Part shown: positions 1 through 64,000 of the stretch, in pieces
How positions within the stretch are numbered: position 1 is the stretch's first letter
How the letters are laid out: each line of letters starts with the position of its first letter
IMG/VR virus record: IMGVR_UViG_3300028550_004390
Location: 2,734-66,733 of that record
Origin: a virus
Length of the DNA: 64,000 nucleotides
Reading direction: 5' to 3' (one strand)
Made by a program: the position numbers and the translations under genes
Notes under the pieces: model-generated
Database searches by the model: none
What the model saw: the letters and a program-made list of their open reading frames with translations, nothing else
What the model was told of the DNA's origin: nothing

Positions 1-135
1 TTGAATGGCATACTTCTTATAAGTCTTTAATGTTACTCCGAGGTATCTACTAGCTTGGCCATTCGAAATGGTGTGTTCCATCGCTTTTCTGATGTCCGAC
101 TCCATTATAGCAAACTTGCTTTTACCTCTACCCAT
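1..135 (-). CDS. N-terminal part of a gene running off the window (HTH-like start, possibly an HNH endonuclease); not in ORF track
   Basis: Manual translation from ATG at 135: MGRGKSKFAIMESDIRKAMEHTISNGQASRYLGVTLKTYKKYAIQ..., open to the window edge; QASRYLGV resembles an HTH; overlaps the stop of 135..329. Confidence 0.6.
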   Translation of the reverse strand, partial: MGRGKSKFAIMESDIRKAMEHTISNGQASRYLGVTLKTYKKYAIQ

Positions 136-329
136 TATACTGCTGCTATAATTTTAGTTGATTTGACTTCTTTCACTTCGAAATCACTAACACCTTGTCC
201 GAATTCTTGTACAGTTTTAGCTTCAGCTTCTGTAACTGATGCAGCTTCTACTAGGTATTGTTCGGTATACTTTTTAACTTTACCGTTGTGGTCACCTTCC
301 CACTTTGCTTTTACTAGATAATTAATCAT
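135..329 (-). CDS. DUF4494-like small protein
   Basis: TEQYLVEAASVTEAEAK resembles Bacteroidota DUF4494 (EqYLVdAlSfTEAEar). Confidence 0.65.
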   Translation of the reverse strand: MINYLVKAKWEGDHNGKVKKYTEQYLVEAASVTEAEAKTVQEFGQGVSDFEVKEVKSTKIIAAV

Positions 330-681
330 AACTTTCTTCCTTTTTTATATTATTATTTTCAATGAAATATTCATAAGACTTTTGGGTTGTTCCGTTTGGA
401 TCGTCCGCAGTGCTGTTCATAATGTCAGCAGCAAAGCCTCGGTTATTACGCTTTTCAATTTGCTCCCAATGATCTACAACAAATAAGTTTTTCCATGCTG
501 TAAACACGTCTTTAGCAGACTGTAGAGAGGTATATTTATGAGGTATTAAGCTCTTACCAGATTCGGACTGCACAGCAAACCCATTAGAGGTTGCTATAGT
601 TTTGCATCCAGGATACCGCTTAGTTAAAACTGCTTTAAGTTTTCGGAACTTAAACATCCGGAATTCTTTTGAATCTATCAT
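322..681 (-). CDS. hypothetical protein
   Basis: 119 aa ORF with overlaps to both neighbours. Confidence 0.7.
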   Translation of the reverse strand: MIDSKEFRMFKFRKLKAVLTKRYPGCKTIATSNGFAVQSESGKSLIPHKYTSLQSAKDVFTAWKNLFVVDHWEQIEKRNNRGFAADIMNSTADDPNGTTQKSYEYFIENNNIKKEESYD

Positions 682-2693
682 TAGATGAACATTTTATTAA
701 GTGAACGTGCGAGAGGCATAAGCTCATCGACTGAAATGTTTGAAGCTCCTTTACCATACATCTTTTGGAAATTAGCTAGACCATAGTCTCCACCATCAAT
801 AAAGTAGCTTAAGACTTTGATGCCTTTATTAGTCATTTTATTGACTTGCTTTCTTGTATGATCGATAGCGTATTCTCCACCATAGCTAATACCTTTGCCG
901 TTGAACCAAGGTTGACCGTCACTAAAGTTAATGAAGTAGCTATCAAGGTTACCAGCTGAACTAGACAAATGATTTTGTAGAGCTTCGAAGCATAGACCTT
1001 CTGGAGTTGTTCCTCCTGGGTAGATGTGCTTAAACAAAGTCTGAATCTTTAGTATTTTGTCTGTTCTTGAATCATAAGCAATTAAAGCAAGAGGCTGATG
1101 ATTTTCTGTACTTCTGAATGATATTTGAACGTCGAAGTTGTTGGTCATTGAAGCTGCTTTAGCTATTGCCACCGCAGCAGTCATTGATTTGGAGAATCTA
1201 GTCCCAGACATACTTCCTGAAGCATCTATTGATAAGTGGACTATAGCATTTTTGTGCTTTTGAACGTCCATAGTAGAAAAGATATTCTCTGCTCCATATC
1301 CTAATGAGGATAATAAACGCTTATCTATTCTGCCTTTAGGAAGACGAGTTGTTTTTAAGGTTCTGGACTCGTTTCTGACTTGGAGTTTGCGTCCTAGTAT
1401 TGATCCAAGTCTTAGACCTTTATCGACATCCCCTTGGGTTCTGTCTGTAGGGGTCCAACCATATCCTTGAGTAAGAATTTCCTTAAATGAATCTGAATCT
1501 ATTAGCTTTTTTGTAAGCTTTTTAACCAATATGCATTTGACTCCGGTATGAGTAGTCTTTCCATAGCGGCCAGTGAATTCTCCAGCTCCAACATTAGTTT
1601 CTTCCACTGCAGAATCTGCAATAGCTTCTACAGACTTGAGAGCAGATTTGCTAAGTTTAGATTTCTTAACACTGCCTTCTAGGAATTTTTCTTGAGCTTC
1701 TATAGCTTTTTTTAGTTGTTCCTGTTGGCGAGGACTTAATTGTGATGGAGCAGGAGCGTTTCCTCCAGGTCCGCCATTTCCAACTTCTGTTTGAGACATA
1801 GTAGTAGAACCATCGGCAGTAGAGCCGTCATCTTTACCACCTGAAGGACCATTGCCGAAATTTCCATTGCCATCTACGGGATTAGTATTCCCAGCTGTTT
1901 GGCTATCGCATTCGCCTTCGCCGCCTGTTTCGCCTTCTCCTTCACAGTCAGATTCTTCTGGTTCTGGTAGAGATTCATTGACCAATTCGTAAACATCCAA
2001 AGCAAGAGCTAAAGAATCCCATGTTGTTTCCAATCTTGAAATATCTTTGATGTTAATTAAGTCCCAAACTTCTTGAAGTTTTGGTAGAGCTGTTAAGTTC
2101 CTATTTGGATTAATGAAGTTGCAAATGTGAAACATGTAATTGCCCCAGTTTTCTTCGGAGTTTTCTCCGAGGATAAGAGCTTTATCAATGATCTTGGCAT
2201 TAAAGTATTTGTCATACATAGCATGATAATAGCCTTTATAGCCAGGAGATGTTTTAAATATGAAGTAGTCTATTCTACGGTCTTCGATAATATTAACAAG
2301 GTCCTTAACAGTAGCCCTAACATCCATAAGCTCTCCGGCATCAAAGCCAAACCTATCTTTAATAGCTTTTTCTATTGCTGGGAGAGTTTTGAAGTCTGTT
2401 AATTTGATGTGAGACCCTTCATGAAGAGCAAGTCCAACAGCAGCATCGAAGTTAGAATCTTTTAGATCTGCGCCTATAGTAACAGTTTTACCATCAGTGT
2501 AGCTATCCTTTCCAGTAAATGTAACTGGAATGTTTTCGCCTGTGACGATATTAACAAAATTACCAATGGCTCTTTTAGAGGCAGCCAATTTGACAAGGTT
2601 TTTACCTTGGTTTATCTTTTCACCAGTTAAGATGTCGAACTCATTGCTGAGTCCAGGGTTTAACCAAAAAGATGAATTTCCATATTTGTTCAT
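681..2693 (-). CDS. HExxH metallopeptidase-like N-domain + Gly-rich linker + C-terminal vWA domain (CobT/MoxR-partner-like)
   Basis: ALHEGSHI and NIIEDRRID motifs; MIDAS DASGSMS, GGTTPEG and FSDGQP. Confidence 0.8.
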   Translation of the reverse strand: MNKYGNSSFWLNPGLSNEFDILTGEKINQGKNLVKLAASKRAIGNFVNIVTGENIPVTFTGKDSYTDGKTVTIGADLKDSNFDAAVGLALHEGSHIKLTDFKTLPAIEKAIKDRFGFDAGELMDVRATVKDLVNIIEDRRIDYFIFKTSPGYKGYYHAMYDKYFNAKIIDKALILGENSEENWGNYMFHICNFINPNRNLTALPKLQEVWDLINIKDISRLETTWDSLALALDVYELVNESLPEPEESDCEGEGETGGEGECDSQTAGNTNPVDGNGNFGNGPSGGKDDGSTADGSTTMSQTEVGNGGPGGNAPAPSQLSPRQQEQLKKAIEAQEKFLEGSVKKSKLSKSALKSVEAIADSAVEETNVGAGEFTGRYGKTTHTGVKCILVKKLTKKLIDSDSFKEILTQGYGWTPTDRTQGDVDKGLRLGSILGRKLQVRNESRTLKTTRLPKGRIDKRLLSSLGYGAENIFSTMDVQKHKNAIVHLSIDASGSMSGTRFSKSMTAAVAIAKAASMTNNFDVQISFRSTENHQPLALIAYDSRTDKILKIQTLFKHIYPGGTTPEGLCFEALQNHLSSSAGNLDSYFINFSDGQPWFNGKGISYGGEYAIDHTRKQVNKMTNKGIKVLSYFIDGGDYGLANFQKMYGKGASNISVDELMPLARSLNKMFI

Positions 2694-2729
2694 GAGGTAG
2701 TGGGTTTAAGTAGTTAGTTAATGTACATA

Positions 2730-2784
2730 GCTAATATACAGCTTTATCTGTAAATACTATGATAAAAAGCGTTAAGAAACGTTA
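2730..2784 (-). promoter_or_regulatory. 55-bp class A promoter cassette, copy 1
   Basis: Ungapped match to copies at 3153, 31181, 36152 and 46640; ends in TGTATATTAG upstream of 2693. Confidence 0.75.
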
Positions 2785-3120
2785 AAACTTATTTAGTAGT
2801 TCTTTTATAATTAGGACATCTTCAGGAGATATTCTTCCTGCTCCTGGAACGTCGAGATACTCATCCAAAGAAGTCATTGTGGAGATGTTGTATTTTTTAT
2901 TCATCGTCCTCATTAACTCAATGGCCTCGTAGTGTAGTTCCATTTCTTTAGAATAAAACTTTTCTCTATATTCACTGTAGTTGGTCAGGATGTCTATAAT
3001 AGTGTCTGTGTCTAGACTAGAGTAGGCTGAGACTGTTTTAGTGTCGAACATATTGGTGACACCTGATTTGCGGACTGATTCGTAAGAATCAAATTCTGAT
3101 TTTGTAATTTCTTTTGTCAT
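2782..3120 (-). CDS. DUF5049-like protein
   Basis: VRKSGVTNMFD motif. Confidence 0.6.
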   Translation of the reverse strand: MTKEITKSEFDSYESVRKSGVTNMFDTKTVSAYSSLDTDTIIDILTNYSEYREKFYSKEMELHYEAIELMRTMNKKYNISTMTSLDEYLDVPGAGRISPEDVLIIKELLNKF

Positions 3121-3152
3121 GTTAGTGGGTTTATTAATGATTGATTGACATA

Positions 3153-3207
3153 GTCAATATACAACTTTTTAAGCAAAGACCACGATATAAACCGTTAAAA
3201 AACGTTA
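3153..3207 (-). promoter_or_regulatory. 55-bp class A promoter cassette, copy 2
   Basis: Plus-strand gtcaatatacaac...accacgat...cgttaaaaaacgtta. Confidence 0.75.
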
Positions 3208-3426
3208 AGAATCCCGAAATTTGTCATCCAATATCTTATCCATTATAGTTAGGATCTCTGATGGTCTTTTATCAGAGTTAAATATGCCTACAAGCTTAGT
3301 TGAAAACTCATCTTCGCACATCAAGGCATCTGCTTTGCCCAGTCTTCTTAGAACTTCTGTAATTCCTCCGGATTGAAACCATTCTCTTAGTTTCCATGTT
3401 GAAACGTATCTTTTGTTAAATCCCAT
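3205..3426 (-). CDS. hypothetical protein (likely start MGFNKRY)
   Basis: ORF 3205..3486; internal ATG at 3426 minimises overlap with the upstream gene. Confidence 0.6.
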   Translation of the reverse strand: MGFNKRYVSTWKLREWFQSGGITEVLRRLGKADALMCEDEFSTKLVGIFNSDKRPSEILTIMDKILDDKFRDS

Positions 3427-3598
3427 AAAATTCCTTTTTTGCTTTGTATAAATAATTAAGGGTCTGAAAGTGTATTCCCGCACCATGTATCAATTTAAAG
3501 TTAGCTAACATCCTCTTTGACCCATTAAAATGAGGGGTTGTTTTGCAACTATCTATTACCTTAGCTGTCTTTCTATATGCTTTAGTAATGCTTTTCAT
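3416..3598 (-). CDS. hypothetical protein
   Basis: 60 aa ORF just downstream of the promoter motif at ~3613. Confidence 0.6.
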   Translation of the reverse strand: MKSITKAYRKTAKVIDSCKTTPHFNGSKRMLANFKLIHGAGIHFQTLNYLYKAKKEFYGI

Positions 3599-3610
3599 TG
3601 TTATTGTCTA

Positions 3611-3650
3611 TGTTAATATACGACATTTATGGTAAGAATAAAAATTTATT
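3611..3650 (-). promoter_or_regulatory. class B promoter (TTTTTAT-N~15-CGTATATTAA)
   Basis: Plus-strand ttaatatacgac...aataaaaat; motif recurs in 7 intergenic regions. Confidence 0.6.
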
Positions 3651-4674
3651 GAAGGGTATTTACAATTGCTGCTGTTGCTAAATATGGATCCACATTTGAT
3701 GACGGTCTGCGATCTTCTAAATAGCCTTTCCAAGTTTTACCTACATTCTCTGGAATTCTTATGGAAGCTCCGCGATCACTTACCCCATATGAAAATTTAC
3801 GAATATCTTGGGTTTCATGTTTTCCGGTAAGTCGCTGGTCATTGTATAGTCCGTAGACCTTCATGTGCGTGTCGTGTTGGTCCTCTAAACGCTCGCATAT
3901 AGCTTCAAAATAGCTTTTTCCACCCTTACCTCTAGTCATTTTTGTGCTGAAGTTAATATGACATCCAGACCCATTCCAATCTCCTAGCACAGGTTTTGGA
4001 TGTAGTTCTATATCTGCTTTAGCATCTTCTGCTTCACGAATTAACAAGAATCTACTTAGTATTAGATTGTCACAAACTTCTAAAGTGTCTTTACCAAACA
4101 ACTGGAATTCCCATTGCCCAAGAGTAACCTCGGCATTTACCCCAGTTATGTCCATTCCAGCTGCTATGCATTGTTCGGCATGTTCTTCACATATCCATCT
4201 GCCAGCTACATTCTTATTTCCAGATGCACAATAGTTTTCACCTTGTGGTGGTGGAGTTCCTTTTGCTGGCCATCCCATTGGTCTTCCATCTTTGAATATA
4301 AAGTATTCCTGTTCAAATCCCCACCAATACTGGTTCTTAGTATATAGGTCTTTGAACTCTCTTAGTTTGGCTCTGGTGTTTGACTCATGAACTGTTCCGT
4401 CGGCATTGTAGACTTCACACAAAACTAATAGATGAGAATTATCATATCCATTTGGGATTATTCGTACAGGTTTCAGAACACAGTCAGAACTATTTCCATC
4501 GGCCTGTTTAGTAGAACTACCGTCAAAGTTCCATTCTGGAAGATCTTCTACCATAACTATGGATGAGTCCATGTCATTTATATATCTTACTTTACTTCTG
4601 ATGTTCTGGACATCATAACCATCAAGCCAAATATACTCGGCTTTTAGGACTTTTTGATTTAAATTATTTATCAT
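3646..4674 (-). CDS. glnII: glutamine synthetase, type II (auxiliary metabolic gene)
   Basis: AEYIWLDG, PEWNFDGSST.QA.G.SSD, GFEQEY, NAEV..GQWEFQ, HPKP..GDWNGSGCH.NFS, RLTGKHET, DRGASIRIP, GYLEDRRPSSN.DPY; likely start ATG 4674. Confidence 0.95.
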   Translation of the reverse strand: MINNLNQKVLKAEYIWLDGYDVQNIRSKVRYINDMDSSIVMVEDLPEWNFDGSSTKQADGNSSDCVLKPVRIIPNGYDNSHLLVLCEVYNADGTVHESNTRAKLREFKDLYTKNQYWWGFEQEYFIFKDGRPMGWPAKGTPPPQGENYCASGNKNVAGRWICEEHAEQCIAAGMDITGVNAEVTLGQWEFQLFGKDTLEVCDNLILSRFLLIREAEDAKADIELHPKPVLGDWNGSGCHINFSTKMTRGKGGKSYFEAICERLEDQHDTHMKVYGLYNDQRLTGKHETQDIRKFSYGVSDRGASIRIPENVGKTWKGYLEDRRPSSNVDPYLATAAIVNTLQ

Positions 4675-4897
4675 ATTTAGGCCATAACTTTTTAGGACAA
4701 CTTTCAGATGCCCAGATTGTTTTTGTGCGGATACGACATCCACATTCTTTACATTTTATTTTCTTCGCATCAAAGCTTGGGCAGGAAAAACATATAAGCT
4801 TTCTCCTCAACTCTACTTCAAATGGAACATCTGTGGGATCTTTCGATCTGCGCCACAACGCCTTTATAAATGTGAATACTACTTTAATAGTTTTCAA
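4664..4897 (-). CDS. small Cys-rich zinc-binding protein
   Basis: CxxC...CxxCGC...CP pattern. Confidence 0.65.
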   Translation of the reverse strand: MKTIKVVFTFIKALWRRSKDPTDVPFEVELRRKLICFSCPSFDAKKIKCKECGCRIRTKTIWASESCPKKLWPKYDK

Positions 4898-5266
4898 TTA
4901 CTTCGCTTTCTTAATGAGTGCTAATGCATTTTGTATTTCTGATAGCTTAAGCTGTAGTTCCTTTGTCTTCTCAGCTAGATTGATTACTTCAGCCGAGTAA
5001 TATCCGGTGAAATATACTTCACTCTTCTTTGAATCTACAGCAGCTTTTGCTCTTGCATGCTTTGGGCTATCCGCTTTATAATAGCCTACTGTTCTCATGT
5101 GACGTCGTCCGTCCAGTTCATATACTTCATATGTGCCCTTCTTCTTTGGACTGTAGGTCGAGAAAAAATCTTTTTCCGCTTGGGGAGTTTTATCTTTTGC
5201 AAGGGTGTTAAGAGCGGCTAACTCTTTGTCATATACACCTTCATTCATAATATCTTTTAATTTCAT
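4898..5266 (-). CDS. putative internal virion protein with MKLKDIMNE leader
   Basis: N-terminus shared with other local ORFs. Confidence 0.6.
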   Translation of the reverse strand: MKLKDIMNEGVYDKELAALNTLAKDKTPQAEKDFFSTYSPKKKGTYEVYELDGRRHMRTVGYYKADSPKHARAKAAVDSKKSEVYFTGYYSAEVINLAEKTKELQLKLSEIQNALALIKKAK

Positions 5267-5277
5267 TTTTATAGTCC

Positions 5278-8200
5278 TTATTTCAAACGGCTAAGTGCTT
5301 TACCACACGCTTTGTTGAATTTGTTCATGTGCGGTACAGCTTCTTTATTCTCTCGTTCTTGTATAAGCTCTATGGCCATATCTAAGTGGGCTGTTATACC
5401 TTCATACGTATTGTCGTCATTATCAATAAGCCATTCCTCAAATGCTTCTGAGAGCTTGTATAGCTTTTTCTCACCCATACTAACGGTAGCAAACTTGCCC
5501 AAACCTAATAGGGATTTGATAGGTAGATCTTGAAGTTGAGCTTCATTAACTGACTCTACTATTTTAGCCTTTTTCAATATCTTCATTACATAGTCTTCAG
5601 ACGAATTGCCAGAAGAGGGTGGAGAAAAACTACCATTAGCAGTGACGGACCCACCAACATGTTGACCTCCAAGGAGTAAGTAGTATCGATCGCCAAATCG
5701 AGTAGAATTATTCGAACCCTTAGGGACTTTTACTATTTCCCATTTACCCTTAGCAACTGTCTGTTCCTTTCCTTCATTAACTGATTCACTGAATAGCGTT
5801 TCGCCAGTGTTTGATTCAATCGATATAATAGCATTTGGATATTGTTTTTGTAATTCATTAAACGCTGCTGGAACTGCTGCTGGTGTGTCAACTAATTCTT
5901 GTTTAACAACCATACCGCTATTAATTACTACGATCGTTACAGGATAGCTTCCCTTCTTTGCAGCTTTATGTATCTTACCTCTACTAGCTTCATTTATTTT
6001 GCCTTCTTGGTATAGATCTTTACCTTTATGCTTCTTACCAGTTTTAGTTAGGTTCCTAGCTAGGATTGGGTGAAAGCTTTTTGGTCTTGAGTTAAATTTA
6101 ACATAAGCTACTTGGTTAGCACCACTGCCGCTTACTTTATTAACCAACCCAACTTCCTTTCCTGAGCCAACATAGTCTCCTTTACGAATTTCAGTTAGTT
6201 TGCCTTCTTTAACAACCAAGCTAGCAATTGTATCAATAAACTTTATTGACTTACCAGTCTTAGTGAATTCCACTGTCCATTTCCTTGGGTCCTTTTTGGC
6301 TCCATTGGTACTAACAGTAACTGATTTACCATCATATTTTCCATTTGCTTCACCATTCTTGAACATGAACTTCATGAACCTGTCTCTTTCACTAGTATTT
6401 TGTTTGCCAATGTTAAAATCTTCTTCAACAGATTCTTGGGCATCTTTCCAAGCCTTAGAGTCTGGGTATTCGTCATCGCCTGGCTTTGCAGGAGATTCAC
6501 CCCTAGCCTTTTTCTTTCTGACATTGTCCCAAAGACCTTCAGAAACTGATTCCTTAATTCCTTCTACAACAACCTTGTTTTGTCTGAACATCATGTCCAA
6601 CCAATCTTGAGGCTGCCAACCTGTGTTTCTGCCATAGTTTCCATTGCCTTCCTGATCTACTTTAACTCTATAGCCATCACCATGAGGATTAACAATTTTC
6701 CATTTAGCACCAGTTTTGAATTTTAATATGTCACCCTTTTTAAGAGTTACTTCGGAGATAGATTCCACCTTACCTTTGGATATCTTAGTTCTAAGCTTTT
6801 TAAACTTGTCGTTAATATAGTAGTACCCATATTTACCTGATTTACCACCGCCTAAACCTTTAATATGATTATAAAGAGCTTTATAATGTCCAGACCCTGT
6901 TGCGATAGAATCTATTAGCTTTTTAATTTTAGGATCTTCAGAAAGTATTTTAATAATATCTGCATCAGTTAACTCATCATTAATGTACTTAGCAACTTGA
7001 GCTGTCTGAAAGTCCTGGAGTTCTTTATACTTTATCTTCTTGCCAATGACAGGTAATAGCTTAGCATAGTTGTTGAATCCTTTTTTGAATATCTTACCTA
7101 TGCCTTTGACATCACTTTTTGTTTGTCCCATTAGTTTTGTAAACTTATCATCAGACATTAAAGCAAGTCTTCCTAGAATTCCAGTAGTAGTTATTAGCGC
7201 TGCAACTACCGGTAATGATAGCACCATCTCATTAAGAACCCCTTCAGAAACTGATTCATTATAATCTTCAATGTCAGAATATCTAATTTCGTGTTCTTCA
7301 CCATCTTCATCAACTCCAAAGATAACTTTATCTTGCCACATATCCCAAAAATCCTGCCCTCCTCTACCAGAGTTGGATTCGATATTACTATCGTCACCTT
7401 TCTTAGGATTGTAGATGACATATTGTTTTCCTCTATTGACAGTAATCATACCATCAGCCTTTTTCATGGCTTTCAACAATGAATTCTTGTTGAATTTAGC
7501 TTCGTTAATTGATTTATTCTTTTTCATTATTTTAGCTTCCTTTAAGCTGTATTCCTTTTTAAGCTTTTCCCAAACAGTTTTGTATTTACTTGATAGCTTT
7601 TCACGGCCAAGTACTTTGGATAGCATAATCTTATTGAGAGCAAGTTGCTCATACTCTGGCTCTTTGTCTCTATTGGCTTTTAGTCTAGACTTCTTTTCAA
7701 CATCTTTAATAGCAAGCTTGATCTTGTGCTCATCTTTATTGATGTGTTTGAATTCTGCTTCAGTTAATTTGCTTTCAGTAAGTTTTTTCATTAGCAACGT
7801 TTGAGTCAATGCATTTGCATCTACTGGTCCGTATTTTTTACCATCTTTAGTAAAGGTTACGTAATCTGTTCTTCCACTAGCTTTTTTCTTAACGTCCCAA
7901 CCAAGTTTTCTACCAATTCGCATTGCTTTAGAAGCTCCTAAAGTTGCTACTTCATTAACTGATTCCTTTACGCGATTGCTTGTAAAGGCTCTCTTAACGG
8001 CCTTGTAAAAGTCTTTATGGTATTTCTTAGGAACGTGGTCTGACTTTAAGTAGTCATATAGGTCTTGCTCGTAACTCCAAGATTGATTTGCTGCTTGGTG
8101 TTGAGTTGAACTCCACCTTGCAGCTATATCTAGCATAGTAGCTACATCACTGGGATCCATGAAGTCACCAAAACCTTCTGTTAATTCCACTGAACCTTTC

Positions 8201-10095
8201 GCATACTTACTTGATTTGGAGCCTAATTCTGCTTTATTCCTTTGGTGGTTATGTTTAAGACCACCCTTTTTTAAGAGATAGTTAAATGTCTTTATGGTTA
8301 TGGATGGTCCGACTTGGGATGGAAGCTTCTTAAAGTCTTTTACTTTACCTAAAGCATTACCTTTGAATTTGACGGACAAGTTTCCAAAACCAAATGCAAT
8401 CAAATCATCTAATGTACTGGTCCAAGAACCAATACCCTCGGTAACCGATTCTTTTTTGATTAAGTCTATAGTAGCTAAAGCTAATTTCTTCAATTTATCA
8501 TCCCCATTCTTTTCAGCTTTTACAAGAGAAGATTTAGCAATTTTTAAGCGATCTTCTTTTGATAATACTTCATTAACTGATTCGTCTAGATCTAGATCCC
8601 AACCATACTCTACATATGCAATTGCGTCATCTGGGTCCATATTAAATTTCTTAGCAGCCTTTAAAACAATATCTCTTGTTATTTTGGAGTTTGGTATCTT
8701 AGCGATTATTTTACTAAATCTAGCATCGACACCTACTTCGGGGTTGACCATTGTTTTTTCAAGTATTTCACCTTTGCCTAGATCAAATCTTAAACTAGGA
8801 AACTTAGCAATGTCTACTGCAGTACTACCTCTAAGGGATACTTTCATATTAAATTTCTCGCCGTTTTCATTCTCAACCTCAAATACTTTTTCTGCATTTG
8901 ATTTCTGACCGTAGCCTGTAATAGTGTAGGTTCCTTTCTCAGTTTTGACCGTACTACCAATCTTAAGCTTCTTAGCTGCTTTAGGAGCCATCATAGCTTC
9001 ATTCATCGATTCTCCTATGGTATCTCCTTCTATTCTATTGAACATTATTCCATACACATCACCCTTTCCAAAATCAACGTTAGCCATATCTTGCATCACT
9101 TTAACGACTTTTCCCTTTCTTCCATCCATATATAAAATGTCTCCAACTTTTACTGGTGTGTTAGGATTACCTTCATTAACCGATTCATTAGCCATTTGGG
9201 TTAATGCTTTGTCAATCTGACTTGCTGCCTTTGGATTAGTTTTGTATTGGTCAAGACCTTGTAACCAAGCTTGATATGATTTTTCCTTGTAATTACTTTT
9301 AGGTGTTATTTCTAGGGTTTTACCATTAGATGCTTTAACCATTATCTTATTCGGTCTAGTCTCTTCATGCCAAGATTTAACTGTAAGGCCTTCATTAACT
9401 GATTCGGTTTTTTTTCTGACCTCATCACTAACCCATTTCTTTTCGCTCTTAGACAATTGCTCCCAATCTTTTTTGAATTTCTTTTGGGCTATCTGATCTA
9501 CGTGGCCAGTAAAAAATGATTCTTTAACTGATTCATGGGAGAGCTCTTCGCTATCGTCATTGTGAGGATCTCCAGTCATAAGAGTACCATCAGGCATTTT
9601 ATGAGTTGGTCCAGTCCATTCCTTACCATCTTTTGTATAGTGTTTTTGGCCTGGTCCTTCATTAACTGATTCTTTTAATTTAGATATGCTCCAAAATTTA
9701 TTTTGATAGTCTGCATAACCATCTAGGTATTTCTGTGCATCCTTTAGGGTTTTAAATTTATAGGCTTTAGAAATCTTCCGATCAGATACCCACTTTGGAC
9801 CTTTTGAGTTATCCCTGACTCGCCAACCAATATCTTTTACATATTTAGGACTTCCAGTCTCCTTACTTTGAATAACATAATATTCTGCACCTTCATTAAC
9901 TGATTCTTTAAGGTCAAGTGCCTTGGCAATAGTCTCTCTAAACTCATCTAACTCATCGTCATTAAGCTTTCTAAATTCTGATCTGAGTTTAGCAACATAT
10001 TTGTCTGCTAGGTCCTGACCCTTACCTTCGGTTATTTGATCAACTAGTTGGTTGACTTCTTCACCTATTATTTTTCTTAAATCTGATGGTTTCAT
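5278..10095 (-). CDS. 1605-aa modular polyprotein-like protein with ~20 modules separated by ESVNE-like linkers (putative internal head protein precursor)
   Basis: 8 exact ESVNE plus ESMNE, ESVTE, ESVSE x2, ESISE, ESVEE, ESVKE, KSINE, KINE and KLTE linkers; Lys-rich small domains between them. Confidence 0.8.
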   Translation of the reverse strand: MKPSDLRKIIGEEVNQLVDQITEGKGQDLADKYVAKLRSEFRKLNDDELDEFRETIAKALDLKESVNEGAEYYVIQSKETGSPKYVKDIGWRVRDNSKGPKWVSDRKISKAYKFKTLKDAQKYLDGYADYQNKFWSISKLKESVNEGPGQKHYTKDGKEWTGPTHKMPDGTLMTGDPHNDDSEELSHESVKESFFTGHVDQIAQKKFKKDWEQLSKSEKKWVSDEVRKKTESVNEGLTVKSWHEETRPNKIMVKASNGKTLEITPKSNYKEKSYQAWLQGLDQYKTNPKAASQIDKALTQMANESVNEGNPNTPVKVGDILYMDGRKGKVVKVMQDMANVDFGKGDVYGIMFNRIEGDTIGESMNEAMMAPKAAKKLKIGSTVKTEKGTYTITGYGQKSNAEKVFEVENENGEKFNMKVSLRGSTAVDIAKFPSLRFDLGKGEILEKTMVNPEVGVDARFSKIIAKIPNSKITRDIVLKAAKKFNMDPDDAIAYVEYGWDLDLDESVNEVLSKEDRLKIAKSSLVKAEKNGDDKLKKLALATIDLIKKESVTEGIGSWTSTLDDLIAFGFGNLSVKFKGNALGKVKDFKKLPSQVGPSITIKTFNYLLKKGGLKHNHQRNKAELGSKSSKYAKGSVELTEGFGDFMDPSDVATMLDIAARWSSTQHQAANQSWSYEQDLYDYLKSDHVPKKYHKDFYKAVKRAFTSNRVKESVNEVATLGASKAMRIGRKLGWDVKKKASGRTDYVTFTKDGKKYGPVDANALTQTLLMKKLTESKLTEAEFKHINKDEHKIKLAIKDVEKKSRLKANRDKEPEYEQLALNKIMLSKVLGREKLSSKYKTVWEKLKKEYSLKEAKIMKKNKSINEAKFNKNSLLKAMKKADGMITVNRGKQYVIYNPKKGDDSNIESNSGRGGQDFWDMWQDKVIFGVDEDGEEHEIRYSDIEDYNESVSEGVLNEMVLSLPVVAALITTTGILGRLALMSDDKFTKLMGQTKSDVKGIGKIFKKGFNNYAKLLPVIGKKIKYKELQDFQTAQVAKYINDELTDADIIKILSEDPKIKKLIDSIATGSGHYKALYNHIKGLGGGKSGKYGYYYINDKFKKLRTKISKGKVESISEVTLKKGDILKFKTGAKWKIVNPHGDGYRVKVDQEGNGNYGRNTGWQPQDWLDMMFRQNKVVVEGIKESVSEGLWDNVRKKKARGESPAKPGDDEYPDSKAWKDAQESVEEDFNIGKQNTSERDRFMKFMFKNGEANGKYDGKSVTVSTNGAKKDPRKWTVEFTKTGKSIKFIDTIASLVVKEGKLTEIRKGDYVGSGKEVGLVNKVSGSGANQVAYVKFNSRPKSFHPILARNLTKTGKKHKGKDLYQEGKINEASRGKIHKAAKKGSYPVTIVVINSGMVVKQELVDTPAAVPAAFNELQKQYPNAIISIESNTGETLFSESVNEGKEQTVAKGKWEIVKVPKGSNNSTRFGDRYYLLLGGQHVGGSVTANGSFSPPSSGNSSEDYVMKILKKAKIVESVNEAQLQDLPIKSLLGLGKFATVSMGEKKLYKLSEAFEEWLIDNDDNTYEGITAHLDMAIELIQERENKEAVPHMNKFNKACGKALSRLK
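5541..9906. repeat. dispersed 16-bp repeat CTTCATTAACTGATTC (encodes ESVNE)
   Basis: Exact copies at 5772, 7950, 8568, 9390, 9657, 9891; single-mismatch copies at 5541, 9171; variant CCTTCAGAAACTGATTC at 6536 and 7241. Confidence 0.9.
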
Positions 10096-10096
10096 A

Positions 10097-10279
10097 TTAT
10101 ACCCACTTATTATTATATCCTGACCTTTGGTCTTCTAACACATATTCAACATGATCGTTTGTACCACAGTGTGGACAGTTCAATCTATCTAAATCAGCTG
10201 CCTCATTTATCTTCCATTCTTCGACACAACTGCTACACTGATAGATGTATGTGTGTCGTATGAAGACTTTATGTGACAT
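10097..10279 (-). CDS. zinc-ribbon protein
   Basis: CSSC...CPHCG. Confidence 0.7.
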   Translation of the reverse strand: MSHKVFIRHTYIYQCSSCVEEWKINEAADLDRLNCPHCGTNDHVEYVLEDQRSGYNNKWV

Positions 10280-10300
10280 TCCTTTATCCTATTATCTTAT

Positions 10301-10340
10301 TCTCAATATACGAAATTAACTGCAATTATAAAAATATTTC
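10301..10340 (-). promoter_or_regulatory. class B promoter
   Basis: Plus-strand caatatacga...ataaaaatattt. Confidence 0.55.
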
Positions 10341-10345
10341 AGCAG

Positions 10346-10570
10346 TTATTTTTTACCTGCAAACTTTTCTAAGCCTGCAATACCAAAGCATCCTAGTACT
10401 ACCATTACGAATGAATTGTATATAGCCTCATTAATAACTAAGTCCTTGCCAAAGGCTCCAGTTGTTACGTCAGCTACCATTACTACTGTCATTATTAAAA
10501 ATGCACAAAAACCTACTATAGATTTTTCATTGTAGTCATTTTTGTCTTTAAATATGTCTTTCCAGCTCAT
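10346..10570 (-). CDS. small 2-TM membrane protein (holin-like)
   Basis: Two hydrophobic segments, basic C-terminus, AGGAG RBS, late motif upstream. Confidence 0.55.
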   Translation of the reverse strand: MSWKDIFKDKNDYNEKSIVGFCAFLIMTVVMVADVTTGAFGKDLVINEAIYNSFVMVVLGCFGIAGLEKFAGKK

Positions 10571-10590
10571 TATTGTACTCCTAATTTATA

Positions 10591-10600
10591 TATAAATATC
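10591..10600 (-). promoter_or_regulatory. putative late promoter GATATTTATA
   Basis: Same 10-mer upstream of several structural/lysis genes. Confidence 0.65.
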
Positions 10601-10940
10601 AAAAACCATTCATTATAGCTTCACTTATTGCATCTTGAATTTCATCTTGTGTGACTTCTAATACCATCATTATGTTTGCTTGAAACCTTGCTACTTCAAC
10701 ACCATCATTAAATACTACCACCGATGGTACTACTACGATCTTGTGTTCTTTCTGTGCAGCTGTGTTGGCAAATATATCGATCCTTAGGGTTTCGCAGTCT
10801 TCCAGGGCTTCTAGGAATTCACATTTAGTTGGCGAGAATGGAGCATTGAACTCAACCACCTCTATTCCTTCACCTTGAATTTCTTGAGTATAAACCATTG
10901 TTGATATGCATATTAATAAAAACGCTAAAATGTATTTCAT
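10599..10940 (-). CDS. secreted thioredoxin-fold protein lacking canonical CxxC
   Basis: Signal peptide; VVEFNAPF...KIVVVPSVVVFNDGVEVARF (cis-Pro thioredoxin pattern). Confidence 0.65.
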   Translation of the reverse strand: MKYILAFLLICISTMVYTQEIQGEGIEVVEFNAPFSPTKCEFLEALEDCETLRIDIFANTAAQKEHKIVVVPSVVVFNDGVEVARFQANIMMVLEVTQDEIQDAISEAIMNGF

Positions 10941-10943
10941 GGT

Positions 10944-11291
10944 CTAATTCCTATTGGATCTGTTTATGTCGAACTGACTGCCTTCTACATATCTGATACT
11001 ATCGTATGATCCATCTTCATATTCTAGTCTTTCTAGTTTATATAGTATATTATCAATTGATCTTTTGATCGTGTCCATATCCATAGATGTTTGTTCTACT
11101 ATATTAAACATGCTATCTTGATATGCTATATCTGCCTCCGATGGTTGCCAAGGCTCTTCAGTAGTTTTAATTATAACTTTTTCTGGATCAAGCATGACAT
11201 CTGCCAGTAGTAAAGTACTGCAAGAAGCTATTGTCATCACGAATATTGATACTCTTGACGATAGGCATATGTTTGTGTTCCATATTTTCAT
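10944..11291 (-). CDS. hypothetical exported/membrane-anchored protein
   Basis: Hydrophobic N-terminal segment followed by an acidic coiled coil. Confidence 0.55.
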   Translation of the reverse strand: MKIWNTNICLSSRVSIFVMTIASCSTLLLADVMLDPEKVIIKTTEEPWQPSEADIAYQDSMFNIVEQTSMDMDTIKRSIDNILYKLERLEYEDGSYDSIRYVEGSQFDINRSNRN

Positions 11292-11297
11292 ATTTGG

Positions 11298-11585
11298 TTA
11301 CTTCATTGCATCTATTTTATCATTCAGTTTTACTAAGGTAGCCTTAATCTCTTTTACATCTTCCTGAGTCGTCATAATGGTCTGTCGGACTAATTGGTCC
11401 TTCATGTCAAATTCCATACGACTAATTTCTGGTGGAGTAGGTTCTGGTAATAGCCTTGCCTCTTCTATATCTGCCTGAAGTACAAACCACATACTGATTA
11501 CCGTTGCCATAGCTACACCAATACCAGCTAAGGTTTTTATGCTTATATTAAACCCAGTGTCTTCATTTAATTCTTTAGTTGCCAT
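11298..11585 (-). CDS. single-TM coiled-coil protein
   Basis: TM TLAGIGVAMATVISMWFVL, then heptad-like C-terminus; strong AGGAG RBS. Confidence 0.65.
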   Translation of the reverse strand: MATKELNEDTGFNISIKTLAGIGVAMATVISMWFVLQADIEEARLLPEPTPPEISRMEFDMKDQLVRQTIMTTQEDVKEIKATLVKLNDKIDAMK

Positions 11586-11597
11586 TTTCTCCTCTCC

Positions 11598-12665
11598 TTA
11601 GAATATTACATAGTTGACGCCGATAGAAAAATCGTGCCAAGCTCTGTTCCAGTATTTGTTATATTTTCCTTCTGCAAACACTCCAAGGTGCTTATCAAAT
11701 TTATATCCAAAAATTAAACCTCCTGAGAAGTCTGTCCATTGTCCATCATTGAATTCATGATAGCTAAATTCATTGTTGCCTTGTATATGGTATGGCATTA
11801 GGTTACCCCAAGAATGTAACCAAAAGTCTTTAGTGTAGTAATAGTAATCAAAGCCTACGACTAATGAATGTTGTAGGTTGTTAGCTAGTTTATTCCTTTC
11901 TTGTTCTGTATAGTCAGCTAATACATCAGGTATAACAACACCTTCCCATATCTGGATATTCTCTGCTACTAGAGTTCCTGAAGGGTCATAGTATGTTTCT
12001 CCACCTATTCCGTCAAAGTCTATTGTATAACCTTGTTGCAATGCTAGATCTGTATAGTGTAGATTACCATTTGACAATAGCCAATCTGATAGAGGATCAT
12101 ACCCATAAGGTTCTGATAGTCTTTGTACTGTTCCAATATTTAGGGATAGCTTTTTGCCTATGTTATATCTATACCTCTGTGAAGACTCGAAGTATTCTAT
12201 ATCTGCAAAGCCATCTTGTAAATATTCTACTTTTGCTATCCAATCATCAGCTACATACCTAAGGAAGTGATGCTGATTTAGAAAGTTAGTTCCTTGCTGT
12301 CTTGTGTAGTCACCTTCAAATAAGAATTCAAAGCCTTTTATCTTACCAATCGTTGCAGCATCTGCATATGAATTTTCAGTTCCATCATAAAATACTTTTT
12401 CTCTATTCTCATATCCCAATCTAGCAATCTTTCTTATGCCGAATGTAATTGAATAGTCGAATGGTGTTTCAATGACTTCTGTTTGTAATCCATTTGTAAT
12501 AGAATATACATCTACATCAGATATAGAATTTCCCCCATTTACTGCACCATAGAATGTTGCAAACTTGAAAGTCTTCTTTAGGTTCTTATTGAATGCACTT
12601 TGCTCCTGGCTTATTCCCAAGATAGGGATTAGAAGTAATAGTACTGATAATAAAAGGTTTCTCAT
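11598..12665 (-). CDS. putative outer-membrane beta-barrel protein
   Basis: Sec signal peptide, aromatic-rich alternating strands, C-terminal GVNYVIF (BAM beta-signal-like). Confidence 0.65.
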   Translation of the reverse strand: MRNLLLSVLLLLIPILGISQEQSAFNKNLKKTFKFATFYGAVNGGNSISDVDVYSITNGLQTEVIETPFDYSITFGIRKIARLGYENREKVFYDGTENSYADAATIGKIKGFEFLFEGDYTRQQGTNFLNQHHFLRYVADDWIAKVEYLQDGFADIEYFESSQRYRYNIGKKLSLNIGTVQRLSEPYGYDPLSDWLLSNGNLHYTDLALQQGYTIDFDGIGGETYYDPSGTLVAENIQIWEGVVIPDVLADYTEQERNKLANNLQHSLVVGFDYYYYTKDFWLHSWGNLMPYHIQGNNEFSYHEFNDGQWTDFSGGLIFGYKFDKHLGVFAEGKYNKYWNRAWHDFSIGVNYVIF

Positions 12666-13567
12666 TTCTTTATATCCATTTTTTTGTTTTTTATGTATTC
12701 AACCATAATCTTTATCTTAGGCTTATACCAATCCGGAGTCCTGTCTATTATACCAAGGTATTCCGACTTCTCTTCGTCCATTCTAACAGTTATCTGGAGA
12801 TCTGTCAAGTTTAAAAGGATTTGGCTAGATGTTGATAGAACATCCTTATCGGTTGAGTTTTGCACTTTGTCTTTGTCTCTATAAGGATTGTCCCTCATAT
12901 TCACTGGATAGTAGCCGCTTAGGCCATCTAATATATCTAGTGGGTTTTTAGCTTTAGTTAAAACTGCGTGAGCAATATTCCATCTTGATTCTGATGATTT
13001 CCTATTTGCCCCGGATGTATATCCTGAATCTTTGTATTCGTAACCATGATTAGTCCTAACATGGTTTAAGCTTCTATCCATTTTATTTATCGTTGGAGAA
13101 TGCTTAGAGGTCATTTCTATAGAGACAGAGTTTTTAGGGTCTGCTATGAATGTATGCCCCTTGACACCAATATCTAGTTTATCCTTTCCAAAAAATTTAA
13201 TTAGGGATTCAATGGACTTAGCGATTGTTGGATAGCTTAAAGCTTTTCTAATTTTGAGACCATCCTCAGAGACTTTACCTTTGTGCTTAATGATCTTCTT
13301 TTCTTTCTCATCAGCATTTACCATCAATGCTGAATTTAGAATGCCTATTCCTGCAGAGTTCATACCTTCAGACCAATCTGTTTCGTCGTCCAATATGTAT
13401 ACCAATTCAATATCACCTATCAATTCTCTTACAACATTTACCTTAGCATCGTAAGCTCGGTCACGATTCTTTGCTAATAATACTTTATTACCTAGTACTG
13501 AATGTGTTATTATGCATTCATTTAGGGTGGCTTTAGGTTTTATTAATATGTTTTTGAGCTTAATCAT
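12662..13567 (-). CDS. Ntn-hydrolase (peptidase C45/C59-like) with N-terminal leader
   Basis: LNE-CIIT...LLAKNRDR...WSEGMNSAGIGI...VRTNH...SSESRW; Cys18 is the candidate nucleophile. Confidence 0.7.
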   Translation of the reverse strand: MIKLKNILIKPKATLNECIITHSVLGNKVLLAKNRDRAYDAKVNVVRELIGDIELVYILDDETDWSEGMNSAGIGILNSALMVNADEKEKKIIKHKGKVSEDGLKIRKALSYPTIAKSIESLIKFFGKDKLDIGVKGHTFIADPKNSVSIEMTSKHSPTINKMDRSLNHVRTNHGYEYKDSGYTSGANRKSSESRWNIAHAVLTKAKNPLDILDGLSGYYPVNMRDNPYRDKDKVQNSTDKDVLSTSSQILLNLTDLQITVRMDEEKSEYLGIIDRTPDWYKPKIKIMVEYIKNKKMDIKK

Positions 13568-13866
13568 TTTATGATTCTTTTTATGGCTTGTACTGTGAAC
13601 GGATACGCCTTACCCTTTCCCTTTTCATCCCATATAACAATTTCTGATTTGTTGGTCTTTATTTTTAGTGCTGCTTTTGCCATAGTTAAAGCATTCCTAT
13701 AATCAAACACCAAAGGGTTGCCATCAACACTTGTCGTATGCTTTTGAATCATACCATCTCTATGGATAAAATAAGGGTCATCTCCACTTCTTTGGGATAT
13801 CTTTATTTGGAAATCATAGTAGATAGAATTCTTAGCTTCAGTTAATATGTCTTTAAGCTTGATCAT
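13564..13866 (-). CDS. putative internal virion protein with MIKLKDILTE leader
   Basis: Shared leader; ATGA overlaps. Confidence 0.6.
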   Translation of the reverse strand: MIKLKDILTEAKNSIYYDFQIKISQRSGDDPYFIHRDGMIQKHTTSVDGNPLVFDYRNALTMAKAALKIKTNKSEIVIWDEKGKGKAYPFTVQAIKRIIK

Positions 13867-14396
13867 TTACCATACATTCTTTTTATTACGGTTCCACCTT
13901 TCTTAAGCTTTCTTTCATAATAACCATCTTCAAGGTGTTTAATAAACTTAGGACCAACCATCTTTTCAATTTTCTTTTTATCCAAGACTACGGGTGCACC
14001 TTTAGATGCCATAATTTGATCCATTTTTTTACTGCCTTCTAGCCTATATCCGGACTTAACCATGGCGACAGCTTTTTTAACTACTGCACTTTTTGCTGCA
14101 CTTTGACCGTCAGTTGCTAATAGCTTAACCACCTTACCTCTTGTGAATATAAATGCATCTGGCATTGGGTCTTTATCTACATCTATTAACATTACTATTT
14201 CATAACTACTTTGTAGTTCACTTGCAGAGAATGCTGATAGTTGTAGACCTTCAGCTGAATAAACTGCACTATACATCTTGAATAGTTTGTCCATTATCCT
14301 TTCGTCAATAGATGAAAGCTGTTGGGATATCCACTTTTTCTTAGGGTGGTCGTCTAAGTTATAGTCTTCTTTTAATATGTCTATTAGTTTAATCAT
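13863..14396 (-). CDS. putative internal virion protein with MIKLIDILKE leader
   Basis: Likely start ATG 14396 (TAATG overlap with the upstream stop). Confidence 0.6.
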   Translation of the reverse strand: MIKLIDILKEDYNLDDHPKKKWISQQLSSIDERIMDKLFKMYSAVYSAEGLQLSAFSASELQSSYEIVMLIDVDKDPMPDAFIFTRGKVVKLLATDGQSAAKSAVVKKAVAMVKSGYRLEGSKKMDQIMASKGAPVVLDKKKIEKMVGPKFIKHLEDGYYERKLKKGGTVIKRMYGK

Positions 14397-15286
14397 TACC
14401 ATGCCTTGCAAGACCAATATCCTGCTGATGTTTTATCTTTCTTCTGGTCACACTTATGTCTTGCTCTAAATGATTTTCTTGCATCAGGATTATCCTTTCT
14501 GATCCTTTGGGTTTCTTGTCCTGCTTTCTTAGCGGCTTTACCACCTTGACCAAAGTGAACAACTTTTATATTTCCAGATGATGGATCTTTTACATAGACC
14601 TTAAACTTCTTTTGGTCACCTTGCATAGGTTTATTAAGCTTAACCTTTCTGCCTTTATACTCTGCCTCTTGAAATACAACAGGTTCTGAATGCTCTACTA
14701 GTTCTATTCTTAAAGAGCTATTTTTATATATTGATTTTTCCATGCTTTCCTTTATTAAGCTTGTTTTAGATTTAACTTCAGGATGTCTTTTTAACATTTT
14801 ATCTACTGCTGCTATATTTTTAGAACTGTCGTCCATAAAATACACTGTGTCATATCCTTTTTTAATTTGTCGTTCAATCCAATCTGCTTTAACTTTTGGA
14901 TCGGCACTACCTACCGGTACAACATATGCATCTATACCAACAGATCTTAAGAAACTAGAAACAGGAGCTCCTAAAGATCTTGCAGTTAATATAGTCACCT
15001 TCCTTGCACCCTTAGAAGATCTTCTGGCTTTATCTAATTGCTTTCTTAATAGATCTGCATTCTTTTTAATTAGCTTGGGATTCTGTAATGGTCGATCGAA
15101 ATCTTTGAAATCGAACTCTTCTTCTGGAGCAGCCTTGTATACTGCAAACTGAGCAGGGTCTAGCTTCTTAACTACCTTACCATTTTTTGTGACATATATC
15201 CATGCATCAGATTTTGCAATAGTGTCGTCGAAATCGAATACACTTAATACTTTGCCTTCCTCTAATATGCCTTTGAATTTAATCAT
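14396..15286 (-). CDS. HAD-family phosphatase-like domain fused to a basic C-terminal phage domain; MIKFKGILEE leader
   Basis: VFDFDDT (motif I), ILTAR (II), K, FMDD (IV); second module AEYKGRKVKLNKP...FRARHKC...YWSCKAW follows FQE. Confidence 0.75.
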   Translation of the reverse strand: MIKFKGILEEGKVLSVFDFDDTIAKSDAWIYVTKNGKVVKKLDPAQFAVYKAAPEEEFDFKDFDRPLQNPKLIKKNADLLRKQLDKARRSSKGARKVTILTARSLGAPVSSFLRSVGIDAYVVPVGSADPKVKADWIERQIKKGYDTVYFMDDSSKNIAAVDKMLKRHPEVKSKTSLIKESMEKSIYKNSSLRIELVEHSEPVVFQEAEYKGRKVKLNKPMQGDQKKFKVYVKDPSSGNIKVVHFGQGGKAAKKAGQETQRIRKDNPDARKSFRARHKCDQKKDKTSAGYWSCKAW

Positions 15287-15342
15287 AATGATGTGTCAGG
15301 GAACCAGTTGTCATTTTCTAATATGTTTTCTGGATCCTTCAT
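15283..15342 (-). CDS. 19-aa mini-ORF (MKDPENILENDNWFPDTSL); not in ORF track
   Basis: Fills the intergenic gap exactly, with ATGA start/stop overlaps at both ends. Confidence 0.5.
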   Translation of the reverse strand: MKDPENILENDNWFPDTSL

Positions 15343-17813
15343 TGCTTTAATATCCTTTTACTTATTCTAATCTCATCAGCTACAATAGTCATAACGTATA
15401 TCCCAGTAGGATAATCACCTAAGCTTATCTCCTTTGAAGTTTGAGATACTATTTTTTTACCATTAATATCATAAACTTCGATCTGTACGTTTAGTCTTGT
15501 ATTTACTATAAATATATCATTAGAAGGGTTTGGGTACACTACGATCATTTTACTATCAATATCATCTACACCTGCCGGCCATCCTAATTCGCAATAATCA
15601 TACATTGATTCACATGAAGCATCCCATTCTGTAGTACAACAATAGTCGTCTACATCTATTACCCAAGCAAAACATCCATCGTTTAGATAGTATGGTAAGC
15701 CTTCACCTTGGTAGCATCCTGCATCATATAGACAGCTGCCATCTTCTGTATTAACAAACTCATCGTAGTTAGCTGCTGATAGATCTGTGCATCCCATCAT
15801 AATTGTTTCGCAGAAGTTCAATGGCTCATAACATGCAGTAGAGTCATAGTTAAATGCTGTGGGGTTAGTACATCCTGAAACATAACAACATGTATTATCT
15901 AGGGAGTTTGCTAAAGGATTGAAGTTGAATGCTGCAGTATCTGTACAACCATATTCAAATGGTATACATGAATCATTGTCTACATTCGCTAGTGGGTCAT
16001 AATTAAACATTGAAGGGTAAGTACATCCAAATACCGGGAGAATACATGAATCATCATCAGTATTAACTGCTTCGTCATAGTTAAGGGCTGTAGCATCAGT
16101 ACAACCATAAATAAATGGTATGCACTCGTCATTAGTATTAGCATTAGAATCATAATTAAATGCCAAATCATTCATACATCCATAGATGAATGGAGTGCAA
16201 TTAGTTGCTACGTTTGCTGACGGATCATAATTAAACTGAGTGTCATCCATGCAACCAAATGCAGCCAATATATCACAAGAGCTATCATCGTAGTCAGCAT
16301 CATATCCTTGGGTGTAGAATTCTAAGTAACCTGCTTGAGTGCATCCAGGTAAATAGTAACATTCACCACTGTCTGTATTTGCACCATCTTCATAATTTAC
16401 AGCAAGATTGTCCATGCATCCTTCAACATAAGACTCACAGTAATTTAAACAAGTAGGTGTTCCTTCATATACAAATGGAAATTGCTTAAGGAGGTCTGTC
16501 CATGGGTTAGTTCCACTTTGGAGAACGATACCATTAGGTCCTTCCAATCTAAAACCACATTGGGCTGCAGTTGTTGCTGAATTGCCACTTGTAAAGAAAT
16601 AAACGTTAACCTCTTCATTAGAATTAAGATCTAATCCAAAAGATTCTTCATAACCATCGTCTGGTCCCATTTGGAAAGGACCGTAAATCTGATCTCCTTG
16701 AGTTATTCCTAGCCAACTACCGAACCAGCCATCTGCTCCACCGTCTGTAATGATAAGATCGTATTGGCATGTTGGATGAACGTCCATAGTATTTGCTAGG
16801 ACATCATAATTAAACATTGTAGCATCTATACAACCTAACTGTATTGGAGTGGTGCATGTGTAATCATCTACGATAGCAAGTGGATTATACTCGACATATC
16901 CAGGAGTCGTGCATCCTTCAAGTTGGTATGGTGTGCACTGAGGAACTATATATGGTCCTGATGACACTGTATCGAATTGTTGTTGTCCACCTATAGCAAA
17001 TATACTATCGCCACATGCAGTAAATACATTGAAATACCCATCTACTCCACCCCAACATGATCCGCAAAGACCATCACCAAAAGTATCATAAATAATTGTT
17101 TCAATGGTATCACCTTCAGCAACACAAAAGTAAGCTGATTGTGGAACGTCTGGGATGGTGAATCCTGTAGACGATGCGACTATATTGCTATTAACTATTA
17201 ATTCCCAAGATGTTTCATTAGGGTAGTTGTCAGGAGTAGTAATAATAATAATGCCAGTTTCCCCCATATCGCAAGGGACTGGAAGAAAGTTACATGATGA
17301 GGGTGCATTTGCCCATGGGTTGAAGTTTAAAGCTTCAGACTCCATACATCCATAAACTAAGCAGCTATAATCACAAGACCCATCGTCATTGGTAGCATTC
17401 TCATCATAATTACATGCTGCAATGTCTGCACATCCATATAGTGGTGGAGGGCAAGCTAGAAGATCGAAATATACAGTTGCTGTAGGACCTGCAAAGTCAT
17501 ATACAAACGTATTCAATCCACATGAATTAGATAGCCCGAAGAAGCCTTCACCATATGCACAGCAAATACCATCTCCAAACTCGTCATATATAACAAGGTT
17601 GTATTGTCCAGCATCGAGATTAACCATAGTCTCGTAATATGAATTGCCATCATATGTAGGAGAGGTGGCTACAATGTTAGTGTCTTGGTATATTTCCCAA
17701 GTAGTCTCACTGCCATAATTGTCTGTTTGAACTACTACATTTACCCAGCTGTCCTGTGCTACTGGGATTATTGGTAATAACGCCAGCAGTAGAAATATTA
17801 ATAAGTTTCTCAT
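15339..17813 (-). CDS. secreted Cys/Asp-rich repeat protein with T9SS C-terminal sorting domain
   Basis: Signal peptide; many GCxDxxAxNYDxxAxxDDxSC repeats; two D.FGDG.C domains; CTD IVVYPNPSND...GIYVMTIV...KRILKQ. Confidence 0.85.
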   Translation of the reverse strand: MRNLLIFLLLALLPIIPVAQDSWVNVVVQTDNYGSETTWEIYQDTNIVATSPTYDGNSYYETMVNLDAGQYNLVIYDEFGDGICCAYGEGFFGLSNSCGLNTFVYDFAGPTATVYFDLLACPPPLYGCADIAACNYDENATNDDGSCDYSCLVYGCMESEALNFNPWANAPSSCNFLPVPCDMGETGIIIITTPDNYPNETSWELIVNSNIVASSTGFTIPDVPQSAYFCVAEGDTIETIIYDTFGDGLCGSCWGGVDGYFNVFTACGDSIFAIGGQQQFDTVSSGPYIVPQCTPYQLEGCTTPGYVEYNPLAIVDDYTCTTPIQLGCIDATMFNYDVLANTMDVHPTCQYDLIITDGGADGWFGSWLGITQGDQIYGPFQMGPDDGYEESFGLDLNSNEEVNVYFFTSGNSATTAAQCGFRLEGPNGIVLQSGTNPWTDLLKQFPFVYEGTPTCLNYCESYVEGCMDNLAVNYEDGANTDSGECYYLPGCTQAGYLEFYTQGYDADYDDSSCDILAAFGCMDDTQFNYDPSANVATNCTPFIYGCMNDLAFNYDSNANTNDECIPFIYGCTDATALNYDEAVNTDDDSCILPVFGCTYPSMFNYDPLANVDNDSCIPFEYGCTDTAAFNFNPLANSLDNTCCYVSGCTNPTAFNYDSTACYEPLNFCETIMMGCTDLSAANYDEFVNTEDGSCLYDAGCYQGEGLPYYLNDGCFAWVIDVDDYCCTTEWDASCESMYDYCELGWPAGVDDIDSKMIVVYPNPSNDIFIVNTRLNVQIEVYDINGKKIVSQTSKEISLGDYPTGIYVMTIVADEIRISKRILKQ

Positions 17814-18415
17814 GCTAGATCCTTAGATTCTATTAAGGTGTATGTAAATGAATTTCCCCAAAGGTCTTTTGCATTGTTACATATTTGCATGAACTGCATG
17901 AAGTCATCATATGCTGCTATTACTTGACATCCTGCTGACCATCTGTCTATTTGGCTAGATTTCTTACCAGCATACTTAGTTGCTCTATGTATATTGATTC
18001 CGAAAAGACCTTCTTGGATTGACGATTCGTCGAAATCATAACAATCGTCTAGGTTATTGTCTCTATATACTTTAACAGGTTTTTGCTGACCCAGGGCTTC
18101 ATAACGACCTTGGTGCAATCTGATTTTGTGGGATCCTCGATATTGACCTGGTACTAGGATAGCTACACCGTTGTCGTTCATCACGTTTTCTACCCAGTGT
18201 TTTCCTGGATCTGTTGTGCAGTCAAACTGGTGGAATTCTCTGTTACCATCTATCATATATGATAGTGTAATTTGATCGTCAAATTTGTTGGTTACTTCGC
18301 CATTGGTATCGGAATTACGAACCCCAACGATGTTCAGGTTATAACTGTCACTTTCGAACCATTTGTAGTCTTTAGCTAAGACTGCATCTTTAATCTTGTC
18401 ATAAGTTAAATTCAT
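17810..18415 (-). CDS. putative endolysin / L,D-transpeptidase-like cell-wall peptidase
   Basis: GINIHRA...WSAGCQV (His...SxGC catalytic motif of YkuD-like fold); late motif upstream. Confidence 0.7.
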   Translation of the reverse strand: MNLTYDKIKDAVLAKDYKWFESDSYNLNIVGVRNSDTNGEVTNKFDDQITLSYMIDGNREFHQFDCTTDPGKHWVENVMNDNGVAILVPGQYRGSHKIRLHQGRYEALGQQKPVKVYRDNNLDDCYDFDESSIQEGLFGINIHRATKYAGKKSSQIDRWSAGCQVIAAYDDFMQFMQICNNAKDLWGNSFTYTLIESKDLA

Positions 18416-18450
18416 ATACTTTTCTCCTCTACATTATTAGTAGATTTGTA

Positions 18451-18460
18451 TATAAATATC
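18451..18460 (-). promoter_or_regulatory. putative late promoter GATATTTATA
   Basis: Exact motif ~35 bp upstream of 18415. Confidence 0.65.
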
Positions 18461-18462
18461 GA

Positions 18463-18627
18463 CTAGAGTACTAAGTCATTCTCTACAAGCCAAAATATGC
18501 GTCCTGTCATGTCACTGACTTTTACGTTAGATTCTGTGAATTCTAGTATTTTTACTGCTGATGCCTTCATGAGGAATCCTTCTGAAGTTTGAATGTTCCT
18601 TCGAGTTATAGTTCTTTTTACTGCCAT
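18463..18627 (-). CDS. hypothetical 54-aa protein (SH3-like); not in ORF track
   Basis: MAVKRTITRRNIQTSEGFLMKASAVKILEFTESNVKVSDMTGRIFWLVENDLVL; fills the gap and starts 1 nt after the upstream stop. Confidence 0.6.
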   Translation of the reverse strand: MAVKRTITRRNIQTSEGFLMKASAVKILEFTESNVKVSDMTGRIFWLVENDLVL

Positions 18628-18628
18628 A

Positions 18629-18886
18629 TTACTTTTTTTTAGAATACTTTACACCTTGGGTGATAAGCTTTTCTGCTCTTATTATTGCTTCGTTTTTGGT
18701 TTTAAATGGACCTGCCATTTTTGCTTTTGAATGGTAAATGAACAGATCGGTTTTCCCACCAATCATTTCAAATCCTCCATTTTGCATTCTTTGTTTCTTT
18801 GGTTGTACTACTTTCTGGCGGATATCAAAATACCCCACCTTACATATATAATTACCTAATCTTTGACCTTTTGAATTGTTCGACAC
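18629..18886 (-). CDS. hypothetical protein
   Basis: 85 aa, GTG start with AGGAG RBS. Confidence 0.65.
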   Translation of the reverse strand: MSNNSKGQRLGNYICKVGYFDIRQKVVQPKKQRMQNGGFEMIGGKTDLFIYHSKAKMAGPFKTKNEAIIRAEKLITQGVKYSKKK

Positions 18887-18917
18887 CGAATCTCCTTTAT
18901 TTATATATAAGTATATA

Positions 18918-19160
18918 TCAGTTTGATCTTACACTTAAATTTTGAATTCTTTCTAAGAATTGTTCAACAGATATGGACTCGCCCTTTTCTGTTTTTATTG
19001 TTACAGCCTCTAGCATTTCTGGTGCTTGATCTACCATCTTCATTAGAACTGTGAGGCCTTGTGCTGCCCAGAATACCTTGAATGAAGCTTCTCCTAAAAG
19101 GTTTGACTCATACATAGCAGACTCGGCGTCATCGCCTGGCATCATTATGTAGTATTTCAT
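18918..19160 (-). CDS. hypothetical protein
   Basis: 80 aa ORF in operon. Confidence 0.65.
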   Translation of the reverse strand: MKYYIMMPGDDAESAMYESNLLGEASFKVFWAAQGLTVLMKMVDQAPEMLEAVTIKTEKGESISVEQFLERIQNLSVRSN

Positions 19161-19161
19161 A

Positions 19162-20145
19162 TTACTTTTTTGATAGTTCGTAAAGCCAATGATTCATCAT
19201 TTCATCTAGCATTTCTTTGAATGTATACTTTGGTTCCCAGCCTAGATCATTTTTTATTTTACTGCAATCACCCTTAAGGAATTCAAGTTCTTCAGATCTA
19301 AAAAACTTTTGGTCAGCTTCTACATGATCTCTCCAATCCATTCCTAGTTCCCTGAATACGTATGAGCATAGATCTCTAACTGTATGAGATTCTCCAGTCG
19401 AACAAACATAGTCATCTGGTGTATCGGATTGTAGCATCAACCACATTGCATACACATAATCTTTGGCGTGGCCCCAATCTCTGCTAGCATTTAAGTTGCC
19501 AAGTCTTAGCTCATTTGAAAGACCCAATTTAATCTTAACTGCTTCTTTAACAACTTTGTTTGTTACAAAATTGCTGCCTCTTCTTGGTGATTCATGATTG
19601 AATAGGATGCCATTCCATATCTTCATACCATAAGCATTTCTATAATTTCTGCAGATATTATATGCATAGACCTTTGCACAACCATAAGGAGAGACTGGGC
19701 TCATTGGTGTTGTTTCTCTTTGATAGCCATCAGCATCTACACTATTACCAAACATTTCTGAACTACTTGCTTGGTAAAATCTTGCTTCTGGAGCCATCAG
19801 CCTCATAGCTTCTAAAAGGTTTAGGGTCCCTGTAGCTATTGAATGTGTAGTGTAGATTGGCATACTAAAACTAATTTGAACATGGCTTTGTGCTGCAAGG
19901 TTGTAAATTTCATCTGGCTTGCATAACTGTAGAACTCTGCATAATGAAGCCATGTCTAGCATGTCTGCATATTCTAAGTTAATTCTCTTATATGTTTCGT
20001 CAGGAATTCTTGCAGTTTGGTTTTCAGCTACGGAATTTCTTTTTAAGATTCCCCAGACTTCATAGCCTTTTTCTAATAATAATTCAGCTAGATATGACCC
20101 ATCCTGGCCATTGATTCCAGTTATCAGTGCTACCTTAGTTTTCAT
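19162..20145 (-). CDS. gmd: GDP-mannose 4,6-dehydratase
   Basis: ALITGINGQDGSYLAELLLEKGYEV, YNLAAQSHV, FYQASSSEMFG, PYGCAK, GILFNHESPRRG, RDWGHAKDYV. Confidence 0.95.
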   Translation of the reverse strand: MKTKVALITGINGQDGSYLAELLLEKGYEVWGILKRNSVAENQTARIPDETYKRINLEYADMLDMASLCRVLQLCKPDEIYNLAAQSHVQISFSMPIYTTHSIATGTLNLLEAMRLMAPEARFYQASSSEMFGNSVDADGYQRETTPMSPVSPYGCAKVYAYNICRNYRNAYGMKIWNGILFNHESPRRGSNFVTNKVVKEAVKIKLGLSNELRLGNLNASRDWGHAKDYVYAMWLMLQSDTPDDYVCSTGESHTVRDLCSYVFRELGMDWRDHVEADQKFFRSEELEFLKGDCSKIKNDLGWEPKYTFKEMLDEMMNHWLYELSKK

Positions 20146-21022
20146 CTAGCCAATCCTTTAATTTTACTTTTGGAGTCCATTTTAAAATGTCGTTTGCTTT
20201 TGAGATGTTTGCTTGAGTGAACCTACATTCACCAGGCCTTTCGTCAATATGTAAATATTCTTCCCCAATCATTTTAGCCAAGTCTAGAACGCTGGTTTGT
20301 AAGCCGGTTCCTATGTTGTAAATTCCACCAAAGCCTTCTGTGCATTTTGTAGCTGCTATATTTGCATTGACAACATCACTGACATGGGTAAAGTCTCTAG
20401 TTTGTAAGCCGTCACCTACTATGGTTATTGGCTCATCCATATTTTTCTGTCTTAAGAATAAACCTATTACTGGAGCATATTGACCTTTTAATGGTTGACG
20501 CTCTCCATAGACATTGAAATACCTAAATGTTATGGTTTTTAGGCCAAATAAATCAGTATACATTTTGCATAATTCTTCCCCAGCTGTTTTTGAGACCGAG
20601 TATGGATTCAAGCAATCTTTGGGCATTGATTCCTCTAGGGGAATTGAATTTTTTAGGCCATAAGCAGCTGAAGTTGATGAGTAAATGACTCTTTGCACCT
20701 TATTATATCTAGCTGCTTGGAGCACATTACATGTACCTACAACATTTATTTCTACGGCCTCTGTTGGGTTTAGGATTGCAGGCTGGATCCTTGATTCTGC
20801 TGCTAAGTGAAAAACAAAATCGACGCCTTTAAATAGGGGCTCTATCAAATCATAATTTCTGATATCATACTTGTAGTTTTTTGCTTTGTCATTCCAGTAA
20901 AAACTTTCATGAGCATCTGAATGTTCATTGTCTACTACAATTACTTCATGGCCTTCTCCTATTAGTCGATCTACTATATTAGATCCTATAAACCCTGCAC
21001 CTCCTGTGACTAGATATCTCAT
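20135..21022 (-). CDS. NAD-dependent nucleotide-sugar epimerase/dehydratase
   Basis: LVTGGAGFIGS, YSVSK (YxxxK), RYFNVYG, RDFTHVSDVV. Confidence 0.92.
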   Translation of the reverse strand: MRYLVTGGAGFIGSNIVDRLIGEGHEVIVVDNEHSDAHESFYWNDKAKNYKYDIRNYDLIEPLFKGVDFVFHLAAESRIQPAILNPTEAVEINVVGTCNVLQAARYNKVQRVIYSSTSAAYGLKNSIPLEESMPKDCLNPYSVSKTAGEELCKMYTDLFGLKTITFRYFNVYGERQPLKGQYAPVIGLFLRQKNMDEPITIVGDGLQTRDFTHVSDVVNANIAATKCTEGFGGIYNIGTGLQTSVLDLAKMIGEEYLHIDERPGECRFTQANISKANDILKWTPKVKLKDWLDEN

Positions 21023-21870
21023 TTTATTTCTCCGTATAATTCTATAAGTTTTCCAACTCTTTTTGTATATGTGTGTTTTTTTGCAAGTTTATATCCTGCA
21101 TTTCCAATTCTAATTCTTAAGTCCTCATCATTCAATAGTTCATCCAAGCAACCATACAGTTCCCCAATATTACCATAAAACATTGCATTAACCCTATGCT
21201 CAAAGCCAAGCAATTCATATTGATAGTTAGCACTCGTTACTAGAGGTATTCCACAGCCAATAGTTTCAAAATTCCTATAGTTTATGTCTGTAGATAGATT
21301 TTGATTGAAGTGAATTTTATATGAATTAATGGCTTTTACCATAGATTCTCCCAATACAAAATTGTCATGGACAAAACTATAATTTTCACTAAGACTACTT
21401 ACCAACATTTGGCGATTTAACATACTGCCGCAAAATCCTATGTCAGATCTATTTTCTACACTTCGCTTACCAATTAATGTATCATCATATGCATTTGGGA
21501 ACCATACTTTTTTTTCACCTGTTGCGTAATCTTTAGTCGAATGTAAAAGTAAGTCGTATTTACCATTTAAGAATTCATAGTCAAAAGGCTCCGTGCCACG
21601 GCAGTGAGCATCTATTGACCAAAGGAATTTTTTTGTTTTTACGTTACTTAGACTTGGCACCCAATCCCCTGCTGTGTTAGAATAATTTTCCAAATTTATT
21701 ATTAAGTCGTAAGATTCATAGACCGGAATTGTGTCATAGTTATCATGGCCTAATCCCCATACATCGGCTATGTGACCAAGGACTTTAAACCCTCTCTGTA
21801 AGCAAAAGCACTCTCTAAAATTCCTATTCTCTTCGTGACGTCCATTTTCTTGTATTATTAATACCTTCAT
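21019..21870 (-). CDS. glycosyltransferase (CgeB/GT-B type)
   Basis: KIHFN...NYRNFETIGCG...RIRIGNAGY...HTY..R C-terminal signature. Confidence 0.8.
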   Translation of the reverse strand: MKVLIIQENGRHEENRNFRECFCLQRGFKVLGHIADVWGLGHDNYDTIPVYESYDLIINLENYSNTAGDWVPSLSNVKTKKFLWSIDAHCRGTEPFDYEFLNGKYDLLLHSTKDYATGEKKVWFPNAYDDTLIGKRSVENRSDIGFCGSMLNRQMLVSSLSENYSFVHDNFVLGESMVKAINSYKIHFNQNLSTDINYRNFETIGCGIPLVTSANYQYELLGFEHRVNAMFYGNIGELYGCLDELLNDEDLRIRIGNAGYKLAKKHTYTKRVGKLIELYGEIK

Positions 21871-22676
21871 TTATTATCCTTAAATACTACTTGATCTATA
21901 CTAACATCAGTTCCAAATATGTAATCGGCAACTGGCTTTATACTTTTAAAATTTTCTCTGAAAGGCCTTAGGAAATTGCACGTTATATATCCATCTGAAT
22001 GAAGCTTATTTAGATCTATATTCCACCAAGACCTGTCTATCCAATCAATACTTACGTTTGCATTTCTATCGACCTTTGTGATTTTTCCAGCCCAAATATT
22101 TAATAGAACCCTCATTAGGGATTCATCTGAAAATATGTTAGACGGAATTTCTATAGCTTCTTTATGGTCGAAGGTTTCCGATCCGACAAATGACTTTATT
22201 AGCTTTTCATATGATAATCCATTAGGGTTTACTATAGCTTTAAATACACTTCCCTTTGCTGTCATTGTGCTCATAGGGAACTTGCCTTCATGGGGAGTTC
22301 CTTTATATACCTCAGACCCTACAACTATAACACCGTCTTTATATGTTGAAGTTCTATCTTCAAAGAATTTTTTTTGTAAAGGTATTGTATCCATATCTTC
22401 AATCATGCAAACTTCGTTTTCATATTCTGCTGCTATTATATGTCTACTAATTTTTGCTTGGTTTGCTGTCGGTATACCTGGAATGGTATTGAATATCTTA
22501 ACTTCTGCGTATGTTCTCATTCGCACAACTAATTCATCATCTTCACTTCGATCGCTTATAAAAGCAATACTCAAGGCTTTTTCGGGGAAGTATTTTTTCC
22601 AAGCTTTTGCAACTATCGGTACAAATTGTAAAAACATTGGGTTTTCATCTGTACTTACTATGATTCTATCAAACAT
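21867..22676 (-). CDS. putative GT-A-like glycosyltransferase
   Basis: DMD (DxD) motif and W/F-SDE-type motif; located in sugar cluster. Confidence 0.5.
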   Translation of the reverse strand: MFDRIIVSTDENPMFLQFVPIVAKAWKKYFPEKALSIAFISDRSEDDELVVRMRTYAEVKIFNTIPGIPTANQAKISRHIIAAEYENEVCMIEDMDTIPLQKKFFEDRTSTYKDGVIVVGSEVYKGTPHEGKFPMSTMTAKGSVFKAIVNPNGLSYEKLIKSFVGSETFDHKEAIEIPSNIFSDESLMRVLLNIWAGKITKVDRNANVSIDWIDRSWWNIDLNKLHSDGYITCNFLRPFRENFKSIKPVADYIFGTDVSIDQVVFKDNK

Positions 22677-23238
22677 TTTTTATCTTATCCTTTAGTATTT
22701 CTAATACTGGTTTTTTTATCATATCTTTATCGTTTTGGAAAACGAGGTCTATATTATTGCTATGGAACATATCTAGGTCCATATAGCTTTTGCCACTTGT
22801 TCCTGATATGTAAGATGTTGCATTCATAGATTTGCATATTTCTACTAATCTGGCTGTACCTTTTAGTTCTGTATCCTTATCTGAAACTATCTCTGTTTTT
22901 ATATCCAATATCTTGCAAATTTTTCTTATTAGATTTCCATTCGTTTCGAAAAGACTGTTGGATATGCATTCATCAAATATTTCTAAATTATAATCATAAA
23001 GACTTTTTTTAATCTTGGTCCAATCTCTTTGTGGGTTTACATACCTCTTATCGACTATACTTTCCAAACCTTTATTTGTACCCATGGTAAACCACCTTTC
23101 ATTCATGTTAAATCTATTTTGGAAATTATTCTTTTCAAACTGGCAATGATTTAACAGTACAAACACATCGGCTGACTCTATTTTTTGAAAGAATGGGTAC
23201 CAAGGCATAAAGTTTGGTTGGTGGATTGTTATTTGCAT
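22669..23238 (-). CDS. WbqC-like family protein
   Basis: IHQPNFMPWYPFFQKI..ADVFV...QFEKNNFQNR...YISGTSGKSY. Confidence 0.88.
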   Translation of the reverse strand: MQITIHQPNFMPWYPFFQKIESADVFVLLNHCQFEKNNFQNRFNMNERWFTMGTNKGLESIVDKRYVNPQRDWTKIKKSLYDYNLEIFDECISNSLFETNGNLIRKICKILDIKTEIVSDKDTELKGTARLVEICKSMNATSYISGTSGKSYMDLDMFHSNNIDLVFQNDKDMIKKPVLEILKDKIKNV

Positions 23239-23248
23239 TTGGAAACTT

Positions 23249-23803
23249 TTACTTTAGCCATTGTTTAAATCCTTCAAATGTAAATTCTCTTGCATGTATA
23301 TACCACAAGTTGTGTTTTGGATTATACTCGTTATATTCACAGCATAGCCATCCATCTTCAAATTTTACTAGCTTTATTCCATGTTCACTACATATACTTT
23401 CAGTATCTATATTCCACTTATTGAATGGAGGAACAAATATAGAAGCTTTTGCTAAGTTACAGCTAGTAATGATACTAAGCTCTTGGGTTTCCTTTGTAAG
23501 TAGTCTGTGGTCAACGTGGATGAGACCATGACCTGCTCGGGTGATCCATTCTGGGAATTCTGGTATGCCGCAATCATCGACTTCATAGAATTTTCTATGG
23601 TCACTATGGGCATTGAGAATTTTAGGAAAAATCCTTTCGGAGGTGATTCCCTCTTCCGAAGTCATATCATGTACTAGGGGTGAGATGCAGAAAATAACTT
23701 CAGCGGATGGTATTTTCTTTTTTATTAACTCTGCAAATCTGATTGTCAAGTCCATATCTGCATTTATGCAAATGTCGTCAAATCTAAATGTCCTCTTACT
23801 CAT
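23249..23803 (-). CDS. polysaccharide deacetylase-like protein
   Basis: FRFDD, HGLIH.DH, FVPPFNKW (NodB/CE4-like motifs). Confidence 0.75.
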   Translation of the reverse strand: MSKRTFRFDDICINADMDLTIRFAELIKKKIPSAEVIFCISPLVHDMTSEEGITSERIFPKILNAHSDHRKFYEVDDCGIPEFPEWITRAGHGLIHVDHRLLTKETQELSIITSCNLAKASIFVPPFNKWNIDTESICSEHGIKLVKFEDGWLCCEYNEYNPKHNLWYIHAREFTFEGFKQWLK

Positions 23804-24444
23804 AACATATCTCCATGTTCAGGGTGTAATTTAGCATTATGCTCATCGAATGCTTGGCCTATAAATAGACCTGGCTTCCTTTTTGTTGGGAATGGAATTT
23901 TTTGGAAGTACTCATCGTGAACGCAGCTATTGTTTTTTACCAAAGGAAATACCATTTCCCTTAGAAAGTTTTGATCAACTTGCCAAAAGTTTCCCTTATC
24001 ATAACTGGTTATTAGCTCTTTAAGGTTTGCCAAAATGTTTCCCCTTACTCCCCACATACCACCTAGTATTTCAGTACCGTGCTGTGGATGATCTCTCATG
24101 ATATGGAAGTCTTTTTCACTTTTTAGCCATTCATTAACAGCTGCTGACTCTCTGCTATTCAATCTGCTATCAGTATCCCTAGATATCATTACTTCTACGT
24201 CGGTCTCTGAAGCAGGGTAGAATCTCCAGAACATTGCTGTCCAATCTCCAGGACCCATTTCTACTATTTCTGTATTGTCTTGAGATTTTATGGTATTGAT
24301 AATATCTTCAGGCACACAATCAGCTACATAAAATCTACAGATCCAACCTGGATAATGTTTTTTGGCAAGAGCCGATTGCTTTACTGCACCTATTGTATAT
24401 GTAGGGTTATTTCCCCATAGACTAAAACTAATTATTTTTTTCAT
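23800..24444 (-). CDS. putative glycosyltransferase-like protein
   Basis: IISFSLWG, MFWRF, SRDTDSR, IMRDHPQH, ILGGMWG, DQNFL. Confidence 0.65.
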   Translation of the reverse strand: MKKIISFSLWGNNPTYTIGAVKQSALAKKHYPGWICRFYVADCVPEDIINTIKSQDNTEIVEMGPGDWTAMFWRFYPASETDVEVMISRDTDSRLNSRESAAVNEWLKSEKDFHIMRDHPQHGTEILGGMWGVRGNILANLKELITSYDKGNFWQVDQNFLREMVFPLVKNNSCVHDEYFQKIPFPTKRKPGLFIGQAFDEHNAKLHPEHGDML

Positions 24445-26010
24445 TTAGCCCTTTCCAAATATATGTTTATAATTATTGAATACTAAAGATTCTTCAATAT
24501 GCTTTTCTTTTTGAGTTTCTAAGCTGGTTGACATTCCTTTTGGGTTCATATAGTACATGCCATATATTCCTGGTATTTTTGAGAACACAGATCCATTTTT
24601 AACCATTCTAAGCCACATTTCCCAATCTCCAGCAGATTTATATGAATCGTCAAACATTTCCTTTTCATGTATTTTAGCTCTCCAAACGGGCATACAACCT
24701 GGCAAGCATTTCTCCATATTTCTAATTGAAAATTCTTTGATAGGATAAACTCTTCCTTGGGATGTATTATTATAGTAGCTTTCAAAGTCATTCATTGTTA
24801 GGTATGCTTCACTATAAGCTAAGTCTATGTTTTCATTATCCTCTAGGAACCTTACATGATGTTCAATATGGGTATCTGCTCTTCTATCGTCTAGATTTGC
24901 ATTTGTTATATACTTACCTTTTGACAGTTCGATGCCTTTATTCCAGCAACCATATATTCCAGGATCATCTTCTAGTTTTTTATATATTATGTTGTCGTGT
25001 ATTTTCATTTGTGAAAGAATAGTTTCACATAGTGGTCCTGGTGTGGGATCAACTATAATAAGTTCACACGAACTAAATACTGACTGGGAGGTCATATTTT
25101 CTAAGAAAGCCTTTATATGGTCTTCACCTTTAAACTTTGAAGTAATGATTGAAACTAGAGGTAATGCGTGTTCATATAACTTTGGTTCTTGTATAAAGTT
25201 CTCTATAAAGCTCTGTTTGGATGCTCTAATGAAGTCTAGTAGCTCGATACCTTTTAACTTAGGAAACCATGGTTCTGAAGTGCATCCATTTTTATCGTCC
25301 GTTATAACCTTACATCCTAGCATCCGGGCCTCAACTATAAACTTATTATATGTTTCCAATACCCCAGGTAAAAATAGTACTGTTTCGTATTTTGCCATGG
25401 TTTCCATAAGGTCCTTATATGGCAATGGGCCTACAAGATCATATTCTATACCGTTAGTTTCACAATATTGAATACAAACGTTAGTATTTTTTATCGGATT
25501 AGGCGAATTCAATATCATAGTTTTTGATTTGGTCTTTTCACAAATAGATTTTTCAATGATATCTAGATGCTCATCAGACCATATACTAGTCGATAAATTA
25601 ACAACGTTATTTAAACCTACATTTTTACTAACAACATCGCTGTGTAGCCTAGATTGACAATAAACATATTTTGCATTTGTGTAGAACTTTCGGTTAATTA
25701 TCTGGTTTGGTGGAACCATATAGTCTTTATATTTTGATACATCCCTTTGAGGTATGTATTTATGGTCATGTTCAATTATGCAATAGTTACATTCTTGTAA
25801 CTTAAGCTTAATATTTTCTGACAGTTGTACGAAATTACTTATGAAAATATTCTCTGTTAAGTGTTCATTGGTAACATTTGAACATTTTACTCTACTAACT
25901 TGACAACCAAGCTTTTCTAGTTCTTTAATAATTTCTTCATTAACTAGTTCTGCTCCGCCGAATATTTCATCTAAGAAAAAGTCTGCTATAAATGTTATAC
26001 TTTTACTCAA
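24445..26010 (-). CDS. bifunctional glycosyltransferase (GT-B N-domain + GT2 C-domain)
   Basis: GGAE...ETYNKFIVEARMLGC; PLVSIITS...WNKGI..SKGKYITNANLDD...GDWEMWLR. Confidence 0.85.
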   Translation of the reverse strand: MSKSITFIADFFLDEIFGGAELVNEEIIKELEKLGCQVSRVKCSNVTNEHLTENIFISNFVQLSENIKLKLQECNYCIIEHDHKYIPQRDVSKYKDYMVPPNQIINRKFYTNAKYVYCQSRLHSDVVSKNVGLNNVVNLSTSIWSDEHLDIIEKSICEKTKSKTMILNSPNPIKNTNVCIQYCETNGIEYDLVGPLPYKDLMETMAKYETVLFLPGVLETYNKFIVEARMLGCKVITDDKNGCTSEPWFPKLKGIELLDFIRASKQSFIENFIQEPKLYEHALPLVSIITSKFKGEDHIKAFLENMTSQSVFSSCELIIVDPTPGPLCETILSQMKIHDNIIYKKLEDDPGIYGCWNKGIELSKGKYITNANLDDRRADTHIEHHVRFLEDNENIDLAYSEAYLTMNDFESYYNNTSQGRVYPIKEFSIRNMEKCLPGCMPVWRAKIHEKEMFDDSYKSAGDWEMWLRMVKNGSVFSKIPGIYGMYYMNPKGMSTSLETQKEKHIEESLVFNNYKHIFGKG

Positions 26011-26030
26011 TTGTTTTTTCCTTTAGTATT

Positions 26031-26080
26031 TAATAGACATGTAAATATAAGGTATAACTAGCGAAATAAAAAATTATTCC
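26031..26080 (-). promoter_or_regulatory. class B promoter, near-duplicate of 45652..45700
   Basis: taatagacatgtaaatataag..ataact....aaataaaaaattatt in both places. Confidence 0.65.
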
Positions 26081-26084
26081 CTGG

Positions 26085-26504
26085 TTATTTTCCTAAGTTA
26101 TAATCTAGAAGCATTATCCCTGACATCTTTTTTATATCTAAGGTTCTATAGCTTGTGTTGTATTTACTACCCATTTTAGATTTTAAAATGCCCTCATATA
26201 TTGCACGAGGACTTCCAGGCAGATTTAGCTTTGGGATATTATTTTTAACCCCAGGTTGGGATATAGAAGTAGTACCTACTGTTTTAGCTAGATTTATAAA
26301 TGTTATAGAATTAAACTCATTGAGAGATAAAGCATGTAACTGGCCTTTGTAATTTACATCTAGAACCAGAAGAATATATTCGCCCCCTGATTGGTCCTGG
26401 CTCGTATACCTGCATTTAACAATCATTCCCTCGGTAAGCTTGTCTTTAGATATTATAAATCTAGATTTTACTCTAGTATTATGTTCACTATAAAAGTTCG
26501 CCAA
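26085..26504 (-). CDS. hypothetical protein
   Basis: 139 aa ORF, TTG start. Confidence 0.6.
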   Translation of the reverse strand: MANFYSEHNTRVKSRFIISKDKLTEGMIVKCRYTSQDQSGGEYILLVLDVNYKGQLHALSLNEFNSITFINLAKTVGTTSISQPGVKNNIPKLNLPGSPRAIYEGILKSKMGSKYNTSYRTLDIKKMSGIMLLDYNLGK

Positions 26505-26961
26505 GACTATATCCTTTTATATTCTTAATAGCAGATAGATATGCGTCATAGTACTGAGCATTATCCATATCTATTTTCGATTCATAATTAACATCCTGGG
26601 AGTATTGCTTCTCTTCAGATTGGGTTAACTTAATTATAGGGGCATAGCACCATTTGTACTCGTTTTTATTCCCAGTAGGAAATACAATGCCTTCTGTTGT
26701 TTGAATAGATGATGGGTACCAATACGATTCACCATCGTCGAATCTGAGGTCTTTCATAAGTCTAGGCATTTTAGATTCAAAAGTATTTAAATCAAAGTCT
26801 GGGTTCTTTTTGTAGTTTAATGGAAATTCATTTGTAAAAAAGCCAGAGCTAAGATCCATTCTGGTTTGCATATTTTTATCATCATACTCAGTTAAGACCC
26901 TGTCTTTTCCTGTGATAGGACTTTTAGTCCAGACATCTTTTGTCGCTTTTTTATTATTCAT
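26488..26961 (-). CDS. hypothetical protein
   Basis: 157 aa ORF in operon. Confidence 0.7.
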   Translation of the reverse strand: MNNKKATKDVWTKSPITGKDRVLTEYDDKNMQTRMDLSSGFFTNEFPLNYKKNPDFDLNTFESKMPRLMKDLRFDDGESYWYPSSIQTTEGIVFPTGNKNEYKWCYAPIIKLTQSEEKQYSQDVNYESKIDMDNAQYYDAYLSAIKNIKGYSLGELL

Positions 26962-28219
26962 ATGTTTGAAGTGCCTCTAATTTTGGTACTTTGGGTTCAA
27001 AGCTAGGAACGTTATTTTCTACTTGCTTTGTAAATAGTTTAGTCATTTCATCTAATGTAAAATTATCTTTTATATATTGTTTTTGCTTTCTAGATTTAGC
27101 AAGATGTTTTTTGTAATTAGATTCAACATCCTTTATAACTCCCATAGCATATCCATAGTCAACGTAATACCAACTAGAACCTTCAATAATAACTTTTTCC
27201 CACTGAGCTGACTTGTGAACTGGCTGTAGTTGGCCTTGTAGTAGTAACCCATGTTCAGAAAGGAAATCAAGATGTCCAGACCAATTTGAAGCCAAAATAG
27301 GTTTTCCAGTTATTCCAAATTCTAATAGCGGTCGTCCGAATCCTTCTCCATGAGTAAAACTTACCATAGCCTTAATTTTAGGATGGTGGTATAAGCCATT
27401 CATTTCTTCAGAGGATAAGTCCCCATGTAATAAATACACATTTGGGACTGTACCTGAAGTCTCTACCGAGCTTCTGATCTGACGTATTCTATCTAGCATG
27501 TTTTCTCTATCAGTAACTGAATACCCTGCTGAAGATGTTTTAATTATTAAAGCAGGTTGATTTTTAGATGCTTTATTTTTAAAGGCTTCTAAAAAAGTCC
27601 TAAGTGTTCCTCCGGTGTCTTTTCGATCGTGGCCAAAGTCCCCATTAAGCCAATGGCCAACCATTAAATAGCAATTCTTTTCAGGAATAGTGTCTAATGA
27701 TGAACAAATGGACTCTGGATATTTTTGGAACTTATTAAATACTGACAGGTCTAAGCCTTCAAATAGGACTTCTATTTTTGTATCTAAAACAAGCTCAGAT
27801 GTTACTTGTTGGGTGTTCGGATCCTTTCCTTGGTACTTAGTATTTTCAAATACCTTTTTAGCATGCTCAGATGGTACAATAACCAGGTCCATCCTATTAA
27901 CTCCCTGTAACCATTCTGGAGAAACCATAGTTGTTTCCATTCCGGCAGTTATGCCTATATTATATTTGCCTACTTGTTGGAATTCCGAAGGCACTGTTAC
28001 TTGGATCCATACATCTGGCTTAGCCGTTAATTGCGGAATTACCATTTTAGAAAATTCTTGAGGCATAGCATTTCTAGGACACGATCCCCAGGGCTGATCT
28101 AGGATCCCTATAGAAAACTTATCCATAGCTATTAAGCTACGTATTAGATCTCTAGCATGGTCACCATACCCAGATCTACTAGAAGCTGGGGCACTTATTA
28201 CTAAATTAGGCTTAATCAT
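26954..28219 (-). CDS. glycosyltransferase family 4-like
   Basis: SRSGYGDHARD, HGEGFGRPLLE, NWSGHLDFL; likely start ATG 28219. Confidence 0.88.
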   Translation of the reverse strand: MIKPNLVISAPASSRSGYGDHARDLIRSLIAMDKFSIGILDQPWGSCPRNAMPQEFSKMVIPQLTAKPDVWIQVTVPSEFQQVGKYNIGITAGMETTMVSPEWLQGVNRMDLVIVPSEHAKKVFENTKYQGKDPNTQQVTSELVLDTKIEVLFEGLDLSVFNKFQKYPESICSSLDTIPEKNCYLMVGHWLNGDFGHDRKDTGGTLRTFLEAFKNKASKNQPALIIKTSSAGYSVTDRENMLDRIRQIRSSVETSGTVPNVYLLHGDLSSEEMNGLYHHPKIKAMVSFTHGEGFGRPLLEFGITGKPILASNWSGHLDFLSEHGLLLQGQLQPVHKSAQWEKVIIEGSSWYYVDYGYAMGVIKDVESNYKKHLAKSRKQKQYIKDNFTLDEMTKLFTKQVENNVPSFEPKVPKLEALQTYE

Positions 28220-29616
28220 ACTAAGACTCCTGAAGGTGCTACTGGAGCATGTATTGCTGCATTTATGAGAGTAAAGTTTTTCCGTGGCTCCCATGTTTCT
28301 AAACACGTATTAATTGAATTTGTCATAGCTTCTGCCATTCCTTTAGCTGTAAATTTATTTTTAATTGCCCAGGTTCTTCCTGATAGGCCTTTTTCGGCTC
28401 TAATTTCTTTTCCCATTTCATACCAATATTTTAGTCCTTTTGTTATTTGATCTAGGGAAACCCTTGAATCGTAAATATATGGGGTTGCTGGTGATCCCTG
28501 AAGGGCTACTTGTGGCCATAAAGGATATACCCATTCTCCATGTTCCTGGGCAATTTTACCTGTGCTATTACTAGGTATTTCAGCAGTAAAATCTTCGAGA
28601 CCCATTGGGCGATCATTAATAGTGAACCCCATTTGATCTTGTAATCCTCCTATGACTGATGCTATTGTTGGGGTACCAGCCATTATAGCTTCCATATGAG
28701 TTAATCCAAACCCTTCTGCTGATGATGGGTTGCACATAACGTCTACTATATTATATAGATAATTTAATTGTTGTTGCTCTAACTTGCCATTACTAAATAT
28801 AATGTCGGAATCCTTAGCTAGCTTTTGGGCCACAACCTTTAAATCTGTTCCTGCTTGGTCTACTATATCCGTATGAAGTATTAGGGCTGTTTCGGATCTA
28901 GCTTCTTTTGGAATTGACAATACAAACGAATTAAATGCTGAAATAAGATCAGCAGGATGTTTTCTTAAAATATTTCTAGAGTTGAAAAGAGCAATATAAT
29001 TATATTCTTTATTTCCAAATAGTTTTTTCTTAAATTCTAATAGTTCTGGATCGTCCTGAGGTAGAGGCTTAAATATGGTTTCGTCTATACCATGTTGGAC
29101 ATATGTTAGGTCTTTACCTTCAATTCTAGGTTTTCTAACACAGACATTTTTATTTATATTATATGTTTGCTGGGATATTGCCATTAACATGTCGCACGAT
29201 TCATAAGCATTTTCATTCCAATGCGGATATGGAAGATCATCCCATATATTATAATACATAATAGGAATGTTCTGGCGTAGCTCGTGCTCCATATCATACA
29301 GCCAACCCCAAAATCTTGGGTCTGTGAAGTGTAATATTGCATCAGGTTTTTCCTTAGCAATTACAGCTCTTAGAATATTAGGATCTCCATAACCGCTAAC
29401 AGGATATAGTCGAAGCGATGCATCTTTAACTCCTGTTTCTTGAGCTACATGCCCACTCATATCTAAAAATTTTCCTTGTTCGGGGTGTGATACTGCTCCA
29501 GCCATTTGGACCCAGTCAAAGTCTTTTAAACTGTTTATGACAAACGATTTGGACATCGTGCCGATACCAGATGGGATCCTTAGATCATCTGACAATAGTA
29601 ATATTTTCTTTTTCAT
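28216..29616 (-). CDS. glycosyltransferase family 4-like
   Basis: LLLSDDLR..SGIG, RNILRKH, SSAEGFGLTHMEAIMAGTP..GGLQDQ. Confidence 0.9.
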   Translation of the reverse strand: MKKKILLLSDDLRIPSGIGTMSKSFVINSLKDFDWVQMAGAVSHPEQGKFLDMSGHVAQETGVKDASLRLYPVSGYGDPNILRAVIAKEKPDAILHFTDPRFWGWLYDMEHELRQNIPIMYYNIWDDLPYPHWNENAYESCDMLMAISQQTYNINKNVCVRKPRIEGKDLTYVQHGIDETIFKPLPQDDPELLEFKKKLFGNKEYNYIALFNSRNILRKHPADLISAFNSFVLSIPKEARSETALILHTDIVDQAGTDLKVVAQKLAKDSDIIFSNGKLEQQQLNYLYNIVDVMCNPSSAEGFGLTHMEAIMAGTPTIASVIGGLQDQMGFTINDRPMGLEDFTAEIPSNSTGKIAQEHGEWVYPLWPQVALQGSPATPYIYDSRVSLDQITKGLKYWYEMGKEIRAEKGLSGRTWAIKNKFTAKGMAEAMTNSINTCLETWEPRKNFTLINAAIHAPVAPSGVLV

Positions 29617-29622
29617 TAAAAC

Positions 29623-29790
29623 CTATTTATTTTCATTAATCATTTTTCTAAATTTAGTATCTTGGACATACTTCTCCAAGACTATATTTACTAAACTTTG
29701 GAAAGTCATATTGTCTTCTATAGACATTATTTTAAACCTTTTATGATTGTTCTTGTTAACATTGACCGAGGTCAGTTTTGCATTTTTCAT
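29623..29790 (-). CDS. 55-aa ribbon-helix-helix-like DNA-binding protein; not in ORF track
   Basis: MKNAKLTSVNVNKNNHKRFKIMSIEDNMTFQSLVNIVLEKYVQDTKFRKMINENK; AGGAG RBS; beta-alpha-alpha pattern. Confidence 0.7.
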   Translation of the reverse strand: MKNAKLTSVNVNKNNHKRFKIMSIEDNMTFQSLVNIVLEKYVQDTKFRKMINENK

Positions 29791-29839
29791 AACTTATTCT
29801 CCTATAACTCATATATAAGTATATATTAGAAGAGATTAT

Positions 29840-30268
29840 TCATGACACAATAACTATTTTTTTATTTAATTTATGGGCTTCTCTAATGGTATGTAAACTA
29901 CCTGATGATTTTTCGCCTTCAGTTATAAAGGCAATGATGTAGTCCGAAGACTTTGCTAACAACTTATTCCTATGAAAGAAATTTTTTGGACTGTAAGTCT
30001 TACCATAGAATGCCTCATTCATTGCTGAATATAGATTCTTATTCGTATGGGAGGGGTTAAACTCCCGATAATAACATTCGAACTCCAAAGCATATTTTTT
30101 GGCCAAAGCATCTGCCCCATGAGGACATCCTCCTGAAAGTATTATTAGTTGGTCACCGAACTTTTGCTTTAGCGAATAGATCATCTCCTTCACCTTCTTT
30201 TTGTTCTGCCATGTTCGGCTTCCAACTATGCCTACCTTTACTGGGCTTGTCGAGTTTCTTTCGGACAT
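29840..30268 (-). CDS. SLOG-superfamily (YspA/DUF2493-like) protein
   Basis: VGIVGSR, SGGCPHGADALA, RNKLLA, SSGSLHTI. Confidence 0.8.
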   Translation of the reverse strand: MSERNSTSPVKVGIVGSRTWQNKKKVKEMIYSLKQKFGDQLIILSGGCPHGADALAKKYALEFECYYREFNPSHTNKNLYSAMNEAFYGKTYSPKNFFHRNKLLAKSSDYIIAFITEGEKSSGSLHTIREAHKLNKKIVIVS

Positions 30269-31161
30269 ACATTATAATCTTTTGCGAATGGACACCAACG
30301 ACAATTACAGTTTTTTTCTCCAGATATAGCAGGAAATTCTGCCTCAGTCTTATATGTACCATCCATGTTAAACACATTATCTACAAAGGTATCTAGTTTT
30401 TTAGACATCTTATTAAGTGATGGTTTTCCATTTGATGGTTCGTAGACCTGAAAACGTTTCATAGGAAAGTCCATATTTTCATATAGCTTTCTTTTTACGA
30501 TTAGGTATTCTACGGTTATATCTGACTCAGGCACATCATACTGCTTAGAAAAAAATCTTTTGTAAAGCCGGAGCTGATCGCCATTTTTCTTTTTCTCAGC
30601 TTTAGACCAACCCCAAGTAGATGTTTTTAAATCTAGGATTCTGATCTTATTACCTTCTTTAAGAACCACGTCCATAAACCCAAATACAATTATATTAGGA
30701 TTTGTTTCGGTTTCCATAAAAATAGGCATTTCTATTCCGAGAAGTTCTGTGTTTTTCTTAGAGAAGTACTTGCCCCTATTCTTAACCAGATAGTCTAGAA
30801 TGTCTACGCCTTGATAGTAAATATCTTGAAGGTCATCCGCTGTGCTAAAGTGTTTGCCCTTTTCCTTCTCTACTGCTTTTTTATAGAGGTCGAACATTGT
30901 TTGCTTTAGCATTTGAGCCAGAGGCAAAGCTTCTGCTTTTTTAGCAGTTTCGCCATACATAACTTCTAGGAATTCCTGAATGACTTCATGTATAGCAGTT
31001 CCGAAAACATTGAAAATGGTAGGGTCCCACTTGCCAAGCTTCTTTATGTACTGTAGCTCCCAATGTTTTGGGCACTGCGAATACATATTGAATTGACTAT
31101 ATGAGATGGTTTTCTTACCCATCTTTTTAGCCTTAAGATAATATTCAGTATGTTTTTCCAT
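30238..31161 (-). CDS. PD-(D/E)XK exonuclease (RecB/Cas4-like)
   Basis: ISYSQ...CP, FGTAIH, GFMDV...ILDLKTS, QLRLY, CNCRWCPF...C. Confidence 0.88.
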   Translation of the reverse strand: MEKHTEYYLKAKKMGKKTISYSQFNMYSQCPKHWELQYIKKLGKWDPTIFNVFGTAIHEVIQEFLEVMYGETAKKAEALPLAQMLKQTMFDLYKKAVEKEKGKHFSTADDLQDIYYQGVDILDYLVKNRGKYFSKKNTELLGIEMPIFMETETNPNIIVFGFMDVVLKEGNKIRILDLKTSTWGWSKAEKKKNGDQLRLYKRFFSKQYDVPESDITVEYLIVKRKLYENMDFPMKRFQVYEPSNGKPSLNKMSKKLDTFVDNVFNMDGTYKTEAEFPAISGEKNCNCRWCPFAKDYNVCPKETRQAQ

Positions 31162-31180
31162 TTGACCTATTTTGTATACT

Positions 31181-31235
31181 ATTAATATACGACTTGTTTA
31201 GTAAATACTACGATGTTAACCGTTAAAAAACGTTA
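31181..31235 (-). promoter_or_regulatory. 55-bp class A promoter cassette, copy 3
   Basis: Similarity to copy 5 extends ~85 bp into the start of the downstream gene. Confidence 0.8.
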
Positions 31236-31445
31236 TTTCGAGATCTTATTCTCTGTGTGTTCTATTAGCCTATCCAGATACTGTTTGGCTTTGTATAGAT
31301 CCTCGAGGCCATTCTTATGCCGCCATCTAGTGACGTACTTAAGAATGTTACCCTCGAAGAAATCCATACTGTGAGAATACGCATAGTCCCACATTTCAAT
31401 GCCATCAGTATAATGGCTTGGATGTTTTATCCTATCCTTATCCAT
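31233..31445 (-). CDS. DUF3310 (SaV-like) protein
   Basis: HPSHYT.GIE...FFEGNILKYVTRWRHKNGLEDLYKAKQYL; start ATG 31445. Confidence 0.85.
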   Translation of the reverse strand: MDKDRIKHPSHYTDGIEMWDYAYSHSMDFFEGNILKYVTRWRHKNGLEDLYKAKQYLDRLIEHTENKISK

Positions 31446-31683
31446 CGCTAGGATCGTTTGGGAGGAACACTTTATTAATGTGCCCACAGCTGTCGCATTT
31501 ATATGTTGGCAGGGGAACCATAGACTCCTGGCCATTTGGTGACAGTATAGCTGATATCTTTTTAAATAAAAATACCGGAGTGAAGACTTGATGACCGCAT
31601 TCTGTACACACTACGTCTGTTAGGTCTTCTGGTTTAATGGCCACTTGCTGTTGCTGTTGGCCCATGTTAATTTGTTTTCCCAT
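31438..31683 (-). CDS. zinc-ribbon protein
   Basis: CTECG...CDSCGH. Confidence 0.7.
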   Translation of the reverse strand: MGKQINMGQQQQQVAIKPEDLTDVVCTECGHQVFTPVFLFKKISAILSPNGQESMVPLPTYKCDSCGHINKVFLPNDPSDG

Positions 31684-31687
31684 GATA

Positions 31688-33349
<1,662 letters not shown>

Positions 33350-33359
33350 TTATATCTCT

Positions 33360-33638
33360 TTATACTATGGTTAATAATTCAGGTTCTCTTATGACTAGGT
33401 ATTCCTCGCCTTCATGGTCAAACTTTTTTGCCCCATGCTTTGGGTATATTACGTGGTCTCCCACTTTTGTTTGCATATCGCCACGGTCTCCACTCATTAG
33501 GTGAAAGCCAGGACCTACCGCGATTATTTCCCCGACCATTGTTGCCTCTTGGGACGTGTCAGGGATTATTACTCCGCCAGTTGTGATGTCTTGTGCATCT
33601 ACGGGCTTTAAAACTACCTTATCGGAAATTGGTTTCAT
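33360..33638 (-). CDS. groES: co-chaperonin GroES
   Basis: KPISDKVV...TTGGVIIPD...AVGPG. Confidence 0.95.
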   Translation of the reverse strand: MKPISDKVVLKPVDAQDITTGGVIIPDTSQEATMVGEIIAVGPGFHLMSGDRGDMQTKVGDHVIYPKHGAKKFDHEGEEYLVIREPELLTIV

Positions 33639-33666
33639 ATATATTACTCTTTTTTTAATTTAATAT

Positions 33667-36129
33667 TTAAGCTGGTTGGGATACCTTTTTGATATATCCC
33701 TTGTATGCATTAAGCATAGTTTTAACTTCTGGTATGAGTGCGAACTCTTCTAGTTGCTCATAGATCTGCTTTTTGAAGTAGACATCATAATCAATACTAA
33801 AGATGTCTGGTCTGTCATCTATAAACTTTAGGTCTGATTCATTCAAGCATATTGCAGTTTGACGGTCACCTTTCTTTAGATCTGCCTCGCAATTAGACTT
33901 GATGTAGAATAAGAATGGATTATCCTTATTCGTGATCTCAGTACCTAATTTGGTGTTTGCCCACTTAGATGCTTTTACGTGTTGAGGCATAGTCTTTATA
34001 TACTCTGCAAATGGTTTACCAAAAGCTTTGGCTATTCCTAGATCAGCATATGGTATTGTTTCAATCTCTGCCCTAATCTTTAATAGCCAACTTAAGTCTA
34101 ATTCATTCCGAACCGCTTTTTCAGCCATTTCATTAAGTTTAGACTTTAGGAATTCAGGGGTGTCTTTTCGGATTATATTTAACCCGCGAATGACTTTTTT
34201 ATTGTTTTCCCGAATGATGCCGTAGTATCGCTTTTTAGCTGAACTGAAGTAGATGTATTCTAAATCATACTCGAACTTAAGATCCATATGCTGATAGTTC
34301 ATATCGATACCGGGATTGTAGTGCTTAACGAAGTTGTCTTCTAGATCCTTATTGAATCCTATAAGCTTCTGTTCCATAGCTTCCGGAGTTTCACCTGCGG
34401 ACTTAACAAATATTGAATCTGTATCTCCATAAAGAGTTTTGTGGCCACGATCCTTAAAGTTGACTATGGCATACTTTAGAGCTTGTCTAGCAAAGAATGT
34501 AATAGCATCTGCACATTCATATGAGCATAGTCTGAAATAGTTAAAGCCCATTGCACCGTATGCCGAATTCATAATAAGCTTAAATGCCCATTGTCTTTTG
34601 TGCATAGCATCAACCTGACTATCATCATACTCACCTGCTTTTAGCTTCCGGTTAATCTCCACTCTTTGGTGAAATAGACCTTTTAGAGCTTGTGGTAATA
34701 TACCTTGTTGGTGTGAGTGTGCGTAGAATAGGTAGCGACCACCGATCAAGTCAGTTTGTTTACCAGTATCGACATAGTCAATATTCTCGGCTTTTAACTG
34801 AGCTATAATATCTTCTATATCCATTCCAGCTTCAATGCATGCTTGTTCTGAAGCTATGAATGTTTCAGGGCTAATATTGAAAGCCATTATAGTTGTTGGA
34901 TATAGAGAAGTGTAGTCCATTACAGTAACATCTTCGGTCCTACCAGGTTCGGTAGGGTCTATTACAATAGCACCGGTGAATGGCTTTCGAGGAATTGTTC
35001 TTCGTGTCGGGAATATTAACTTGTTGTGGAATTCCTTGATGATGTAGTTGTCTACGATCATTGACTTAAAGAATACCAGAGAAAGTGATTCTAGATTAGC
35101 AATCTGTTGGATGGCTGTGTATAGATCGAACATCTGGATCTTATCATTGATCTCTTTTAGAATTTCAACGTCACGAATGGCGTAGCGAATAAACCCATCA
35201 TAGTCTTCTAGCCAATCACGCCAAGTCACATCAGTTAACTTATCTAGATCAGGGTCGCCTAAGATCTCCTTAGCAGCAGTAGCTAGCTTCCAGTTAGGTA
35301 GATTGTACCCCATGTCCTGTAGACCCGTCATCATATCTACGTGGTCTAATCCACGAATAGCTGTTCTCCAGAATTCACCACGTTTACGCATATAGATGTC
35401 ATTAATAGGCGATAGCATTTCTGCAGGTAAACCTAAGATCTTACAACGATTAATGATGTATGGCATATCATAGCCATCAGAATACCAACCTGAAAGAATA
35501 TCTACTTTGCTAACCCTAACAAGGTTAAGGAATGCCATAATCATTTCCTCTTCGGTCTTTGTGTAGATGTAGCTGACATTGCCCTTGTCTTCGAGCTTAG
35601 GCTCTTCTAAGTTAGCAGTGTGTTTAGGATGCCACGACATAACAAAGTATTGGTCTTTTTCAGTTGAATAGGTTACCAATGAAGTAATAGGCATTAAAGC
35701 CTTTTCTGGCTTATTCATAGACGAATCATTAGGATCATACCATGTCTCAATGTCATAGTACATGATGTGGCGCTTAGTAGACCATTCCTGCTTATTGTCT
35801 AGTACATATTTGAATTCAGGCTTTACGTCTGCTTGAAATACCTTTCCTGGTTGGCTTTTGGATAACTGGTTCTTTTCTTTGATTGAGCTGTAGTAAACCC
35901 GTTGAACCATTTCACCGTGCAAAGTCTTATAGATCTTTGTATCATTACAATCAAATTGCTTCTTGTCATCAAGATCCGCAATATCCTCATACTTGTAGTA
36001 AAAGTAATCCCGATACTTATCCACGTGTTCTTTATAATTCCCTTTTGAATCATAACCGAACTTGTGAATGTTCCACATACCCCTATCGAATTTAGCGGCT
36101 ATTCTTGAAAGTTTGAAATCCATGTGCAT
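33667..36129 (-). CDS. DNA polymerase family B with 3'-5' exonuclease
   Basis: DIET (ExoI), YDMPY, DYTSLYP, KLIMNSAYG, YGDTDS, KKRYYG. Confidence 0.96.
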   Translation of the reverse strand: MHMDFKLSRIAAKFDRGMWNIHKFGYDSKGNYKEHVDKYRDYFYYKYEDIADLDDKKQFDCNDTKIYKTLHGEMVQRVYYSSIKEKNQLSKSQPGKVFQADVKPEFKYVLDNKQEWSTKRHIMYYDIETWYDPNDSSMNKPEKALMPITSLVTYSTEKDQYFVMSWHPKHTANLEEPKLEDKGNVSYIYTKTEEEMIMAFLNLVRVSKVDILSGWYSDGYDMPYIINRCKILGLPAEMLSPINDIYMRKRGEFWRTAIRGLDHVDMMTGLQDMGYNLPNWKLATAAKEILGDPDLDKLTDVTWRDWLEDYDGFIRYAIRDVEILKEINDKIQMFDLYTAIQQIANLESLSLVFFKSMIVDNYIIKEFHNKLIFPTRRTIPRKPFTGAIVIDPTEPGRTEDVTVMDYTSLYPTTIMAFNISPETFIASEQACIEAGMDIEDIIAQLKAENIDYVDTGKQTDLIGGRYLFYAHSHQQGILPQALKGLFHQRVEINRKLKAGEYDDSQVDAMHKRQWAFKLIMNSAYGAMGFNYFRLCSYECADAITFFARQALKYAIVNFKDRGHKTLYGDTDSIFVKSAGETPEAMEQKLIGFNKDLEDNFVKHYNPGIDMNYQHMDLKFEYDLEYIYFSSAKKRYYGIIRENNKKVIRGLNIIRKDTPEFLKSKLNEMAEKAVRNELDLSWLLKIRAEIETIPYADLGIAKAFGKPFAEYIKTMPQHVKASKWANTKLGTEITNKDNPFLFYIKSNCEADLKKGDRQTAICLNESDLKFIDDRPDIFSIDYDVYFKKQIYEQLEEFALIPEVKTMLNAYKGYIKKVSQPA

Positions 36130-36151
36130 TCTTTTGTTGTTTGTTTATATA

Positions 36152-36206
36152 GCTAATATACGACTTATTTGGCTATTACTACGATAAATAGCGTTAATTT
36201 TTAAGA
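36152..36206 (-). promoter_or_regulatory. 55-bp class A promoter cassette, copy 4 (upstream of PolB)
   Basis: gctaatatacgactt...actacgat...cgttaa. Confidence 0.7.
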
Positions 36207-36644
36207 TTATTTTTCACCCGTACTGCCAAAACCACCTTCACCTCTTGCTGACTCTTTTTCATATAACTGAGCTTCTGGGACAATATTAACATTGTGTGGA
36301 CCTAATGGTAATAATACAAATTGAACAATCTTATCACCAGGATTAATGACCTGTTCGAATTCCCCAACGTTTGTCAAATTTATATGCACTTCACCTTGAT
36401 AGCCATTATCAACTACGCAAGCTCCTACATGCAAAGATTTTTTGACAGCTATTCCTGATTTATTAAATGCAACTAAAACAAAGCCTTCGGGGACATTTAC
36501 CTTGACTCCAGAAGCTATTAAGCAAGATTCTCCAGGAGCTATCCTTACCATAGGGTTATCTTCTGGCACGAAGAAGTCTATTCCAGCGTCGGTATTGTTT
36601 GCTCTTGTAGGAGCCTTTACATTTCTAATTTTAGATATTTTCAT
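36207..36644 (-). CDS. dut: trimeric dUTPase
   Basis: AGIDF, KSG, VVDNGYQGE, GDKIVQ, RGEGGFGSTG. Confidence 0.93.
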   Translation of the reverse strand: MKISKIRNVKAPTRANNTDAGIDFFVPEDNPMVRIAPGESCLIASGVKVNVPEGFVLVAFNKSGIAVKKSLHVGACVVDNGYQGEVHINLTNVGEFEQVINPGDKIVQFVLLPLGPHNVNIVPEAQLYEKESARGEGGFGSTGEK

Positions 36645-37387
36645 TATTTATTCTTTTGTCTTAAGACTCCAAGTTCATTCTTGAAGACGTGTAGGGAAAC
36701 TATATGCATATTAAAATAGCCTGGTTTAACATTTTCCCAACCGGGCTCTTTTTTAAGTTGCTCTAACATCCAAAATAGCTTTCCACAAGCTAAATAGATA
36801 TCATCTCTTAAGTGTCTTAGGTAGTCACAAGATCTCATATAGTAAGTTAGATGCATAACATCGCCTCTTCTGATAAAGTGGTATCCTATTGTACATGGGA
36901 CTCTTTCATTATGGGTTGCTCCAGTATCTTCTGGAAACCACATAGGCAAAAATGCTTGTCTGGTGAATGGCTCTTTACGTAACATATCTACTACGTCACC
37001 CATATTGCCATAATCATATCTTATGCCTTTTAGCTTTGGAGTCCATAGCCTTTCTGGATACGTATGACTAAATTTAGTATCAGCTTTGAATTGGGTATTA
37101 CCACTTTGTGCAAATGGCCACCATTCATTACTTGGGGGTGGGTTTAGAGGTTCGCCACCGACTCTTTCATTCAAATGGTCTTTAGCCCATGGGAGGTTTG
37201 GTCGAACCTCATCAATCACTTGTACCATATTGTCAGGTATGACGAATTTGATGGTGTGGTTTAGAAGTTCGACCATTGGTTGTTCAACATTAATAGATTG
37301 CCATTTGCCAGAAAATACCTCGACACCGTTTTTGTGGAGCTTTTCTTTTGCAAATCTAATGGCATCTTTTGGTTTTGTGAACATCAT
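36644..37387 (-). CDS. thymidylate-synthase-family enzyme, probably dCMP-modifying (hydroxymethylase-like)
   Basis: TRQA, VPCT (catalytic Cys), MRSCD...LRDDIY with Asp at the E. coli ThyA Asn177 position, SLHVF. Confidence 0.8.
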   Translation of the reverse strand: MMFTKPKDAIRFAKEKLHKNGVEVFSGKWQSINVEQPMVELLNHTIKFVIPDNMVQVIDEVRPNLPWAKDHLNERVGGEPLNPPPSNEWWPFAQSGNTQFKADTKFSHTYPERLWTPKLKGIRYDYGNMGDVVDMLRKEPFTRQAFLPMWFPEDTGATHNERVPCTIGYHFIRRGDVMHLTYYMRSCDYLRHLRDDIYLACGKLFWMLEQLKKEPGWENVKPGYFNMHIVSLHVFKNELGVLRQKNK

Positions 37388-38745
37388 TTTTCAGTGTGGT
37401 AATCTACGAACAGATCCAATACTTTTTTACGGTATTGCATTTGATCTTTTTTAATACTAGGGTTTTTTAGAGGTGCTTTGGTTCTATCCAATATCTCTTT
37501 TGGGATATCATCTTTGAAAGCTTCCTTTAATATAGATTTGTGAGTTCGATCCTTTAAATCTAAAGATCTAGCAAACCTGATAACGTCATGGCCTAAAAAT
37601 GGGGATCTCAATTCGATGGTGTGTGCCATAGACATACGGTCAAGTCTAGGTAAGTGGTAGTATGTTAGTTCGTCGAAGATGTCTGAACCTTGAGAATCGT
37701 ACTCATCTATTCTGCGATAGCCTCCGAATAACTCATCAGCACCATCTCCAGATATAACTATTCTATGTCCAGTTTTAGCAACTGCTTCGAATAGGTGGTA
37801 TTGAGGAATCACCGAACCTAAGTCAATAGGAGTCTCATTCCATTTACAATATATTTCAGACAGCTTAGATTCATCACTAAGGTCATAAGTAAGTCTATTA
37901 ACTTTAATTCCCCAGTGGTCTTCACAAAGCTTTACATATTCATCTTCGCCATTGGAAATGGTATAATAAGTTACGTCTGCACCAAGATCCTGTAATATAG
38001 AAGTTATAATAGTTGAATCAAGCCCGCCAGATAATAATACTGAGATAGGGTAGTTCTTTGATAATAGCCTGCGCTTTACTGACTCAACCATGATTTCTTT
38101 TAGGGTCAAGTCAGGTGGAGAACCAAAGGTTACATTCTCTGATATCCTCATTGCTCGGGGTTGACCGAATCTATAGTTATACCAATACTTGGGATCCAAC
38201 CTTTTTATCCCATTCCATGGAGTTCTATTGTCATGGTTATATCCAAACTTATGAATAGCTCCAATATATGAATCGTCTATGGTATCATATGGTAGGATTA
38301 AGGGCTCAATCTCCGAACATACTTCACCATGGGTATTTATATACAATTGCTTCTTTCCTAATGGATCATTCATCGTAGTTATCATTTTAGTTCTAGCATC
38401 ATAAAGAACTATAGACCAAAACCCATCCCATTGGGATATTCCTCTTTCATACTCTCGGATTTTATCTAGGTCTATAGATCCTATATTCTTGAAGAAATCA
38501 ATGAGATATTCTGTGTCCGAGTCATACATCTCGGTATCATAATTGAATATCTCACCATTAAATAGTAAATACAAATCTGGTGCATACTCATATGGCATTG
38601 CCCATTTATCGTTGTCTACAGTTTGAATTGGCAACCTATGGTGTGATAGTCTTATATGATCTACCATAATAGTTTTGTGTTCTGTTCCGCGATGACTTAT
38701 GAGGTGAGTCCTATCTCTACCTCCTGAAATTGATATTCCGCACAT
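37384..38745 (-). CDS. asparagine-synthetase-like glutamine amidotransferase
   Basis: MCGI, HRG, HHRL, FNGEIFN, LLSGGLDS, SGDGADELFGGY, DRMSMAHTIELRSPFL. Confidence 0.9.
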   Translation of the reverse strand: MCGISISGGRDRTHLISHRGTEHKTIMVDHIRLSHHRLPIQTVDNDKWAMPYEYAPDLYLLFNGEIFNYDTEMYDSDTEYLIDFFKNIGSIDLDKIREYERGISQWDGFWSIVLYDARTKMITTMNDPLGKKQLYINTHGEVCSEIEPLILPYDTIDDSYIGAIHKFGYNHDNRTPWNGIKRLDPKYWYNYRFGQPRAMRISENVTFGSPPDLTLKEIMVESVKRRLLSKNYPISVLLSGGLDSTIITSILQDLGADVTYYTISNGEDEYVKLCEDHWGIKVNRLTYDLSDESKLSEIYCKWNETPIDLGSVIPQYHLFEAVAKTGHRIVISGDGADELFGGYRRIDEYDSQGSDIFDELTYYHLPRLDRMSMAHTIELRSPFLGHDVIRFARSLDLKDRTHKSILKEAFKDDIPKEILDRTKAPLKNPSIKKDQMQYRKKVLDLFVDYHTEK

Positions 38746-38746
38746 T

Positions 38747-39286
38747 TTAATTATTTCCTTTTAAAAGTTCCCGAAATTCAAGGGATGAAAACATTGTGAA
38801 CTCGTTTGCGAATCTAGTTATTTTTAAATTTGGAAGTGCTTCATGAAGTTCAGACAATAGCTCTTCATATAATAAAACTTCTTTATTTTTAGATGAGTCA
38901 TCCCAAACGTCTTTTGCACCACGTTCACGAGGATTGGTCCCGTGAATATATATTATTTCAGTCTCATCAAATAATCCTTCATTAGCAAAGGTCCAAAGCT
39001 GTTTAACAGCTTCATCCATAGTTACACGATTTTCCATTACTCCCCAAACTAAAACCGTGAGGATACCCCGATCGATGTATAGTTTCTTAGTAATGTGCTT
39101 ATCCCGATTTAAGTGGTGTAGCATTATTTCTTTACTAATAGCAAATTGGTGTGTACCAGGATCATTATTACTTAACTTAAGTTTCCCATACCAAAAAGGA
39201 AATGGAAACTTATAAGTCTTAATGTGTGATTGCTGCAGTAAGTACGTTTTGCCAGTGTTTCTGGCACCTTCAATTAATTTTAACAT
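38747..39286 (-). CDS. P-loop dNMP kinase (thymidylate kinase-like)
   Basis: IEGARNTGKT Walker A; IDRG motif. Confidence 0.75.
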   Translation of the reverse strand: MLKLIEGARNTGKTYLLQQSHIKTYKFPFPFWYGKLKLSNNDPGTHQFAISKEIMLHHLNRDKHITKKLYIDRGILTVLVWGVMENRVTMDEAVKQLWTFANEGLFDETEIIYIHGTNPRERGAKDVWDDSSKNKEVLLYEELLSELHEALPNLKITRFANEFTMFSSLEFRELLKGNN

Positions 39287-39309
39287 CTATAACTTTTATT
39301 TATTGTATA

Positions 39310-39345
39310 CTACAAATATACGAAACTATTGGCGATATAAAAAAT
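39310..39345 (-). promoter_or_regulatory. class B promoter of the kinase-amidotransferase-TS-dut operon
   Basis: Minus-strand TTTTTTAT...TCGTATATTTG, matching the Bacteroidota -7 consensus TAnnTTTG. Confidence 0.65.
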
Positions 39346-39381
39346 ATATCACAGGGTATTTCACAATAGCCCGTAATATAT
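39339..39381 (-). terminator. putative intrinsic terminator after nrdJ
   Basis: Imperfect hairpin ATATATTACGGGCTATT-GTGA-AATACCCTGTGATATAT followed by a T-run. Confidence 0.5.
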
Positions 39382-39404
39382 TCTCGTTATCCAGTCGTCA
39401 CGTC

Positions 39405-41273
39405 TCATAAAGCTTCTACTGTGCAGCTTCCACCACTACAAGCTAATTCTCCAGATAGGTCTGTATTATCTTCCATTTCAATTACACGGGTAAGATCGAT
39501 AGAATTTAAGGACTCTAGCATTGACTCATACTGTGCCTTTGTTATATCTTCAAATGGTGCTTGGACGTATGTTCCTCCGTCATGGGGTAATACTGATAAG
39601 CCATTATAAGATTCTCTATTTTCCCACATCCACTCTCCAACTGGTTCCCAATCTTTTTCTTTAAGAGAAACAGTTGCAGATACATTATGAGTATTAGATC
39701 CATTTCTATGTCCAGGTTTAACCCATTCCGTAGCTACTCTTTTGATTCTTTCTAATAGGTCGAGAGGCTTTTCTGTACGAAGGATTGCTCCTCGTGGAGC
39801 TTTCTGAGGTATGCTGATAACTGCAGTATCATGAGTTCTAAAATAGTCATCTTCAACTAATTCTGGATGGTACTCCATCAGATATCCATAGATAGCTTCA
39901 TTCTTACCAACTCGAAGCCTTCTGATATAATATGTATTGTGCCATGCATGAATTCCGGATGATGTTCCCAATACTAATGATGTTGTTCCTGCAGGTTTTA
40001 CCGTAGTGATTCTTGCTGCTGGGTTAATGCCTAATATTTTAGCCATTCTAGTATTTTCTCTTTTTGCTACGCTTGACGCTTTTTTGAGATCATACTTTAA
40101 TACCTCACCAGAGCCAATACCAGTCATTGAAACTCCAACCAAAGCATCTTTTTCTGTGGTCTCTTTCCAGACTTCTCTAAGGTAGTGAAAGTCCGTATAT
40201 GAAGCTTGGATAGTTCCAATAAATGAAGCGACTTTAACTCTTTCGTTAAAATCTTCTTGAGATTCTATATTAGATACATTTACTTCGCATAGGTTACAGA
40301 ACTGATAAGGCCGAAGAGCAATTTCGCAGCAAGGATTAGTTCCCCAGTCTTTATCATTTGATAAGTAAATTCCTGGCTCTCCAGCTCCGGATAGCTCTAC
40401 ACGTTTCCATAAGTCCATAAAAAATTCTTTTGTTATTTTATGACGCATTAGGACTGCTGAATTGTTTGCACGACCTCTTTGGGCATTTAGTTCCCACCAA
40501 TTTCCAGATTTACAAGAAATCATTTTTTCATCTGTAGCTGTAAATAGACTAATAAGAGCTGCTCTGCGAATACCCCCAGCTAGTACTGCGTCTGCAATAT
40601 AGCAAACAATATCATGTACTTCTAGTGTTGATAACCTGTCACCTTCTAACTTAGACTCAAGAATACCTTCTATTTTTAAAATGCACTCTTTTAGGGGCTG
40701 AGGTCCTGGTGCTTTACCACCTGAGGTTACTAGCATTGCTCCTTTGGGCCTGATGTCAGAATAGTCAAATTTAATTCTGGATCCTCTTTTGTTGCCAAGG
40801 AATGACTTCATAAGCACCTTAATAGCATCTGCCCATCCTTCTATAGAATCACCTATTACAAACCTTCGTTCTCGTTTTGGAAATGGCTTTAGAACGTGAG
40901 GTAATTGATCTACGTGATGATTTTGCACACTATAGCCAACTCCACAGCCGCTAAGCAATAAAAACATTGTTTCACTAAAAGAGTCAATGTGATCTATAGG
41001 TAGATAGCTGCAATTATAAAGTCTGTTAGGAGAAATTTCTATCGGACGACCTCCGAATTGTAAGCTTCGCATAGATGGCAATACTTTTTTAGAATATACA
41101 AATTTGTAGCATTCTTCTATTTCATTAGCCAGGTTAGGGAATTTTTTTATATGCATAGCTTTGTTGCGATCTACTAGCTCTTCCCATGTTTCCCTTCTAT
41201 TTTCATCGGGGGAGTATTTTGCATATTTCATATGCACTGTCAAATCAGACAGGATTTTATTCGATATATTCAT
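39405..41273 (-). CDS. nrdJ: class II (adenosylcobalamin-dependent) ribonucleotide reductase
   Basis: LPSMRSLQFGG, NC, TNPCCEI, TVKPAGTTS, C-terminal CSGGSC; no small subunit nearby. Confidence 0.9.
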   Translation of the reverse strand: MNISNKILSDLTVHMKYAKYSPDENRRETWEELVDRNKAMHIKKFPNLANEIEECYKFVYSKKVLPSMRSLQFGGRPIEISPNRLYNCSYLPIDHIDSFSETMFLLLSGCGVGYSVQNHHVDQLPHVLKPFPKRERRFVIGDSIEGWADAIKVLMKSFLGNKRGSRIKFDYSDIRPKGAMLVTSGGKAPGPQPLKECILKIEGILESKLEGDRLSTLEVHDIVCYIADAVLAGGIRRAALISLFTATDEKMISCKSGNWWELNAQRGRANNSAVLMRHKITKEFFMDLWKRVELSGAGEPGIYLSNDKDWGTNPCCEIALRPYQFCNLCEVNVSNIESQEDFNERVKVASFIGTIQASYTDFHYLREVWKETTEKDALVGVSMTGIGSGEVLKYDLKKASSVAKRENTRMAKILGINPAARITTVKPAGTTSLVLGTSSGIHAWHNTYYIRRLRVGKNEAIYGYLMEYHPELVEDDYFRTHDTAVISIPQKAPRGAILRTEKPLDLLERIKRVATEWVKPGHRNGSNTHNVSATVSLKEKDWEPVGEWMWENRESYNGLSVLPHDGGTYVQAPFEDITKAQYESMLESLNSIDLTRVIEMEDNTDLSGELACSGGSCTVEAL

Positions 41274-41329
41274 AAACTATATTTCCTCTAGTAAATTGGT
41301 GTAGTAATAAGTATCCACATATTTGTATA

Positions 41330-42685
41330 TTACTTTGGATCTGCTTCATTTAATTCTGTAAATTTTTGAGCCAACATTTTTCTCATGAATTCGCTACTTC
41401 CATTTATTTGTTGTTGAGTCTCTTGGCCCTGCAATGTACTAGCTTCGAATATTTCTATCATGCCATTCGAAGCGTTTATTTTGCTTGGTAGGGTTATACC
41501 ATCTGGTCCAAATCTATTTTTAATGACGTGCCATCTTCCTGTTCCAGCAACCTTATCTTCGATCTTACGGGATAGGGATGCTACAAAGTCGGCTGTCATA
41601 ATCTTTGAATAATCTTCTGCAATTTTATCTGCTTGGATTACATCTTCTTGTAGTGCAGATCTATTGGCCTGGGATGCTGTCCAAATTGGTATTTGGTATT
41701 CCCCAGCCATACCTCTAAGATCCTCGTATATGTTTCCAATTTCAAATCTCTTTTCTTTACCTTGGCCTCTTAAAAGGTCTGCATAATCTACTATTATTAG
41801 ATCTGGCTTCTTATCGTTAATTCTGCATCTTTCTAGGTGAGCAGCCAACGTATTAACTCCAGCACCCTTTGTGGGGTAGTACTTAATTGTTAATTGGCCA
41901 GGTAATTCCCCAACCATTTTAGCAACCTTTTCCTGGTGGAAACGTAGATCTTGAGCAGATATTCCTGTGAACACTGCGTCATATCGTAAGCCAACATAAT
42001 GCTCATTTAACTCTAAAGTATAATGGACTACATTAAGGCCCGCTTTAACAGCATTTGCTCCTATATTGACTAATGCCCAAGACTTTCCAATACCAGCTGG
42101 TGCTACTATCACACCTAGTTCTCCGCTACCAAGTCCACCATCAGCTAAGTCATCAATAACACTCCAACCAGTTGTAACAGTATTTCTTACGGACTCTTCA
42201 TATCTTAAGGCTATTTCTGTATTGTAATCATGGCCGAGATCTTTTTCCACCCCGGCTTTCATAGCATCATCAATCTTAACTTTAATTGCATCAAACTCGC
42301 CATGCTGTAGTAGATCTACAGACTCAACTATGGCTTTTTTTAAAGCTTGATTTTTGCAAAAGTCTAAGGTTTTAGTCTTAACAAATTCTAGGTCAGTTGC
42401 CTCGAATTGTTTGTAGATATCCTTTAGATGGGTTTTAATCGTTTCAACTAATAAAGCATTTTCGATTTCACCCAACTGGACTTTCATTACTTCCATAGTC
42501 GGAGCATCTTTATACTCTTGGAAGTATTCCATTATTGTGCCAATTATAAATTGATTTGCTTCAGACTCAAAGAACTTAACATCTAATATGTCAGAAATTT
42601 GTTGTAGAAACAGGCGGTCGGTGAAAAGGGCTGAGATTAACTTTATTTGAAAGTTATAGCCCCAATCGGAAATTCTATCGGTCAT
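41330..42685 (-). CDS. replicative helicase (T4 gp41/DnaB-like)
   Basis: APAGIGKS, TLEL, IVDYADL, WTASQANR, KNRFG. Confidence 0.93.
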   Translation of the reverse strand: MTDRISDWGYNFQIKLISALFTDRLFLQQISDILDVKFFESEANQFIIGTIMEYFQEYKDAPTMEVMKVQLGEIENALLVETIKTHLKDIYKQFEATDLEFVKTKTLDFCKNQALKKAIVESVDLLQHGEFDAIKVKIDDAMKAGVEKDLGHDYNTEIALRYEESVRNTVTTGWSVIDDLADGGLGSGELGVIVAPAGIGKSWALVNIGANAVKAGLNVVHYTLELNEHYVGLRYDAVFTGISAQDLRFHQEKVAKMVGELPGQLTIKYYPTKGAGVNTLAAHLERCRINDKKPDLIIVDYADLLRGQGKEKRFEIGNIYEDLRGMAGEYQIPIWTASQANRSALQEDVIQADKIAEDYSKIMTADFVASLSRKIEDKVAGTGRWHVIKNRFGPDGITLPSKINASNGMIEIFEASTLQGQETQQQINGSSEFMRKMLAQKFTELNEADPK

Positions 42686-42692
42686 ATATATC

Positions 42693-43742
42693 TTATTGTT
42701 TTAAACCTGCCATAGTGTCGAGATAAATAAACGAGTCCCTGAGCCAAAACTCTGGGTTGTTAACTATCTTCATCCTATCATCTTGCAAGTATTTTAAAAA
42801 TTCGGATGGAGCCAAACGGGCTGTCGGCTGCTCTACGATATTTCGAATGGATTCTTTAGCCACTCCAGATATATCAACTTCATGTAACTGCATCAATCGG
42901 AAATTTAGATCTAAAAGCTTTTCAGAGGCTGCTATAGTGTCTAGCACTTTAGCTTCGTCTTTCCTCTGCTTAGCATCTTCTATCACATCATCCATTGAAA
43001 CAATAGTCTCTCCAAATAACATTGGGAGACGTTTCTCTAGTGTTTTCTGCCCAAGGCCTTTAATGCCTGGTATGTTGTCGGACTTATCCCCAGTCAGAGA
43101 CTTATATAGAATATAGTTCTCAGGCCTTAGCTTGAACCGATCTTTCATATCTTCCTTGAAATAAAACTTTTTTGCTGTTGGGGACCAAACTGCTATCTTA
43201 TCATTGATAAGTTGTAAAAAGTCCGTATCCGTAGACATGATAAAGTGTTGGCTTTCTGGCAGGATCTGTTTTGCTATATATGCTATAGCATCATCAGCTT
43301 CTATCTTTTCAGTAGCCATCACAGTAACAGGAAGATGCTCCAAGTACTCAGTCAGTCTATGTATTTGTTGGCCCATAGAAACTCGTTCGTCTTCACCACT
43401 CGAATTAGAATTTATTCGGGTTAAGCGATTATTAACTGTTCTTTGGGCTTTGTAGTTTGGAAATAGCTTTTTACGTCTAGCAGATCCGCCCTTACCATCA
43501 AAACAGATTATAACTCTCGTTGGCTTAATATGCCTTATAGCATATCCAATAGAAAGGAGGAATCCTGTTATACCACCGATATGTATTCCATCTTCGTTAG
43601 TTGCTGGATTACATGTGTATGACCTGATAAACGTATTAAGTCCATCTATCAACAACACCCGGTCGTTAAGCCCCCGAGGGGCAGATTCCTCCTTTAGATT
43701 GGCTAGGATATCTAAATATTTAACCTTGTGGGACATCGTCAT
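42693..43742 (-). CDS. 5'-3' exonuclease / RNase H (FEN family)
   Basis: LIDGLN, FDG, YKAQR, EADDAI, STDTDFLQL, GDKSDNIPGIKGLG. Confidence 0.92.
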   Translation of the reverse strand: MTMSHKVKYLDILANLKEESAPRGLNDRVLLIDGLNTFIRSYTCNPATNEDGIHIGGITGFLLSIGYAIRHIKPTRVIICFDGKGGSARRKKLFPNYKAQRTVNNRLTRINSNSSGEDERVSMGQQIHRLTEYLEHLPVTVMATEKIEADDAIAYIAKQILPESQHFIMSTDTDFLQLINDKIAVWSPTAKKFYFKEDMKDRFKLRPENYILYKSLTGDKSDNIPGIKGLGQKTLEKRLPMLFGETIVSMDDVIEDAKQRKDEAKVLDTIAASEKLLDLNFRLMQLHEVDISGVAKESIRNIVEQPTARLAPSEFLKYLQDDRMKIVNNPEFWLRDSFIYLDTMAGLKQ

Positions 43743-44844
43743 TGCCTATTTCAATGTCATCAATACCTATAGCATCAGTCTTGTAATCCATAATCATGGA
43801 ATCGCAAATCTGATTATATAGCCGGTCTTTCCGTTCAGGGTCATTTAATATTTTAGATTCGAACTCTTTAGATTGAAACTTAATAATCTCTCCAGTTAGT
43901 TCGTCAGTATAGGTATACCAAGCTCCAGCTTGTGCTACTAGTTTTGCATCTTTCATCATTTGTAGCCAAGAGCCATAGTCATCAATCCCACTATCAAATA
44001 GAATATTAAATTCTGCTGTTCGTAGTGGTGGTCCCATTCTATTTTTAACTACTTGGGCTTTGGTTTTGATCCCAATGACTTGGTCTTTACCATTCACTTT
44101 GACTTTGATTTGGCCTGCAGCTTTGAGTCTTAATCTACAACTTGCATGAAAGCCAATAGCTTTACCGCCTGATGTAGTATAAGGATCTCCAAACATAGCA
44201 CCCAACTTAACTCTCAATTGATTTGTAAATATCAAACATATTCTTTGACGTCCAATCATCTGAGTTATCTTTCTCATTGCTTTTGAAAGAATGATAGCTT
44301 TTTGGGTTGCCCAACCTGTCTGGTCGAAATCATCAGCCTGTTCAACTTTTGTTGTAGCTGCTGCCACAGAATCTACTACGATAGTAACCAAACGGTCTTT
44401 ATCTGATTCTCTAACTTTGGTAATAATATTCTCGATAACTTCGAAAATATCTTCAACCGTTTCCAATTGAATATATAGCATCTTAGATACGTCAATACCA
44501 ATACACTTTGCAAAGTCTTCATTCATTGCATTTTCAGTATCAATATAGACAGCTAAGCCACCTTTCTTTTGAGTGTTTGCCAGAAGATGGGCAGCTAGCA
44601 GGGATTTCCCGCTAGCTTCTAAGCCCGTCAATTCTGTTATCCTACCTACAGGTAAGCCTCCATTTTTGCGATTGGAAATAGCAAGGTCCAATATACTTGA
44701 ACCTGTGCTAATCCATTCTCCTAGATCAGTTGGAGTATCCTCCGAACCATCTAGAAAGTACGCAACCTTGAAAGACTTAAACTTCTTGTTTAATGAGTCA
44801 GCTAATGAATTAGCCAAGTCGTCTGTTCTTTGAGCTTTAGACAT
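43720..44844 (-). CDS. uvsX: RecA/UvsX recombinase
   Basis: GLPVGRITE, GLEASGKS, IDTE, VVDSVAA, FTNQLR, GGKAIGFHASCRL. Confidence 0.93.
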   Translation of the reverse strand: MSKAQRTDDLANSLADSLNKKFKSFKVAYFLDGSEDTPTDLGEWISTGSSILDLAISNRKNGGLPVGRITELTGLEASGKSLLAAHLLANTQKKGGLAVYIDTENAMNEDFAKCIGIDVSKMLYIQLETVEDIFEVIENIITKVRESDKDRLVTIVVDSVAAATTKVEQADDFDQTGWATQKAIILSKAMRKITQMIGRQRICLIFTNQLRVKLGAMFGDPYTTSGGKAIGFHASCRLRLKAAGQIKVKVNGKDQVIGIKTKAQVVKNRMGPPLRTAEFNILFDSGIDDYGSWLQMMKDAKLVAQAGAWYTYTDELTGEIIKFQSKEFESKILNDPERKDRLYNQICDSMIMDYKTDAIGIDDIEIGNDDVPQG

Positions 44845-44851
44845 TCAGATC

Positions 44852-45631
44852 TTAGCTAAATAGGTCATCAAATGCAGCTGAGATGTTGTCTGTCTTCTTG
44901 ACACTGGCTGGAGCATCTGCTGCTGTGTCCTTAAATGGACTTTCAGATTTACCTGCTGTTACTGGAGCTGCACCTTCTTCACCACCATTAAGCCAAGTTG
45001 CTAGAGCAGCTTTTAAGTCGTCATATGTACACTTCTTGTAGATGTCAAAGATATCAGTCTGTCCATTCATTACCATTTCAGCAACATTTTTATCTTCTGT
45101 TGCTGGTGTAACATTAGGCTTAACCATGATAGTGGTCTTTGGATATCTTTCGCTTCCTTCTGGAGGAGTATAAGTGATTGTTAAGTCACGGCCTGCTGTA
45201 GGATCTGTGATGTCACCATAATCAGGATCAGCAATAAATGTTAATAATTCTTGGTAGACTTGTTTTCCAAATCCCCACATCTTAACACCTTCTGACTCCT
45301 TCCCACGAATTAATACTGGTAGGTATGTTCGCATCTTAGGCTCAAGCTTCTTTCCCAACTTCCAGTCGTCAGAGTTACCTGATGATTTTAATTGTTCTGC
45401 AAATTCGAGTACCGGATCTGGCTCACCAAAAGTAAGTGGTGATAGATAGTTGCGCTTACCCAAATCATAGTGGAAGTATAGTTCCATAAATGGGTTTTCT
45501 TTATTATGCTGGTAAGGCACTATTCGTAGTTGGTTTTTACCAGGTTCTGGTTTCCAAAGATTCGATGTTCTCTGGTTAGTTGTTTGAAGCTTGTTCAGCT
45601 TATTGCGGATTGCATTTAGATCAATTGCCAT
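44852..45631 (-). CDS. single-stranded DNA-binding protein (gp32-like)
   Basis: WKPEPGKNQLRIVP, WGFGKQVY, DITDP..GRD, acidic C-tail FDDLFS; next to uvsX. Confidence 0.8.
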   Translation of the reverse strand: MAIDLNAIRNKLNKLQTTNQRTSNLWKPEPGKNQLRIVPYQHNKENPFMELYFHYDLGKRNYLSPLTFGEPDPVLEFAEQLKSSGNSDDWKLGKKLEPKMRTYLPVLIRGKESEGVKMWGFGKQVYQELLTFIADPDYGDITDPTAGRDLTITYTPPEGSERYPKTTIMVKPNVTPATEDKNVAEMVMNGQTDIFDIYKKCTYDDLKAALATWLNGGEEGAAPVTAGKSESPFKDTAADAPASVKKTDNISAAFDDLFS

Positions 45632-45651
45632 TGAGTTCTCCTTTTAATTGT

Positions 45652-45700
45652 TAATAGACATGTAAATATAAGACATAACTTCTCAAATAAAAAATTATTT
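45652..45700 (-). promoter_or_regulatory. class B promoter upstream of SSB
   Basis: Near-identical to 26031..26080. Confidence 0.65.
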
Positions 45701-45705
45701 GGTGG

Positions 45706-46629
45706 TTAGTTTTCAAGATTTGTCATATAATCTTGAATAGATAATTCTTTTGCTTTAGATTCCACCATGATATCTAGTGGTAGGCCCCACGAGTTAATTT
45801 TGTCGTGTATATAGTCTGAGTGAGCTTGCGGCTTTATTTTTGGATTATTTTCGTGCAAGGCTTTAGATTCTGAGTAGTGTACACATTGCTTGATTTCGTC
45901 CGGCCAGGTTTTAGATGCTAAGTGTAGTGCAGCTTCTTCGGATAAGTCCCCAGTGCAAAACTGGTGGTGGTGATAGTCGAAGACAATGGGTATGCCAACA
46001 ACTTTGTGTATACCATGATACAAATCCATTACAGAATACATTGAAGCACGGTCGTCGTTTTCTATAGTAAGCCTAGATTGTGCGCCAGGACTAAGACGTT
46101 TAAAGCTTTTGCAGAAGCGATCCATTGCCGATGTTTTATCCCCGTATGCGCCACCAACATGTATATTGATTTTTGCATAGTTGGATTGTGGTAGGCCCAT
46201 TAGATCCATGACTTCCGCATGTTGGTTTAATTCGTGAATAGATTTATCTACGACCGACGGAGTTGGTGAAGCCAAGACCACAAATGGACCTGGATGGAAT
46301 GATAAGCGCTGATTGTATGACTTAGCCAGTGTACCAGCACCTTTTAATATGTTTGATATTTTGGTGTAATCTGGTAGGTCCGATATAGCATACTCCGACA
46401 TCCAAGGAAATATTCCTGATGACATGCGAAATAGCTTGATGCCATTTGCATGATTCCACTTTATAATTTCCACCAAGTCTTTTGAATTTTGCAATGCTAA
46501 TTCAGATGCATACTGAATGCCTTTAGCGTTAAAGGTTTTTTTGATCATTGACCGACTTGTAAATATACCCGACTTGCGAAGGTGGGTATTGATACATGCA
46601 TATCCTAATTGTGTTTCCATTTTATCCAT
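45706..46629 (-). CDS. uvsE: UV-damage endonuclease UvsE/UvdE
   Basis: LGYACIN, FRMSS, RLSFHPG, NIHVGGAYG, IENDD, FDYHHH, HYSES, AHSD, MVESKAKE. Confidence 0.93.
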   Translation of the reverse strand: MDKMETQLGYACINTHLRKSGIFTSRSMIKKTFNAKGIQYASELALQNSKDLVEIIKWNHANGIKLFRMSSGIFPWMSEYAISDLPDYTKISNILKGAGTLAKSYNQRLSFHPGPFVVLASPTPSVVDKSIHELNQHAEVMDLMGLPQSNYAKINIHVGGAYGDKTSAMDRFCKSFKRLSPGAQSRLTIENDDRASMYSVMDLYHGIHKVVGIPIVFDYHHHQFCTGDLSEEAALHLASKTWPDEIKQCVHYSESKALHENNPKIKPQAHSDYIHDKINSWGLPLDIMVESKAKELSIQDYMTNLEN

Positions 46630-46639
46630 TTTGTATACT

Positions 46640-46694
46640 ACTAATATACGACTTATTTAGTAAAGACTACGATATTAATCGTTAAAAAACGTTA
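46640..46694 (-). promoter_or_regulatory. 55-bp class A promoter cassette, copy 5
   Basis: actaatatacgacttatttagtaaagactacgatattaatcgttaaaaaacgtta. Confidence 0.8.
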
Positions 46695-47045
46695 TTTCCA
46701 GAATAGTTGCACACAGATAATACCTGTTGACAAGATCAAGGATGTTAGGGTTTTTATACTGATACCTTCGTTCATAAAGTAACTAGTTAGTAGGGCATAT
46801 GCCACCATGCCAAAGCCAAAGCCTAAAAAACGGCCAGGCCATAATAGGCCATCAAAATACTCATAGGAATACTTAGTTGCTTGGATAAATAGATAGGAAA
46901 TAATTGAACCCATACCGACCGCTAGGAGCAGGGGGTTGCGTTTGAACCATGGCCATAGGAATTGACCATTTACTTGGAACCAAATTAGGGTTTGTCCGCC
47001 GAGGAACAGGCTTATAGCCAGTAGAAGTTTATGCATAATATTCAA
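46692..47045 (-). CDS. 4-TM small membrane protein (DMT/SMR-like)
   Basis: Four hydrophobic helices in ~115 aa. Confidence 0.6.
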   Translation of the reverse strand: MNIMHKLLLAISLFLGGQTLIWFQVNGQFLWPWFKRNPLLLAVGMGSIISYLFIQATKYSYEYFDGLLWPGRFLGFGFGMVAYALLTSYFMNEGISIKTLTSLILSTGIICVQLFWK

Positions 47046-47132
47046 TCTTTAATTAGTACTTAGTAAATATAATAAATCTTTGGTGAATAAAAAAATTTAT
47101 TGGGGGTTATTTTTTAATTATTTTTAATTGTC

Positions 47133-47366
47133 TTATAGGTTTGGAAGTTCGCTAGACTTTCCGACCTTTGGCTGCATACCGCCTACATCAAATGAAATGT
47201 ACTTGCCATTAGATAATTCAACGTAGTATGTACCCTGCTCATAAAAAACCTCTATGACCTTTTTACCTTTCATTACTTTAGAGGCCTGCTTATGGATAAA
47301 TGCATCTTCTATAGATTCATTTGTGAAGGTTTCGTTCCCTTTTCGAATGTCAGTTAACTTAATCAT
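47133..47366 (-). CDS. hypothetical protein with MIKLTDI leader
   Basis: Leader resembles those at 12.6-15.3 kb. Confidence 0.6.
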   Translation of the reverse strand: MIKLTDIRKGNETFTNESIEDAFIHKQASKVMKGKKVIEVFYEQGTYYVELSNGKYISFDVGGMQPKVGKSSELPNL

Positions 47367-47370
47367 AAGG

Positions 47371-47733
47371 CTAAATGTTTCTAAATTTAGGAGCCCCTTT
47401 TACAGCCTGGACATTACGGAAGTCTGAGTCTACATAGATGTAGTACTTTTCACTGTCCTTAGTTAGGTAGTGGACAACAAAGTTTTCCATATCTTGGTAT
47501 GATTTAACGCCTGTGAGTTGGTCATTTGCGATTTCACCATCCCGAGCTACTTTATCTAATGCAGATTTTTTACCAGATGGGAAGTTTTCAAATTCCCAAC
47601 CATTGTCCCACATATTTTGAACGAAGTCAGGAAAATTACTAGCTTTAACTACATCCTGTGGATGCGTGTATGACGATTCGTATAGGTGCTTTTCATTCCA
47701 TTCGCGAATGTTAAATTTTTTAGGTCTTGACAT
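47371..47733 (-). CDS. hypothetical protein
   Basis: 120 aa, downstream of the late motif at 47801. Confidence 0.65.
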   Translation of the reverse strand: MSRPKKFNIREWNEKHLYESSYTHPQDVVKASNFPDFVQNMWDNGWEFENFPSGKKSALDKVARDGEIANDQLTGVKSYQDMENFVVHYLTKDSEKYYIYVDSDFRNVQAVKGAPKFRNI

Positions 47734-47800
47734 TATAATATCCTTTTTTGTTGAAGGGGGGCCTTTAGTGAAAAAACCTTCCTCGATAATTTTTTACATA

Positions 47801-47810
47801 TATAAATATC
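47801..47810 (-). promoter_or_regulatory. putative late promoter GATATTTATA
   Basis: Exact motif. Confidence 0.6.
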
Positions 47811-47817
47811 AAGCTAT

Positions 47818-48210
47818 TTACTTTGTATGCACCACATCATGAATGGTCGTGTTTATACGTCGTAGTTCTTCGACATTTGTTGTTAATAAACAGTTTTGAT
47901 AATCATTCCAGTCCACCTGAAAAGTAGGGTCTAACTCATTTCCATTTACAGATCTGATTAGGGTATTCAGTGCATTGATTGTGTATAGGGTATTGGTGTG
48001 CCTTTTCCTATGTAGAGATATTGTACTGCCAAGAATATTGAAATCCACAGCGGATGTTACATTGTACGTACACATGTAATCATACTGTTTATCTGCATTT
48101 TCTAAGACAAATATTTTACTATATAGCACATCATAATTCTCGGTTATTGAATCTAGAGTCTGATCTAAACTTTCACCGAAAGTAAATGTGCATAGGAGTT
48201 GTGATTTCAC
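47818..48210 (-). CDS. conserved phage hypothetical protein
   Basis: 130 aa, GTG start; LLCTF...HRKRHTNTLYTINALN. Confidence 0.7.
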   Translation of the reverse strand: MKSQLLCTFTFGESLDQTLDSITENYDVLYSKIFVLENADKQYDYMCTYNVTSAVDFNILGSTISLHRKRHTNTLYTINALNTLIRSVNGNELDPTFQVDWNDYQNCLLTTNVEELRRINTTIHDVVHTK

Positions 48211-48215
48211 TTGTA

Positions 48216-50300
48216 TTATTTCCTAGCAGCCTTTACTTGTAAGCAATCTCTCATTCCCTTCCCAAACCCGGTAGCGACCTTTTGGGAGGTTCCAGCGGTT
48301 CGCCAGGTATCATCAAATAGGTCTTCGCCTTTTCCACTTTCATCGTCAATTGTAATCCTGTCACCACCTGGTTGCACCCTACATCTTTTTCTTAAATGGT
48401 TTTTAAGTGCTGCCTTGCCTTCTGTGGTTGAGCTATCACCTTTAAACCCACTTCGTTCTCCTACACACTTTCTTATCATAGATGGCTTTACTCCGTTAAT
48501 TCCCATTTGAAGTAACATGCCATCGTCTGAGTCCATATCGATATATGTGTCAATATGACATGCGTCTAGAACCCCACTGATATATCCCTCTTGATGTGGA
48601 CCATTATCAGCATCCGGATTGTCTTTCGAATATCCATCTGGTTTGTCTGCTTCTACCAAATCGTTAACTGCAGCAGCGTGTGAACTTTTGACTACGTCTT
48701 TTTCCGTTTGTTTTATCTCTGCAGATGCTTTGACACTCTCGTCATCGAAATTTAATGTTGGATTGTCCCTTTTAAACTTACCATCTGCTGCAAACTCTCC
48801 CACTTTAATAGCAATTTTGCCATATGTTGTGTATGAGGGACTTTTCCCTTCAGCAGTAAGTTTTTTTGAATGAGCATTCATTTCAGTTAAAAGTTCTTTA
48901 GTATCCATCTTGTCAGGATCTAAGCCGTTCTTTTTAAGATGAGCTCTAAACTTTGAATTTTCCCTTAACTTTTTGATGTAGGGTTTCATTTCTTTTGATT
49001 CGCACACAGCAACAAAGTCATCAGTAATTTTAATGTCGCTTGCTGATTTAACAGTATTTTCCTTGACCTCATCAACTTTTTTTATATTTTCCTGAAGAGA
49101 TTTTATTACTTCTTTGGCAACCTTAGGCCCATACTTAGTTTCTAGCTCGCGGAAACGTTTACTAGGTGACGAGTTGTTTTGAGGATCTCGAATCTGATCG
49201 TCTTTTTTGTTAGATATGCCCATATATGTAGTTCTGCCTTTGTCGTCCTTACCTACAACATAGGTGTCATGATATGATTTGAACTTGGAAAAGTTTTTCA
49301 GTTGCTTTTCAGCGTATTTCTTATCTTCAGGAGTTTTAGCATTTTTTAAATTATCTTCCAAATGGGCTTCAACTGCTTGGTCTGCTTCTGGAGTAGACTG
49401 AACTGTCACGTTAGGCTTTGATGTGTCTATTGACGACTCCTCTATAGATTGCTTAGTTGATAATGCTCCATCATAAGCAGTTTCCATCCATTCATCATAT
49501 GCTTTATCGTTGCTATTAAAGCCTTTTTTACCTTTTTTATGGAATACACTCTTTGGATCTGCCTTAGCTTTCTCCTTTTGCTGTATGGACCAGACTTCTC
49601 TTTTTGCAAGGTAAGCATTGAATTCAGGAGAATCGGGTTCTAAACCTAAAGCTTTAGCAGTTCGGGAATCCTGTTTAGTCTTTGGCCTATCATTAATTTC
49701 TTTTTCTTTTTTTAATATAGACTCTTTATTGTCCGAATCAAATTTATCAAAATCAGTGTTAGTAGCCTCACAATACTTGGACTCTCCTTCACTAGCTAGT
49801 GCACCGCCTGGACCGGCAATACCTAAGGCCCTGTTGGTTTGTACGCCATTTTGGAATTCTACAAGAACATCTAGATTCCCAGAGTTTAGGTCATCTAAAA
49901 CTTCCTTTCTAGTAGGTCCTTTAGGATTATCCTTATGAGTTTTATCCTTTTCACCAAACTTACTTCTATCAACATTTATTTTAGGATCTTCTTTTGGGAC
50001 ATCATCCTTATCTATTTTAGGGTCATTTTTAGGTTCCTCTTTAGACTTTTTTGGAGAGTCTCCAGGACTTGACCCGTATGGTTTTCCCACTCTTCCAAGG
50101 CCCCTATTCTGAGAATTATCAACGTACGTACGTTCTTCTGTAAGGGTTTCTATTAATTCATTAATAGCAGGTGTAGTCCACCTATGCATAGTGAGTACTA
50201 CTTTTAATTCTTGTAGATGTTCGGGATTGTTAAAGTCTGGAGTTCCATCTTCTAGTCTCCAACAAAGTTCTGTTATTATTCTATTAAAATCCATAGGCAT
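48216..50300 (-). CDS. large hydrophilic hypothetical protein, possibly virion-internal
   Basis: 694 aa Lys/Asp-rich; late motif at 50311; LIETLTEE after an N-terminal helical domain. Confidence 0.7.
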   Translation of the reverse strand: MPMDFNRIITELCWRLEDGTPDFNNPEHLQELKVVLTMHRWTTPAINELIETLTEERTYVDNSQNRGLGRVGKPYGSSPGDSPKKSKEEPKNDPKIDKDDVPKEDPKINVDRSKFGEKDKTHKDNPKGPTRKEVLDDLNSGNLDVLVEFQNGVQTNRALGIAGPGGALASEGESKYCEATNTDFDKFDSDNKESILKKEKEINDRPKTKQDSRTAKALGLEPDSPEFNAYLAKREVWSIQQKEKAKADPKSVFHKKGKKGFNSNDKAYDEWMETAYDGALSTKQSIEESSIDTSKPNVTVQSTPEADQAVEAHLEDNLKNAKTPEDKKYAEKQLKNFSKFKSYHDTYVVGKDDKGRTTYMGISNKKDDQIRDPQNNSSPSKRFRELETKYGPKVAKEVIKSLQENIKKVDEVKENTVKSASDIKITDDFVAVCESKEMKPYIKKLRENSKFRAHLKKNGLDPDKMDTKELLTEMNAHSKKLTAEGKSPSYTTYGKIAIKVGEFAADGKFKRDNPTLNFDDESVKASAEIKQTEKDVVKSSHAAAVNDLVEADKPDGYSKDNPDADNGPHQEGYISGVLDACHIDTYIDMDSDDGMLLQMGINGVKPSMIRKCVGERSGFKGDSSTTEGKAALKNHLRKRCRVQPGGDRITIDDESGKGEDLFDDTWRTAGTSQKVATGFGKGMRDCLQVKAARK

Positions 50301-50310
50301 TTCCTTATAC

Positions 50311-50320
50311 TATAAATATC
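50311..50320 (-). promoter_or_regulatory. putative late promoter GATATTTATA
   Basis: Exact motif 10 bp upstream of the ORF. Confidence 0.6.
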
Positions 50321-50323
50321 ATT

Positions 50324-51322
50324 TCACAAAGCCAAAGGTCTCATGGCATCATAATTCTTGCCATACTTAGATTTGGTTGGTAGACCCATCAGGGCTTTTA
50401 GTTCGAACAATAGGGATTTGCCATCCTCGGGGGCAACGTCAAACAAAAATGAATCATAGGTATATAAGACCAATTTGGTTTTACGATTCTTTAATAGTGC
50501 TTGAATTTTTTCCATAACTTCGATATTCTTTTCTGTCTCATATGCTTGGATCAAATAATTGAATAGCTTCTGAGGAGACATCTCCTCGTAATTCTTCTTA
50601 TAAAACCTTCTGCCAAATATAGGGGTCTCGATGTATCCCCTCTCATTATAACTATCCCATAATTCAAAAATATAGGTCTTAGTCTTCTTAAAGTATTCTA
50701 TGTTCTCAAACTCCTTCGGTATACCTCCATAGAGCACCCTAAACGAGATCCTTTTCGACTCTTCATATTCCTCATTGGTCAGGTTATTAGTGTCAAAGTA
50801 CATTTTTCCGAGATGGGTGTGAACTGAAGATTCTGAGAATTCATAATCAATAAGTCCAGCTATCAGCCTTAGATGGTAGGCATCATAATCAAACTCAACT
50901 AAAACGCCGTCCTCATGTCTACTGATGAACCTTTCTCTAGACTTGTCGTCTTTGTTCAATGCAGCATAGTTTACACCCTTGTTTGTATTCGAAGGTCTTC
51001 CTGTTAGTGTATATAGGTTGTATCTGGAATGTTCTGTGCCTGTGGTGGTAAAGATGCCGCTATCTTCAATTGATTCAAATAACGGAGTGATCTTATCCAT
51101 GTACGTTTCTTCACATACTGCCTTTGGCATACCTTCTAGCACTCTGGTGTTTATGGCTACTTGCTCTCTGTGCTTATTCTTTGGGATAATCATATGGACA
51201 TCCTTTCTGTTCCAATACTTATGGCCAAAAAATTTGAATATTGGTAGTTGAATGGTTTCTAGATCTGTGGCTTTCCCTGTGTTCAGGTAACTGCGAACTA
51301 GAATCTGCTTCAAAATATCCAT
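50324..51322 (-). CDS. truncated DNA polymerase A-family protein (polymerase domain only)
   Basis: TGRPS, DYDAYHLRLI (motif A), KRISFRVLYGG (B), ETPIFGRR, NYLIQ, YTYDSFLFD (C). Confidence 0.85.
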   Translation of the reverse strand: MDILKQILVRSYLNTGKATDLETIQLPIFKFFGHKYWNRKDVHMIIPKNKHREQVAINTRVLEGMPKAVCEETYMDKITPLFESIEDSGIFTTTGTEHSRYNLYTLTGRPSNTNKGVNYAALNKDDKSRERFISRHEDGVLVEFDYDAYHLRLIAGLIDYEFSESSVHTHLGKMYFDTNNLTNEEYEESKRISFRVLYGGIPKEFENIEYFKKTKTYIFELWDSYNERGYIETPIFGRRFYKKNYEEMSPQKLFNYLIQAYETEKNIEVMEKIQALLKNRKTKLVLYTYDSFLFDVAPEDGKSLLFELKALMGLPTKSKYGKNYDAMRPLAL

Positions 51323-51324
51323 AT

Positions 51325-51364
51325 AGCTAATATACGAAATAAAGGCTACAAATAAAAATATTTA
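51325..51364 (-). promoter_or_regulatory. class B promoter upstream of the PolA-like gene
   Basis: gctaatatacgaa...aataaaaatattta. Confidence 0.6.
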
Positions 51365-51907
51365 TGAGGTTATTTTGGCTAAATCATGAGCCGGAATAAC
51401 TAGTGGGAGTTCAGGGAATTTAGCTTTGTAAAGAGCCATAGATTTCTGGTTGGTTTCTATAATGCCAGTTTCCACAATTGTACCACTAGAATTTAATACA
51501 TCATTCAAAGGGCCAGATATTTTCCACACCAGCTTTATTGTCTCATACAAGTTTTTTAAGATTATATCTTTTTTCTTGTAGATAGTATATGTTGGTTTTG
51601 ATACTTCAAATATAGTTTTTGTATACATGTTTTTAACAAAGTATCGGGTTATACTTGAAATTCTGTAATCTTTTTCTAAAGGACTAGGTTTAAAACTTAC
51701 TGGGTCGTCAAGGTGTTGGCCGAATGTAGGATGTAAGCTATTAAATTCTAATGCTTCTACTCCAAATTGAAATTCGCTAAGCCTAGTAGAAGGTTTAGGA
51801 CTGTCGGCCCCTGAATATGGAATCCCTTTGTAATAATGGTATAGGCCCACATACTCATTTCTGGTAGATATTAGTATGAATTCCGAGCCTAGAGTAGAGT
51901 AGATCAT
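51362..51907 (-). CDS. hypothetical protein at end of tail/baseplate operon
   Basis: 181 aa, ATGA overlap; RYFVK...WKISGP. Confidence 0.65.
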   Translation of the reverse strand: MIYSTLGSEFILISTRNEYVGLYHYYKGIPYSGADSPKPSTRLSEFQFGVEALEFNSLHPTFGQHLDDPVSFKPSPLEKDYRISSITRYFVKNMYTKTIFEVSKPTYTIYKKKDIILKNLYETIKLVWKISGPLNDVLNSSGTIVETGIIETNQKSMALYKAKFPELPLVIPAHDLAKITS

Positions 51908-54123
51908 GCTTTGTTTCCGTATCCACCTCCAGTACCAACACCCTTAGTCCATGCTGCGGGTGCGGGAGCAGGCTTTGTGACTCTTAAGACCCTTTCTGCT
52001 GGAGGAATAGGCTTTATTCTTAAAACTGTAGATATTGAAGTGTCCCAAGAATCTAAACTTATACTATGGTCTATTCCAGTTACCATAAAAGTACACCCAT
52101 CATACCTTGCAGGAATTGGCTCTATAGTTAAAGAATGTCCCCATTTAAATCCTCCAATACCATCCATTTTAAATGATAAGTTTATTGGGAGTATAGGGGG
52201 GGAATTTTGTACTGCATCTTCGTATCTACTAAATGCCTCTAGGCCCTTTACCGAAGCTTTCATAGTGTCTATAGTGTCAGGATCTACACCTTTGACCAAA
52301 GCTAACCAAGCATCTGTATATTGCTCCTTAAGGTTTTTCAGGTCTGTTTCCCAATCGTCTGTTATATTAGTTTCAGCTGTGCCATTTTCATCTTCTTCAC
52401 ACTGATTTACTACTTTCATTTCCATTTCACCCCATCCCGGAGTTGCATCTGTGAGACCTATTCCAAATAAGCTAAACTCATCATTATTAGGGGGCTCTGA
52501 TCCATTTGAGGTTGTTGGAACTTTTGCATTTGAACCATACATTATTTGTGCTTTAATGTCATTAGAAACTTTGGTGTCTAATGTTACATCTTTCATTATG
52601 CTGTGATTCCCATAAATACTAAGTGGATATGCTGAGACAGCCTTTCCTAAAGATTTAGCATCAACGACAGTCATTAAAGCAGGGTTTTGGGGAAGTGGTG
52701 TAACAACTAGTTGCCAATTATTTCCACAAGCTTGATTTATCCCGTCTAAAACTTTATTTACTAATTCCTCAACGGTTTCAGATTCTAAAGCCATTCGGTG
52801 TAGAAATCTGACATTAATACATATATGAGCCAACCACCCTAAATTATCGTATGCAGGGTCTTCAGTTTTCCATACTTTAAAAGGTTCCATTTGGTTAAGC
52901 CCTAGCATTTGTTCAAAGTCTAAAACATCGCCTTCTGCATTAGCCGATTTTTTTTCGTGAACTAAGTCCCAAAAGTTTTGACCAGGTAGCATGCAAACAG
53001 TAGGGTCTGCTGAAACTAATCCCTTCCCTTCATATCCGGGATTTGCAAGAGTTGTCATGCGGGTGTCGAACCTATATGCAGACTTAACATTTCCATTTCT
53101 ATAGCTTGCTGGTGCCTGCTCCCCAGCGGTTCCTCCATTGGTAGAGGTTTCAGAACCAGGGGACTTTGGCAATAAAGCATCGTTTATCAGTTCTTCTTCA
53201 AACCAAGCATAAGTTACAAATTTCTGAGCGGTCATTATTGAGCCTCCTCCTAAAAATGCTTTGAAGTTATCCCATGAATTATTATCATCTTTTTCTTCGT
53301 CGGACTGCTTTTTGTCCATTTTCATTGCAAAGCCCCAGGGCTTGCTATATTTAGATTTAGATTTTCCCATTGGGATTACACCATCAGATGATAAAAGCTG
53401 CTTTAGTTTTCTAGATAAATCAGACTCTTTTGCGCAATTAGATCCGTCTTCCTGTTCTTCAGTTTTACAGCAAACAGCGTCTTGCCCTACTTTGGTGGAC
53501 TCATGAGACATCATCATTTCTGCAGGAGATGAAAATGTTGTGGTACATGAATAAACTCCGTCATTGTCTTGGGTCCATGAAAAATTTGACACCACACCTT
53601 TTTCTGCGCCATAACAACCTTCATTGGTTACAGCAAGTTCAGCAGCTTTAACTAGGAATTTATCAAATGCTAATGCATGGTCATCATCACCCATGATATC
53701 TACCATTCTTTTTCCAGATGGTTTTACCGTCCATCCATACTCAAGAACAACAGTTTTACCAAGAGACATAAAAAGCTTTTCGAGTGCTTCAAGATGGACT
53801 ATGTGATAACATTTATAACTAACCTCGATTTTTTTAAGAGTTTTTAAAGTTCCTGTGTGTTTTATTTCTGCAGATATAAGTCCTGGTGTTGGCGCCATCC
53901 GGGAGTTGGTGTCGTATAAATTACCACTACTTATACTTTCTAAAGATTGATAAGGGCTTTTTTCTTTTTTTTCCCCGTTCTGTCGTACATTTGAAGTAAA
54001 CTTTAACCAAACCATTCTAGCCGTTGTCCAAGCAAGGTTGTCACCTGGAGACTTGGCTGCACTTATTCTATTGGTAAGGGCTTTTTTCAGGTCTGCATCA
54101 ACCGGTATCATTTTCATAGCCAT
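51904..54123 (-). CDS. putative baseplate hub / tail protein
   Basis: Position after the LysM-like gene; LEYGW, DGIGGFKWG...FMVTGIDHSI...WDTSI hub-like C-terminus. Confidence 0.6.
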   Translation of the reverse strand: MAMKMIPVDADLKKALTNRISAAKSPGDNLAWTTARMVWLKFTSNVRQNGEKKEKSPYQSLESISSGNLYDTNSRMAPTPGLISAEIKHTGTLKTLKKIEVSYKCYHIVHLEALEKLFMSLGKTVVLEYGWTVKPSGKRMVDIMGDDDHALAFDKFLVKAAELAVTNEGCYGAEKGVVSNFSWTQDNDGVYSCTTTFSSPAEMMMSHESTKVGQDAVCCKTEEQEDGSNCAKESDLSRKLKQLLSSDGVIPMGKSKSKYSKPWGFAMKMDKKQSDEEKDDNNSWDNFKAFLGGGSIMTAQKFVTYAWFEEELINDALLPKSPGSETSTNGGTAGEQAPASYRNGNVKSAYRFDTRMTTLANPGYEGKGLVSADPTVCMLPGQNFWDLVHEKKSANAEGDVLDFEQMLGLNQMEPFKVWKTEDPAYDNLGWLAHICINVRFLHRMALESETVEELVNKVLDGINQACGNNWQLVVTPLPQNPALMTVVDAKSLGKAVSAYPLSIYGNHSIMKDVTLDTKVSNDIKAQIMYGSNAKVPTTSNGSEPPNNDEFSLFGIGLTDATPGWGEMEMKVVNQCEEDENGTAETNITDDWETDLKNLKEQYTDAWLALVKGVDPDTIDTMKASVKGLEAFSRYEDAVQNSPPILPINLSFKMDGIGGFKWGHSLTIEPIPARYDGCTFMVTGIDHSISLDSWDTSISTVLRIKPIPPAERVLRVTKPAPAPAAWTKGVGTGGGYGNKA

Positions 54124-54425
54124 TATCGTTCTTCCTGGAGTTTTCTATATAATGACTGAATTGTTGTTATTTCTGTAGGAATTCTAAGTTGTATTCCCGG
54201 GGGCACTATCATACCATGCTTGCCAAGACCATTTGCTACTGCTATGATCCACCATAGTGTTTGGTCTTCATAATACTTACTAGAAAGAAGATCTAGCCTG
54301 TCTCCGGAATTACTTATTAAGTAAATATCACTTATGCTTCTTGGGATTTCCGGGTAGATATTGCTTTTTAATTGCCTGGGTTTACCCTTGTAGCGAATTT
54401 CTGGGTTGGATGTGTATCTGCTCAT
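54123..54425 (-). CDS. LysM/tail-X-like baseplate wedge protein
   Basis: GDRLDLLSSKYYEDQTLWWIIAVAN...PGIQLRIP. Confidence 0.85.
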   Translation of the reverse strand: MSRYTSNPEIRYKGKPRQLKSNIYPEIPRSISDIYLISNSGDRLDLLSSKYYEDQTLWWIIAVANGLGKHGMIVPPGIQLRIPTEITTIQSLYRKLQEER

Positions 54426-56240
54426 TCTGTGGATTCTCCAAAATCAGTTTTCCAATATCTAGTGCCTTTGGAAAAGAAGCCCCCATCAGCGTTTGTTAAT
54501 AGTTTATAGCCTAGGTTTAATTTTATTACCATAGGTAATTCAGCTTCTGCGGTTTCTGTGTCGGGTGTCCCTATGTTTATGTCCCAAGGAACATCTTCAT
54601 CTACAGTAAAAGTTATTTTATCTATAATTACATTTTGATCTTTATAGAGATCCCCTAGTGTGAGTTTACAAAATGCAGCAGTTGCAAGACCACCAGATAG
54701 TGATGGTGAAGCCATTTGATAGAGCTTATTTAACCGAATATAGTTTTGTTTTGCTTCTACTGCTGTAAAGGAAACTACCATTAGATCATGGGAAACGTCT
54801 CTAGATACACTATCAAACTTTTGCTGGGCCATTGTTCTTCCTGCATACTTAACTTCTGACCAACTGAATGAAGTGTTGTCAGTAATAGAGCCTAAGCCAT
54901 AAGATCTAAATCTAATAACGTCATCTCCTCTTGTGAGCTTTAAAGTAACATAATCAGATGGTGAGTTAAAAAGTTCGCCATATTTATCGTGTTGACCTCC
55001 TTTAGATTTTCCATAGTCTATAAGACCAAGTCTTGCATATGAATTATCCTGAGTATCGTATTCTGTTCCTTTTCTAAATGACCTAATAGTATTTGAAGAG
55101 TCGTTGATTTTTCCCTTTCTAGTTATGGCCCCATACTCTAAAGCCCCATACTTTATAATAGCATCGTCACCGCTTTTAGCTGGAATGTTAATTGGAGAAA
55201 AATCGTTCTTTTCTGCTATTTTTTTAAAGTCACCTTCAGTTCCTTTTAGGTCTTTATATGAATCTGGACCAGGATCTCCTACTGGTAAAGGTCTTTCTGA
55301 AGGCTTGTATTTATTTGGATAGTCTTTATCAGTTGTAGGGTCAAAAAAGTAGGGTTTATTATTTTTTTCTGAAGCAATCGCCCCTACATAGTTTCCCCTT
55401 TTTTTATATTTGCCTTCATATGAATTATCTCCGGTTTCTCCGATAGGCAGGTTTGTCCCTGTTGGAGGTTGATACATGACAATGACTTCACCATCAATTC
55501 TCGGGGGTTTGGAGGTTCTGTGGGTGGTAAAGCCTATTCCAAATACAGAGTTAGGTCCTCCTAATCCAGACATAGCATTTATTTTTTTGCTACGATTAAT
55601 ATACCAATTGGTATTTTTTATTTTATCAGCTACTTTTTGGATAAATGTCTTGTCTGACCTTACCTCCTCATTTTCAGACGGTGCTATGACTAGCTTTTTA
55701 AAATGCCCGACATTTAGTTGACTTGCTATGCTAACTAGTCTATTTTGTCCGAGAAAGGCTTTGGCTTTAATTCTTTTTTCATAATTAATAGCTTCAAGAT
55801 TAAGGGGTCCTAGACCATGACGATCAATATGAATCCCAAGAGCTCCTGCGGGAATTTGAGCTACAGTAGCCAGAGGATTATATATTCTTCCTGCATTAAT
55901 AGGCCCCGGAGCTAGAAATTCTCCTTTTGGATTTGACAATTGCAAGCCTGCTTGCTTTGCAATAAATAGAAGACCTTTTGGAGATCCCATAAACTTAGCT
56001 ATTCTGCCTGTGTCTATTACAGGAGCAGTTAAAAAGTTTATTTTATTTGAGGGGTTGGATTGCCCTTTTTGGATTCCTCTTTGCATAAATGGCTGAGCCA
56101 TCCATAATGGAGTTCTAATATTTCTATTTTCAGCTTCTGCTCGTATACTTTTAAATGGAGCTGCGCCAATATGAGTCTGGTAGTGGTCTGCCATTTTATT
56201 GGCAAAAGCGTCATTAGTTAAGTTTTCTAAAAATCCCATA
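54422..56240 (-). CDS. putative baseplate/tail-tube initiator protein
   Basis: Directly after tape measure; C-terminal tube-like domain (ITDNTSFSWSEVKYAGR...LTLGDLY...PWDI...LPM). Confidence 0.6.
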
Positions 56241-58808
56241 TTAAGTTCCCATTGGTCCACGAGCAAGAGCTATTACATCTCCAACCTTTTTACCGTCCAT
56301 TTTAACAACCCCTGGTTGGCTCATAAGGCCTATTAGTATATCAAGCTTTTCTGCTATAACATTGCTATTATCGTCTTTGCCGCCCTCTTCACCAAGTCCA
56401 CCTGTTATAGCACCTACAGCCATTGCCACTCCACCTAGTAATAATAGTGTTGGTAACATAGGGGTAAGCAATACTAAACTTCCAGCTAATGCTGCGATTC
56501 CCATAGCCATTGAGCCAAATGCGGGGCCTAATGATGCAATGCCAGCTGCTAATGGGGTTAGTATAGCCATACCTGCAGCAAGTCCTGTTATAATTTCAGT
56601 GCCACCTACCAATCCGAATAATCCTACCCCGATCGCTGCTACACCAAAACCTGCTCCTAAAAGTATTAAGCCATATCCTATAAGTGGCATAACTGGTATT
56701 GCGGGTACAAGAGTTAAAAGCCCAATCGCTAGTTCGGGTAACATTGGAATAAGTAATAAGAAGTTTGGTACGGCTTCACTTACAATTTTAAGAGCAACTG
56801 CCAACACTAGCATCGCTCCAGCAACTATTAACATTGCTGCAGCACCTGCTATGATTGCTAAAGCCCCTACTCCTGACATCATGATCGCCCCAAGCAAAGC
56901 TACAGCTCCAACTAATGCCAACATCGAAACAACTGCCATGCCTACTGCGGACCAACTTACACTCATGAATTCTTGTACTGCCTTTCCAAATATAAACACA
57001 GCACCTGCTACTAGAACCATAGCTGCAGCTCCCATTACTATGTTTTTCATATTTTTGCCTAGCTTAGACACACCCATATCTGACACCTTCCCTTTTGGTC
57101 CTTTTGGCATTGACTTGATTTTTGATGGACCTTTTAAAGATTTTAAGTCTGGTTTTGCCATTGACTTGATTTTTGATGGACCTTTTAAAGATTTTAAGTC
57201 TGGTTTTGCCATTGACTTGATTTTTGATGGGTCTTTCATAAACTGGCCTTTTACATTTCTTAACATACCCTTTGCATCTTTTTTGCCGCCATCTCCGGTA
57301 AGCATGGCTTTTGCCTTATCTTTTATCCCATTTAATCCTTCTTTTAGTGCTTTTGCTTGATCTTTTCTAAACTTAGATGATGTTGCCATTTTCCAAACCA
57401 AGTGAGCTTTTTCTGCAGCCCAACGTCCTACTTTCTTTGCAAATTCTACACCATCTGCAATGCGTTCTTTTATTTTCATCCCATTCCAGTTTACCAACAT
57501 ATTAGACATTGATGCTAATAGACCCATATTTTTTTTAATAGTTGTCCCTGCTCCCATTATAAACCCTAGGGATTTTTCTAAAGTGCTTGCTTCGACAAGT
57601 CCCATTTCGATTTGCTTTTCCTTGTTTCCAATCATGGATTGCATCGTTGCAAGATCAACTCCAGCAGCATCTGCTAATGCTTTTCTCTGAATCACCGACA
57701 TTTTTTCAAATTCTGCTATACCACCTACTTGTTTGAGAATAGCTTTAGTTGCTCCTACAGTATCTCCTGCCATAGCTAGTTGTCTGGCTTTGTCGAATGA
57801 TATTTGGCGACCTAGTAATACAGAAACCTGCATTTCTTTTTCTATAGATGTTTCTATATCCAAAATGCTGGTCATCATCTGATCTATAGAAGACATATTC
57901 GTACCGAGCTTGGCTGCTTGTACTGCAGTTTCTGCCATCGATAAAGCACTCTTACCGCCAAACTTTGCCATAAATTCTGAACTTTGAGCCATGTCTTCCA
58001 TGACCTTTCCTGGAGCTACATTATTGGCTTTGGCTAAGTTGGCTACACTTAGCATCTGGTGTTTAACCATTTCGTCAGACTCATTAGACATTAATTTAAT
58101 CTGTTTAAATAGCTTGGCTCCAGATGCTTCTGTTACCCCATATGTTTTGCTCAACTTTGCAACAGCTACAATTGCTGTAGAAGTTACACTACCCAGGTCA
58201 CCCATTTCAGTAGCTAGGGCTCCTGCAGCTTTTGCAGACTTTTCAAAGCCAATACCAAGAGCCATTCCTTTTAATGATGCTTTACCTAAGGTTCCTGCCA
58301 TTGCTAGACCCTGGGTGTATGATAGGCCCATTGAGTGCTGGGCATCCATTAAAGTGTCCTTTATCTCCATTGCTTTATCAGCTGCAGCTACTAAAAATAA
58401 TCCTCTAGCTATTTTAGGGTCAGTGGCTAAATCATAAAATTGTTTAAATTTCTTTTTAAACCCACCCATTAGAGCATCAATTTTGTCTTGTGCTGCTATT
58501 TGATCCTGATACACCTTTAATAGCTTTTTAGACGCACTCACATCTTTCGATTTATCTTGAATAGCATTCTTCTGAAGTGTTTCAAGTTGTTTGGTGTAGC
58601 TTAGTGCTTTCTCAGTTGTTTCTGCTGCAAGCTTATATAGATCATTTTTTCTTATAGCATTTGCGATCTCTCGGTCAGACATCGTTAATAATTTTTTGGC
58701 TGCTATAGCTTCTTCATTTTTGAACTTAGCAGTTTTTTCAGCTGCTATCCGTTTGGCCTCTGCTGCTGCAATAAACGCAGCCTGTCTTTTTGATTCCCCC
58801 GGAGTCAT
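56241..58808 (-). CDS. tail tape measure protein
   Basis: Ala/Lys-rich helical N-half, hydrophobic Ala/Gly-rich C-half, ends MDGKKVG; position in tail operon. Confidence 0.85.
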   Translation of the reverse strand: MTPGESKRQAAFIAAAEAKRIAAEKTAKFKNEEAIAAKKLLTMSDREIANAIRKNDLYKLAAETTEKALSYTKQLETLQKNAIQDKSKDVSASKKLLKVYQDQIAAQDKIDALMGGFKKKFKQFYDLATDPKIARGLFLVAAADKAMEIKDTLMDAQHSMGLSYTQGLAMAGTLGKASLKGMALGIGFEKSAKAAGALATEMGDLGSVTSTAIVAVAKLSKTYGVTEASGAKLFKQIKLMSNESDEMVKHQMLSVANLAKANNVAPGKVMEDMAQSSEFMAKFGGKSALSMAETAVQAAKLGTNMSSIDQMMTSILDIETSIEKEMQVSVLLGRQISFDKARQLAMAGDTVGATKAILKQVGGIAEFEKMSVIQRKALADAAGVDLATMQSMIGNKEKQIEMGLVEASTLEKSLGFIMGAGTTIKKNMGLLASMSNMLVNWNGMKIKERIADGVEFAKKVGRWAAEKAHLVWKMATSSKFRKDQAKALKEGLNGIKDKAKAMLTGDGGKKDAKGMLRNVKGQFMKDPSKIKSMAKPDLKSLKGPSKIKSMAKPDLKSLKGPSKIKSMPKGPKGKVSDMGVSKLGKNMKNIVMGAAAMVLVAGAVFIFGKAVQEFMSVSWSAVGMAVVSMLALVGAVALLGAIMMSGVGALAIIAGAAAMLIVAGAMLVLAVALKIVSEAVPNFLLLIPMLPELAIGLLTLVPAIPVMPLIGYGLILLGAGFGVAAIGVGLFGLVGGTEIITGLAAGMAILTPLAAGIASLGPAFGSMAMGIAALAGSLVLLTPMLPTLLLLGGVAMAVGAITGGLGEEGGKDDNSNVIAEKLDILIGLMSQPGVVKMDGKKVGDVIALARGPMGT
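57108..57230. repeat. perfect 51-bp tandem repeat (2.4 copies) in tape measure gene
   Basis: Unit starts at 57108, 57159, 57210; encodes PSKIKSMAKPDLKSLKG. Confidence 0.95.
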
Positions 58809-58811
58809 CTA

Positions 58812-59096
58812 TTAGAGCTCACCTCTTTTTTTCATTTGCTCAATTTCCGCCATATCAGCTTCGAGTTGGTCTGAGAACTTTTTTAAATTGTCTACTACTT
58901 TCTTTCCTTCAGGAGAGCTTTTTGCTAGAGATGCAAGGCTTCGCTCATACCCTTTACTATTTGTTTTTTGAAGCACACTGGCAATGTGATTCACCACATT
59001 ATCAAATAATCCTTCTTGTAATTTATTGGGATGTTTTGCCATTTGGGCAAGGATTACAGGCCTTAATGCTTTTCTAAGTTTTTTCTCATTATCCAT
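58812..59096 (-). CDS. hypothetical helical protein
   Basis: 94 aa, AGGAG RBS, late motif at 59124. Confidence 0.7.
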   Translation of the reverse strand: MDNEKKLRKALRPVILAQMAKHPNKLQEGLFDNVVNHIASVLQKTNSKGYERSLASLAKSSPEGKKVVDNLKKFSDQLEADMAEIEQMKKRGEL

Positions 59097-59123
59097 GGCT
59101 ACTCCTATGTAGATCTATTCAAG

Positions 59124-59133
59124 TATAAATATC
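59124..59133 (-). promoter_or_regulatory. putative late promoter GATATTTATA
   Basis: Exact motif. Confidence 0.6.
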
Positions 59134-59134
59134 A

Positions 59135-59377
59135 CTAATTTGGAGTTTTGGTTGAATTAGGATATCTTGGGGGAGGTGTCCTAGATGATTTTCCCTTACT
59201 TGCTTTTTCCTGAGCTTCCGCCTCTTTTTTCAACTGATCTGACAGGGTCTTATAATAAAAAGTTCTTAGGTATACTGGAAGGGTGTAGACATCAGTGTGC
59301 GTAAATGCACCTTGAGAATGGTATGCTATCTCAAAGATTTGTTTGTGCAGAATGGGCTTGTAATCAAGCCCTAGGCC
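59135..59377 (-). CDS. frameshift extension (GT/gp51-like) of tail assembly chaperone; no start codon of its own; not in ORF track
   Basis: 80-codon +1 frame GLGLDYKPILHKQIFEIAYHSQGAFTHTDVYTLPVYLRTFYY... beginning at the T7 run. Confidence 0.75.
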   Translation of the reverse strand, partial: GLGLDYKPILHKQIFEIAYHSQGAFTHTDVYTLPVYLRTFYYKTLSDQLKKEAEAQEKASKGKSSRTPPPRYPNSTKTPN

Positions 59378-59384
59378 AAAAAAA
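59354..59384 (-). promoter_or_regulatory. programmed frameshift signal: U7 slippery run, 6-nt spacer, 7-bp hairpin
   Basis: Minus-strand CAA TTTTTTT GGCCTA GGGCTTG-ATTA-CAAGCCC. Confidence 0.75.
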
Positions 59385-60236
59385 TTGGACGTTCATTGGC
59401 ATTTGAACTGTTGGATCTTCGTGACCACAGCTTTCACATTCAAAGTCAATCGTCATGTCTACGTCGGGGGATACTGTGTCTAAGTACTGACGAAATGCTA
59501 AAGAATCTCTAGATAAAAATTCATTATCAACAAACGATCTAATTTCCGTTTTGTCTTCTTCACCATCTATAGCTACAATCATATATTTAAACCGACTGGT
59601 TAGTTCATATGTTACTCCGTTGCCACCAACCTTCTTTTTTTTCATTCTTTTTGCTTCTGCTTCAACTAGCTTTTCGTCAGCGTGAGTTAGAATTTTAAAT
59701 GTTAAGGTTTTTTTAGCTATTGGAAGTTTAAATGTAAATCGACCTTCACTGTCTGGGGCATCGCCTTCTAGAATTTTATTTTCTAAAGATGTTAAATCGA
59801 CATTTTGTTTATGTTTAGCGCCACATGCAGGACAAGCCAATTCTACTGGATATTCAGCACCATATCCTAGCACTCTTGCTGCTACCATGATTGCATTCTT
59901 ATCTCCGGTAACTAAGTCGTTATAGTTTACAGATTTACCTTCACCATTACTTACGATCAGAGCTCTAAGTAGTGTGTCAATAACTAAGCCTTTTTGGATT
60001 AGATTAGAAGATGTTAGGATGTCTTCTTCTTTAGCAGTCATATACTTCATTTCAACCTTACCTGACGATAATGCACTATGTTCAGGATATAATGTTCCTC
60101 CGCTTGGAAGGTCTATGATTTCTGTTGGAAATTTAGACTCTTTAATCAGAGTCGTATTAGACTCATTTGCAAGTTGTTGTTTTAGGTCGTCTGTGGATAG
60201 GGCTTTGCCTGGGTAATCATCTGTAACTTTATTCAT
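59364..60236 (-). CDS. baseplate hub/tail assembly chaperone (T4 gp26-like)
   Basis: IDLPSGG, MTAKEEDIL, GDKNAI...AR..GYG..Y, CPACG, CESCG, ends FFWP. Confidence 0.8.
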   Translation of the reverse strand: MNKVTDDYPGKALSTDDLKQQLANESNTTLIKESKFPTEIIDLPSGGTLYPEHSALSSGKVEMKYMTAKEEDILTSSNLIQKGLVIDTLLRALIVSNGEGKSVNYNDLVTGDKNAIMVAARVLGYGAEYPVELACPACGAKHKQNVDLTSLENKILEGDAPDSEGRFTFKLPIAKKTLTFKILTHADEKLVEAEAKRMKKKKVGGNGVTYELTSRFKYMIVAIDGEEDKTEIRSFVDNEFLSRDSLAFRQYLDTVSPDVDMTIDFECESCGHEDPTVQMPMNVQFFWPRA

Positions 60237-60264
60237 AATTTAGGTTCCTTTTGAGGTTCGTATA

Positions 60265-60274
60265 TATAAATATA
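60265..60274 (-). promoter_or_regulatory. putative late promoter TATATTTATA
   Basis: Variant of the late motif. Confidence 0.55.
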
Positions 60275-60281
60275 TAGCAAT

Positions 60282-60308
60282 AAAAAAAGCTCCCTGAGGA
60301 GCCTTTCT
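60282..60308 (-). terminator. intrinsic terminator downstream of tube-proximal genes
   Basis: Minus-strand AAAGGCTCC-TCAG-GGAGCTTTTTTT. Confidence 0.75.
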
Positions 60309-60330
60309 TAAATATATTATTTAGGGTTAT

Positions 60331-60591
60331 TTATACTGCTCTATCTGCAATATTATATGTGTGTCCGCTTCCAGATGCACTTAATAATGAAACTACCACT
60401 TTATTACCAGCAGGGCTGCCGTCAATATATGTTTGAGATATAGTAGTGTTCATAGATATAATACTTCCTGTATGAAGTGTTAAGATATGGTCATTAACTG
60501 CTTTAGATAAAGTGCCTGCAGTGTCTGATGTTTCATTTGCATTGACGTTACCAATAAATATAGACATTGTAGTATTAGAATGAAGGGCCAT
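60331..60591 (-). CDS. hypothetical small structural protein
   Basis: 86 aa Ser/Thr-rich, AAGGAG RBS, directly after the tube gene. Confidence 0.65.
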   Translation of the reverse strand: MALHSNTTMSIFIGNVNANETSDTAGTLSKAVNDHILTLHTGSIISMNTTISQTYIDGSPAGNKVVVSLLSASGSGHTYNIADRAV

Positions 60592-60603
60592 AAATATTAC
60601 TCC

Positions 60604-61098
60604 TTAGTATTGTAAGATAGCGTGATCATATCTAATGTCTAGTGAAATCATTAGAGGAGTTCCGTCCTCTTCATATGATAAATCTCCAAATGTTGCTTTT
60701 GTTATAAAAGCACCTTTAAGATTCCATTCTTCAACCTTATCACCTACTGGACCCAACACATTGATTGTTATATCCTTTTTATACATATCAGAATAGCCAT
60801 TTCGGCCAGTAACTGATTCGTGATGTAGTCTTACCCATTCCATAACGGCTTGTGCTCCAGACGGAACAATTGGATCGTAAAGTTCCATGCCTGATATTGC
60901 ATCCCATTCTGACCTACCTTTAATGTATCTAGTAGTGTTCATATGCTTGATTGCAGTTTCACCATTACTAATACTAGGCCTTGGGCACTTGCGTATAAGA
61001 TATGATGGTATTCCGTCAACATACATGATAAACCTATTTGCAACCTTAGGTTCAAAATTAGTGTGCATCAGTTCTGTTGGGTCTATTAAATTTGCCAT
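60604..61098 (-). CDS. tail tube protein (T4 gp19-like)
   Basis: FEPK..NRF, YDPI.PSGAQAVMEW, YKKDI...LGPVGD.VEEW.LKGAF; follows sheath. Confidence 0.9.
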   Translation of the reverse strand: MANLIDPTELMHTNFEPKVANRFIMYVDGIPSYLIRKCPRPSISNGETAIKHMNTTRYIKGRSEWDAISGMELYDPIVPSGAQAVMEWVRLHHESVTGRNGYSDMYKKDITINVLGPVGDKVEEWNLKGAFITKATFGDLSYEEDGTPLMISLDIRYDHAILQY

Positions 61099-61116
61099 TT
61101 AGTGTTTCTCCTTGTA

Positions 61117-61126
61117 TATAAATATC
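61117..61126 (-). promoter_or_regulatory. putative late promoter GATATTTATA
   Basis: Exact motif upstream of tube. Confidence 0.65.
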
Positions 61127-63238
61127 TTAGTCTTCGAAAGTTGCGCCAGTTGGCATGATGTTAAAGTCAACTACGATAAACTCTGCAGCTTTTGCAGGTT
61201 GTAAGAAAATCTCTCCTTTCATGATATTTCTATCGATAAGATCTGGAGTGTTGTTAGACTCGTCCATAACTACTTTAAATGCATATAGACCTTGGTTTTG
61301 TTGAACAGATTCCATATATGGATTAACTGAACCTAGGAATCTATTGCGAGTAGCTGCTGTGTTGTTCTCGAATACAAGGTATTTAGAAGTACTAGCTATG
61401 AATTTCTTAAGATTGATTAATAATCGACGTACATTCACACGATCAAGAGCAGAAGCTTTTTTCTGAAGAGTCTTTTGACCCCATACGCAAACGCCTTCTC
61501 CTGGGAATGTTGCTAGAGGATTAATATTGTCCTCGTATAAAGTGTCACGGTTTGCATGTGTTAGCTTACGCTCTGCTTGAACTACAGTTTCTAAACCACC
61601 TCGGTTAAGACCTGCAGGAGCATACCATTCAGCAGCAACTTTATCATTAAAGGCATAAATACCAGGAATAAGAGTTGATGGTGGAACCCATACGAATTTG
61701 CCATTTGCTGATGTCTGTACCCAAGGCCAATACATAGCTGCATAGCTTGAGTCGAGTAATTCACCTTGTCCTGTGGCTACTGAGATATTTTGAGAAGCTA
61801 ATGTAGGATCAATAACAGCAAAGCAATCACCTCTTGTTTCACAAGCAGTAATTAGCTTGTTGGTTAATGCAGAATGGTCTCTAGTAGTTAAACCTGGCAT
61901 TGAAATCATATTGATATCATACTCATCGGCATTAGTTAGTAGGTCTATTGCATTTTCATACGAAGTTTGACCATTGGCAGGTGATCCAGGGTTTAATCCT
62001 TGGATGTTTGCTGCGATCATTTTATCAAAGTATAAAGCTGGATTAACTTTACCACCATCACTACCTCCTGTAAAAGTTCCTGTTGCTGCTTCTGGAAGTT
62101 GTCCGGCATTAGCTGCTGAACTTGTTGCTCCATTAGCATCAAGGTAGTCTGGTATTTCATTGACTTCAGAAACATAGACATACTTTGACTTGTTTGGGTA
62201 GTTACCTTTTGGTTGTAGGTAAACTCCACCGTCTTGAGCTATAGTTTGGTATTGATCTCCAATCATTTTACTAATAAAGTTTGGCTGGTTTGGATCAAGA
62301 CTTAGACCTGACCAAGTTTCTAAAATAGTTTTACGTTTAGATGTGTCATCACCTCGACGAACTAGAAGAGTAAATGTACCCTTATTGCCAGATACATTTG
62401 AAATCTCAAACCTTAGGTTGTCTTTTGACCCATTTGTTAATAGATCATTAGTACCTGCTGAACCTGAAGAATTCATAGATGCACCATCAGCAATTGTATT
62501 TAGTACAAAAGATGTAATTGATGTACCTACAGTTGATGTTCCTCCAGCTGTGGCAAACATTGCAGCAGTTGGGGCTCCAGATGAACCTGATGTTATGATC
62601 AAACCATTTCCACCGACGTGATTTCCAGCTGTTCCTGCTGCTGAAGCTGTTACTTCTATAGATGCTCCGGTATTATCAGCAGTAAATGCAGATAGACTTG
62701 AAACGGAATTAAATTCTGCAGCAAAGTTTTCTGCGTACTTCGTTGTGGAGTTCCCTCTATCAAAGAATCTAATTGAATCATCAGATGCGTCTGGGCTTGG
62801 GTTCAATTGACCTATAAAGTTAATTGTTGTTCCGTCAGTTTTAACTACCTTAATGGTATCAGATTCGTTTGCTGTAAGTACTACGGATGAACCAGAGGCT
62901 TTTAATATTCCTGTTGGAGATCCAGCAGAAGCTACTGATTGGGATGCATTGCTATAGCTAGTTCCGAGGATTCGGACTACGGTTAAAGCACCTGAGTGCT
63001 TTAGGTATTCTCTTGCTGAGATTGAGGTTAAGTATTCTGTTACTGTACTACCAGATGTGAATGTATCGCCAAACATTTGAACATATTCTGGATAGTTTGA
63101 TACTAGTGTTGGTATTAGAGCAGGACCTTTGACTGTAGGGCCTATGATAGCTCCACCTATTTCACCAATACCTTGCGGTACAAATGACAAATCGTTTTCT
63201 TGCGTAAATACACCGGGGCTTATTAATTTTTCAGCCAT
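61127..63238 (-). CDS. contractile tail sheath protein (T4 gp18-like)
   Basis: SPGVFTQENDLS, GPTVKGP, YWPW, WYAPAGLNRG, INP, WGQKTLQ, RVNVRRLL. Confidence 0.95.
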   Translation of the reverse strand: MAEKLISPGVFTQENDLSFVPQGIGEIGGAIIGPTVKGPALIPTLVSNYPEYVQMFGDTFTSGSTVTEYLTSISAREYLKHSGALTVVRILGTSYSNASQSVASAGSPTGILKASGSSVVLTANESDTIKVVKTDGTTINFIGQLNPSPDASDDSIRFFDRGNSTTKYAENFAAEFNSVSSLSAFTADNTGASIEVTASAAGTAGNHVGGNGLIITSGSSGAPTAAMFATAGGTSTVGTSITSFVLNTIADGASMNSSGSAGTNDLLTNGSKDNLRFEISNVSGNKGTFTLLVRRGDDTSKRKTILETWSGLSLDPNQPNFISKMIGDQYQTIAQDGGVYLQPKGNYPNKSKYVYVSEVNEIPDYLDANGATSSAANAGQLPEAATGTFTGGSDGGKVNPALYFDKMIAANIQGLNPGSPANGQTSYENAIDLLTNADEYDINMISMPGLTTRDHSALTNKLITACETRGDCFAVIDPTLASQNISVATGQGELLDSSYAAMYWPWVQTSANGKFVWVPPSTLIPGIYAFNDKVAAEWYAPAGLNRGGLETVVQAERKLTHANRDTLYEDNINPLATFPGEGVCVWGQKTLQKKASALDRVNVRRLLINLKKFIASTSKYLVFENNTAATRNRFLGSVNPYMESVQQNQGLYAFKVVMDESNNTPDLIDRNIMKGEIFLQPAKAAEFIVVDFNIMPTGATFED

Positions 63239-63275
63239 TTATTTGTCTCCTAATAGATTGTATTATTATTCAATA

Positions 63276-63285
63276 TATAAATATA
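63276..63285 (-). promoter_or_regulatory. putative late promoter TATATTTATA
   Basis: Variant of the late motif upstream of sheath. Confidence 0.55.
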
Positions 63286-63307
63286 TTTCAGGGATTCTAA
63301 ACGTCAC

Positions 63308-63559
63308 CTATTTGGAAATAAAAACGCCTGTTTCTGGATCTAATGTGCCATCACCATACTTAGCCGTTATATCAGCTATAACTTTAGATTCATTGGCTTT
63401 TACCAAAACAAATTCTTTTTTAAGCTTTGTCTTTTCTAGTTCTAAATTTTGGATTTCTAATTCTATTTGACCGAATTTAAAAGTTAATTCTTCGAATGAT
63501 GATTTAATAGATGAAACGGAAGTCATTTCTTCTGGTGTAAACTTGATTTCTTTTAACAT
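63308..63559 (-). CDS. hypothetical coiled-coil protein
   Basis: 83 aa; ends KYGDGTLDPETGVF. Confidence 0.7.
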   Translation of the reverse strand: MLKEIKFTPEEMTSVSSIKSSFEELTFKFGQIELEIQNLELEKTKLKKEFVLVKANESKVIADITAKYGDGTLDPETGVFISK

Positions 63560-64000
63560 GGATTATTTTGTTCGTTTGTTGGAATATCATTTATAGAACC
63601 TAAGGTTTCAGTCCCAATAACGATTTTTGCAGAAGAAAATGTTTTAGGATTGAAATTACTTAAAGATTTCTGGATGTTGTTTGGTATAACGTAGCCATTC
63701 ATTTCTATTGTGAATGTAGCCTTTGAAGCACGGTCTTCACCTGTTTCAGAGGTTAAAGATGTTGCAAATGTAGATATCTTAGAAAGAAATTTAAATCGTT
63801 CATTACCCCAGTACTGGTTAGCAGCATAGTTAATATCCTCTATAATTAAATTTAATTGTGATATATAATCTGCCCAAATAATGCAATCATAACTTAGTTT
63901 AACATAGTCGGGAACGACTATATTTGTATATTCTCTAACTGGAGTTCTTTCATTTAGTACTGAAAAGTTATCATATCTATTTTTAGAACTGTATGGTTTT
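63553..64000 (-). CDS. C-terminal part of a tail terminator/sheath stabilizer (T4 gp15-like); 5' end outside window
   Basis: Manual translation ...YDNFSVLN...VPDYVKLSYDCIIWADYISQLNLIIE...KATFTIEMNGYVIP... to TAA at 63553. Confidence 0.7.
   Translation of the reverse strand, partial: KPYSSKNRYDNFSVLNERTPVREYTNIVVPDYVKLSYDCIIWADYISQLNLIIEDINYAANQYWGNERFKFLSKISTFATSLTSETGEDRASKATFTIEMNGYVIPNNIQKSLSNFNPKTFSSAKIVIGTETLGSINDIPTNEQNNPC

Follow-up and report, generated by a model that had tools for sequence, protein, structure and literature searches.

The window analysed here is a 64,000-nucleotide stretch of IMG/VR virus record IMGVR_UViG_3300028550_004390. It contains on its minus strand a single open reading frame (ORF) of 1605 amino acids (P0001, 5278..10095) that is punctuated by a short recurrent linker. 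Splitting the protein at these linkers yields 21 modules of 39-164 aa, numbered M01 to M21. The features of the locus are as follows, with arrows marking boundaries within a sequence.

5278..10095, minus: 1605-aa cassette polyprotein ORF, P0001 (ORF and motif count)
10027..10095, minus: N-terminal leader MKPSDLRKIIGE↓EVNQLVDQITE↓G, aa 1-23; candidate propeptide for capsid targeting, containing [IL]-x-E twice
9892..9906, minus: linker ESVNE, aa 64-68 (M01/M02); end of an exact M02 deletion in a metagenome contig
9658..9672, minus: linker ESVNE, aa 142-146 (M02/M03); other end of the M02 deletion (234 nt, 78 aa; 20 nt shared)
9520..9534, minus: linker ESVKE, aa 188-192 (M03/M04); motif count
9391..9405, minus: linker ESVNE, aa 231-235 (M04/M05); one end of joint 6749→9390
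9172..9186, minus: linker ESVNE, aa 304-308 (M05/M06); motif count
8998..9012, minus: linker ESMNE, aa 362-366 (M06/M07); motif count
8569..8583, minus: linker ESVNE, aa 505-509 (M07/M08); end of an exact M08 deletion
8437..8451, minus: linker ESVTE, aa 549-553 (M08/M09); other end of the M08 deletion (132 nt, 44 aa; runs X4, X5)
8176..8190, minus: linker VELTE (weak), aa 636-640 (M09/M10); break point of homologs, SVELTE↓G
7951..7965, minus: linker ESVNE, aa 711-715 (M10/M11); end of three joints
7759..7788, minus: double linker KKLTE-SKLTE, aa 770-779 (M11/M12); homolog comparison and joints
7501..7515, minus: linker KSINE, aa 861-865 (M12/M13); motif count and homologs
7243..7257, minus: linker ESVSE, aa 947-951 (M13/M14); end of the 705-nt M14+M15 deletion, 4/4 runs
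6751..6765, minus: linker ESISE, aa 1111-1115 (M14/M15); motif count and joints
6538..6552, minus: linker ESVSE, aa 1182-1186 (M15/M16); other end of the 705-nt deletion (14-17 nt shared)
6421..6435, minus: linker ESVEE, aa 1221-1225 (M16/M17); motif count
6190..6204, minus: linker GKLTE, aa 1298-1302 (M17/M18); homolog comparison
5989..6003, minus: linker GKINE, aa 1365-1369 (M18/M19); joints at 5988 and 5994 have one end here
5773..5787, minus: linker ESVNE, aa 1437-1441 (M19/M20); motif count
5542..5556, minus: linker ESVNE, aa 1514-1518 (M20/M21); one end of joint 5553→7950
6751..7242, minus: module M14, 164 aa (aa 952-1115); hydrophobic stretch MVLSLPVVAALITTTGILGRLAL close to the beginning of the module
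6421..6537, minus: module M16, GLWDNVRKKKARG..., aa 1187-1225; matches phrog_11180
5773..5988, minus: module M19, aa 1370-1441; most widespread cassette
10097..10279, minus: 60-aa ORF with two Cys pairs, ending 2 nt before the polyprotein start
4898..5266, minus: 122-aa ORF with leader MKLKDIMNE↓G, directly downstream of the polyprotein
12662..15286, minus: four consecutive ORFs with a leader of about 10 aa, MIK(L/F)KxILxE (N-terminal comparison)
10591..10600, minus: late-type promoter-like motif GATATTTATA, about 500 nt ahead of the polyprotein gene
10305..10313, minus: second-class promoter-like motif TCGTATATT, in front of the 60-aa ORF

Linkers and modules of the polyprotein

An earlier note, made from the sequence of this DNA, had described the ORF as punctuated by one linker family, and that description holds. 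Every variant it named is present (ESMNE, ESVTE, two copies of ESVSE, ESISE, ESVEE, ESVKE, KSINE, GKINE and KLTE), and ESVNE occurs far more often than in shuffled sequence. Compared with 2000 shuffles of the polyprotein, we observed 8 copies of ESVNE (shuffle mean 0.002, maximum 1), 15 of ES[VIML]xE (mean 0.14, maximum 2), 16 of [EK]S[VIML]xE (mean 0.42, maximum 4) and 41 of the bare [VIL]xE (mean 22.4, maximum 35). The residue directly following the 16 strong linkers is Gly in 8-9 cases, Ala in 3 and Val in 3, with Ser and Asp also present. The note had further proposed some 20 unrelated, Lys-rich segments. We find 21 modules with no module-module match at E<=1e-3 and a Lys content of 14.6 % of residues, and both the His-rich module (aa 147-192) and the GLWDNVRKKKARG module (aa 1187-1225) lie where it had placed them. 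The four SH3/KOW-like modules that it named are putative, as structure prediction gave no confident model for them. The polyprotein has a pI of 9.36, with 14 of the 21 modules net positive and seven acidic or neutral. Separate translation of the modules was rejected because no start codons are found at the module boundaries.

Structure prediction gave no sign that ESVNE belongs to a repeating fold, in either the model of M19 or the low-confidence model of residues 1-320. M19 is predicted by AF2 to form a compact alpha-beta-beta-alpha-beta-beta domain (pLDDT 81) with a linker tail at pLDDT 49. All five linkers within residues 1-320 fall in segments with pLDDT <50, a weak result because the mean pLDDT of this model is itself 49.

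Searches with Pfam, PHROGs, Foldseek (for M19) and ESM Atlas (for M14) found no recognisable function for any module. On the whole ORF, Pfam returned nothing at the cut-off (best E 0.15), no domain at E<=0.1 and no peptidase domain, and the sole PHROGs match was phrog_11180, on M16. The M19 model had no Foldseek match in the PDB at E<=0.001; its best matches, the RuBisCO small subunit (0.036), AcrIF9 (0.056) and Dmd (0.18), were not taken as evidence. The ESM Atlas search with M14 gave no usable match, and PHROGs on 20 neighbouring ORFs mostly gave none.

Shuffled relatives, leaders and the head genes of the phage

Among 161 metagenomic relatives, each module of the polyprotein was found again in 1-103, and its position varies; modules are kept as discrete units at 50-97 % identity across phages. 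Modules in a different order and modules as stand-alone genes, for which the note had suggested looking, were both seen, the former in shuffled homologs and the latter as genes for M19. This module has the widest spread of all cassettes, being present in 103 of the 161 family proteins. M16 occurs in 68 T4-like cyanophage records, and in relative G010 an ORF of the head module ends with it. In another relative, G001, a single contig encodes a 683-aa ESVNE mini-polyprotein together with an S77 protease and Gp23. P0005, P0006 and P0010 are encoded on contigs of 130-140 kb. The family also has a cultured member, gp079 of Flavobacterium phage immuto (vB_FspM_immuto), whose leader is MKKLIRIVE↓A and which contains the sites NESVNE↓G and KESLNE↓D. 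Neither P0001 nor P0082, a capsid-targeting sequence (CTS) plus M19 protein, had a tblastn match among 50,697 cultured-phage records; the search for related loci returned one locus with the whole ORF and two with M01. The alignment of residues 1290-1605 was misaligned by the shuffled module order and was left out.

The family-wide junction logo, built from 154 distinct contexts, has [VLIM]-x-E directly before the module start in 130. Position P1 is Glu in 139 and P1' is Ala in 80 and Gly in 42. Autocleavage at the linker Asn was rejected because P2 is Asn in just 70 of the 154 contexts, with Thr, Asp, Ser and Val seen elsewhere.

The leader of the polyprotein, MKPSDLRKIIGE↓E..ITE↓G, is conserved where the long homologs begin, and an 86-aa ORF in this phage's head module starts with a similar sequence. 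Its length and motif would fit a CTS propeptide (10-19 residues with an L/I-x-E end), and the leaders of relatives appear close to MKTYQEFIAE, which PMC8442874 gives as the T4 CTS. Family members begin with MKKVKLFESFIAE↓A, MKYFKSHSEFLNE↓A, MKHIKILEQFITE↓A and similar sequences, and an N-terminus of leader type is found in 64 of 101 distinct family N-termini compared to 21 of 106 other phage ORFs (p 2e-10). The stand-alone genes P0152-P0155 (88-90 aa) consist of a 13-residue CTS-like leader and M19 and nothing else, and the last Glu of the leader adjoins the same first residue of M19 that follows the linker in the polyprotein. The MIK(L/F)KxILxE leader of the ORFs at 12662..15286 is shared by a 95-aa ORF in the head module on contig G006, described below; these four ORFs are candidates for further head-targeted proteins.

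The source phage is a distant T4-like flavobacterial myovirus of marine origin. Its Pfam matches include a phage tail-sheath domain, gp32, RecA and PolB, and the tblastn matches of the tail sheath are T4-type phages. The closest cultured relative by sheath is immuto (45 % identity), whose head module is of the T4 type (gp20, protease, gp23). A profile search did not find PF03420 or PF07068 on the window's own contig, where the head genes are missing because it is a fragment (39 % complete by CheckV). The premise of a T4-like phage is nevertheless borne out by IMG/VR contig G006, which matches window positions 59072-64000 at 99.33 % over 4929 nt and carries both a gp21-type protease (Peptidase_S77, PF03420, E 6.7e-33) and a Gp23 capsid protein (E 1.3e-79). 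This head-gene contig could come from a sister strain.

The G006 protease, encoded at 23528-24160, keeps the T4 gp21 columns GELxHP and SSRGxGS. T4 gp21 is described as cleaving after L/I-X-E (PMC9026906), and maturation of T4 gp23 as removing 65 N-terminal residues (PMC9958956). E65↓A66 of T4 gp23 aligns with QLISE↓ANN of the G006 capsid protein, so that L-I-S-E↓A stands at the exact T4 gp23 maturation cut. The G006 protease and scaffold contain the sites MINE↓S, AVNE↓S, KINE↓V and NLNE↓S.

These head genes bear on the possibility that the polyprotein is a sacrificial accessory of the core or scaffold, targeted to the prohead and cut at its linkers, with the fragments cleared and no cargo delivered. 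The numerous cut sites and the many fragments below 10 kDa would suit such a role. The core proteins of T4 are reported to be broken down into small peptides, which then exit the prohead (PMC9958956), and in SPN3US extra propeptide sites are thought to aid clearance (PMC5694885). However, the phage already has a separate, acidic gp22-like scaffold ORF (G006 26310-27233, between the protease and capsid genes), while the polyprotein is basic (pI 9.36) and encoded away from the protease and capsid genes. Its modules are predicted to fold, as modelled for M19, are conserved as discrete units, and in their majority are basic, a trait shared with the T4 internal proteins, which PMC8442874 calls "highly basic". 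Hypervariable, shuffled content also suits conflict-type cargo more than structural filler. We therefore consider a purely sacrificial role improbable.

The polyprotein gene sits among non-structural genes, distant from the head module, and its promoter context is mixed. Six copies of the late-type motif GATATTTATA occur in the window, all of them on the gene strand. Apart from the copy near the polyprotein gene, they stand before the tube gene, a lysozyme-like gene and the ORFs starting at 59096, 50300 and 47733; the shorter core of the motif, ATATTTATA, also lies in front of the sheath gene. No minus-strand terminator-like site was found between the copy about 500 nt upstream and the polyprotein gene. 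The polyprotein may be expressed early, in addition to or in place of late, because the nearest motif, TCGTATATT at 10313, is of a class that also precedes PolB, UvdE and other replication-type genes. The 60-aa ORF and the polyprotein are probably co-transcribed. The T4 late promoter TATAAATA was dropped as a timing marker because it is not enriched on the gene strand (5 copies versus 11 on the opposite strand). Five RNA runs contain just 0.05-0.09 of the words.

Both the location among non-structural genes and the replication-type motif would fit a cytoplasmic polyprotein processed by another host or phage protease, or having no link to the head at all, with the likeness to gp21 sites being coincidental. 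Several observations speak against this. The leaders resemble those of ORFs in the phage's own head module, M16 lies inside the G010 head module, a late-type motif is found upstream, and the ORF has no peptidase domain detectable by Pfam. The genes for T4 internal proteins likewise lie outside the head module. We regard a cytoplasmic polyprotein as highly improbable.

Linker DNA and contig joints

The linkers are conserved as DNA as well as protein. The 15-nt linker DNA in the polyprotein gene is GAATCAGTTAATGAA. The encoding is identical in six of the eight ESVNE linkers, TCA is the Ser codon of 12 of the 16 linkers (p 1e-4), and GTT the Val codon of 13 of 13 (p 1e-4). We took joints from contigs of four marine metagenomes (four studies). 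Both ends lie <=12 nt from a linker in 10 of the 13 listed in-gene joints (chance 0.03 each). Among them are joints that remove exactly M02, M08 or M14+M15, whose two sides have 14-20 nt in common; the 705-nt deletion of M14+M15 is present in 4/4 runs. Joint 4896→5275, in one metagenome contig, removes the downstream 122-aa ORF. Parts of the polyprotein gene that lacked contig cover in single runs were given no interpretation. Conservation of the linker at the DNA level, at breakpoints of whole-module deletion and replacement, is new here and had gone unnoticed in the note.

Such conservation, through recombination or common descent, could alone account for the persistence of the linker with no protease involved. 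The polyprotein would then be a full-length, uncleaved string of beads, packaged or cytoplasmic and resembling a polyvalent protein, in which the linker serves mainly as a DNA recombination joint. The near-invariant linker codons, which recur at two other loci, and the population breakpoints on linkers with their shared nucleotides are in line with this, as is the replication-type promoter motif directly upstream; polyvalent multi-domain phage proteins are presented as an established class in PMC5512222. Yet a pure joint needs neither the Glu at P1 nor a hydrophobic P3 and a small P1', and the junction pattern is held in differently encoded variants (GKVNE, PLNE, KLTE and KTNE). In addition, the stand-alone genes have the same boundary after CTS-like leaders, and the linker motif agrees with the maturation site in the phage's own capsid protein. 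An uncleaved array is in our view unlikely.

Proposed mechanism and comparison with known systems

The reading that we favor, with a probability of about 0.6, is that the polyprotein consists of head-targeted internal proteins that are cut apart by the prohead protease, with linkers that double as recombination joints. The leader MKPSDLRKIIGE↓E...ITE↓G would direct the polyprotein to the prohead scaffolding core, like the T4 capsid-targeting sequence. Once activated, the gp21-type prohead protease would cleave every (E)-S-[V/I/L]-[N/T]-E↓[G/A] linker behind its final Glu. The mini-proteins freed in this way, about 21 in number, small (4-18 kDa) and for the most part basic, would remain with the DNA and enter the host alongside it. 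The linker DNA GAATCAGTTAATGAA would provide in-frame microhomology at which whole modules are deleted, replaced or reordered, and related phages would therefore carry differing cargo sets. Head targeting, packaging, cleavage, retention, ejection and the function of the modules, which may be anti-defence or DNA-condensing, are the steps that we infer. The interpretation given in the note is thus partly supported, all of its premises that lent themselves to a computational check having held.

Counting against the head-cargo reading are about 20 further copies of [VIL]-x-E inside modules, a number that matches chance expectation; the choice of site would therefore have to rest on exposure or on an extended motif. 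Val as the commonest P3 residue and the seven acidic or neutral modules also speak against it. Fragments of 4-5 kDa might also exit the head, by analogy with the T4 scaffold peptides described in PMC9958956.

More tentatively, and at somewhat less than even odds, the dual-purpose linker (protease cut site and 15-nt in-frame recombination joint) would underlie cassette shuffling of capsid-delivered mini-proteins across a marine T4-like lineage. A shared module pool would also feed the stand-alone genes with a CTS leader found in cyanophages of the T4-like group and in further marine T4-like phages.

[quoted passage not shown] As here, a short leader ending in [I/L]-x-E precedes a small, mostly basic and highly variable protein, and diverse content stands behind a conserved targeting and processing signal (as outlined in PMC3012670 and PMC9026906). 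In T4, however, each internal protein has its own gene and CTS and a single cut, whereas here about 21 units are fused with about 21 predicted internal cuts. P3 is mostly Val here, which lies outside the published T4 L/I-X-E motif, and the use of the linker as a recombination breakpoint further sets this system apart from the T4 internal proteins. No homology to IPI, IPII, IPIII or Alt was found (Pfam best E 0.15; PHROGs only phrog_11180).

Polyvalent proteins also join many unrelated domains in one polypeptide thought to be delivered with the DNA, and the account by Iyer et al. 2017 (PMC5512222) includes a proposed proteolytic release of units and combinatorially variable architectures. In the same way, the polyprotein holds 21 mutually unrelated modules that are shuffled among the 161 relatives. 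The polyvalent proteins of PMC5512222 carry enzymatic domains (ART, ParB, MPTase and others) and a predicted embedded peptidase, while here the modules are tiny and a uniform conserved linker matches a trans-acting prohead protease. Pfam found neither the hallmark domains (ART, ParB-like, MuF, MPTase) nor an embedded peptidase at E<=0.1.

Inner-body and ejection proteins of phiKZ, 201phi2-1 and SPN3US are described as head-internal proteins cut after Glu by a gp21-related prohead protease, at S/A/G-x-E or A-x-E and in some cases at multiple sites (PMC5694885). They have one to few sites, mostly for propeptide loss, and neither a shuffled cassette array nor a uniform linker. The PeSL promoter-terminator cassettes of T4-like myoviruses place a short repeat between variable units and are proposed as drivers of recombination (PMC4122927); PeSLs are intergenic regulatory elements in that report, unlike the 15-nt in-frame coding linker within one ORF. 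Polyproteins of eukaryotic RNA viruses share with this protein one ORF with conserved cleavage sites between distinct products, and the products here would be split by a conserved motif matching a protease of the same virus. Unlike those viruses, this one is a tailed phage with a dsDNA genome. Its protease gene lies outside the ORF, the T4 enzyme acts within the prohead, and the products form no fixed replication set but are accessory and can be exchanged for one another. Our literature searches returned nothing on ESVNE in phages, no description of such an array in work on polyproteins, prohead proteases and ejection proteins, and no paper on this phage lineage.

If the proposed reading is true, a polyprotein strategy would operate in a tailed dsDNA phage, with one gene delivering about 20 small proteins together with the DNA and recombination at the cleavage-directing motif rewiring the content of the polyprotein. 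The T4 internal-protein paradigm would reach uncultured marine phages, and a leader combined with [V/I/L]-[N/T]-E↓[G/A] would offer a sequence rule for predicting injected phage proteins in metagenomes. The family would also provide many mini-domains that are candidates for counter-defence or DNA binding, and a design from nature for packing several cargoes into T4-type capsids.

The polyprotein and its phage

The minus-strand gene at the centre of this analysis is a single ORF.

5278-10095, minus strand: polyprotein, 1605 aa

Sixteen strong linkers and five weaker junctions (VELTE, KLTE twice, GKLTE and GKINE) split it into 21 modules of 39-164 aa, named M01 to M21 from the N-terminus. Counted against 2000 shuffles of the polyprotein, ESVNE occurs 8 times (shuffle mean 0.002, maximum 1), ES[VIML]xE 15 times (mean 0.14, maximum 2) and [EK]S[VIML]xE 16 times (mean 0.42, maximum 4). 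None of the 21 modules resembles another at E<=1e-3, Lys makes up 14.6 % of residues (pI 9.36) and 14 of the 21 modules carry net positive charge. The description in the earlier note, one ORF of about 20 linker-joined, mutually unrelated and Lys-rich segments, is thus upheld. Pfam assigned the polyprotein no family (best E 0.15), and the sole PHROGs match was phrog_11180, a function-unknown family, on M16.

Structure prediction from a 14-sequence alignment suggests that M19 is a compact alpha-beta-beta-alpha-beta-beta domain (mean pLDDT 81.4) with a less confident last block, which holds the linker (mean pLDDT 49); Foldseek of this model against PDB returned nothing at E<=0.001. The model of residues 1-320 (19 sequences) has a mean pLDDT of 49 and a pTM of 0.21 and thus indicates no single fold. 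All five linkers in it lie in segments predicted below pLDDT 50, a weak sign given that more than half of the model does.

The window covers most of an IMG/VR virus record of 66.7 kb (CheckV 39 %), with nearly all genes on the minus strand and Pfam matches to tail-sheath domains, PolB, gp32, RecA, DnaB, class II RNR and GroEL. The closest cultured relative of the sheath by tblastn is Flavobacterium phage vB_FspM_immuto (45 % identity), and the remaining matches are T4-type phages. A type 9 secretion (T9SS) domain in one phage protein points to a Bacteroidota host.

15339-17813, minus strand: 824-aa protein with PF18962 type 9 secretion C-terminal sorting domain (E 3.8e-11) and signal-peptide-like N-terminus

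Nearby ORFs at 11598-12665 and 10599-10940 also have signal-like hydrophobic N-terminal segments, and the phage seems to supply proteins for export through the host T9SS. Elsewhere on the minus strand, a large block at 19162-29616 encodes at least three glycosyltransferases (GT2, GT4) together with two epimerase/dehydratase-like genes for nucleotide sugars; it is a candidate for DNA, virion or host-surface glycosylation. At 31688-33638 there is a GroEL-type chaperonin (PF00118, E 7.6e-71) with a 92-aa ORF directly upstream. Although the phage has a complete family-B polymerase, a 332-aa ORF (50324-51322) partially matches family-A DNA polymerases (E 2.3e-12); its neighbours look structural, and a late-type promoter motif precedes it.

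Two promoter-like motif classes, GATATTTATA and TCGTATATT, stand upstream of genes. All six window copies of GATATTTATA are on the gene strand, before the tube gene, a lysozyme-like gene and ORFs starting at 59096, 50300 and 47733; before the sheath gene stands its shorter core, ATATTTATA. With nine copies of (G)ATATTTATA on the gene strand versus none on the opposite one, 25-45 nt before sheath, tube, lysozyme-like and other ORF starts, this motif is a candidate late promoter. It differs from the T4 late motif TATAAATA, for which no enrichment was found.

63284, 61126, 60273, 59133, 50320, 47810, 18460, 10600, minus strand: (G)ATATTTATA

All seven copies of TCGTATATT are on the gene strand, in front of genes that include PolB and UvdE. 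Both classes lie upstream of the polyprotein: GATATTTATA at 10600 (about 500 nt upstream) and TCGTATATT at 10313, before a 60-aa ORF whose end is 2 nt ahead of the polyprotein start. No terminator-like site was found on the minus strand from 11000 to 4600. At least five genes, PolB and UvdE among them, are preceded by a conserved sequence of about 60 nt, CGTTTTTTAACG..ATCGTAGT..TTTAC..GTCGTATATTAGTAGTATAC, which looks like a mobile regulatory cassette and in concept resembles PeSLs, known from T4-like phages.

2693-2790, 3120-3210, 31161-31235, 36129-36210, 46629-46695, minus strand: element of about 60 nt upstream of ORF starts

Cassette shuffling and natural breakpoints at the linker

A search of 5.8 billion proteins yielded 26 long homologs (883-1457 aa) and 213 shorter ones, 120 of the latter listed. 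Module-by-module BLAST placed 17 of the 21 modules in long homologs, again bordered by xSVNE, GKVNE, PLNE or KLTE, and in varying position and order. Across 161 collected relatives all 21 modules recur, each in 1-103 proteins, at widely spread relative positions (0.02 to 0.89 for M19). Module order differs among related phages, a point the earlier note had proposed checking. The 842-aa, polyprotein-like gp079 of immuto (L004 19007-21532) has a leader MKKLIRIVE↓A (↓, presumed cut), sites NESVNE↓G and KESLNE↓D, and a module in common with 56 family proteins (best E 7e-16). A cassette, (K/A)LDPVGKED.DI(D/N)NDG..DK.DKYL..RR, occurs in both gp079 and gp163 of T4-like cyanophage Syn1 (L108 2042-2947), so the module pool spans phages of cyanobacteria and flavobacteria.

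Parts of the polyprotein gene are present in 24 public runs from 15 studies, all marine/seawater metagenomes; runs ranking below the likely source run hold 0.76, 0.73, 0.58, 0.54 and 0.50 of the gene. We aligned contigs, not reads, of four runs from four studies to the gene and found linker-to-linker joints, several of them longer than the following.

Skips in the polyprotein gene in natural contigs
705 nt: removes M14+M15 (235 aa); 4 of 4 runs; 14-17 nt common at joint
132 nt: removes M08 (44 aa); 2 runs; 1 nt common (1-nt cut ambiguity only)
234 nt: removes M02 (78 aa); 1 run; 20 nt common at joint

In 10 of the 13 in-gene joints listed (four further joints lie beyond these), each end falls no more than 12 nt from a linker (chance 0.032 per joint, binomial 3e-13). 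Logan contigs are built on 31-mers; with a word size above the 14-20 nt common at the joints, these would not be simple repeat collapses. Joints for which the intervening sequence is marked as not known may be replacements instead of deletions. The 122-aa gene downstream of the polyprotein is variably present too, since one contig (run X5) joins 4896 to 5275 and thereby omits it.

The linker is conserved as DNA, a layer beyond what the earlier note observed. Six of the eight ESVNE linkers are encoded as GAATCAGTTAATGAA; Ser is TCA in 12 of 16 strong linkers versus 27 % gene-wide (p 1e-4) and never AGY, and Val is GTT in 13 of 13 versus 50 % (p 1e-4). Nucleotide conservation is limited to the 15-nt linker and the next G. 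The 15-mer has no copy elsewhere in the window, and two other loci use the same linker codons. The main rival explanation is an array that stays uncleaved and keeps its linker for recombination alone. It accounts for this codon identity but not for the conserved P1, P3 and P1' pattern of junctions that are spelled differently, as tabulated from the residues before projected module starts.

Junction residues in 154 distinct contexts
P4: S 56/154
P3 with P1 = E: V/I/L/M 130/154
P2: N 70/154, T 39/154
P1: E 139/154
P1': A 80/154, G 42/154

Even across variant spellings, the junction thus follows a conserved motif at the protein level, (E)-S-[V/L/I]-[N/T]-E↓[A/G].

Protease, matching capsid site and leaders

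The protease and capsid genes are absent from the window's own contig. The overlapping IMG/VR contig G006, 99.33 % identical to window 59072-64000 over 4929 nt, extends upstream of the sheath gene and encodes Peptidase_S77 (E 6.7e-33) and Gp23 (E 1.3e-79), which bears out the premise of a T4-type phage with a gp21-type protease. Aligned with T4 gp21, this protease keeps the GELxHP and SSRGxGS columns, which we take to be the sites of the catalytic His and Ser. The head module of immuto is likewise T4-type (gp20, 'prohead core protein serine protease', Gp23).

PMC9026906 places T4 gp21 cleavage after the Glu of L/I-X-E and gives T4 internal proteins capsid-targeting propeptides of 10-19 residues; according to PMC9958956, gp23 maturation removes 65 N-terminal residues. 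MAFFT aligned T4 gp23 FLTE65↓AEIGG with QLISE↓ANNTA of the G006 capsid protein and QIVSE↓ANVTG of immuto, so protease and matching capsid-protein site occur in the same phage. G006 has further sites in its protease (MINE↓S at residue 21, AVNE↓S at 174) and acidic scaffold (KINE↓V, NLNE↓S, SMTE↓G), and P1' at the 16 strong polyprotein linkers is mostly G, A or V.

Long homologs have in common the N-terminus MK(P/Q)SDL(R/K)KII(G/T)EEV..., and many shorter relatives start MKYFKSHSEFLNE↓A, MKKVKLFESFIAE↓A, MKHIKILEQFITE↓A or MKHIKPLNE↓K. The latter N-termini are close to the T4 capsid-targeting sequence, given as MKTYQEFIAE in a passage of PMC8442874. Leader-type N-termini make up 64 of 101 distinct family N-termini versus 21 of 106 other phage ORFs (Fisher p 2e-10). 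Modules also exist as stand-alone genes, as the earlier note had suggested looking for: M19 forms complete 88-90-aa genes behind a 13-residue leader (P0152-P0155). In a sequence alignment, the last Glu of this leader adjoins the same Ala that opens M19 after the polyprotein linker, and this match of linker to leader boundary is likewise left unexplained by the uncleaved array.

Leaders recur in other ORFs of the phage. An 86-aa ORF between protease and scaffold in the same phage starts MNKERLKNIIREEISSILLGE↓A, similar to the polyprotein leader, and the 122-aa ORF directly downstream of the polyprotein starts MKLKDIMNE↓G. A second type, MIK(L/F)KxILxE, begins a 95-aa ORF of the head module as well as four window ORFs in a row. 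Members of this family may also be targeted to the head, and one of them has a weak polynucleotide-kinase-like match (phrog_415).

12662-15286, minus strand; 47133-47366, minus strand; G006 25301-25588: MIK(L/F)KxILxE family, near-identical first 10 residues

Other phages tie the family to head genes. In one of them, a T4-like marine phage, a single 100.9-kb contig (G001) carries Gp23, a 683-aa ESVNE mini-polyprotein and the S77 protease; the last is fused to a long acidic scaffold-like region with many x-[VMI]-N-E↓S sites in one 726-aa ORF (L016 1813-3993). In another (G010), a 504-aa ORF between protease and scaffold ends with M16. This module occurs in 68 T4-like cyanophage records, the only such group among cultured phages, and in Sf-CH1b follows a leader MRDYKEFKELCE↓A.

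A proposed fused precursor of internal proteins

Among known systems, the polyprotein comes closest to T4 internal proteins and Alt, polyvalent proteins (PMC5512222), the inner-body and ejection proteins that phiKZ-like phages cut at several sites (PMC5694885) and, for the DNA layer, PeSL shuffling cassettes (PMC4122927). In none of them are some 20 cassettes fused through a uniform protease-site linker that also mediates their shuffling. In the open-access article texts searched, we found no description of such an array.

Besides the uncleaved array, a sacrificial core protein and a cytoplasmic polyprotein are rival explanations. On the most economical reading, the polyprotein joins a T4-type repertoire of internal proteins in a single precursor. 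Its leader would direct this precursor to the prohead core, where a gp21-type protease would cut it at every linker, and the basic fragments would remain with the DNA and then enter the host. The linker would double as a recombination joint, through which cassettes would be exchanged with a pool common to marine T4-like phages.

Follow-up and report, generated by a model that had tools for sequence, protein, structure and literature searches.

The internal proteins of phage T4 bear a leader that loads them into the prohead core and that the prohead protease then removes; once injected, they act against host defences, according to the available sections of three reports (PMC3012670, PMC9026906, PMC12373910). 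The T4 internal proteins are themselves mutually unrelated, as described in the available part of one of them (PMC12373910). At the promoter-early stem-loop (PeSL) elements, mobile regulatory cassettes involved in modular shuffling in T4-type phages, short conserved motifs flank variable genes, and the insertions, deletions, and replacements found in close relatives end there (PMC2839356, PMC4122927). PeSL elements are intergenic, contain a promoter and a terminator, and move whole genes. In the giant phages phiKZ (gp175), SPN3US (gp245), and 201phi2-1, proteases related to gp21 cut many head proteins after Glu within a three-residue motif, one protein frequently having several such sites, and the protease also shortens itself at the C terminus (available sections of PMC5694885 and PMC9026906). 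Polyvalent proteins (Iyer et al. 2017) are large, combine 2 to 15 unrelated domains, and are predicted to be packaged and delivered together with the DNA for use in conflict with the host; some of them are processed (available text of PMC5512222).

We analyzed a window of 64,000 nt, the whole stretch of DNA under study, which comes from an uncultured marine T4-like myovirus whose host is probably a member of the Bacteroidota. One ORF on the minus strand (5278..10095, 1605 aa) holds all copies of a short linker and consists of about 22 mutually unrelated modules of 23 to 164 aa each. Our explanation of this arrangement has two layers, a recombination joint and a protease-site polyprotein, and as a whole we regard it as reasonably probable. 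A literature search found no published account of such a linker-joined phage polyprotein.

The closest likeness is to the hypervariable ip loci of T-even phages, whose products (IPI, IPII, and IPIII, and also Alt) are unrelated small proteins with only a hydrophobic-x-Glu-Ala leader in common. When compared here, T4 ipII and ipIII had 32 identical nt for the leader MKTYQEFIAE-A and were otherwise unrelated. Repoila et al. reportedly proposed in 1994 that shuffling occurs at the T4 ip leader. Leaders of the present phage group, such as MKTFKHFHEFINE-G and MKHLKRYTKFVNE, resemble that of T4. In T4, however, every protein has a gene, a start, and a leader of its own, whereas here up to about 22 modules are fused in frame, the signal being repeated inside the chain as a linker and the joint lying in frame within the ORF. 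One leader would therefore load all the modules. No homology of the modules to IPI, IPII, or IPIII was found (no Pfam family, and one unrelated weak PHROG), which weighs little because the T4 proteins are unrelated to each other.

Like the PeSL and ip-CTS cassettes, the locus has a DNA motif that is conserved beyond coding need and flanks unrelated segments, and changes end within the motif. Unlike at PeSL, the motif is coding, 15 to 16 nt long, and frame-keeping; it moves modules inside a gene, and all of its copies lie within one ORF. In giant phages, in contrast, the additional cleavage sites lie mostly in propeptides that are discarded, and the available sections of the reports on them describe neither a chain of unrelated cargo modules with a fixed linker of 5 to 8 residues nor conservation of the sites at the DNA level. 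Polyvalent proteins have known enzymatic or conflict domains, often with an embedded peptidase, whereas this ORF has tiny modules and a uniform linker that fits a prohead protease. No Pfam-A family was found in the 1605 aa at an E value of ≤0.01, including the peptidase, ART, ParB-like, nuclease, and similar domains that mark polyvalent proteins.

Two other schemes are relevant. RNA-virus polyproteins are single products cut at recurring protease sites, for example, by picornavirus 3C, and integron arrays gain and lose cassettes at a short site that recurs along them (attC), these cassettes being whole genes moved by an integrase. To our knowledge, the gene order of viral polyproteins is fixed, and they have no joint at the DNA level. 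As in such polyproteins, a single ORF here contains 15 strict and 6 degenerate sites fitting the phage's own type of protease, and the two ideas appear combined in one coding repeat.

The modular ORF and its linkers

The 16-mer GAATCAGTTAATGAAG, found on the minus strand of the window, reads in frame as E-S-V-N-E plus the first base of a Gly, Ala, or Val codon. Six copies are perfect (5772, 7950, 8568, 9390, 9657, and 9891), two have one mismatch (5541 and 9171), and three have two mismatches (6537, 7242, and 9519). The copies at 6537 and 7242 both read GAATCAGTTTCTGAAG and are identical over 17 nt. The initial annotation had counted six perfect and two single-mismatch copies and two identical ESVSEG 17-mers, and all of these counts were confirmed. 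Outside the ORF, the window has a single match, with two mismatches, at 25935; dinucleotide shuffles gave a mean of 0.11 matches, and none of 100 shuffles reached 12.

At the peptide level, the ORF has 15 ES[VIML]xE motifs in all, and the linker consensus is [LIV]-[KN]-E-S-V-N-E-[GA]. The DNA identity ends at the linker edges, where the codons for the flanking Lys or Asn and Gly or Ala are variable. Among 116 copies, position -2 was hydrophobic in 89 and position +1 was G or A in 83; position -1 is K or N, and the codons at these flanking positions vary. Exact matches to the 16-mer numbered 132 in viral contigs, 107 of them being in-frame ESVNE within open frames of at least 100 codons.

The 1605-aa protein is basic (pI 9.4; 14.6% Lys). 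When the 22 modules were compared with each other by BLASTP after the linkers had been stripped, no significant similarity was found (best E = 0.029), and the earlier claim that the flanking modules are dissimilar was thus borne out at the sequence level. Tandem duplication of one domain as the origin of the ORF was ruled out since the modules are mutually unrelated. Internal starts at the out-of-frame ATG of the linker were also considered and rejected, as there were no corresponding ORFs.

The only PHROG match of the ORF was weak, of unknown function, and limited to aa 1184-1234. A search of the ESM Atlas gave no usable match, and megablast and tblastn searches against 50,697 phage records gave no match and thus no cultured carrier in that collection. 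Single-linkage clustering of the modules merged everything, and direct mapping of HSPs was used in its place; at least 549 clusters (50% identity) match the first 1200 residues of the ORF alone. An AlphaFold2 model of aa 1116-1441, built from a 13-row alignment of locus fragments, had a mean pLDDT of 45.7, too poor to judge linker exposure, and was confident only at aa ~1371-1441. Its best fold match was a Rubisco-small-subunit-like domain (Z = 8.2; rmsd of 2.3 over 72 residues), followed at lower ranks by T4 Dmd (Z = 6.0) and AcrIF9 (Z = 5.5). Because all of these Z scores lie in a range that is commonly reached in such fold comparisons, no function was assigned from structure.

The linker as a predicted prohead-protease site

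The linker fits the rule of T4-type prohead proteases, i.e., hydrophobic-x-Glu followed by Gly or Ala. The motif [VIL][NTS]E[GA] occurred 15 times in the ORF, compared with 0.55 times in shuffles, and 15 times in all 107 other ORFs together (30,809 aa). The contig from which the window comes has no head genes, the prohead protease gene included; the head genes are known from an overlapping, 99.3%-identical contig (G006) of a near-identical strain (4929-nt overlap with 33 mismatches). G006 encodes a Peptidase_S77 protease (PF03420; E = 6.7e-33) that is 36% identical to T4 gp21, and the C-terminal part of this protease contains AVNE-S. T4 gp23 loses 65 N-terminal residues (available section of PMC9958956), and in the capsid protein of the G006 strain LISE-A aligned with E65-A66 of gp23; the predicted site there is LISE-A and not VNE-G. 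In another ESVNE-bearing phage (contig G001), 11 of 12 [VI]NE[GA] motifs lay in head-related, polyprotein-like, or leader contexts, namely, the capsid protein, the scaffold, the protease, the neighbour of the protease, two polyprotein-like ORFs, and a leader. The [VIL][NTS]E[GA] motif was also seen in proteins unlikely to be cut, such as a DnaB-like helicase.

A short leader ending in hydrophobic-x-Glu plus a small residue is present in the big ORF (MKPSDLRKIIGEEVNQLVDQITE-G), in neighbouring genes, and in relatives. In the ORF it is closed by a degenerate linker, DQITE-G (aa 19-24; 10024..10041; this and all other linkers are on the minus strand), and the leader is conserved at the N terminus of relatives P0002-P0011. 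The same modules were found in other proteins directly behind short leaders ending in [VI]NE-[AG], including the T4-like MKTFKHFHEFINE-G.

We consider it most likely that the linker serves primarily as a peptide signal, a predicted prohead-protease site, which the initial annotation had not considered, and that the product of the ORF would be a cargo polyprotein that is loaded into the head and cleaved to give many small proteins. That the linkers would be cleaved by the T4 gp21-type protease, the chain being loaded into the head, cut, and injected, is a reading that we hold with moderate confidence. The N-terminal ~23 residues of the ORF would act like the T4 capsid-targeting sequence, so that a single leader would bring the entire chain into the prohead core. 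Next, the protease would cleave after the Glu of the hydrophobic-x-Glu-Gly/Ala linkers and release about 20 mini-proteins, most of them basic, which would remain in the head and be delivered to the host along with the DNA, in the manner of the T4 internal proteins. The basic composition of the protein and a promoter-like motif in common with tail genes (see below) are indirect hints of a place inside the capsid.

It is unlikely, in our judgement, that the protein stays uncut, with the linker only a tolerated spacer and joint in a multidomain protein of the beads-on-a-string type, virion associated or not. Such a product may be likened to the unprocessed polyvalent proteins of other phages; some packaged ones, such as the N4 virion RNA polymerase, are indeed unprocessed (available text of PMC5512222), and DNA-level conservation alone would fix the peptide. 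However, the motif extends further at the peptide level than the DNA core does, as seen from the preferences at -2 and +1 despite varying codons, and [IL][NT]E[GA] is retained in the degenerate linkers even though their DNA is not identical. The same motif also closes the N-terminal leaders of single-module genes and is found at the aligned maturation site of the capsid protein and in the protease tail.

Recombination at the linkers and conservation of their DNA

The same modules were found in other orders in relatives, with 69 to 99% DNA identity per module. The ends of the alignments fell preferentially at linkers: 48 of 136 unique protein HSP ends lay within 3 aa of the 15 strict linkers (10% expected; P = 5e-15), the remaining clusters of protein HSP ends fell on degenerate linkers, and 83 of 131 DNA HSP ends lay at strict or degenerate linkers (14% expected), the other 48 being off linkers. 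For the comparison at the population level, we used Logan contigs from four marine metagenome runs of four studies; these are assembled contigs, in which chimeras are possible and from which frequencies are not readable. Depth dips or uncovered bins were seen along the metagenome contigs, for example, at 6566-6887 in run X2.

Closely related phages in these contigs were without some of the modules. In run X3, a 234-nt segment was lost in frame between two perfect copies of LK-ESVNE-G, one at aa 64-68 (9889..9906), forming the left end, and the other at aa 142-146 (9655..9672); 20 nt were common to both sides, with no other letters on either side. This run contained full as well as deleted forms of the gene. 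Linker-to-linker in-frame losses of 132, 705, and 2640 nt were found as well. The 132-nt loss (runs X4 and X5) joined ESVNE-V (aa 505-509; 8566..8583; perfect 16-mer) to the variant ESVTE-G (aa 549-553; 8434..8451). The 705-nt loss, present in all four runs, occurred between the two ESVSE-G variants with identical 17-mers (aa 947-951, 7240..7257, and aa 1182-1186, 6535..6552). The 2640-nt joint, in run X3, had its ends at ESVNE-G (aa 231-235; 9388..9405; perfect 16-mer) and the variant ESISE-V (aa 1111-1115; 6748..6765). Several joints and loose ends were located at 7950 and 7970, by ESVNE-V (aa 711-715; 7948..7965; perfect 16-mer), and others started from 5553, by ESVNE-A (aa 1514-1518; 5539..5556; one mismatch, GAG). 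Among the joints listed, both ends were at linkers in 11 of 15, and 20 of the 30 ends were at strict linkers (P = 2e-11), while 6 of the 30 were not at linkers.

Other strict linkers were marked by protein HSP ends, namely, the variant ESVKE-S (aa 188-192; 9517..9534; two mismatches; cluster at aa 187-192) and ESVNE-G (aa 1437-1441; 5770..5787; perfect 16-mer; ends at aa 1436-1443). The strict set further comprises ESVNE-G (aa 304-308; 9169..9186; one mismatch, TCG), the variant ESVEE-D (aa 1221-1225; 6418..6435), and the variant ESMNE-A (aa 362-366; 8995..9012), the module behind which is also found elsewhere behind N-terminal leaders.

In the six degenerate linkers, [IL]-[NT]-E-[GA] is preserved in the absence of DNA identity, and breakpoints occur there all the same. 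SVELTE-G (aa 636-641; 8173..8190) matches the 17-mer at only 9 of 17 nt and lies at a cluster of HSP ends (aa 638-653). KLTESKLTE-A (aa 775-780 shown; 7756..7773) has a cluster at aa 770-780 and a joint at 7762, and the module that it precedes is placed after N-terminal leaders in other proteins. KSINE-A (aa 861-866; 7498..7515), in which the Asn codon is AAC, has a cluster at aa 859-870, and its module elsewhere follows leaders such as MKHIKTFNSINE-A. HSP ends were found at aa 1292-1295 by EGKLTE-I (aa 1298-1303; 6187..6204), the DNA of which is 81% like that of the EGKINE copy (repeat family D6). The latter, EGKINE-A (aa 1365-1370; 5986..6003), has a cluster at aa 1364-1375 and joints at 5988 and 5994.

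The initial annotation had proposed that the repeats are in-frame crossover points for gain, loss, or exchange of modules and that, if so, module boundaries in relatives and indels in metagenomes should coincide with the 16-mer. Both did, as judged from the HSP ends and, among the joints listed in the contigs, from the joint ends, and the proposal is supported by these breakpoint tests as well as by the identity tests described below. The linkers very probably act as in-frame recombination joints. Recombination between linker copies over short stretches of homology, both within a genome and between co-infecting relatives, would delete, insert, duplicate, and reorder whole modules while the reading frame is kept, and the modules between consensus joints would be those that keep moving. 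Consequently, 15 to 16 nt would hardly vary even at synonymous sites, whereas the modules diverge. The window encodes a UvsX-like recombinase (43720..44844, minus strand; phrog_97, E = 1.5e-73), the enzyme named in the initial annotation, which is a plausible if tentative candidate for acting at the linkers. A length of 15 to 16 nt is short for efficient strand-exchange recombination, as known from work on T4; slippage or annealing, rather than UvsX, may be the route.

The identity of the linker DNA was compared with the expectation from codon usage. Using three codon tables, the probability of the exact 15-mer given ESVNE was 0.033 to 0.058. In the window, 6 of 8 ESVNE copies were identical, compared with 3 to 6% expected (P for at least 6 of 8, ~4e-8 to 1e-6). 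In relatives, which were gathered by peptide patterns without the canonical linker (one pattern included the ESMNE variant), the exact 15-mer was found in 64 of 82 ESVNE copies in distinct contexts, compared with 5% expected (P = 7e-66); the codons were AAT in 82, GTT in 78, and TCA in 71 of these 82 copies. The repeat thus passed the comparison with codon usage that had been suggested at the outset, and the accompanying caveat, that AT-biased codon usage could produce part of the identity, is answered by the same numbers.

It is quite improbable that selection on translation or on alternative frames keeps the codons fixed, with recombination at the repeats being a by-product. Possible targets of such selection include accuracy or speed at an essential cleavage site and the tandem stops TAA-TGA in the -1 frame. 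All linker codons are major codons, and, as read from the sequence, GTT-AAT-GA makes TAATGA in the -1 frame, which would favour both GTT and AAT. Hidden stops, however, leave TCA (28% in the background) and the third base of both GAA codons unconstrained, and degenerate linkers, which serve as breakpoints and satisfy the cleavage rule just as well, show no codon fixation. Moreover, local variants have spread as DNA units, as seen in the two ESVSEG 17-mers and in three identical copies of GAATCAGTTACTGAGGCT in L001. The hold on all five linker codons, by selection or by recombination, is argued here rather than demonstrated.

A near-invariant, sharply bounded core of 15 to 16 nt found across many phages resembles the recognition site of a protein, and a sequence-specific nuclease or recombinase, similar to a homing endonuclease or an integron integrase, might recognize the 16-mer and catalyze cassette exchange in place of general homologous recombination. 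We regard this as very improbable: no such enzyme was seen adjoining the gene, here or in relatives, and joints also occurred at degenerate linkers and between non-identical linkers, such as ESVNEV and ESVTEG, which have 1 nt in common. Finally, although GAA, TCA, GTT, AAT, and GAA are each the commonest or co-commonest codon of their family in the phage, the idea that the identity reflects only AT-biased codon usage on a recurring peptide, with no DNA-level phenomenon, has a negligible probability given the excess of identical 15-mers over the 3 to 6% expected and the mixed codons (AAC, ACC, ACA, and ATA) in degenerate linkers and leaders of the same genes.

With the linkers read as recombination joints and predicted cleavage sites, and more tentatively still than for UvsX, the ESVNE 16-mer could be the attachment point of an in-frame cassette system used throughout a large marine population of T4-like phages. 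Among these phages, mini-protein modules would circulate as cassettes by the hundreds, any phage would splice them into or out of one head-targeted polyprotein by short-homology recombination, and the same few codons would at the same time encode the protease site at which each module is later freed inside the capsid. In that case, a single short sequence would combine the roles of recombination joint, cleavage signal, and relative of the targeting leader. If true, this would amount to an integron-like, rapidly re-assortable kit of injected effectors, in which the same 15 to 16 nt mark the release of cargo by the protease and allow in-frame exchange of modules between phages, and the T4 scheme of one leader for one protein would be widened so that a single leader loads about 20 swappable proteins. 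Large numbers of small, uncharacterised proteins, which marine Bacteroidota would probably receive by injection, would form a pool in which anti-defence functions could naturally be sought. The system also offers a concrete test case for whether a sequence can be maintained because recombination is promoted, and metagenomes can be searched for such genes simply by means of the linker.

Neighbouring leader genes and a promoter-like motif

Directly downstream of the ORF, a 122-aa gene (4898..5266, minus strand) starts with MKLKDIMNE-G, and the DNA of this leader is 77% like that of the linker in the context KLKESVNEG (repeat family D8). Four adjacent genes (12662..15286, minus strand) have a common N-terminal leader, reading MIKLKNILIKPK, MIKLKDILTE-A, ..MIKLIDILKE-D, and MIKFKGILEE-G, respectively. 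They are candidates for separately encoded head-targeted proteins, and none of the four had a Pfam family above the cut-off.

The late promoter of T4 is TATAAATA. This sequence was not enriched on the gene strand (16 matches on both strands, compared with 10.3 expected), and its reverse reading led to the motif (G)ATATTTATA(TA). A copy of the latter at 10591..10598 (minus strand) lies 28 nt upstream of a 74-aa ORF heading the row of genes that runs into the big ORF, and the motif also precedes the genes for the tail sheath, tube, and hub. Among the minus-strand copies of (G)ATATTTATA in the window, 8 of 11 were intergenic and located 18 to 75 nt upstream of a start codon. We infer that this motif is a late promoter and that the big ORF is a late-type gene. 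The big ORF lies apart from the head and tail genes, yet behind a promoter-like motif common to the tail genes.

The linker repeat and its modules

Eleven of the 12 matches to GAATCAGTTAATGAAG found in the window at two or fewer mismatches lay within positions 5541-9906, and all 12 were on the minus strand; shuffled sequence gave a mean of 0.11 matches. The copies within 5541-9906 comprised six perfect ones, two with one mismatch and three with two mismatches, two of the last group being GAATCAGTTTCTGAAG, mutually identical over 17 nt. This pattern search bore out, as written, the copies listed in the initial annotation (six perfect, two with one mismatch and two identical ESVSEG 17-mers). A single open reading frame (ORF) of 1605 aa, 5278..10095 (-), here called the modular ORF, holds all copies in frame, and they are translated as ESVNE followed by Gly, Ala or Val. 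With variants included, it contains 15 ES[VIML]xE motifs (strict linkers). Every canonical linker has TAA-TGA in the -1 frame and ATG-AAG in the +1 frame, and no ORF follows an out-of-frame linker ATG in the region 5278-10095.

The DNA identity of the linkers was compared with codon usage by means of three codon tables (the rest of the contig, the modular ORF, and the modular ORF minus its linkers). The chance of ESVNE being written in exactly these five codons was 0.033-0.058, and at least six identical copies out of eight would arise by codon usage with a P of 4e-8 to 1e-6. Twenty-nine metagenome loci, fetched by peptide patterns taken from within modules (one pattern included the ESMNE variant), gave a less biased sample. 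The linker-bearing ORFs of these loci contained 116 linkers in distinct contexts, 82 of them ESVNE, and 64 of the 82 had the exact 15-mer versus 5% expected (P = 7e-66). The Asn codon was AAT in 82/82 (71% background), the Val codon GTT in 78/82 (43%) and the Ser codon TCA in 71/82 (28%). TAATGA, a tandem stop concealed in the -1 frame, may contribute to holding GTT and AAT, but it offers no explanation for the TCA or GAA codons. The identity had a sharp edge, the codons of the conserved Lys/Asn before and Gly/Ala after the linker being variable, and repeat finding gave no repeat longer than the linker plus a few flanking bases. Codon usage, to which the initial annotation had ascribed part of the identity, was rejected as its source because the identity far exceeded the 3-6% expected (6/8 in the window and 64/82 in relatives) and stopped sharply at the linker edges. 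The linker DNA is thus held far beyond coding need.

The ends of local alignment segments (HSPs) revealed six further, degenerate joints: DQITE/G, SVELTE/G, KLTESKLTE/A, KSINE/A, EGKLTE/I and EGKINE/A (a slash marks a predicted cut position). With strict and degenerate joints counted, the modular ORF consists of 22 modules of 23-164 aa. The pI is >9 in 12 of them, and the whole protein has a pI of 9.4 and 14.6% Lys. No pair among the 22 modules was significantly alike (best E value, 0.029), which agreed with the earlier claim that flanking modules are dissimilar; a tandem repeat of one domain was therefore ruled out. The modular ORF contained no Pfam family, its one PHROG match was weak and to a function-unknown family, a comparison with 50,697 cultured-phage records gave no match, and structure prediction was uninformative.

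Module boundaries in relatives and natural populations

A word-indexed search returned 26 long relatives of the modular ORF, 25 of them with the same linkers. An exhaustive search with aa 1-1200 gave 549 cluster representatives at E ≤ 1e-3, 247 at E ≤ 1e-10 and 33 at E ≤ 1e-30, with lengths of 96-1404 aa among the matches listed. The modules recur in relatives in other orders and combinations. Among the 136 unique protein HSP ends away from protein termini, 48 were within 3 aa of the 15 strict linkers (10% expected; P = 5e-15), and the remaining clusters of ends fell on degenerate joints. At the DNA level, 56 of 131 HSP ends were at strict linkers (10% expected) and 27 at degenerate ones (4% expected); the other 48 lay elsewhere, often where likeness fades within a module. 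The modules of one relative, locus L123, are 75% to 99% identical in DNA to the window, with their order scrambled and one module present twice. Because the identities span this range in scrambled order, L123 may be read as a mosaic of different ages.

Parts of the modular ORF were found in at least 24 runs (marine or seawater) that belong to 14 studies. For four runs, each of a different study, Logan contigs were compared with the ORF, as assembled contigs only, so that rare forms and frequencies are invisible; 15 of 18 joints were listed, and the end counts rest on these 15. The joint 9655>9890 skips 234 nt, exactly the module aa 69-146, with 20 nt common to both sides and zero other differences over 266 + 206 flanking nt. 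The joint 8435>8568, in two runs, skips 132 nt (module aa 510-553). The joint 6535/6538>7241/7244, in all four runs, skips 705 nt (aa 952-1186) and is bounded by the two identical ESVSEG 17-mers; run X3 had an undeleted contig form alongside the deleted one. The joint 6749>9390 skips 2640 nt, linker to linker. Each of these four lengths is divisible by three. Twenty of the 30 joint ends were within 12 nt of a strict linker (13% expected; P = 2e-11), four were at degenerate linkers and six elsewhere, and both ends were at a linker in 11 of the 15 joints. Collapse of the linker repeats by assembly is not expected, since at 16-20 nt they are shorter than the assembler word length, which we take to be 31 for these contigs; chimeric templates are possible.

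The initial annotation had proposed the linkers as in-frame recombination joints, and the proposal held in both tests set beforehand, the codon expectation and the position of boundaries; indels and swaps broke largely at the repeat both in HSP ends of relatives and in metagenome joints (contigs, not raw reads). Against it count the ends away from linkers, a fifth of the joint ends and a third of the DNA HSP ends. At the level of sequence, the comparisons show the modular ORF to be a mosaic with units bounded by the linker, and close natural relatives to differ through loss or replacement of entire units whose ends are in linkers. We propose that short-homology recombination between linker copies would move modules in frame, both in cis and between co-infecting relatives. 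Cassettes with consensus joints would move most and would therefore dominate what is seen, and diverged joints would turn into fixed seams. The UvsX-like recombinase, SSB and exonucleases encoded by the phage may provide the route; slippage or annealing would serve equally.

The linker as a predicted peptide signal

Among the 116 linkers of the 29 metagenome loci, position -2 was hydrophobic in 89, position -1 was Lys or Asn in 55 and position +1 was Ala or Gly in 83, with variable codons at these three sites. Peptide conservation extends beyond the linker's DNA core. At the degenerate joints, only [IL]-[NT]-E-[GA] is kept and DNA identity is lost (8-13/17 nt); these are still module boundaries. 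The pattern [VIL][NTS]E[GA] occurs 15 times in the modular ORF versus 0.55 in shuffles of its own residues, and 15 times in the 30,809 aa of the phage's 107 other ORFs.

T4-family prohead proteases are described as cutting after Glu at a short motif, and T4 internal proteins as having N-terminal capsid-targeting leaders of 10-19 residues that are removed by such a cut (PMC9026906; PMC5694885). No protease gene was found on the window's contig, which ends just upstream of the tail sheath. The predicted head and protease context is that of another viral contig, G006, rather than the window's own; the overlap between G006 and the window is 4929 nt long and has 33 mismatches (99.3% identical), and the head genes are on G006. 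One G006 protein belongs to Peptidase_S77 (E = 6.7e-33) and shares 36% identity with T4 gp21. QLISE/AN in the major capsid protein of G006 aligns column for column with FLTE/AE (E65, A66) of T4 gp23, which is described as losing 65 N-terminal residues (PMC9958956). The C-terminal part of the G006 protease has TPAVNE/S versus TPKEITE/S in T4, and the scaffold protein has SMTE/G. In G001, a viral contig with two ESVNE-linked ORFs, the 111 ORFs contain 12 copies of [VI]NE[GA]: four in the capsid protein, scaffold (RTVNE/G), protease (SPVNE/G) and the protease's neighbor gene, six in the two modular ORFs, one in the leader MKLRKLINE/AG and one elsewhere.

Standalone genes of the window start like the linker with its context, for example MKLKDIMNE/G, MIKLKDILTE/A and MIKFKGILEE/G. 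The first of these genes is directly downstream of the modular ORF, and its leader DNA is 77% identical to the linker KLKESVNEG (repeat family D8). In relatives that are more distant, several genes stand in a row at this locus, every one of them with a separate leader (such as MKHLKRYTKFVNE/M, MKHIPTYKDFKQLLTE/S or MKYIKTINE/A), and some of these genes also carry internal ESVNE linkers. Modules of the modular ORF sit directly behind leaders in representatives matching aa 1-1200, as in MKKIKLPNEFVNE/AEFKNIN.., MKTFKHFHEFINE/GMLSPK.., MKHIKTFNSINE/AKFNKKKL.. and MKKSELRQLIREEIKKSYSVNE/GPGQKHY... A comparison of T4 genes showed that ipII and ipIII both start MKTYQEFIAE/A, with 32 identical nucleotides, and that ipI starts MKTFKEFTSTTTPVSTITE/A. 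Since linker-like leaders precede both standalone genes and the same modules, leader and linker, compared with the T4 leaders, look like two uses of one signal.

We infer from these sequence features a predicted cargo chain that would be loaded, cleaved and injected. The N-terminal leader would load the chain into the prohead core, a gp21-type protease would cut after each ..NE, and the resulting basic mini-proteins would remain associated with the DNA and pass into the host, like T4 Ip1-3, which are described as entering the host and blocking restriction enzymes (PMC12373910; PMC3012670). The nearest known systems are T4 internal proteins, whose targeting leader is conserved as DNA, the PeSL cassettes found in T4-type phages, the giant-phage head proteins that are cut at multiple sites, and polyvalent proteins. 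In none of the four does an in-frame joint conserved as DNA occur together with a protease site (predicted here) that recurs along a chain of unrelated cargo modules. Searches of the main text of openly accessible articles gave no paper on such a linker-joined modular gene.

Four adjacent genes of 301, 100, about 178 and 296 aa, at 12662-15286 (-), share the N-terminal leader MIKLK(D/N)IL.., which ends ..TE/A, ..KE/D or ..EE/G; the product of the 296-aa gene starts with a DxDxT-like sequence (FDFDDT) and carries a PHROG 7595 domain at its C terminus. The four look like separately encoded head-targeted proteins. Five consecutive genes at locus L155 1651-7205 (= G006 31925-37479) have a common N terminus (MANWKKIIL.., MAWKKVITS.., MPQDWKKVIT.., MATWQKLIL.. 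and MSSWKELEL..), which makes them another example of a head piece shared by unrelated bodies, perhaps fibers with a common anchor. At locus L240 15507-17402 (G006), a gene behind the promoter-like motif (G)ATATTTATA(TA) encodes a 631-aa protein with two tandem Zeta-toxin/AAA_33-type kinase domains, each preceded by ..KE/G (MKSIKE/GVYD.. and ..YLKE/GINDKY..). The related proteins P0019-P0025 have a kinase domain of this type fused to ESVNE-linked modules.

Genome setting and candidate late promoter

All genes in the window are phage genes on the minus strand, and the record is a viral contig of 66.7 kb. They include tail sheath, tube, baseplate, family-B DNA polymerase, ribonucleotide reductase, DnaB-like helicase, UvsX-like recombinase, SSB and GroEL/GroES genes. 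By tail sheath, the closest cultured relative is Flavobacterium phage vB_FspM_immuto (45% identity), and more distant matches are T4-like cyanophages and coliphages. The host is probably a member of Bacteroidota, because an 824-aa ORF at 15339-17813 (-) ends in a type-IX-secretion sorting domain (Por_Secre_tail; E = 3.8e-11), which is unusual in a phage.

The motif (G)ATATTTATA(TA) has 11 minus-strand copies in the window, and eight of them (63276-63283, 61117-61124, 60265-60272, 59124-59131, 50311-50318, 47801-47808, 18451-18458 and 10591-10598, all on the minus strand) are 18-75 nt upstream of genes. It precedes the tail sheath, tube, hub and five other window genes (tail, lysis-like and other) and, in G006, 10 further genes; it is absent ahead of replication genes. 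One window copy is 28 nt upstream of a 74-aa ORF that heads a tight gene row running into the modular ORF. For this group of phages, we regard the motif as a candidate late promoter.

Just upstream of the modular ORF are three small ORFs, at 10097-10279, 10346-10570 and 10599-10940 (-), encoding a zinc-ribbon-like protein of 60 aa, a two-helix membrane protein of 74 aa and a signal-peptide protein of 113 aa. Each has one [VI][NS]E/A motif (KINEA, VINEA and AISEA). Two genes downstream of the modular ORF is a glutamine-synthetase-like gene (Gln-synt_N, Gln-synt_C) at 3646-4743 (-), a neighbor also kept in the relative L122. GroEL (553 aa; E = 4e-156) and GroES (92 aa) are encoded side by side at 31688-33638 (-), and a UvdE-type UV damage endonuclease gene (PF03851; E = 3e-62) at 45706-46629 (-) adjoins the SSB and UvsX genes.

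Follow-up and report, generated by a model that had tools for sequence, protein, structure and literature searches.

The locus and its genes

We analyzed a window of 64,000 nucleotides taken from the virus record IMGVR_UViG_3300028550_004390, in which positions 12662-13567 hold an intact ORF of 301 aa. A preliminary description of the window had picked out this ORF and was silent on its strand; the ORF listing bears it out and places it on the minus strand. The motifs quoted there are likewise exact and comprise MIKLKNILIKPKATLNE directly before CIITH, KNRDR at aa 33-37, EGMN at aa 67-70, and TNH at aa 172-174. The codons for L15-N16-E17 (13517-13525) lie directly before the codon for Cys18. 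The start ATG of the gene overlaps the stop of the gene upstream (ATGA), an arrangement that is also found elsewhere in this tightly packed minus-strand operon. The features of the locus are listed below; within motifs, a slash marks the boundary in front of the residue that would become N-terminal.

12662..13567, minus strand: gene for a predicted Cys-Ntn hydrolase precursor, 301 aa (leader, aa 1-17; catalytic domain, aa 18-~295), from the ORF list, the AlphaFold model, and matches to Ntn hydrolases
13517..13567, minus strand: leader codons 1-17, MIKLKNILIKPKATLNE, made up of a capsid-targeting-like MIKLKNIL and a linker ending in L-N-E; low model confidence, leader common to the three upstream genes
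13514..13516, minus strand: codon TGC for Cys18, the residue predicted to be the N-terminal nucleophile once the enzyme is mature, from its invariance in alignments and from structural superposition
13564..13866, minus strand: upstream neighbor of 100 aa with a MIKLKDILTE/A start and an unrelated body without family match, from the ORF and the leader pattern
13863..14396, minus strand: neighbor of 177 aa from the ATG at 14396 with a MIKLIDILKE/D start, without family match, from the ORF and the leader pattern
14396..15286, minus strand: opening gene of the cluster, encoding 296 aa, with a MIKFKGILEE/G start, a HAD-like N-terminal domain (DFDDT), and a C-terminal domain similar to phrog_7595, from the ORF and family matches

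Predicted fold and family membership

The AlphaFold model of the 301-aa protein has a pLDDT of 89.3 and a pTM of 0.89. Residues 1-17 are modelled with low confidence, and the leader is probably disordered, while the first strand of the model spans residues 19-25, directly after Cys18. A Foldseek search with the model returned 94 matches at E ≤ 1e-3. Among the matches listed, all are Ntn hydrolases, and the best are AAT/IAT (E 3.8e-9), CV2077, BSH, PVA, PLBD, and NAAA. Alignment with VIA-align gave Z scores of 15.7-20.8 across 200-250 aligned residues, with a value of 20.8 to 3gvz and values of 19-20 to NAAA and AAT, and the model has the four-layer alpha-beta-beta-alpha arrangement of the Ntn fold. 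The Ntn hydrolase label, which the preliminary description had guessed from motifs, is thus borne out by the fold.

The same description had proposed a fold prediction as a check on the position of Cys18. The structural alignments start at residue 18, which falls at the Ntn nucleophile position. Residue 18 of the model pairs with residue 2 of BSH, residue 1 of PVA, and residue 2 of TANGO2, as well as with the beta-chain starts of NAAA (122-131), residue 143 of acid ceramidase, and residues 225/249 of PLBD. As in other Ntn hydrolases, the nucleophile lies where the first strand begins. Cys18 is also invariant, both in the 118 close rows that cover it (118/118) and in the covering rows of the 50%-identity representatives (141/141). 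These computational comparisons show that the modelled protein adopts an Ntn-hydrolase fold with Cys18 as the nucleophile position. An 84-sequence alignment adds three conserved motifs.

13457..13471, minus strand: K33-N-R35-D36-R37, candidate active-site Arg/Asp pair; K33, R35, and D36 invariant, N34 and R37 conserved in at least 90%
13358..13369, minus strand: E67-G68-M69-N70, candidate oxyanion-hole Asn; G68 and N70 invariant, E67 conserved in at least 90%
13046..13054, minus strand: T172-N173-H174; N173 invariant, T172 and H174 conserved in at least 90%

In this alignment R35, D36, N70, N173, and R195 are all invariant, and together they resemble the active-site set of BSH and PVA. By analogy, the Arg/Asp of KNRDR and the Asn of EGMN are candidate active-site residues. 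The TNH motif pairs with a 'TNH' of P. chrysogenum AAT in a profile match that is weak (E 0.6).

At the level of sequence, the likeness to the autoproteolytic Cys-Ntn hydrolases is marginal. The window protein has no match in Pfam, even at E ≤ 1, and none in PHROGs, and a PDB sequence-profile search returned AAT alone, at the E value just given. The best NCBIfam match, NF040521 ('C45 family autoproteolytic'), reaches 29.4 bits against a cut-off of 85. Some homologs do exceed the PF03417 cut-off of 23.2 (P0169, 30.9 bits; P0086, 27.3 bits; P0168, 25.0 bits; P0093, 25.0 bits), and 1149 homologs were found at E ≤ 1e-3; relatives lie on viral contigs, roughly 540 in one set and 427 in another. The protein would be C45/C59-like in its working, yet it belongs to a separate family that has no name. 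We propose that the gene product is a Cys Ntn amidohydrolase, distantly C45/C59/NAAA-like, that is made as a masked precursor.

Conservation of the Glu-Cys junction

Whether homologs keep an xxE-C junction had been posed as a check in the preliminary description, and the answer is that they do. The junction was followed in an alignment of the query and its 120 best homologs, where 118 of the 121 rows reach the column and the other three are fragments. The residue before the Cys is Glu in 118 of 118 covering rows. Position -3 is L in 58 rows, I in 49, V in 6, T in 4, and M in 1, so that L/I/V accounts for 113 of 118. Judged from this alignment, the E-C junction is conserved beyond chance. Among homologs with the conserved junction the leader before the Cys ranges from 4 to 144 aa. 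One homolog at 95% identity has two sites, MIKLKDILTE/GKALLRE/C, and 34 of the 118 have a four-residue leader alone (MINE/C), which is too short for a targeting sequence and leaves the packaging of those homologs unexplained.

The wider family falls into three lineage-specific junction classes, namely M/C, [LIV]xE/C, and [KR]x[ASG]/C. These classes require 7 changes on a 138-tip tree as compared to a mean of 55.6 with shuffled labels; since kin share labels, this statistic is no proof of co-evolution. The M/C forms also occur in phages with an S77 protease (4/4), and gating by the protease is therefore not universal in the Ntn family. For the [KR]x[ASG]/C class, an S77 protease was detected in 0 of 9 records, and S78 (HK97-type) and ClpP proteases in 0 of the 5 largest records. 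In multidomain relatives the Cys lies deep in the chain, for example at position 1558 of 1879.

The junction could also be the product of classical autoprocessing, in which an intramolecular N-to-S acyl shift would remove the leader; the leader may then be a tag, and the prohead protease would be unneeded at E17/C18. The nearest structural and sequence relatives of the window protein (AAT, PVA, and NAAA) are autoproteolytic proenzymes, as is the family of its best, sub-threshold NCBIfam match, and the nucleophile and candidate oxyanion residues for self-cleavage are present. The very short caps, MINE/C in those 34 rows and MxKxA/C, resemble simple pro-peptides, and a Cys that lies deep in a multidomain chain is one where self-cleavage would be convenient. 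However, autoprocessing imposes no known need for Glu at -1 combined with a hydrophobic -3 position, the gp21-type motif that the alignment shows (118/118 and 113/118 rows); in autoprocessing Ntn relatives, position -1 is typically Gly. In addition, the junction comes in discrete lineage-specific classes and follows no family-wide rule, and I-L-x-E also closes the leaders of unrelated proteins that are incapable of self-cleavage. We consider autoprocessing at this site unlikely.

Prohead protease and head module in related phages

The gp21 homologs of T4, phiKZ, 201phi2-1, and SPN3US all cleave after Glu, according to the accessible text of PMC5694885 and PMC10052503. A Cys at P1' of an S77 protease is not documented in the accessible text of these two papers or of PMC9026906. 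Among 20 records with an [LIV]xE/C gene, PF03420 (S77) was found in 13, including 8 of the 8 that are at least 90% complete. All of 5 relative records carry a gp23-type MCP, and in all five the sequence QL[VLI][SK]E/[AG], with the same L-x-E motif as the leaders, is conserved before the MCP core. The window's own record gave no match to an S77 protease; it is a 39%-complete fragment that ends before the head module, and the missing match is thus uninformative. A collinear, 98%-complete relative, G011, has 33 of the 65 window ORFs in common and carries an S77 protease at 101586-102200, and synteny with it puts the head module just past the contig end. From this synteny, we infer that the window phage encodes an S77 protease.

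In a second relative, G005, the Ntn gene has the head maturation protease gene on one side and the major head protein gene on the other. Placement in the head module was rejected as a general rule, with the Ntn gene lying within it in 1 of 80 loci as located with a protease HMM built from 8 sequences. The leader gene cluster of G011 is far from the head module. We also searched for TATAAATA, the T4 late promoter consensus. It has 16 matches compared to 10.3 expected, a count that 9 of 100 shuffles reach; none of the matches lies upstream of the leader cluster on the coding strand. The only cultured carriers are the Chryseobacterium phages MA9V-1 and MA9V-2, with a homolog at 39% identity (MA9V2_239, whose junction reads FINE/C), and no virion mass spectrometry was found in the papers on these two phages.

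A leader common to adjacent genes

In the window, the leader MIKLxxILxE is common to four adjacent genes whose bodies are unrelated. The pattern MIK[LF]x[DNG]IL occurs at exactly 4 of 1004 candidate starts, and these belong to four consecutive genes. In three of these, residues 7-10 read I-L-x-E (ILTE, ILKE, and ILEE). In the Ntn protein this first site is degenerate (ILIK), and LNE is found at residues 15-17. The leaders thus end in a motif of the prohead-protease type (P1, Glu; P3, L/I), and one short leader is common to several unrelated proteins of a single phage, both of which are features of a T4-type capsid-targeting sequence (CTS). G011 encodes eight leader-bearing proteins, and its DNA gave 6 matches to the leader pattern as compared to 0 for the reversed control. 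Among cultured marine T4-like phages, the pattern gave 0 matches in Flavobacterium phage immuto, Pelagibacter phage HTVC008M, Methylophilales phage Melnitz, and Chryseobacterium phage MA9V-2. Among the best 120 homologs of the HAD-like neighbor, 73 start with a (shifted) MIKLxxILxE, and the cultured-phage matches to this neighbor cover the C-terminal domain only. A leader-sharing neighbor was found within 3 kb of the Ntn gene at 7 of 80 loci versus 25 of 1170 in the control, a comparison for which many leaders are too short.

A different explanation of the leader is that the protein is a non-virion, intracellular phage enzyme with an auxiliary metabolic or takeover role, and that its N-terminus serves folding, localization, or turnover and is cut by a host protease or another phage protease. 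The papers on the carriers MA9V-1 and MA9V-2 hold no proteomic sign of packaging, G011 and 79 of 80 loci have the cluster at a distance from the head module, and no late-promoter signal is found upstream of it. Against this, the leader matches the experimentally defined T4 CTS, as given in the accessible text of PMC9026906, in length, position, and Glu-ending layout. A single phage carries it on many small proteins that are unrelated to each other, as in the T4 internal proteins, and in G005 the gene lies between those for the protease and the MCP. Furthermore, the long relatives are polyvalent proteins, a class proposed in the accessible text of PMC5512222 to be delivered during invasion. Taken together, these observations make a role outside the virion improbable.

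We give very little credence to the leader being a DNA-level repeat that is meaningless as a peptide, be it the edge of a recombination cassette or an element for initiating translation. Such a repeat would suit four neighboring genes with coupled translation, and T4 internal-protein genes undergo shuffling, but 164 of the 395 same-residue codon pairs in the leaders (42%) use different codons, the 15 bases upstream of the leader genes are unrelated in DNA, and the leader peptide is kept in two unrelated families at body identities of 45-95%. The differing codons and the unrelated upstream DNA indicate that selection acts on the leader peptide, and the codon analysis largely refutes a repeat.

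Proposed activation of the Ntn enzyme

The comparative evidence leads us to favor, as reasonably probable, a mechanism in which a capsid-targeting leader and an S77 cut at E17/C18 arm a packaged Ntn enzyme for the next host. The leader would carry the precursor into the prohead scaffolding core, along with the three leader-bearing proteins encoded upstream. A gp21-type S77 prohead protease, which cuts after Glu in [L/I]-x-E, would then remove the leader at E17/C18, as suggested by the motif and by the relatives. By established Ntn chemistry, this cut would free the alpha-amino Cys that the mechanism needs, and the enzyme would become competent only inside the maturing head. If the analogy to T4 Alt and the internal proteins holds, the enzyme would be ejected with the DNA and would hydrolyze an amide bond of some host molecule early in infection. 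Arming by the prohead protease at LNE/C was the interpretation offered in the preliminary description, and the sequence and fold comparisons support it. Any N-terminal address tag carried by an Ntn enzyme has to be removed right up to the nucleophile. A cleavage site that abuts this residue is therefore a design necessity at the least, and it may act as a safety catch in the producing cell as well.

Processing of CTS-bearing proteins by a prohead protease is textbook knowledge for T4 and, to our knowledge, has barely been explored beyond coliphages and phiKZ-like phages. Ntn zymogens are equally well known, with activation via self-cleavage. We found no description in the open-access literature of an Ntn hydrolase coupled to prohead processing in a phage. 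What would be new, if the proposal is true, is that a viral maturation protease makes the catalytic N-terminus of a packaged enzyme and that head maturation licenses its activity. Confirmation would establish a new mode of control for injected effectors, and MIKLKDILxE would be a portable leader with which cargo could be loaded into the heads of T4-like phages abundant in marine and aquatic habitats. It would also make protease specificity readable from sequence in uncultured phages, including giant phages without a recognizable protease, and would point to a large unnamed enzyme family with a host target worth seeking.

A broader statement is possible, and we make it tentatively. A large unnamed family of Ntn effectors, with more than 1000 sequences that stand alone or in polyvalent proteins, might be catalytically dead until cut precisely at the nucleophile by a capsid maturation protease, whose specificity the residues in front of the Cys would record. 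These residues would be [LIV]-x-E for phages with gp21/S77 and, frequently following an RVASR[YF] element, [KR]-x-[ASG] for giant high-GC phages. If this general principle is true, the junction could lead to novel prohead proteases and capsid-targeting codes, and the enzyme would be a widespread injected anti-host weapon that acts on an amide substrate.

Comparison with known systems

The closest parallel to the leader is found in T4. The window leader, MIKLKDILxE, differs in sequence from the T4 CTS. The layout is shared, however, as IPI, IPII, IPIII (all internal proteins), and Alt, which are processed by gp21, also have a leader of ~10 residues that is common to unrelated small proteins and ends in [I/L]-x-E; an Asp at residue 10 of the T4 CTS blocks its maturation. 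The accessible text of PMC9026906 defines the T4 CTS as the first 10 residues of IPIII and names residues 8 and 10 as the determinants of processing. Relatives of the window phage likewise encode a protease of the gp21 family (S77) together with a capsid protein of the gp23 type, and ejection of the cargo into the host is presumed by analogy. The window phage differs in belonging to another, uncultured host lineage. Moreover, cleavage of the T4 cargo merely releases the protein, whereas here the cut site abuts the nucleophile, and cleavage would also create the active site.

In phiKZ, 201phi2-1, and SPN3US, the gp21 homologs cut at S/A/G-x-E or A-x-E and remove propeptides of 20 to 250 residues, as far as the accessible text of PMC5694885 and PMC10052503 describes them. 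Multiple sites are common in these propeptides, which is comparable to the two sites of the 95%-identical Ntn homolog. The P3 residue is S/A/G in those phages and L/I/V here, the latter being T4-like. Among the processed giant-phage proteins that the accessible text of the two papers describes, none is an Ntn enzyme that becomes active through cleavage.

The catalytic domain is most like AAT (C45, PDB 2x1c/2x1d), PVA/BSH (C59), NAAA, and acid ceramidase, with which it shares the alpha-beta-beta-alpha fold and a Cys where the first strand begins (Z 16-20). Candidate Arg/Asp, Asn, and Arg positions are conserved in the family of the window protein, and these autoproteolytic Cys-Ntn hydrolases are also precursors that require a new N-terminus. 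They differ in the residue at -1, which is small in the autoproteolytic enzymes and is a Glu inside a viral-protease motif in the window protein.

Finally, many Ntn relatives of 500-2400 aa qualify as polyvalent proteins of phages and conjugative elements in the sense of Iyer et al. 2017 (PMC5512222), which combine at least two effector domains in a single chain, whereas the window protein consists of a single domain plus the leader and lacks their multi-domain make-up. The terms Ntn, acylase, and N-terminal nucleophile are not mentioned in the accessible text of PMC5512222, which proposes that autoproteolysis by an MPTase domain frees the domains of polyvalent proteins. The domains fused to Ntn in the long relatives are Topo IB, PolyA_pol, ChaC, 2H/LigT, Zeta, GNAT, SOD, ART-PolyVal, DUF5661, and DUF5872. 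The atlas includes a cluster named 'conjugal transfer protein' that has CBAH/AAT.

Gene and genomic setting

The gene under study is placed as follows.

12662-13567, minus strand: 301-aa protein, its ATG overlapping the stop of the upstream gene

The motifs quoted for it in the preliminary description (MIKLKNILIKPKATLNE/CIITH, KNRDR, EGMN, and TNH, with a slash marking the point directly before Cys or a proposed cleavage point) were all confirmed. The protein has no match in Pfam or PHROGs, so the label Ntn hydrolase was a guess from motifs in need of a test. The window (36.9% G+C, all genes on the minus strand) comes from a large T4-like myovirus, with PHROGs matches to tail sheath, tube, baseplate hub, family-B DNA polymerase, UvsX, gp32-like SSB, DnaB-like helicase, RNR, GroEL/GroES, and others. 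Its source record, a 66.7-kb viral contig of 39% estimated completeness, contains no S77 (gp21-type prohead) protease gene. A viral contig collinear with the window, G011 (165.6 kb, 98% complete), matched 33 of 65 window ORFs in the same order (tblastn, ORFs of at least 80 aa) and carries a head module of portal, S77 protease, scaffold-like protein, and gp23-type major capsid protein (MCP) 10-15 kb past the sheath gene. Because the window's contig stops right after the sheath gene, the G011 layout suggests that the head module of the window phage is most likely simply off the fragment.

Predicted fold and position of the nucleophile

The structural model of the target, built from an 84-sequence alignment, has a mean pLDDT of 89.3 and a pTM of 0.89; residues 1-17 are of low confidence and strand 1 starts at residue 19. 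The top Foldseek matches in the PDB are exclusively Ntn hydrolases (94 at E≤1e-3), led by Penicillium chrysogenum AAT/IAT (E 3.8e-9) and followed by CV2077, bile salt hydrolases (BSH), penicillin V acylases (PVA), the PLBD/66.3-kDa protein, and NAAA. In VIA-align, 3gvz superimposes with Z 20.8 (217 residues, rmsd 2.8), and NAAA and AAT reach Z 19-20. The predicted model therefore supports the Ntn label. Alignments to processed or Met-less chains begin at model residue 18, which pairs with BSH residue 2, PVA residue 1, the NAAA beta-chain starts, acid ceramidase 143, and PLBD 249/225. The model thus places Cys18 at the nucleophile position, as had been proposed. Invariant in the 84-sequence alignment are C18, K33, R35, D36, G68, N70, G137, N173, G182, and R195, and we take the R/D, N, N, R set to resemble the BSH/PVA catalytic set. 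At the sequence level, similarity to named families is marginal: the PDB profile match to AAT has E 0.6, the "C45 family autoproteolytic" model NF040521 reaches 29.4 bits where its cut-off is 85, and PF03417 is passed by a few homologs. Judged by the model, the target belongs to an unnamed family of its own that would work like a C45/C59/NAAA enzyme.

Conservation of the junction before Cys

A homology search with the target returned 1149 matches at E≤1e-3, the best 120 of which were aligned with the query. The Cys column is covered in 118 of the 121 rows, the other three being fragments, and all 118 have Cys preceded directly by Glu; homologs do keep the xxE-C arrangement noted in the preliminary description. 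Position -3 is L (58), I (49), V (6), T (4), or M (1), and position -2 is mainly N (76 of 118). The N-terminal extension varies from four residues (MINE/C, 34 rows) through 14-19 (MIKL-type) up to ~144, and [LIV]-x-E/C is its constant end whatever its length. One 95%-identical homolog has two sites, MIKLKDILTE/GKALLRE/C. In two others, P0014 (430 aa) and P0072 (386 aa), a MIKLKDILNE leader is followed by a ~130-aa domain with an HExxH motif and a weak DUF3920 match, then LNE/C and the Ntn domain; by their sequences these appear to be minimal polyvalent proteins with protease-type motifs at both boundaries.

An exhaustive representative search gave 429 clusters at E≤1e-3, of which 150 listed representatives were aligned with the query. 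Cys is present in 141 of 141 rows covering its column. In these rows the -1 residue is A (56), E (54), M (16), S (9), G (4), Q (1), or V (1), and the -3 residue is K (44), L (27), R (26), I (16), V (9), M (2), or T (1). Three junction classes are seen among the listed representatives: M/C, the classical form with Cys exposed through Met removal; [LIV]-x-E/C; and [KR]-x-[ASG]/C. The third often occurs as a five-residue cap (MDKKA/C, MPRTA/C) on proteins of 500-2400 aa and also internally (e.g., position 1558 of 1879), frequently with an RVASR[YF] element ahead of it. The long members qualify as polyvalent proteins, carrying Topo IB, PolyA_pol, ChaC, 2H/LigT, SOD, GNAT, Zeta, ART-PolyVal, DUF5661, and DUF5872 domains. 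On a FastTree phylogeny of 138 representatives, class changes 7 times versus a mean of 55.6 (minimum 46) with shuffled labels, a statistic that speaks for lineage specificity rather than co-evolution because kin share class labels.

The records that carry class-3 genes are fragments of high-GC phages of very large size, such as G021 (288 kb, 62% G+C) and G025 (222 kb, terminal repeats). An S77 protease was detectable in 0 of 9 class-3 records, all rated incomplete so that absence is unproven, and S78 and ClpP in 0 of 5 each, also rated incomplete; S77 is present in 4 of 4 class-1 records. In G021 (L194-L209), the peptide S..RVA[AS]R[YF] is found on eight or more different proteins at N-terminal, internal, and C-terminal positions (e.g., 36232, 38704, 41929, 82727, 85343, 99899, 166841, and 223641), with 12 matches in 177,739 aa versus ~3 expected from a rough composition estimate. 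This element also stands ahead of the [KR]x[ASG]/C junction in class-3 Ntn domains and is possibly a docking or targeting element.

A leader shared with neighboring genes

The strict leader pattern M-[IVL]-K-[LFIVM]-x-[DNGEKS]-[ILV]-[LIV] has four matches among 1004 candidate starts in the window, which are four consecutive genes.

Leader-bearing genes of the window
Start 15286, minus strand: HAD-like protein, 296 aa, MIKFKGILEE/G
Start 14396, minus strand: 177-aa protein, MIKLIDILKE/D
Start 13866, minus strand: 100-aa protein, MIKLKDILTE/A
Start 13567, minus strand: target, 301 aa, MIKLKNILIKPKATLNE/C

No late-promoter signal was found upstream of this cluster using the T4 consensus. G011 has eight leader genes, its Ntn gene (MIKLRNLLHELNE/C) included, six of them grouped at 9-13 kb and the other two at 157-159 kb; the back-translated pattern occurs there 6 times versus 0 for the reversed control. 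Among 12 leader genes, different codons are used in 164 of 395 same-residue codon pairs (codons 2-10) and the 15 upstream bases are unrelated, which indicates that the leader is conserved as peptide, not DNA. The HAD-like family is unrelated to the Ntn family, and 69 of its best 120 homologs carry the leader strictly and 4 in shifted form, while most of the other 46 have near variants such as MIKLKDILLR. Residues 167-296 of the HAD-like protein (14396-15286, minus strand) form a C-terminal domain, phrog_7595, that is widespread among cultured marine phages of highly diverse types; carriers include Pelagibacter podo- and myophages, Roseobacter phages, Flavobacterium phage immuto, and Nitrosopumilaceae spindle-shaped viruses.

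Protease and capsid genes in relatives

PF03420 (Peptidase_S77) was found in 13 of 20 records with an [LIV]xE/C gene. Among these 20, the 8 with a completeness of 90% or more all have it, and the seven without a match are 34-71% complete. All five records examined encode a gp23-type MCP, each with QL[VLI][SK]E/[AG] ~45 residues ahead of a conserved VSVQPMN core, presumably the gp23 maturation site. In G005 (266 kb, 100% complete), the head maturation protease (phrog_207) is on one side of the Ntn gene (MAKLLNE/C) and the major head protein (phrog_138) on the other, an arrangement seen in 1 of 80 loci only. Two adjacent small paralogs between its protease and Ntn genes (L019, 2058-2974) have a common N-terminus, MK[KT]QNSYLIMEGSANPKNL..., which may be another lineage-specific leader. 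PF03420 also occurs in Chryseobacterium phage MA9V-2 (L002, 167084-167422). The open frame around it spans 1213 aa, which for a fused protease would be unusually large; in the MA9V-1 paper, a "prohead core protein serine protease" is listed at 4,044 bp.

Candidate arming by a capsid protease

Ntn enzymes require a free alpha-amino group on the nucleophile; thus, the precursor should be inactive and a cut at E17/C18 should arm the enzyme. The Ntn domain may remove its own leader, as its nearest relatives self-cleave. Against such autoprocessing, the junction codes are discrete and lineage-specific, the class-2 code is identical to the gp21-type motif, and I-L-x-E also ends the leaders of unrelated proteins incapable of self-cleavage. 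This pattern argues for a trans-acting capsid protease, which would cut E17/C18 and free the Cys18 alpha-amino group. Three weaknesses of this gating are that the four-residue MINE caps are left unaccounted for, that the first ILxE site is degenerate (ILIK) in the target itself, and that the search for a late-promoter signal was negative.

According to a T4 account (PMC9026906), the first 10 residues of IPIII are enough for head incorporation, the capsid targeting sequence (CTS) acts in targeting mainly via residues 4 and 7 and in processing via 8 and 10, Asp at position 10 stops processing, the Alt propeptide has 7 residues only, and CTS-bearing proteins are ejected into the host. Two further sources (PMC5694885, PMC10052503) describe gp21 homologs of T4, phiKZ, 201phi2-1, and SPN3US as cutting C-terminal to Glu after a short motif, A-x-E in SPN3US. 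Compared with the T4 CTS as described there, the window-type leader differs in sequence but has the same architecture, with 10 residues of which the eighth is L/I and the tenth E. By analogy with T4, the enzyme would be armed in the prohead and then enter the next host by ejection. The nearest folds act on lipid, bile-acid, or beta-lactam amides, or dipeptides.

We found no open-access paper combining "Ntn hydrolase," "prohead," and "phage," and related open-access listings held no such description; the main text of the polyvalent-protein paper (PMC5512222) does not mention Ntn, acylase, or N-terminal nucleophile. Here two known kinds, CTS-type cargo and an Ntn zymogen, appear to be coupled.

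Other genes near the target

15339-17813, minus strand: 824-aa protein that starts with a signal-like sequence, has Cys-rich repeats, and ends in a T9SS sorting domain (PF18962, E 3.8e-11)
11598-12665, minus strand: 355-aa protein encoded next downstream of the Ntn gene; signal peptide, C-terminus ...NYVIF
31688-33638, minus strand: GroEL/GroES pair (phrog_5725, E 4e-156; phrog_3188)
3646-4743, minus strand: glutamine-synthetase-like protein (PF00120/PF03951)

The T9SS sorting domain suggests that the phage encodes a T9SS substrate and has a Bacteroidota host; the G011 ortholog of the 824-aa protein is 38% identical. The 355-aa protein has no family match, has a C-terminal ending that looks like that of an outer-membrane beta-barrel, and, with a 72%-identical G011 ortholog, is among the best-conserved genes of the region.
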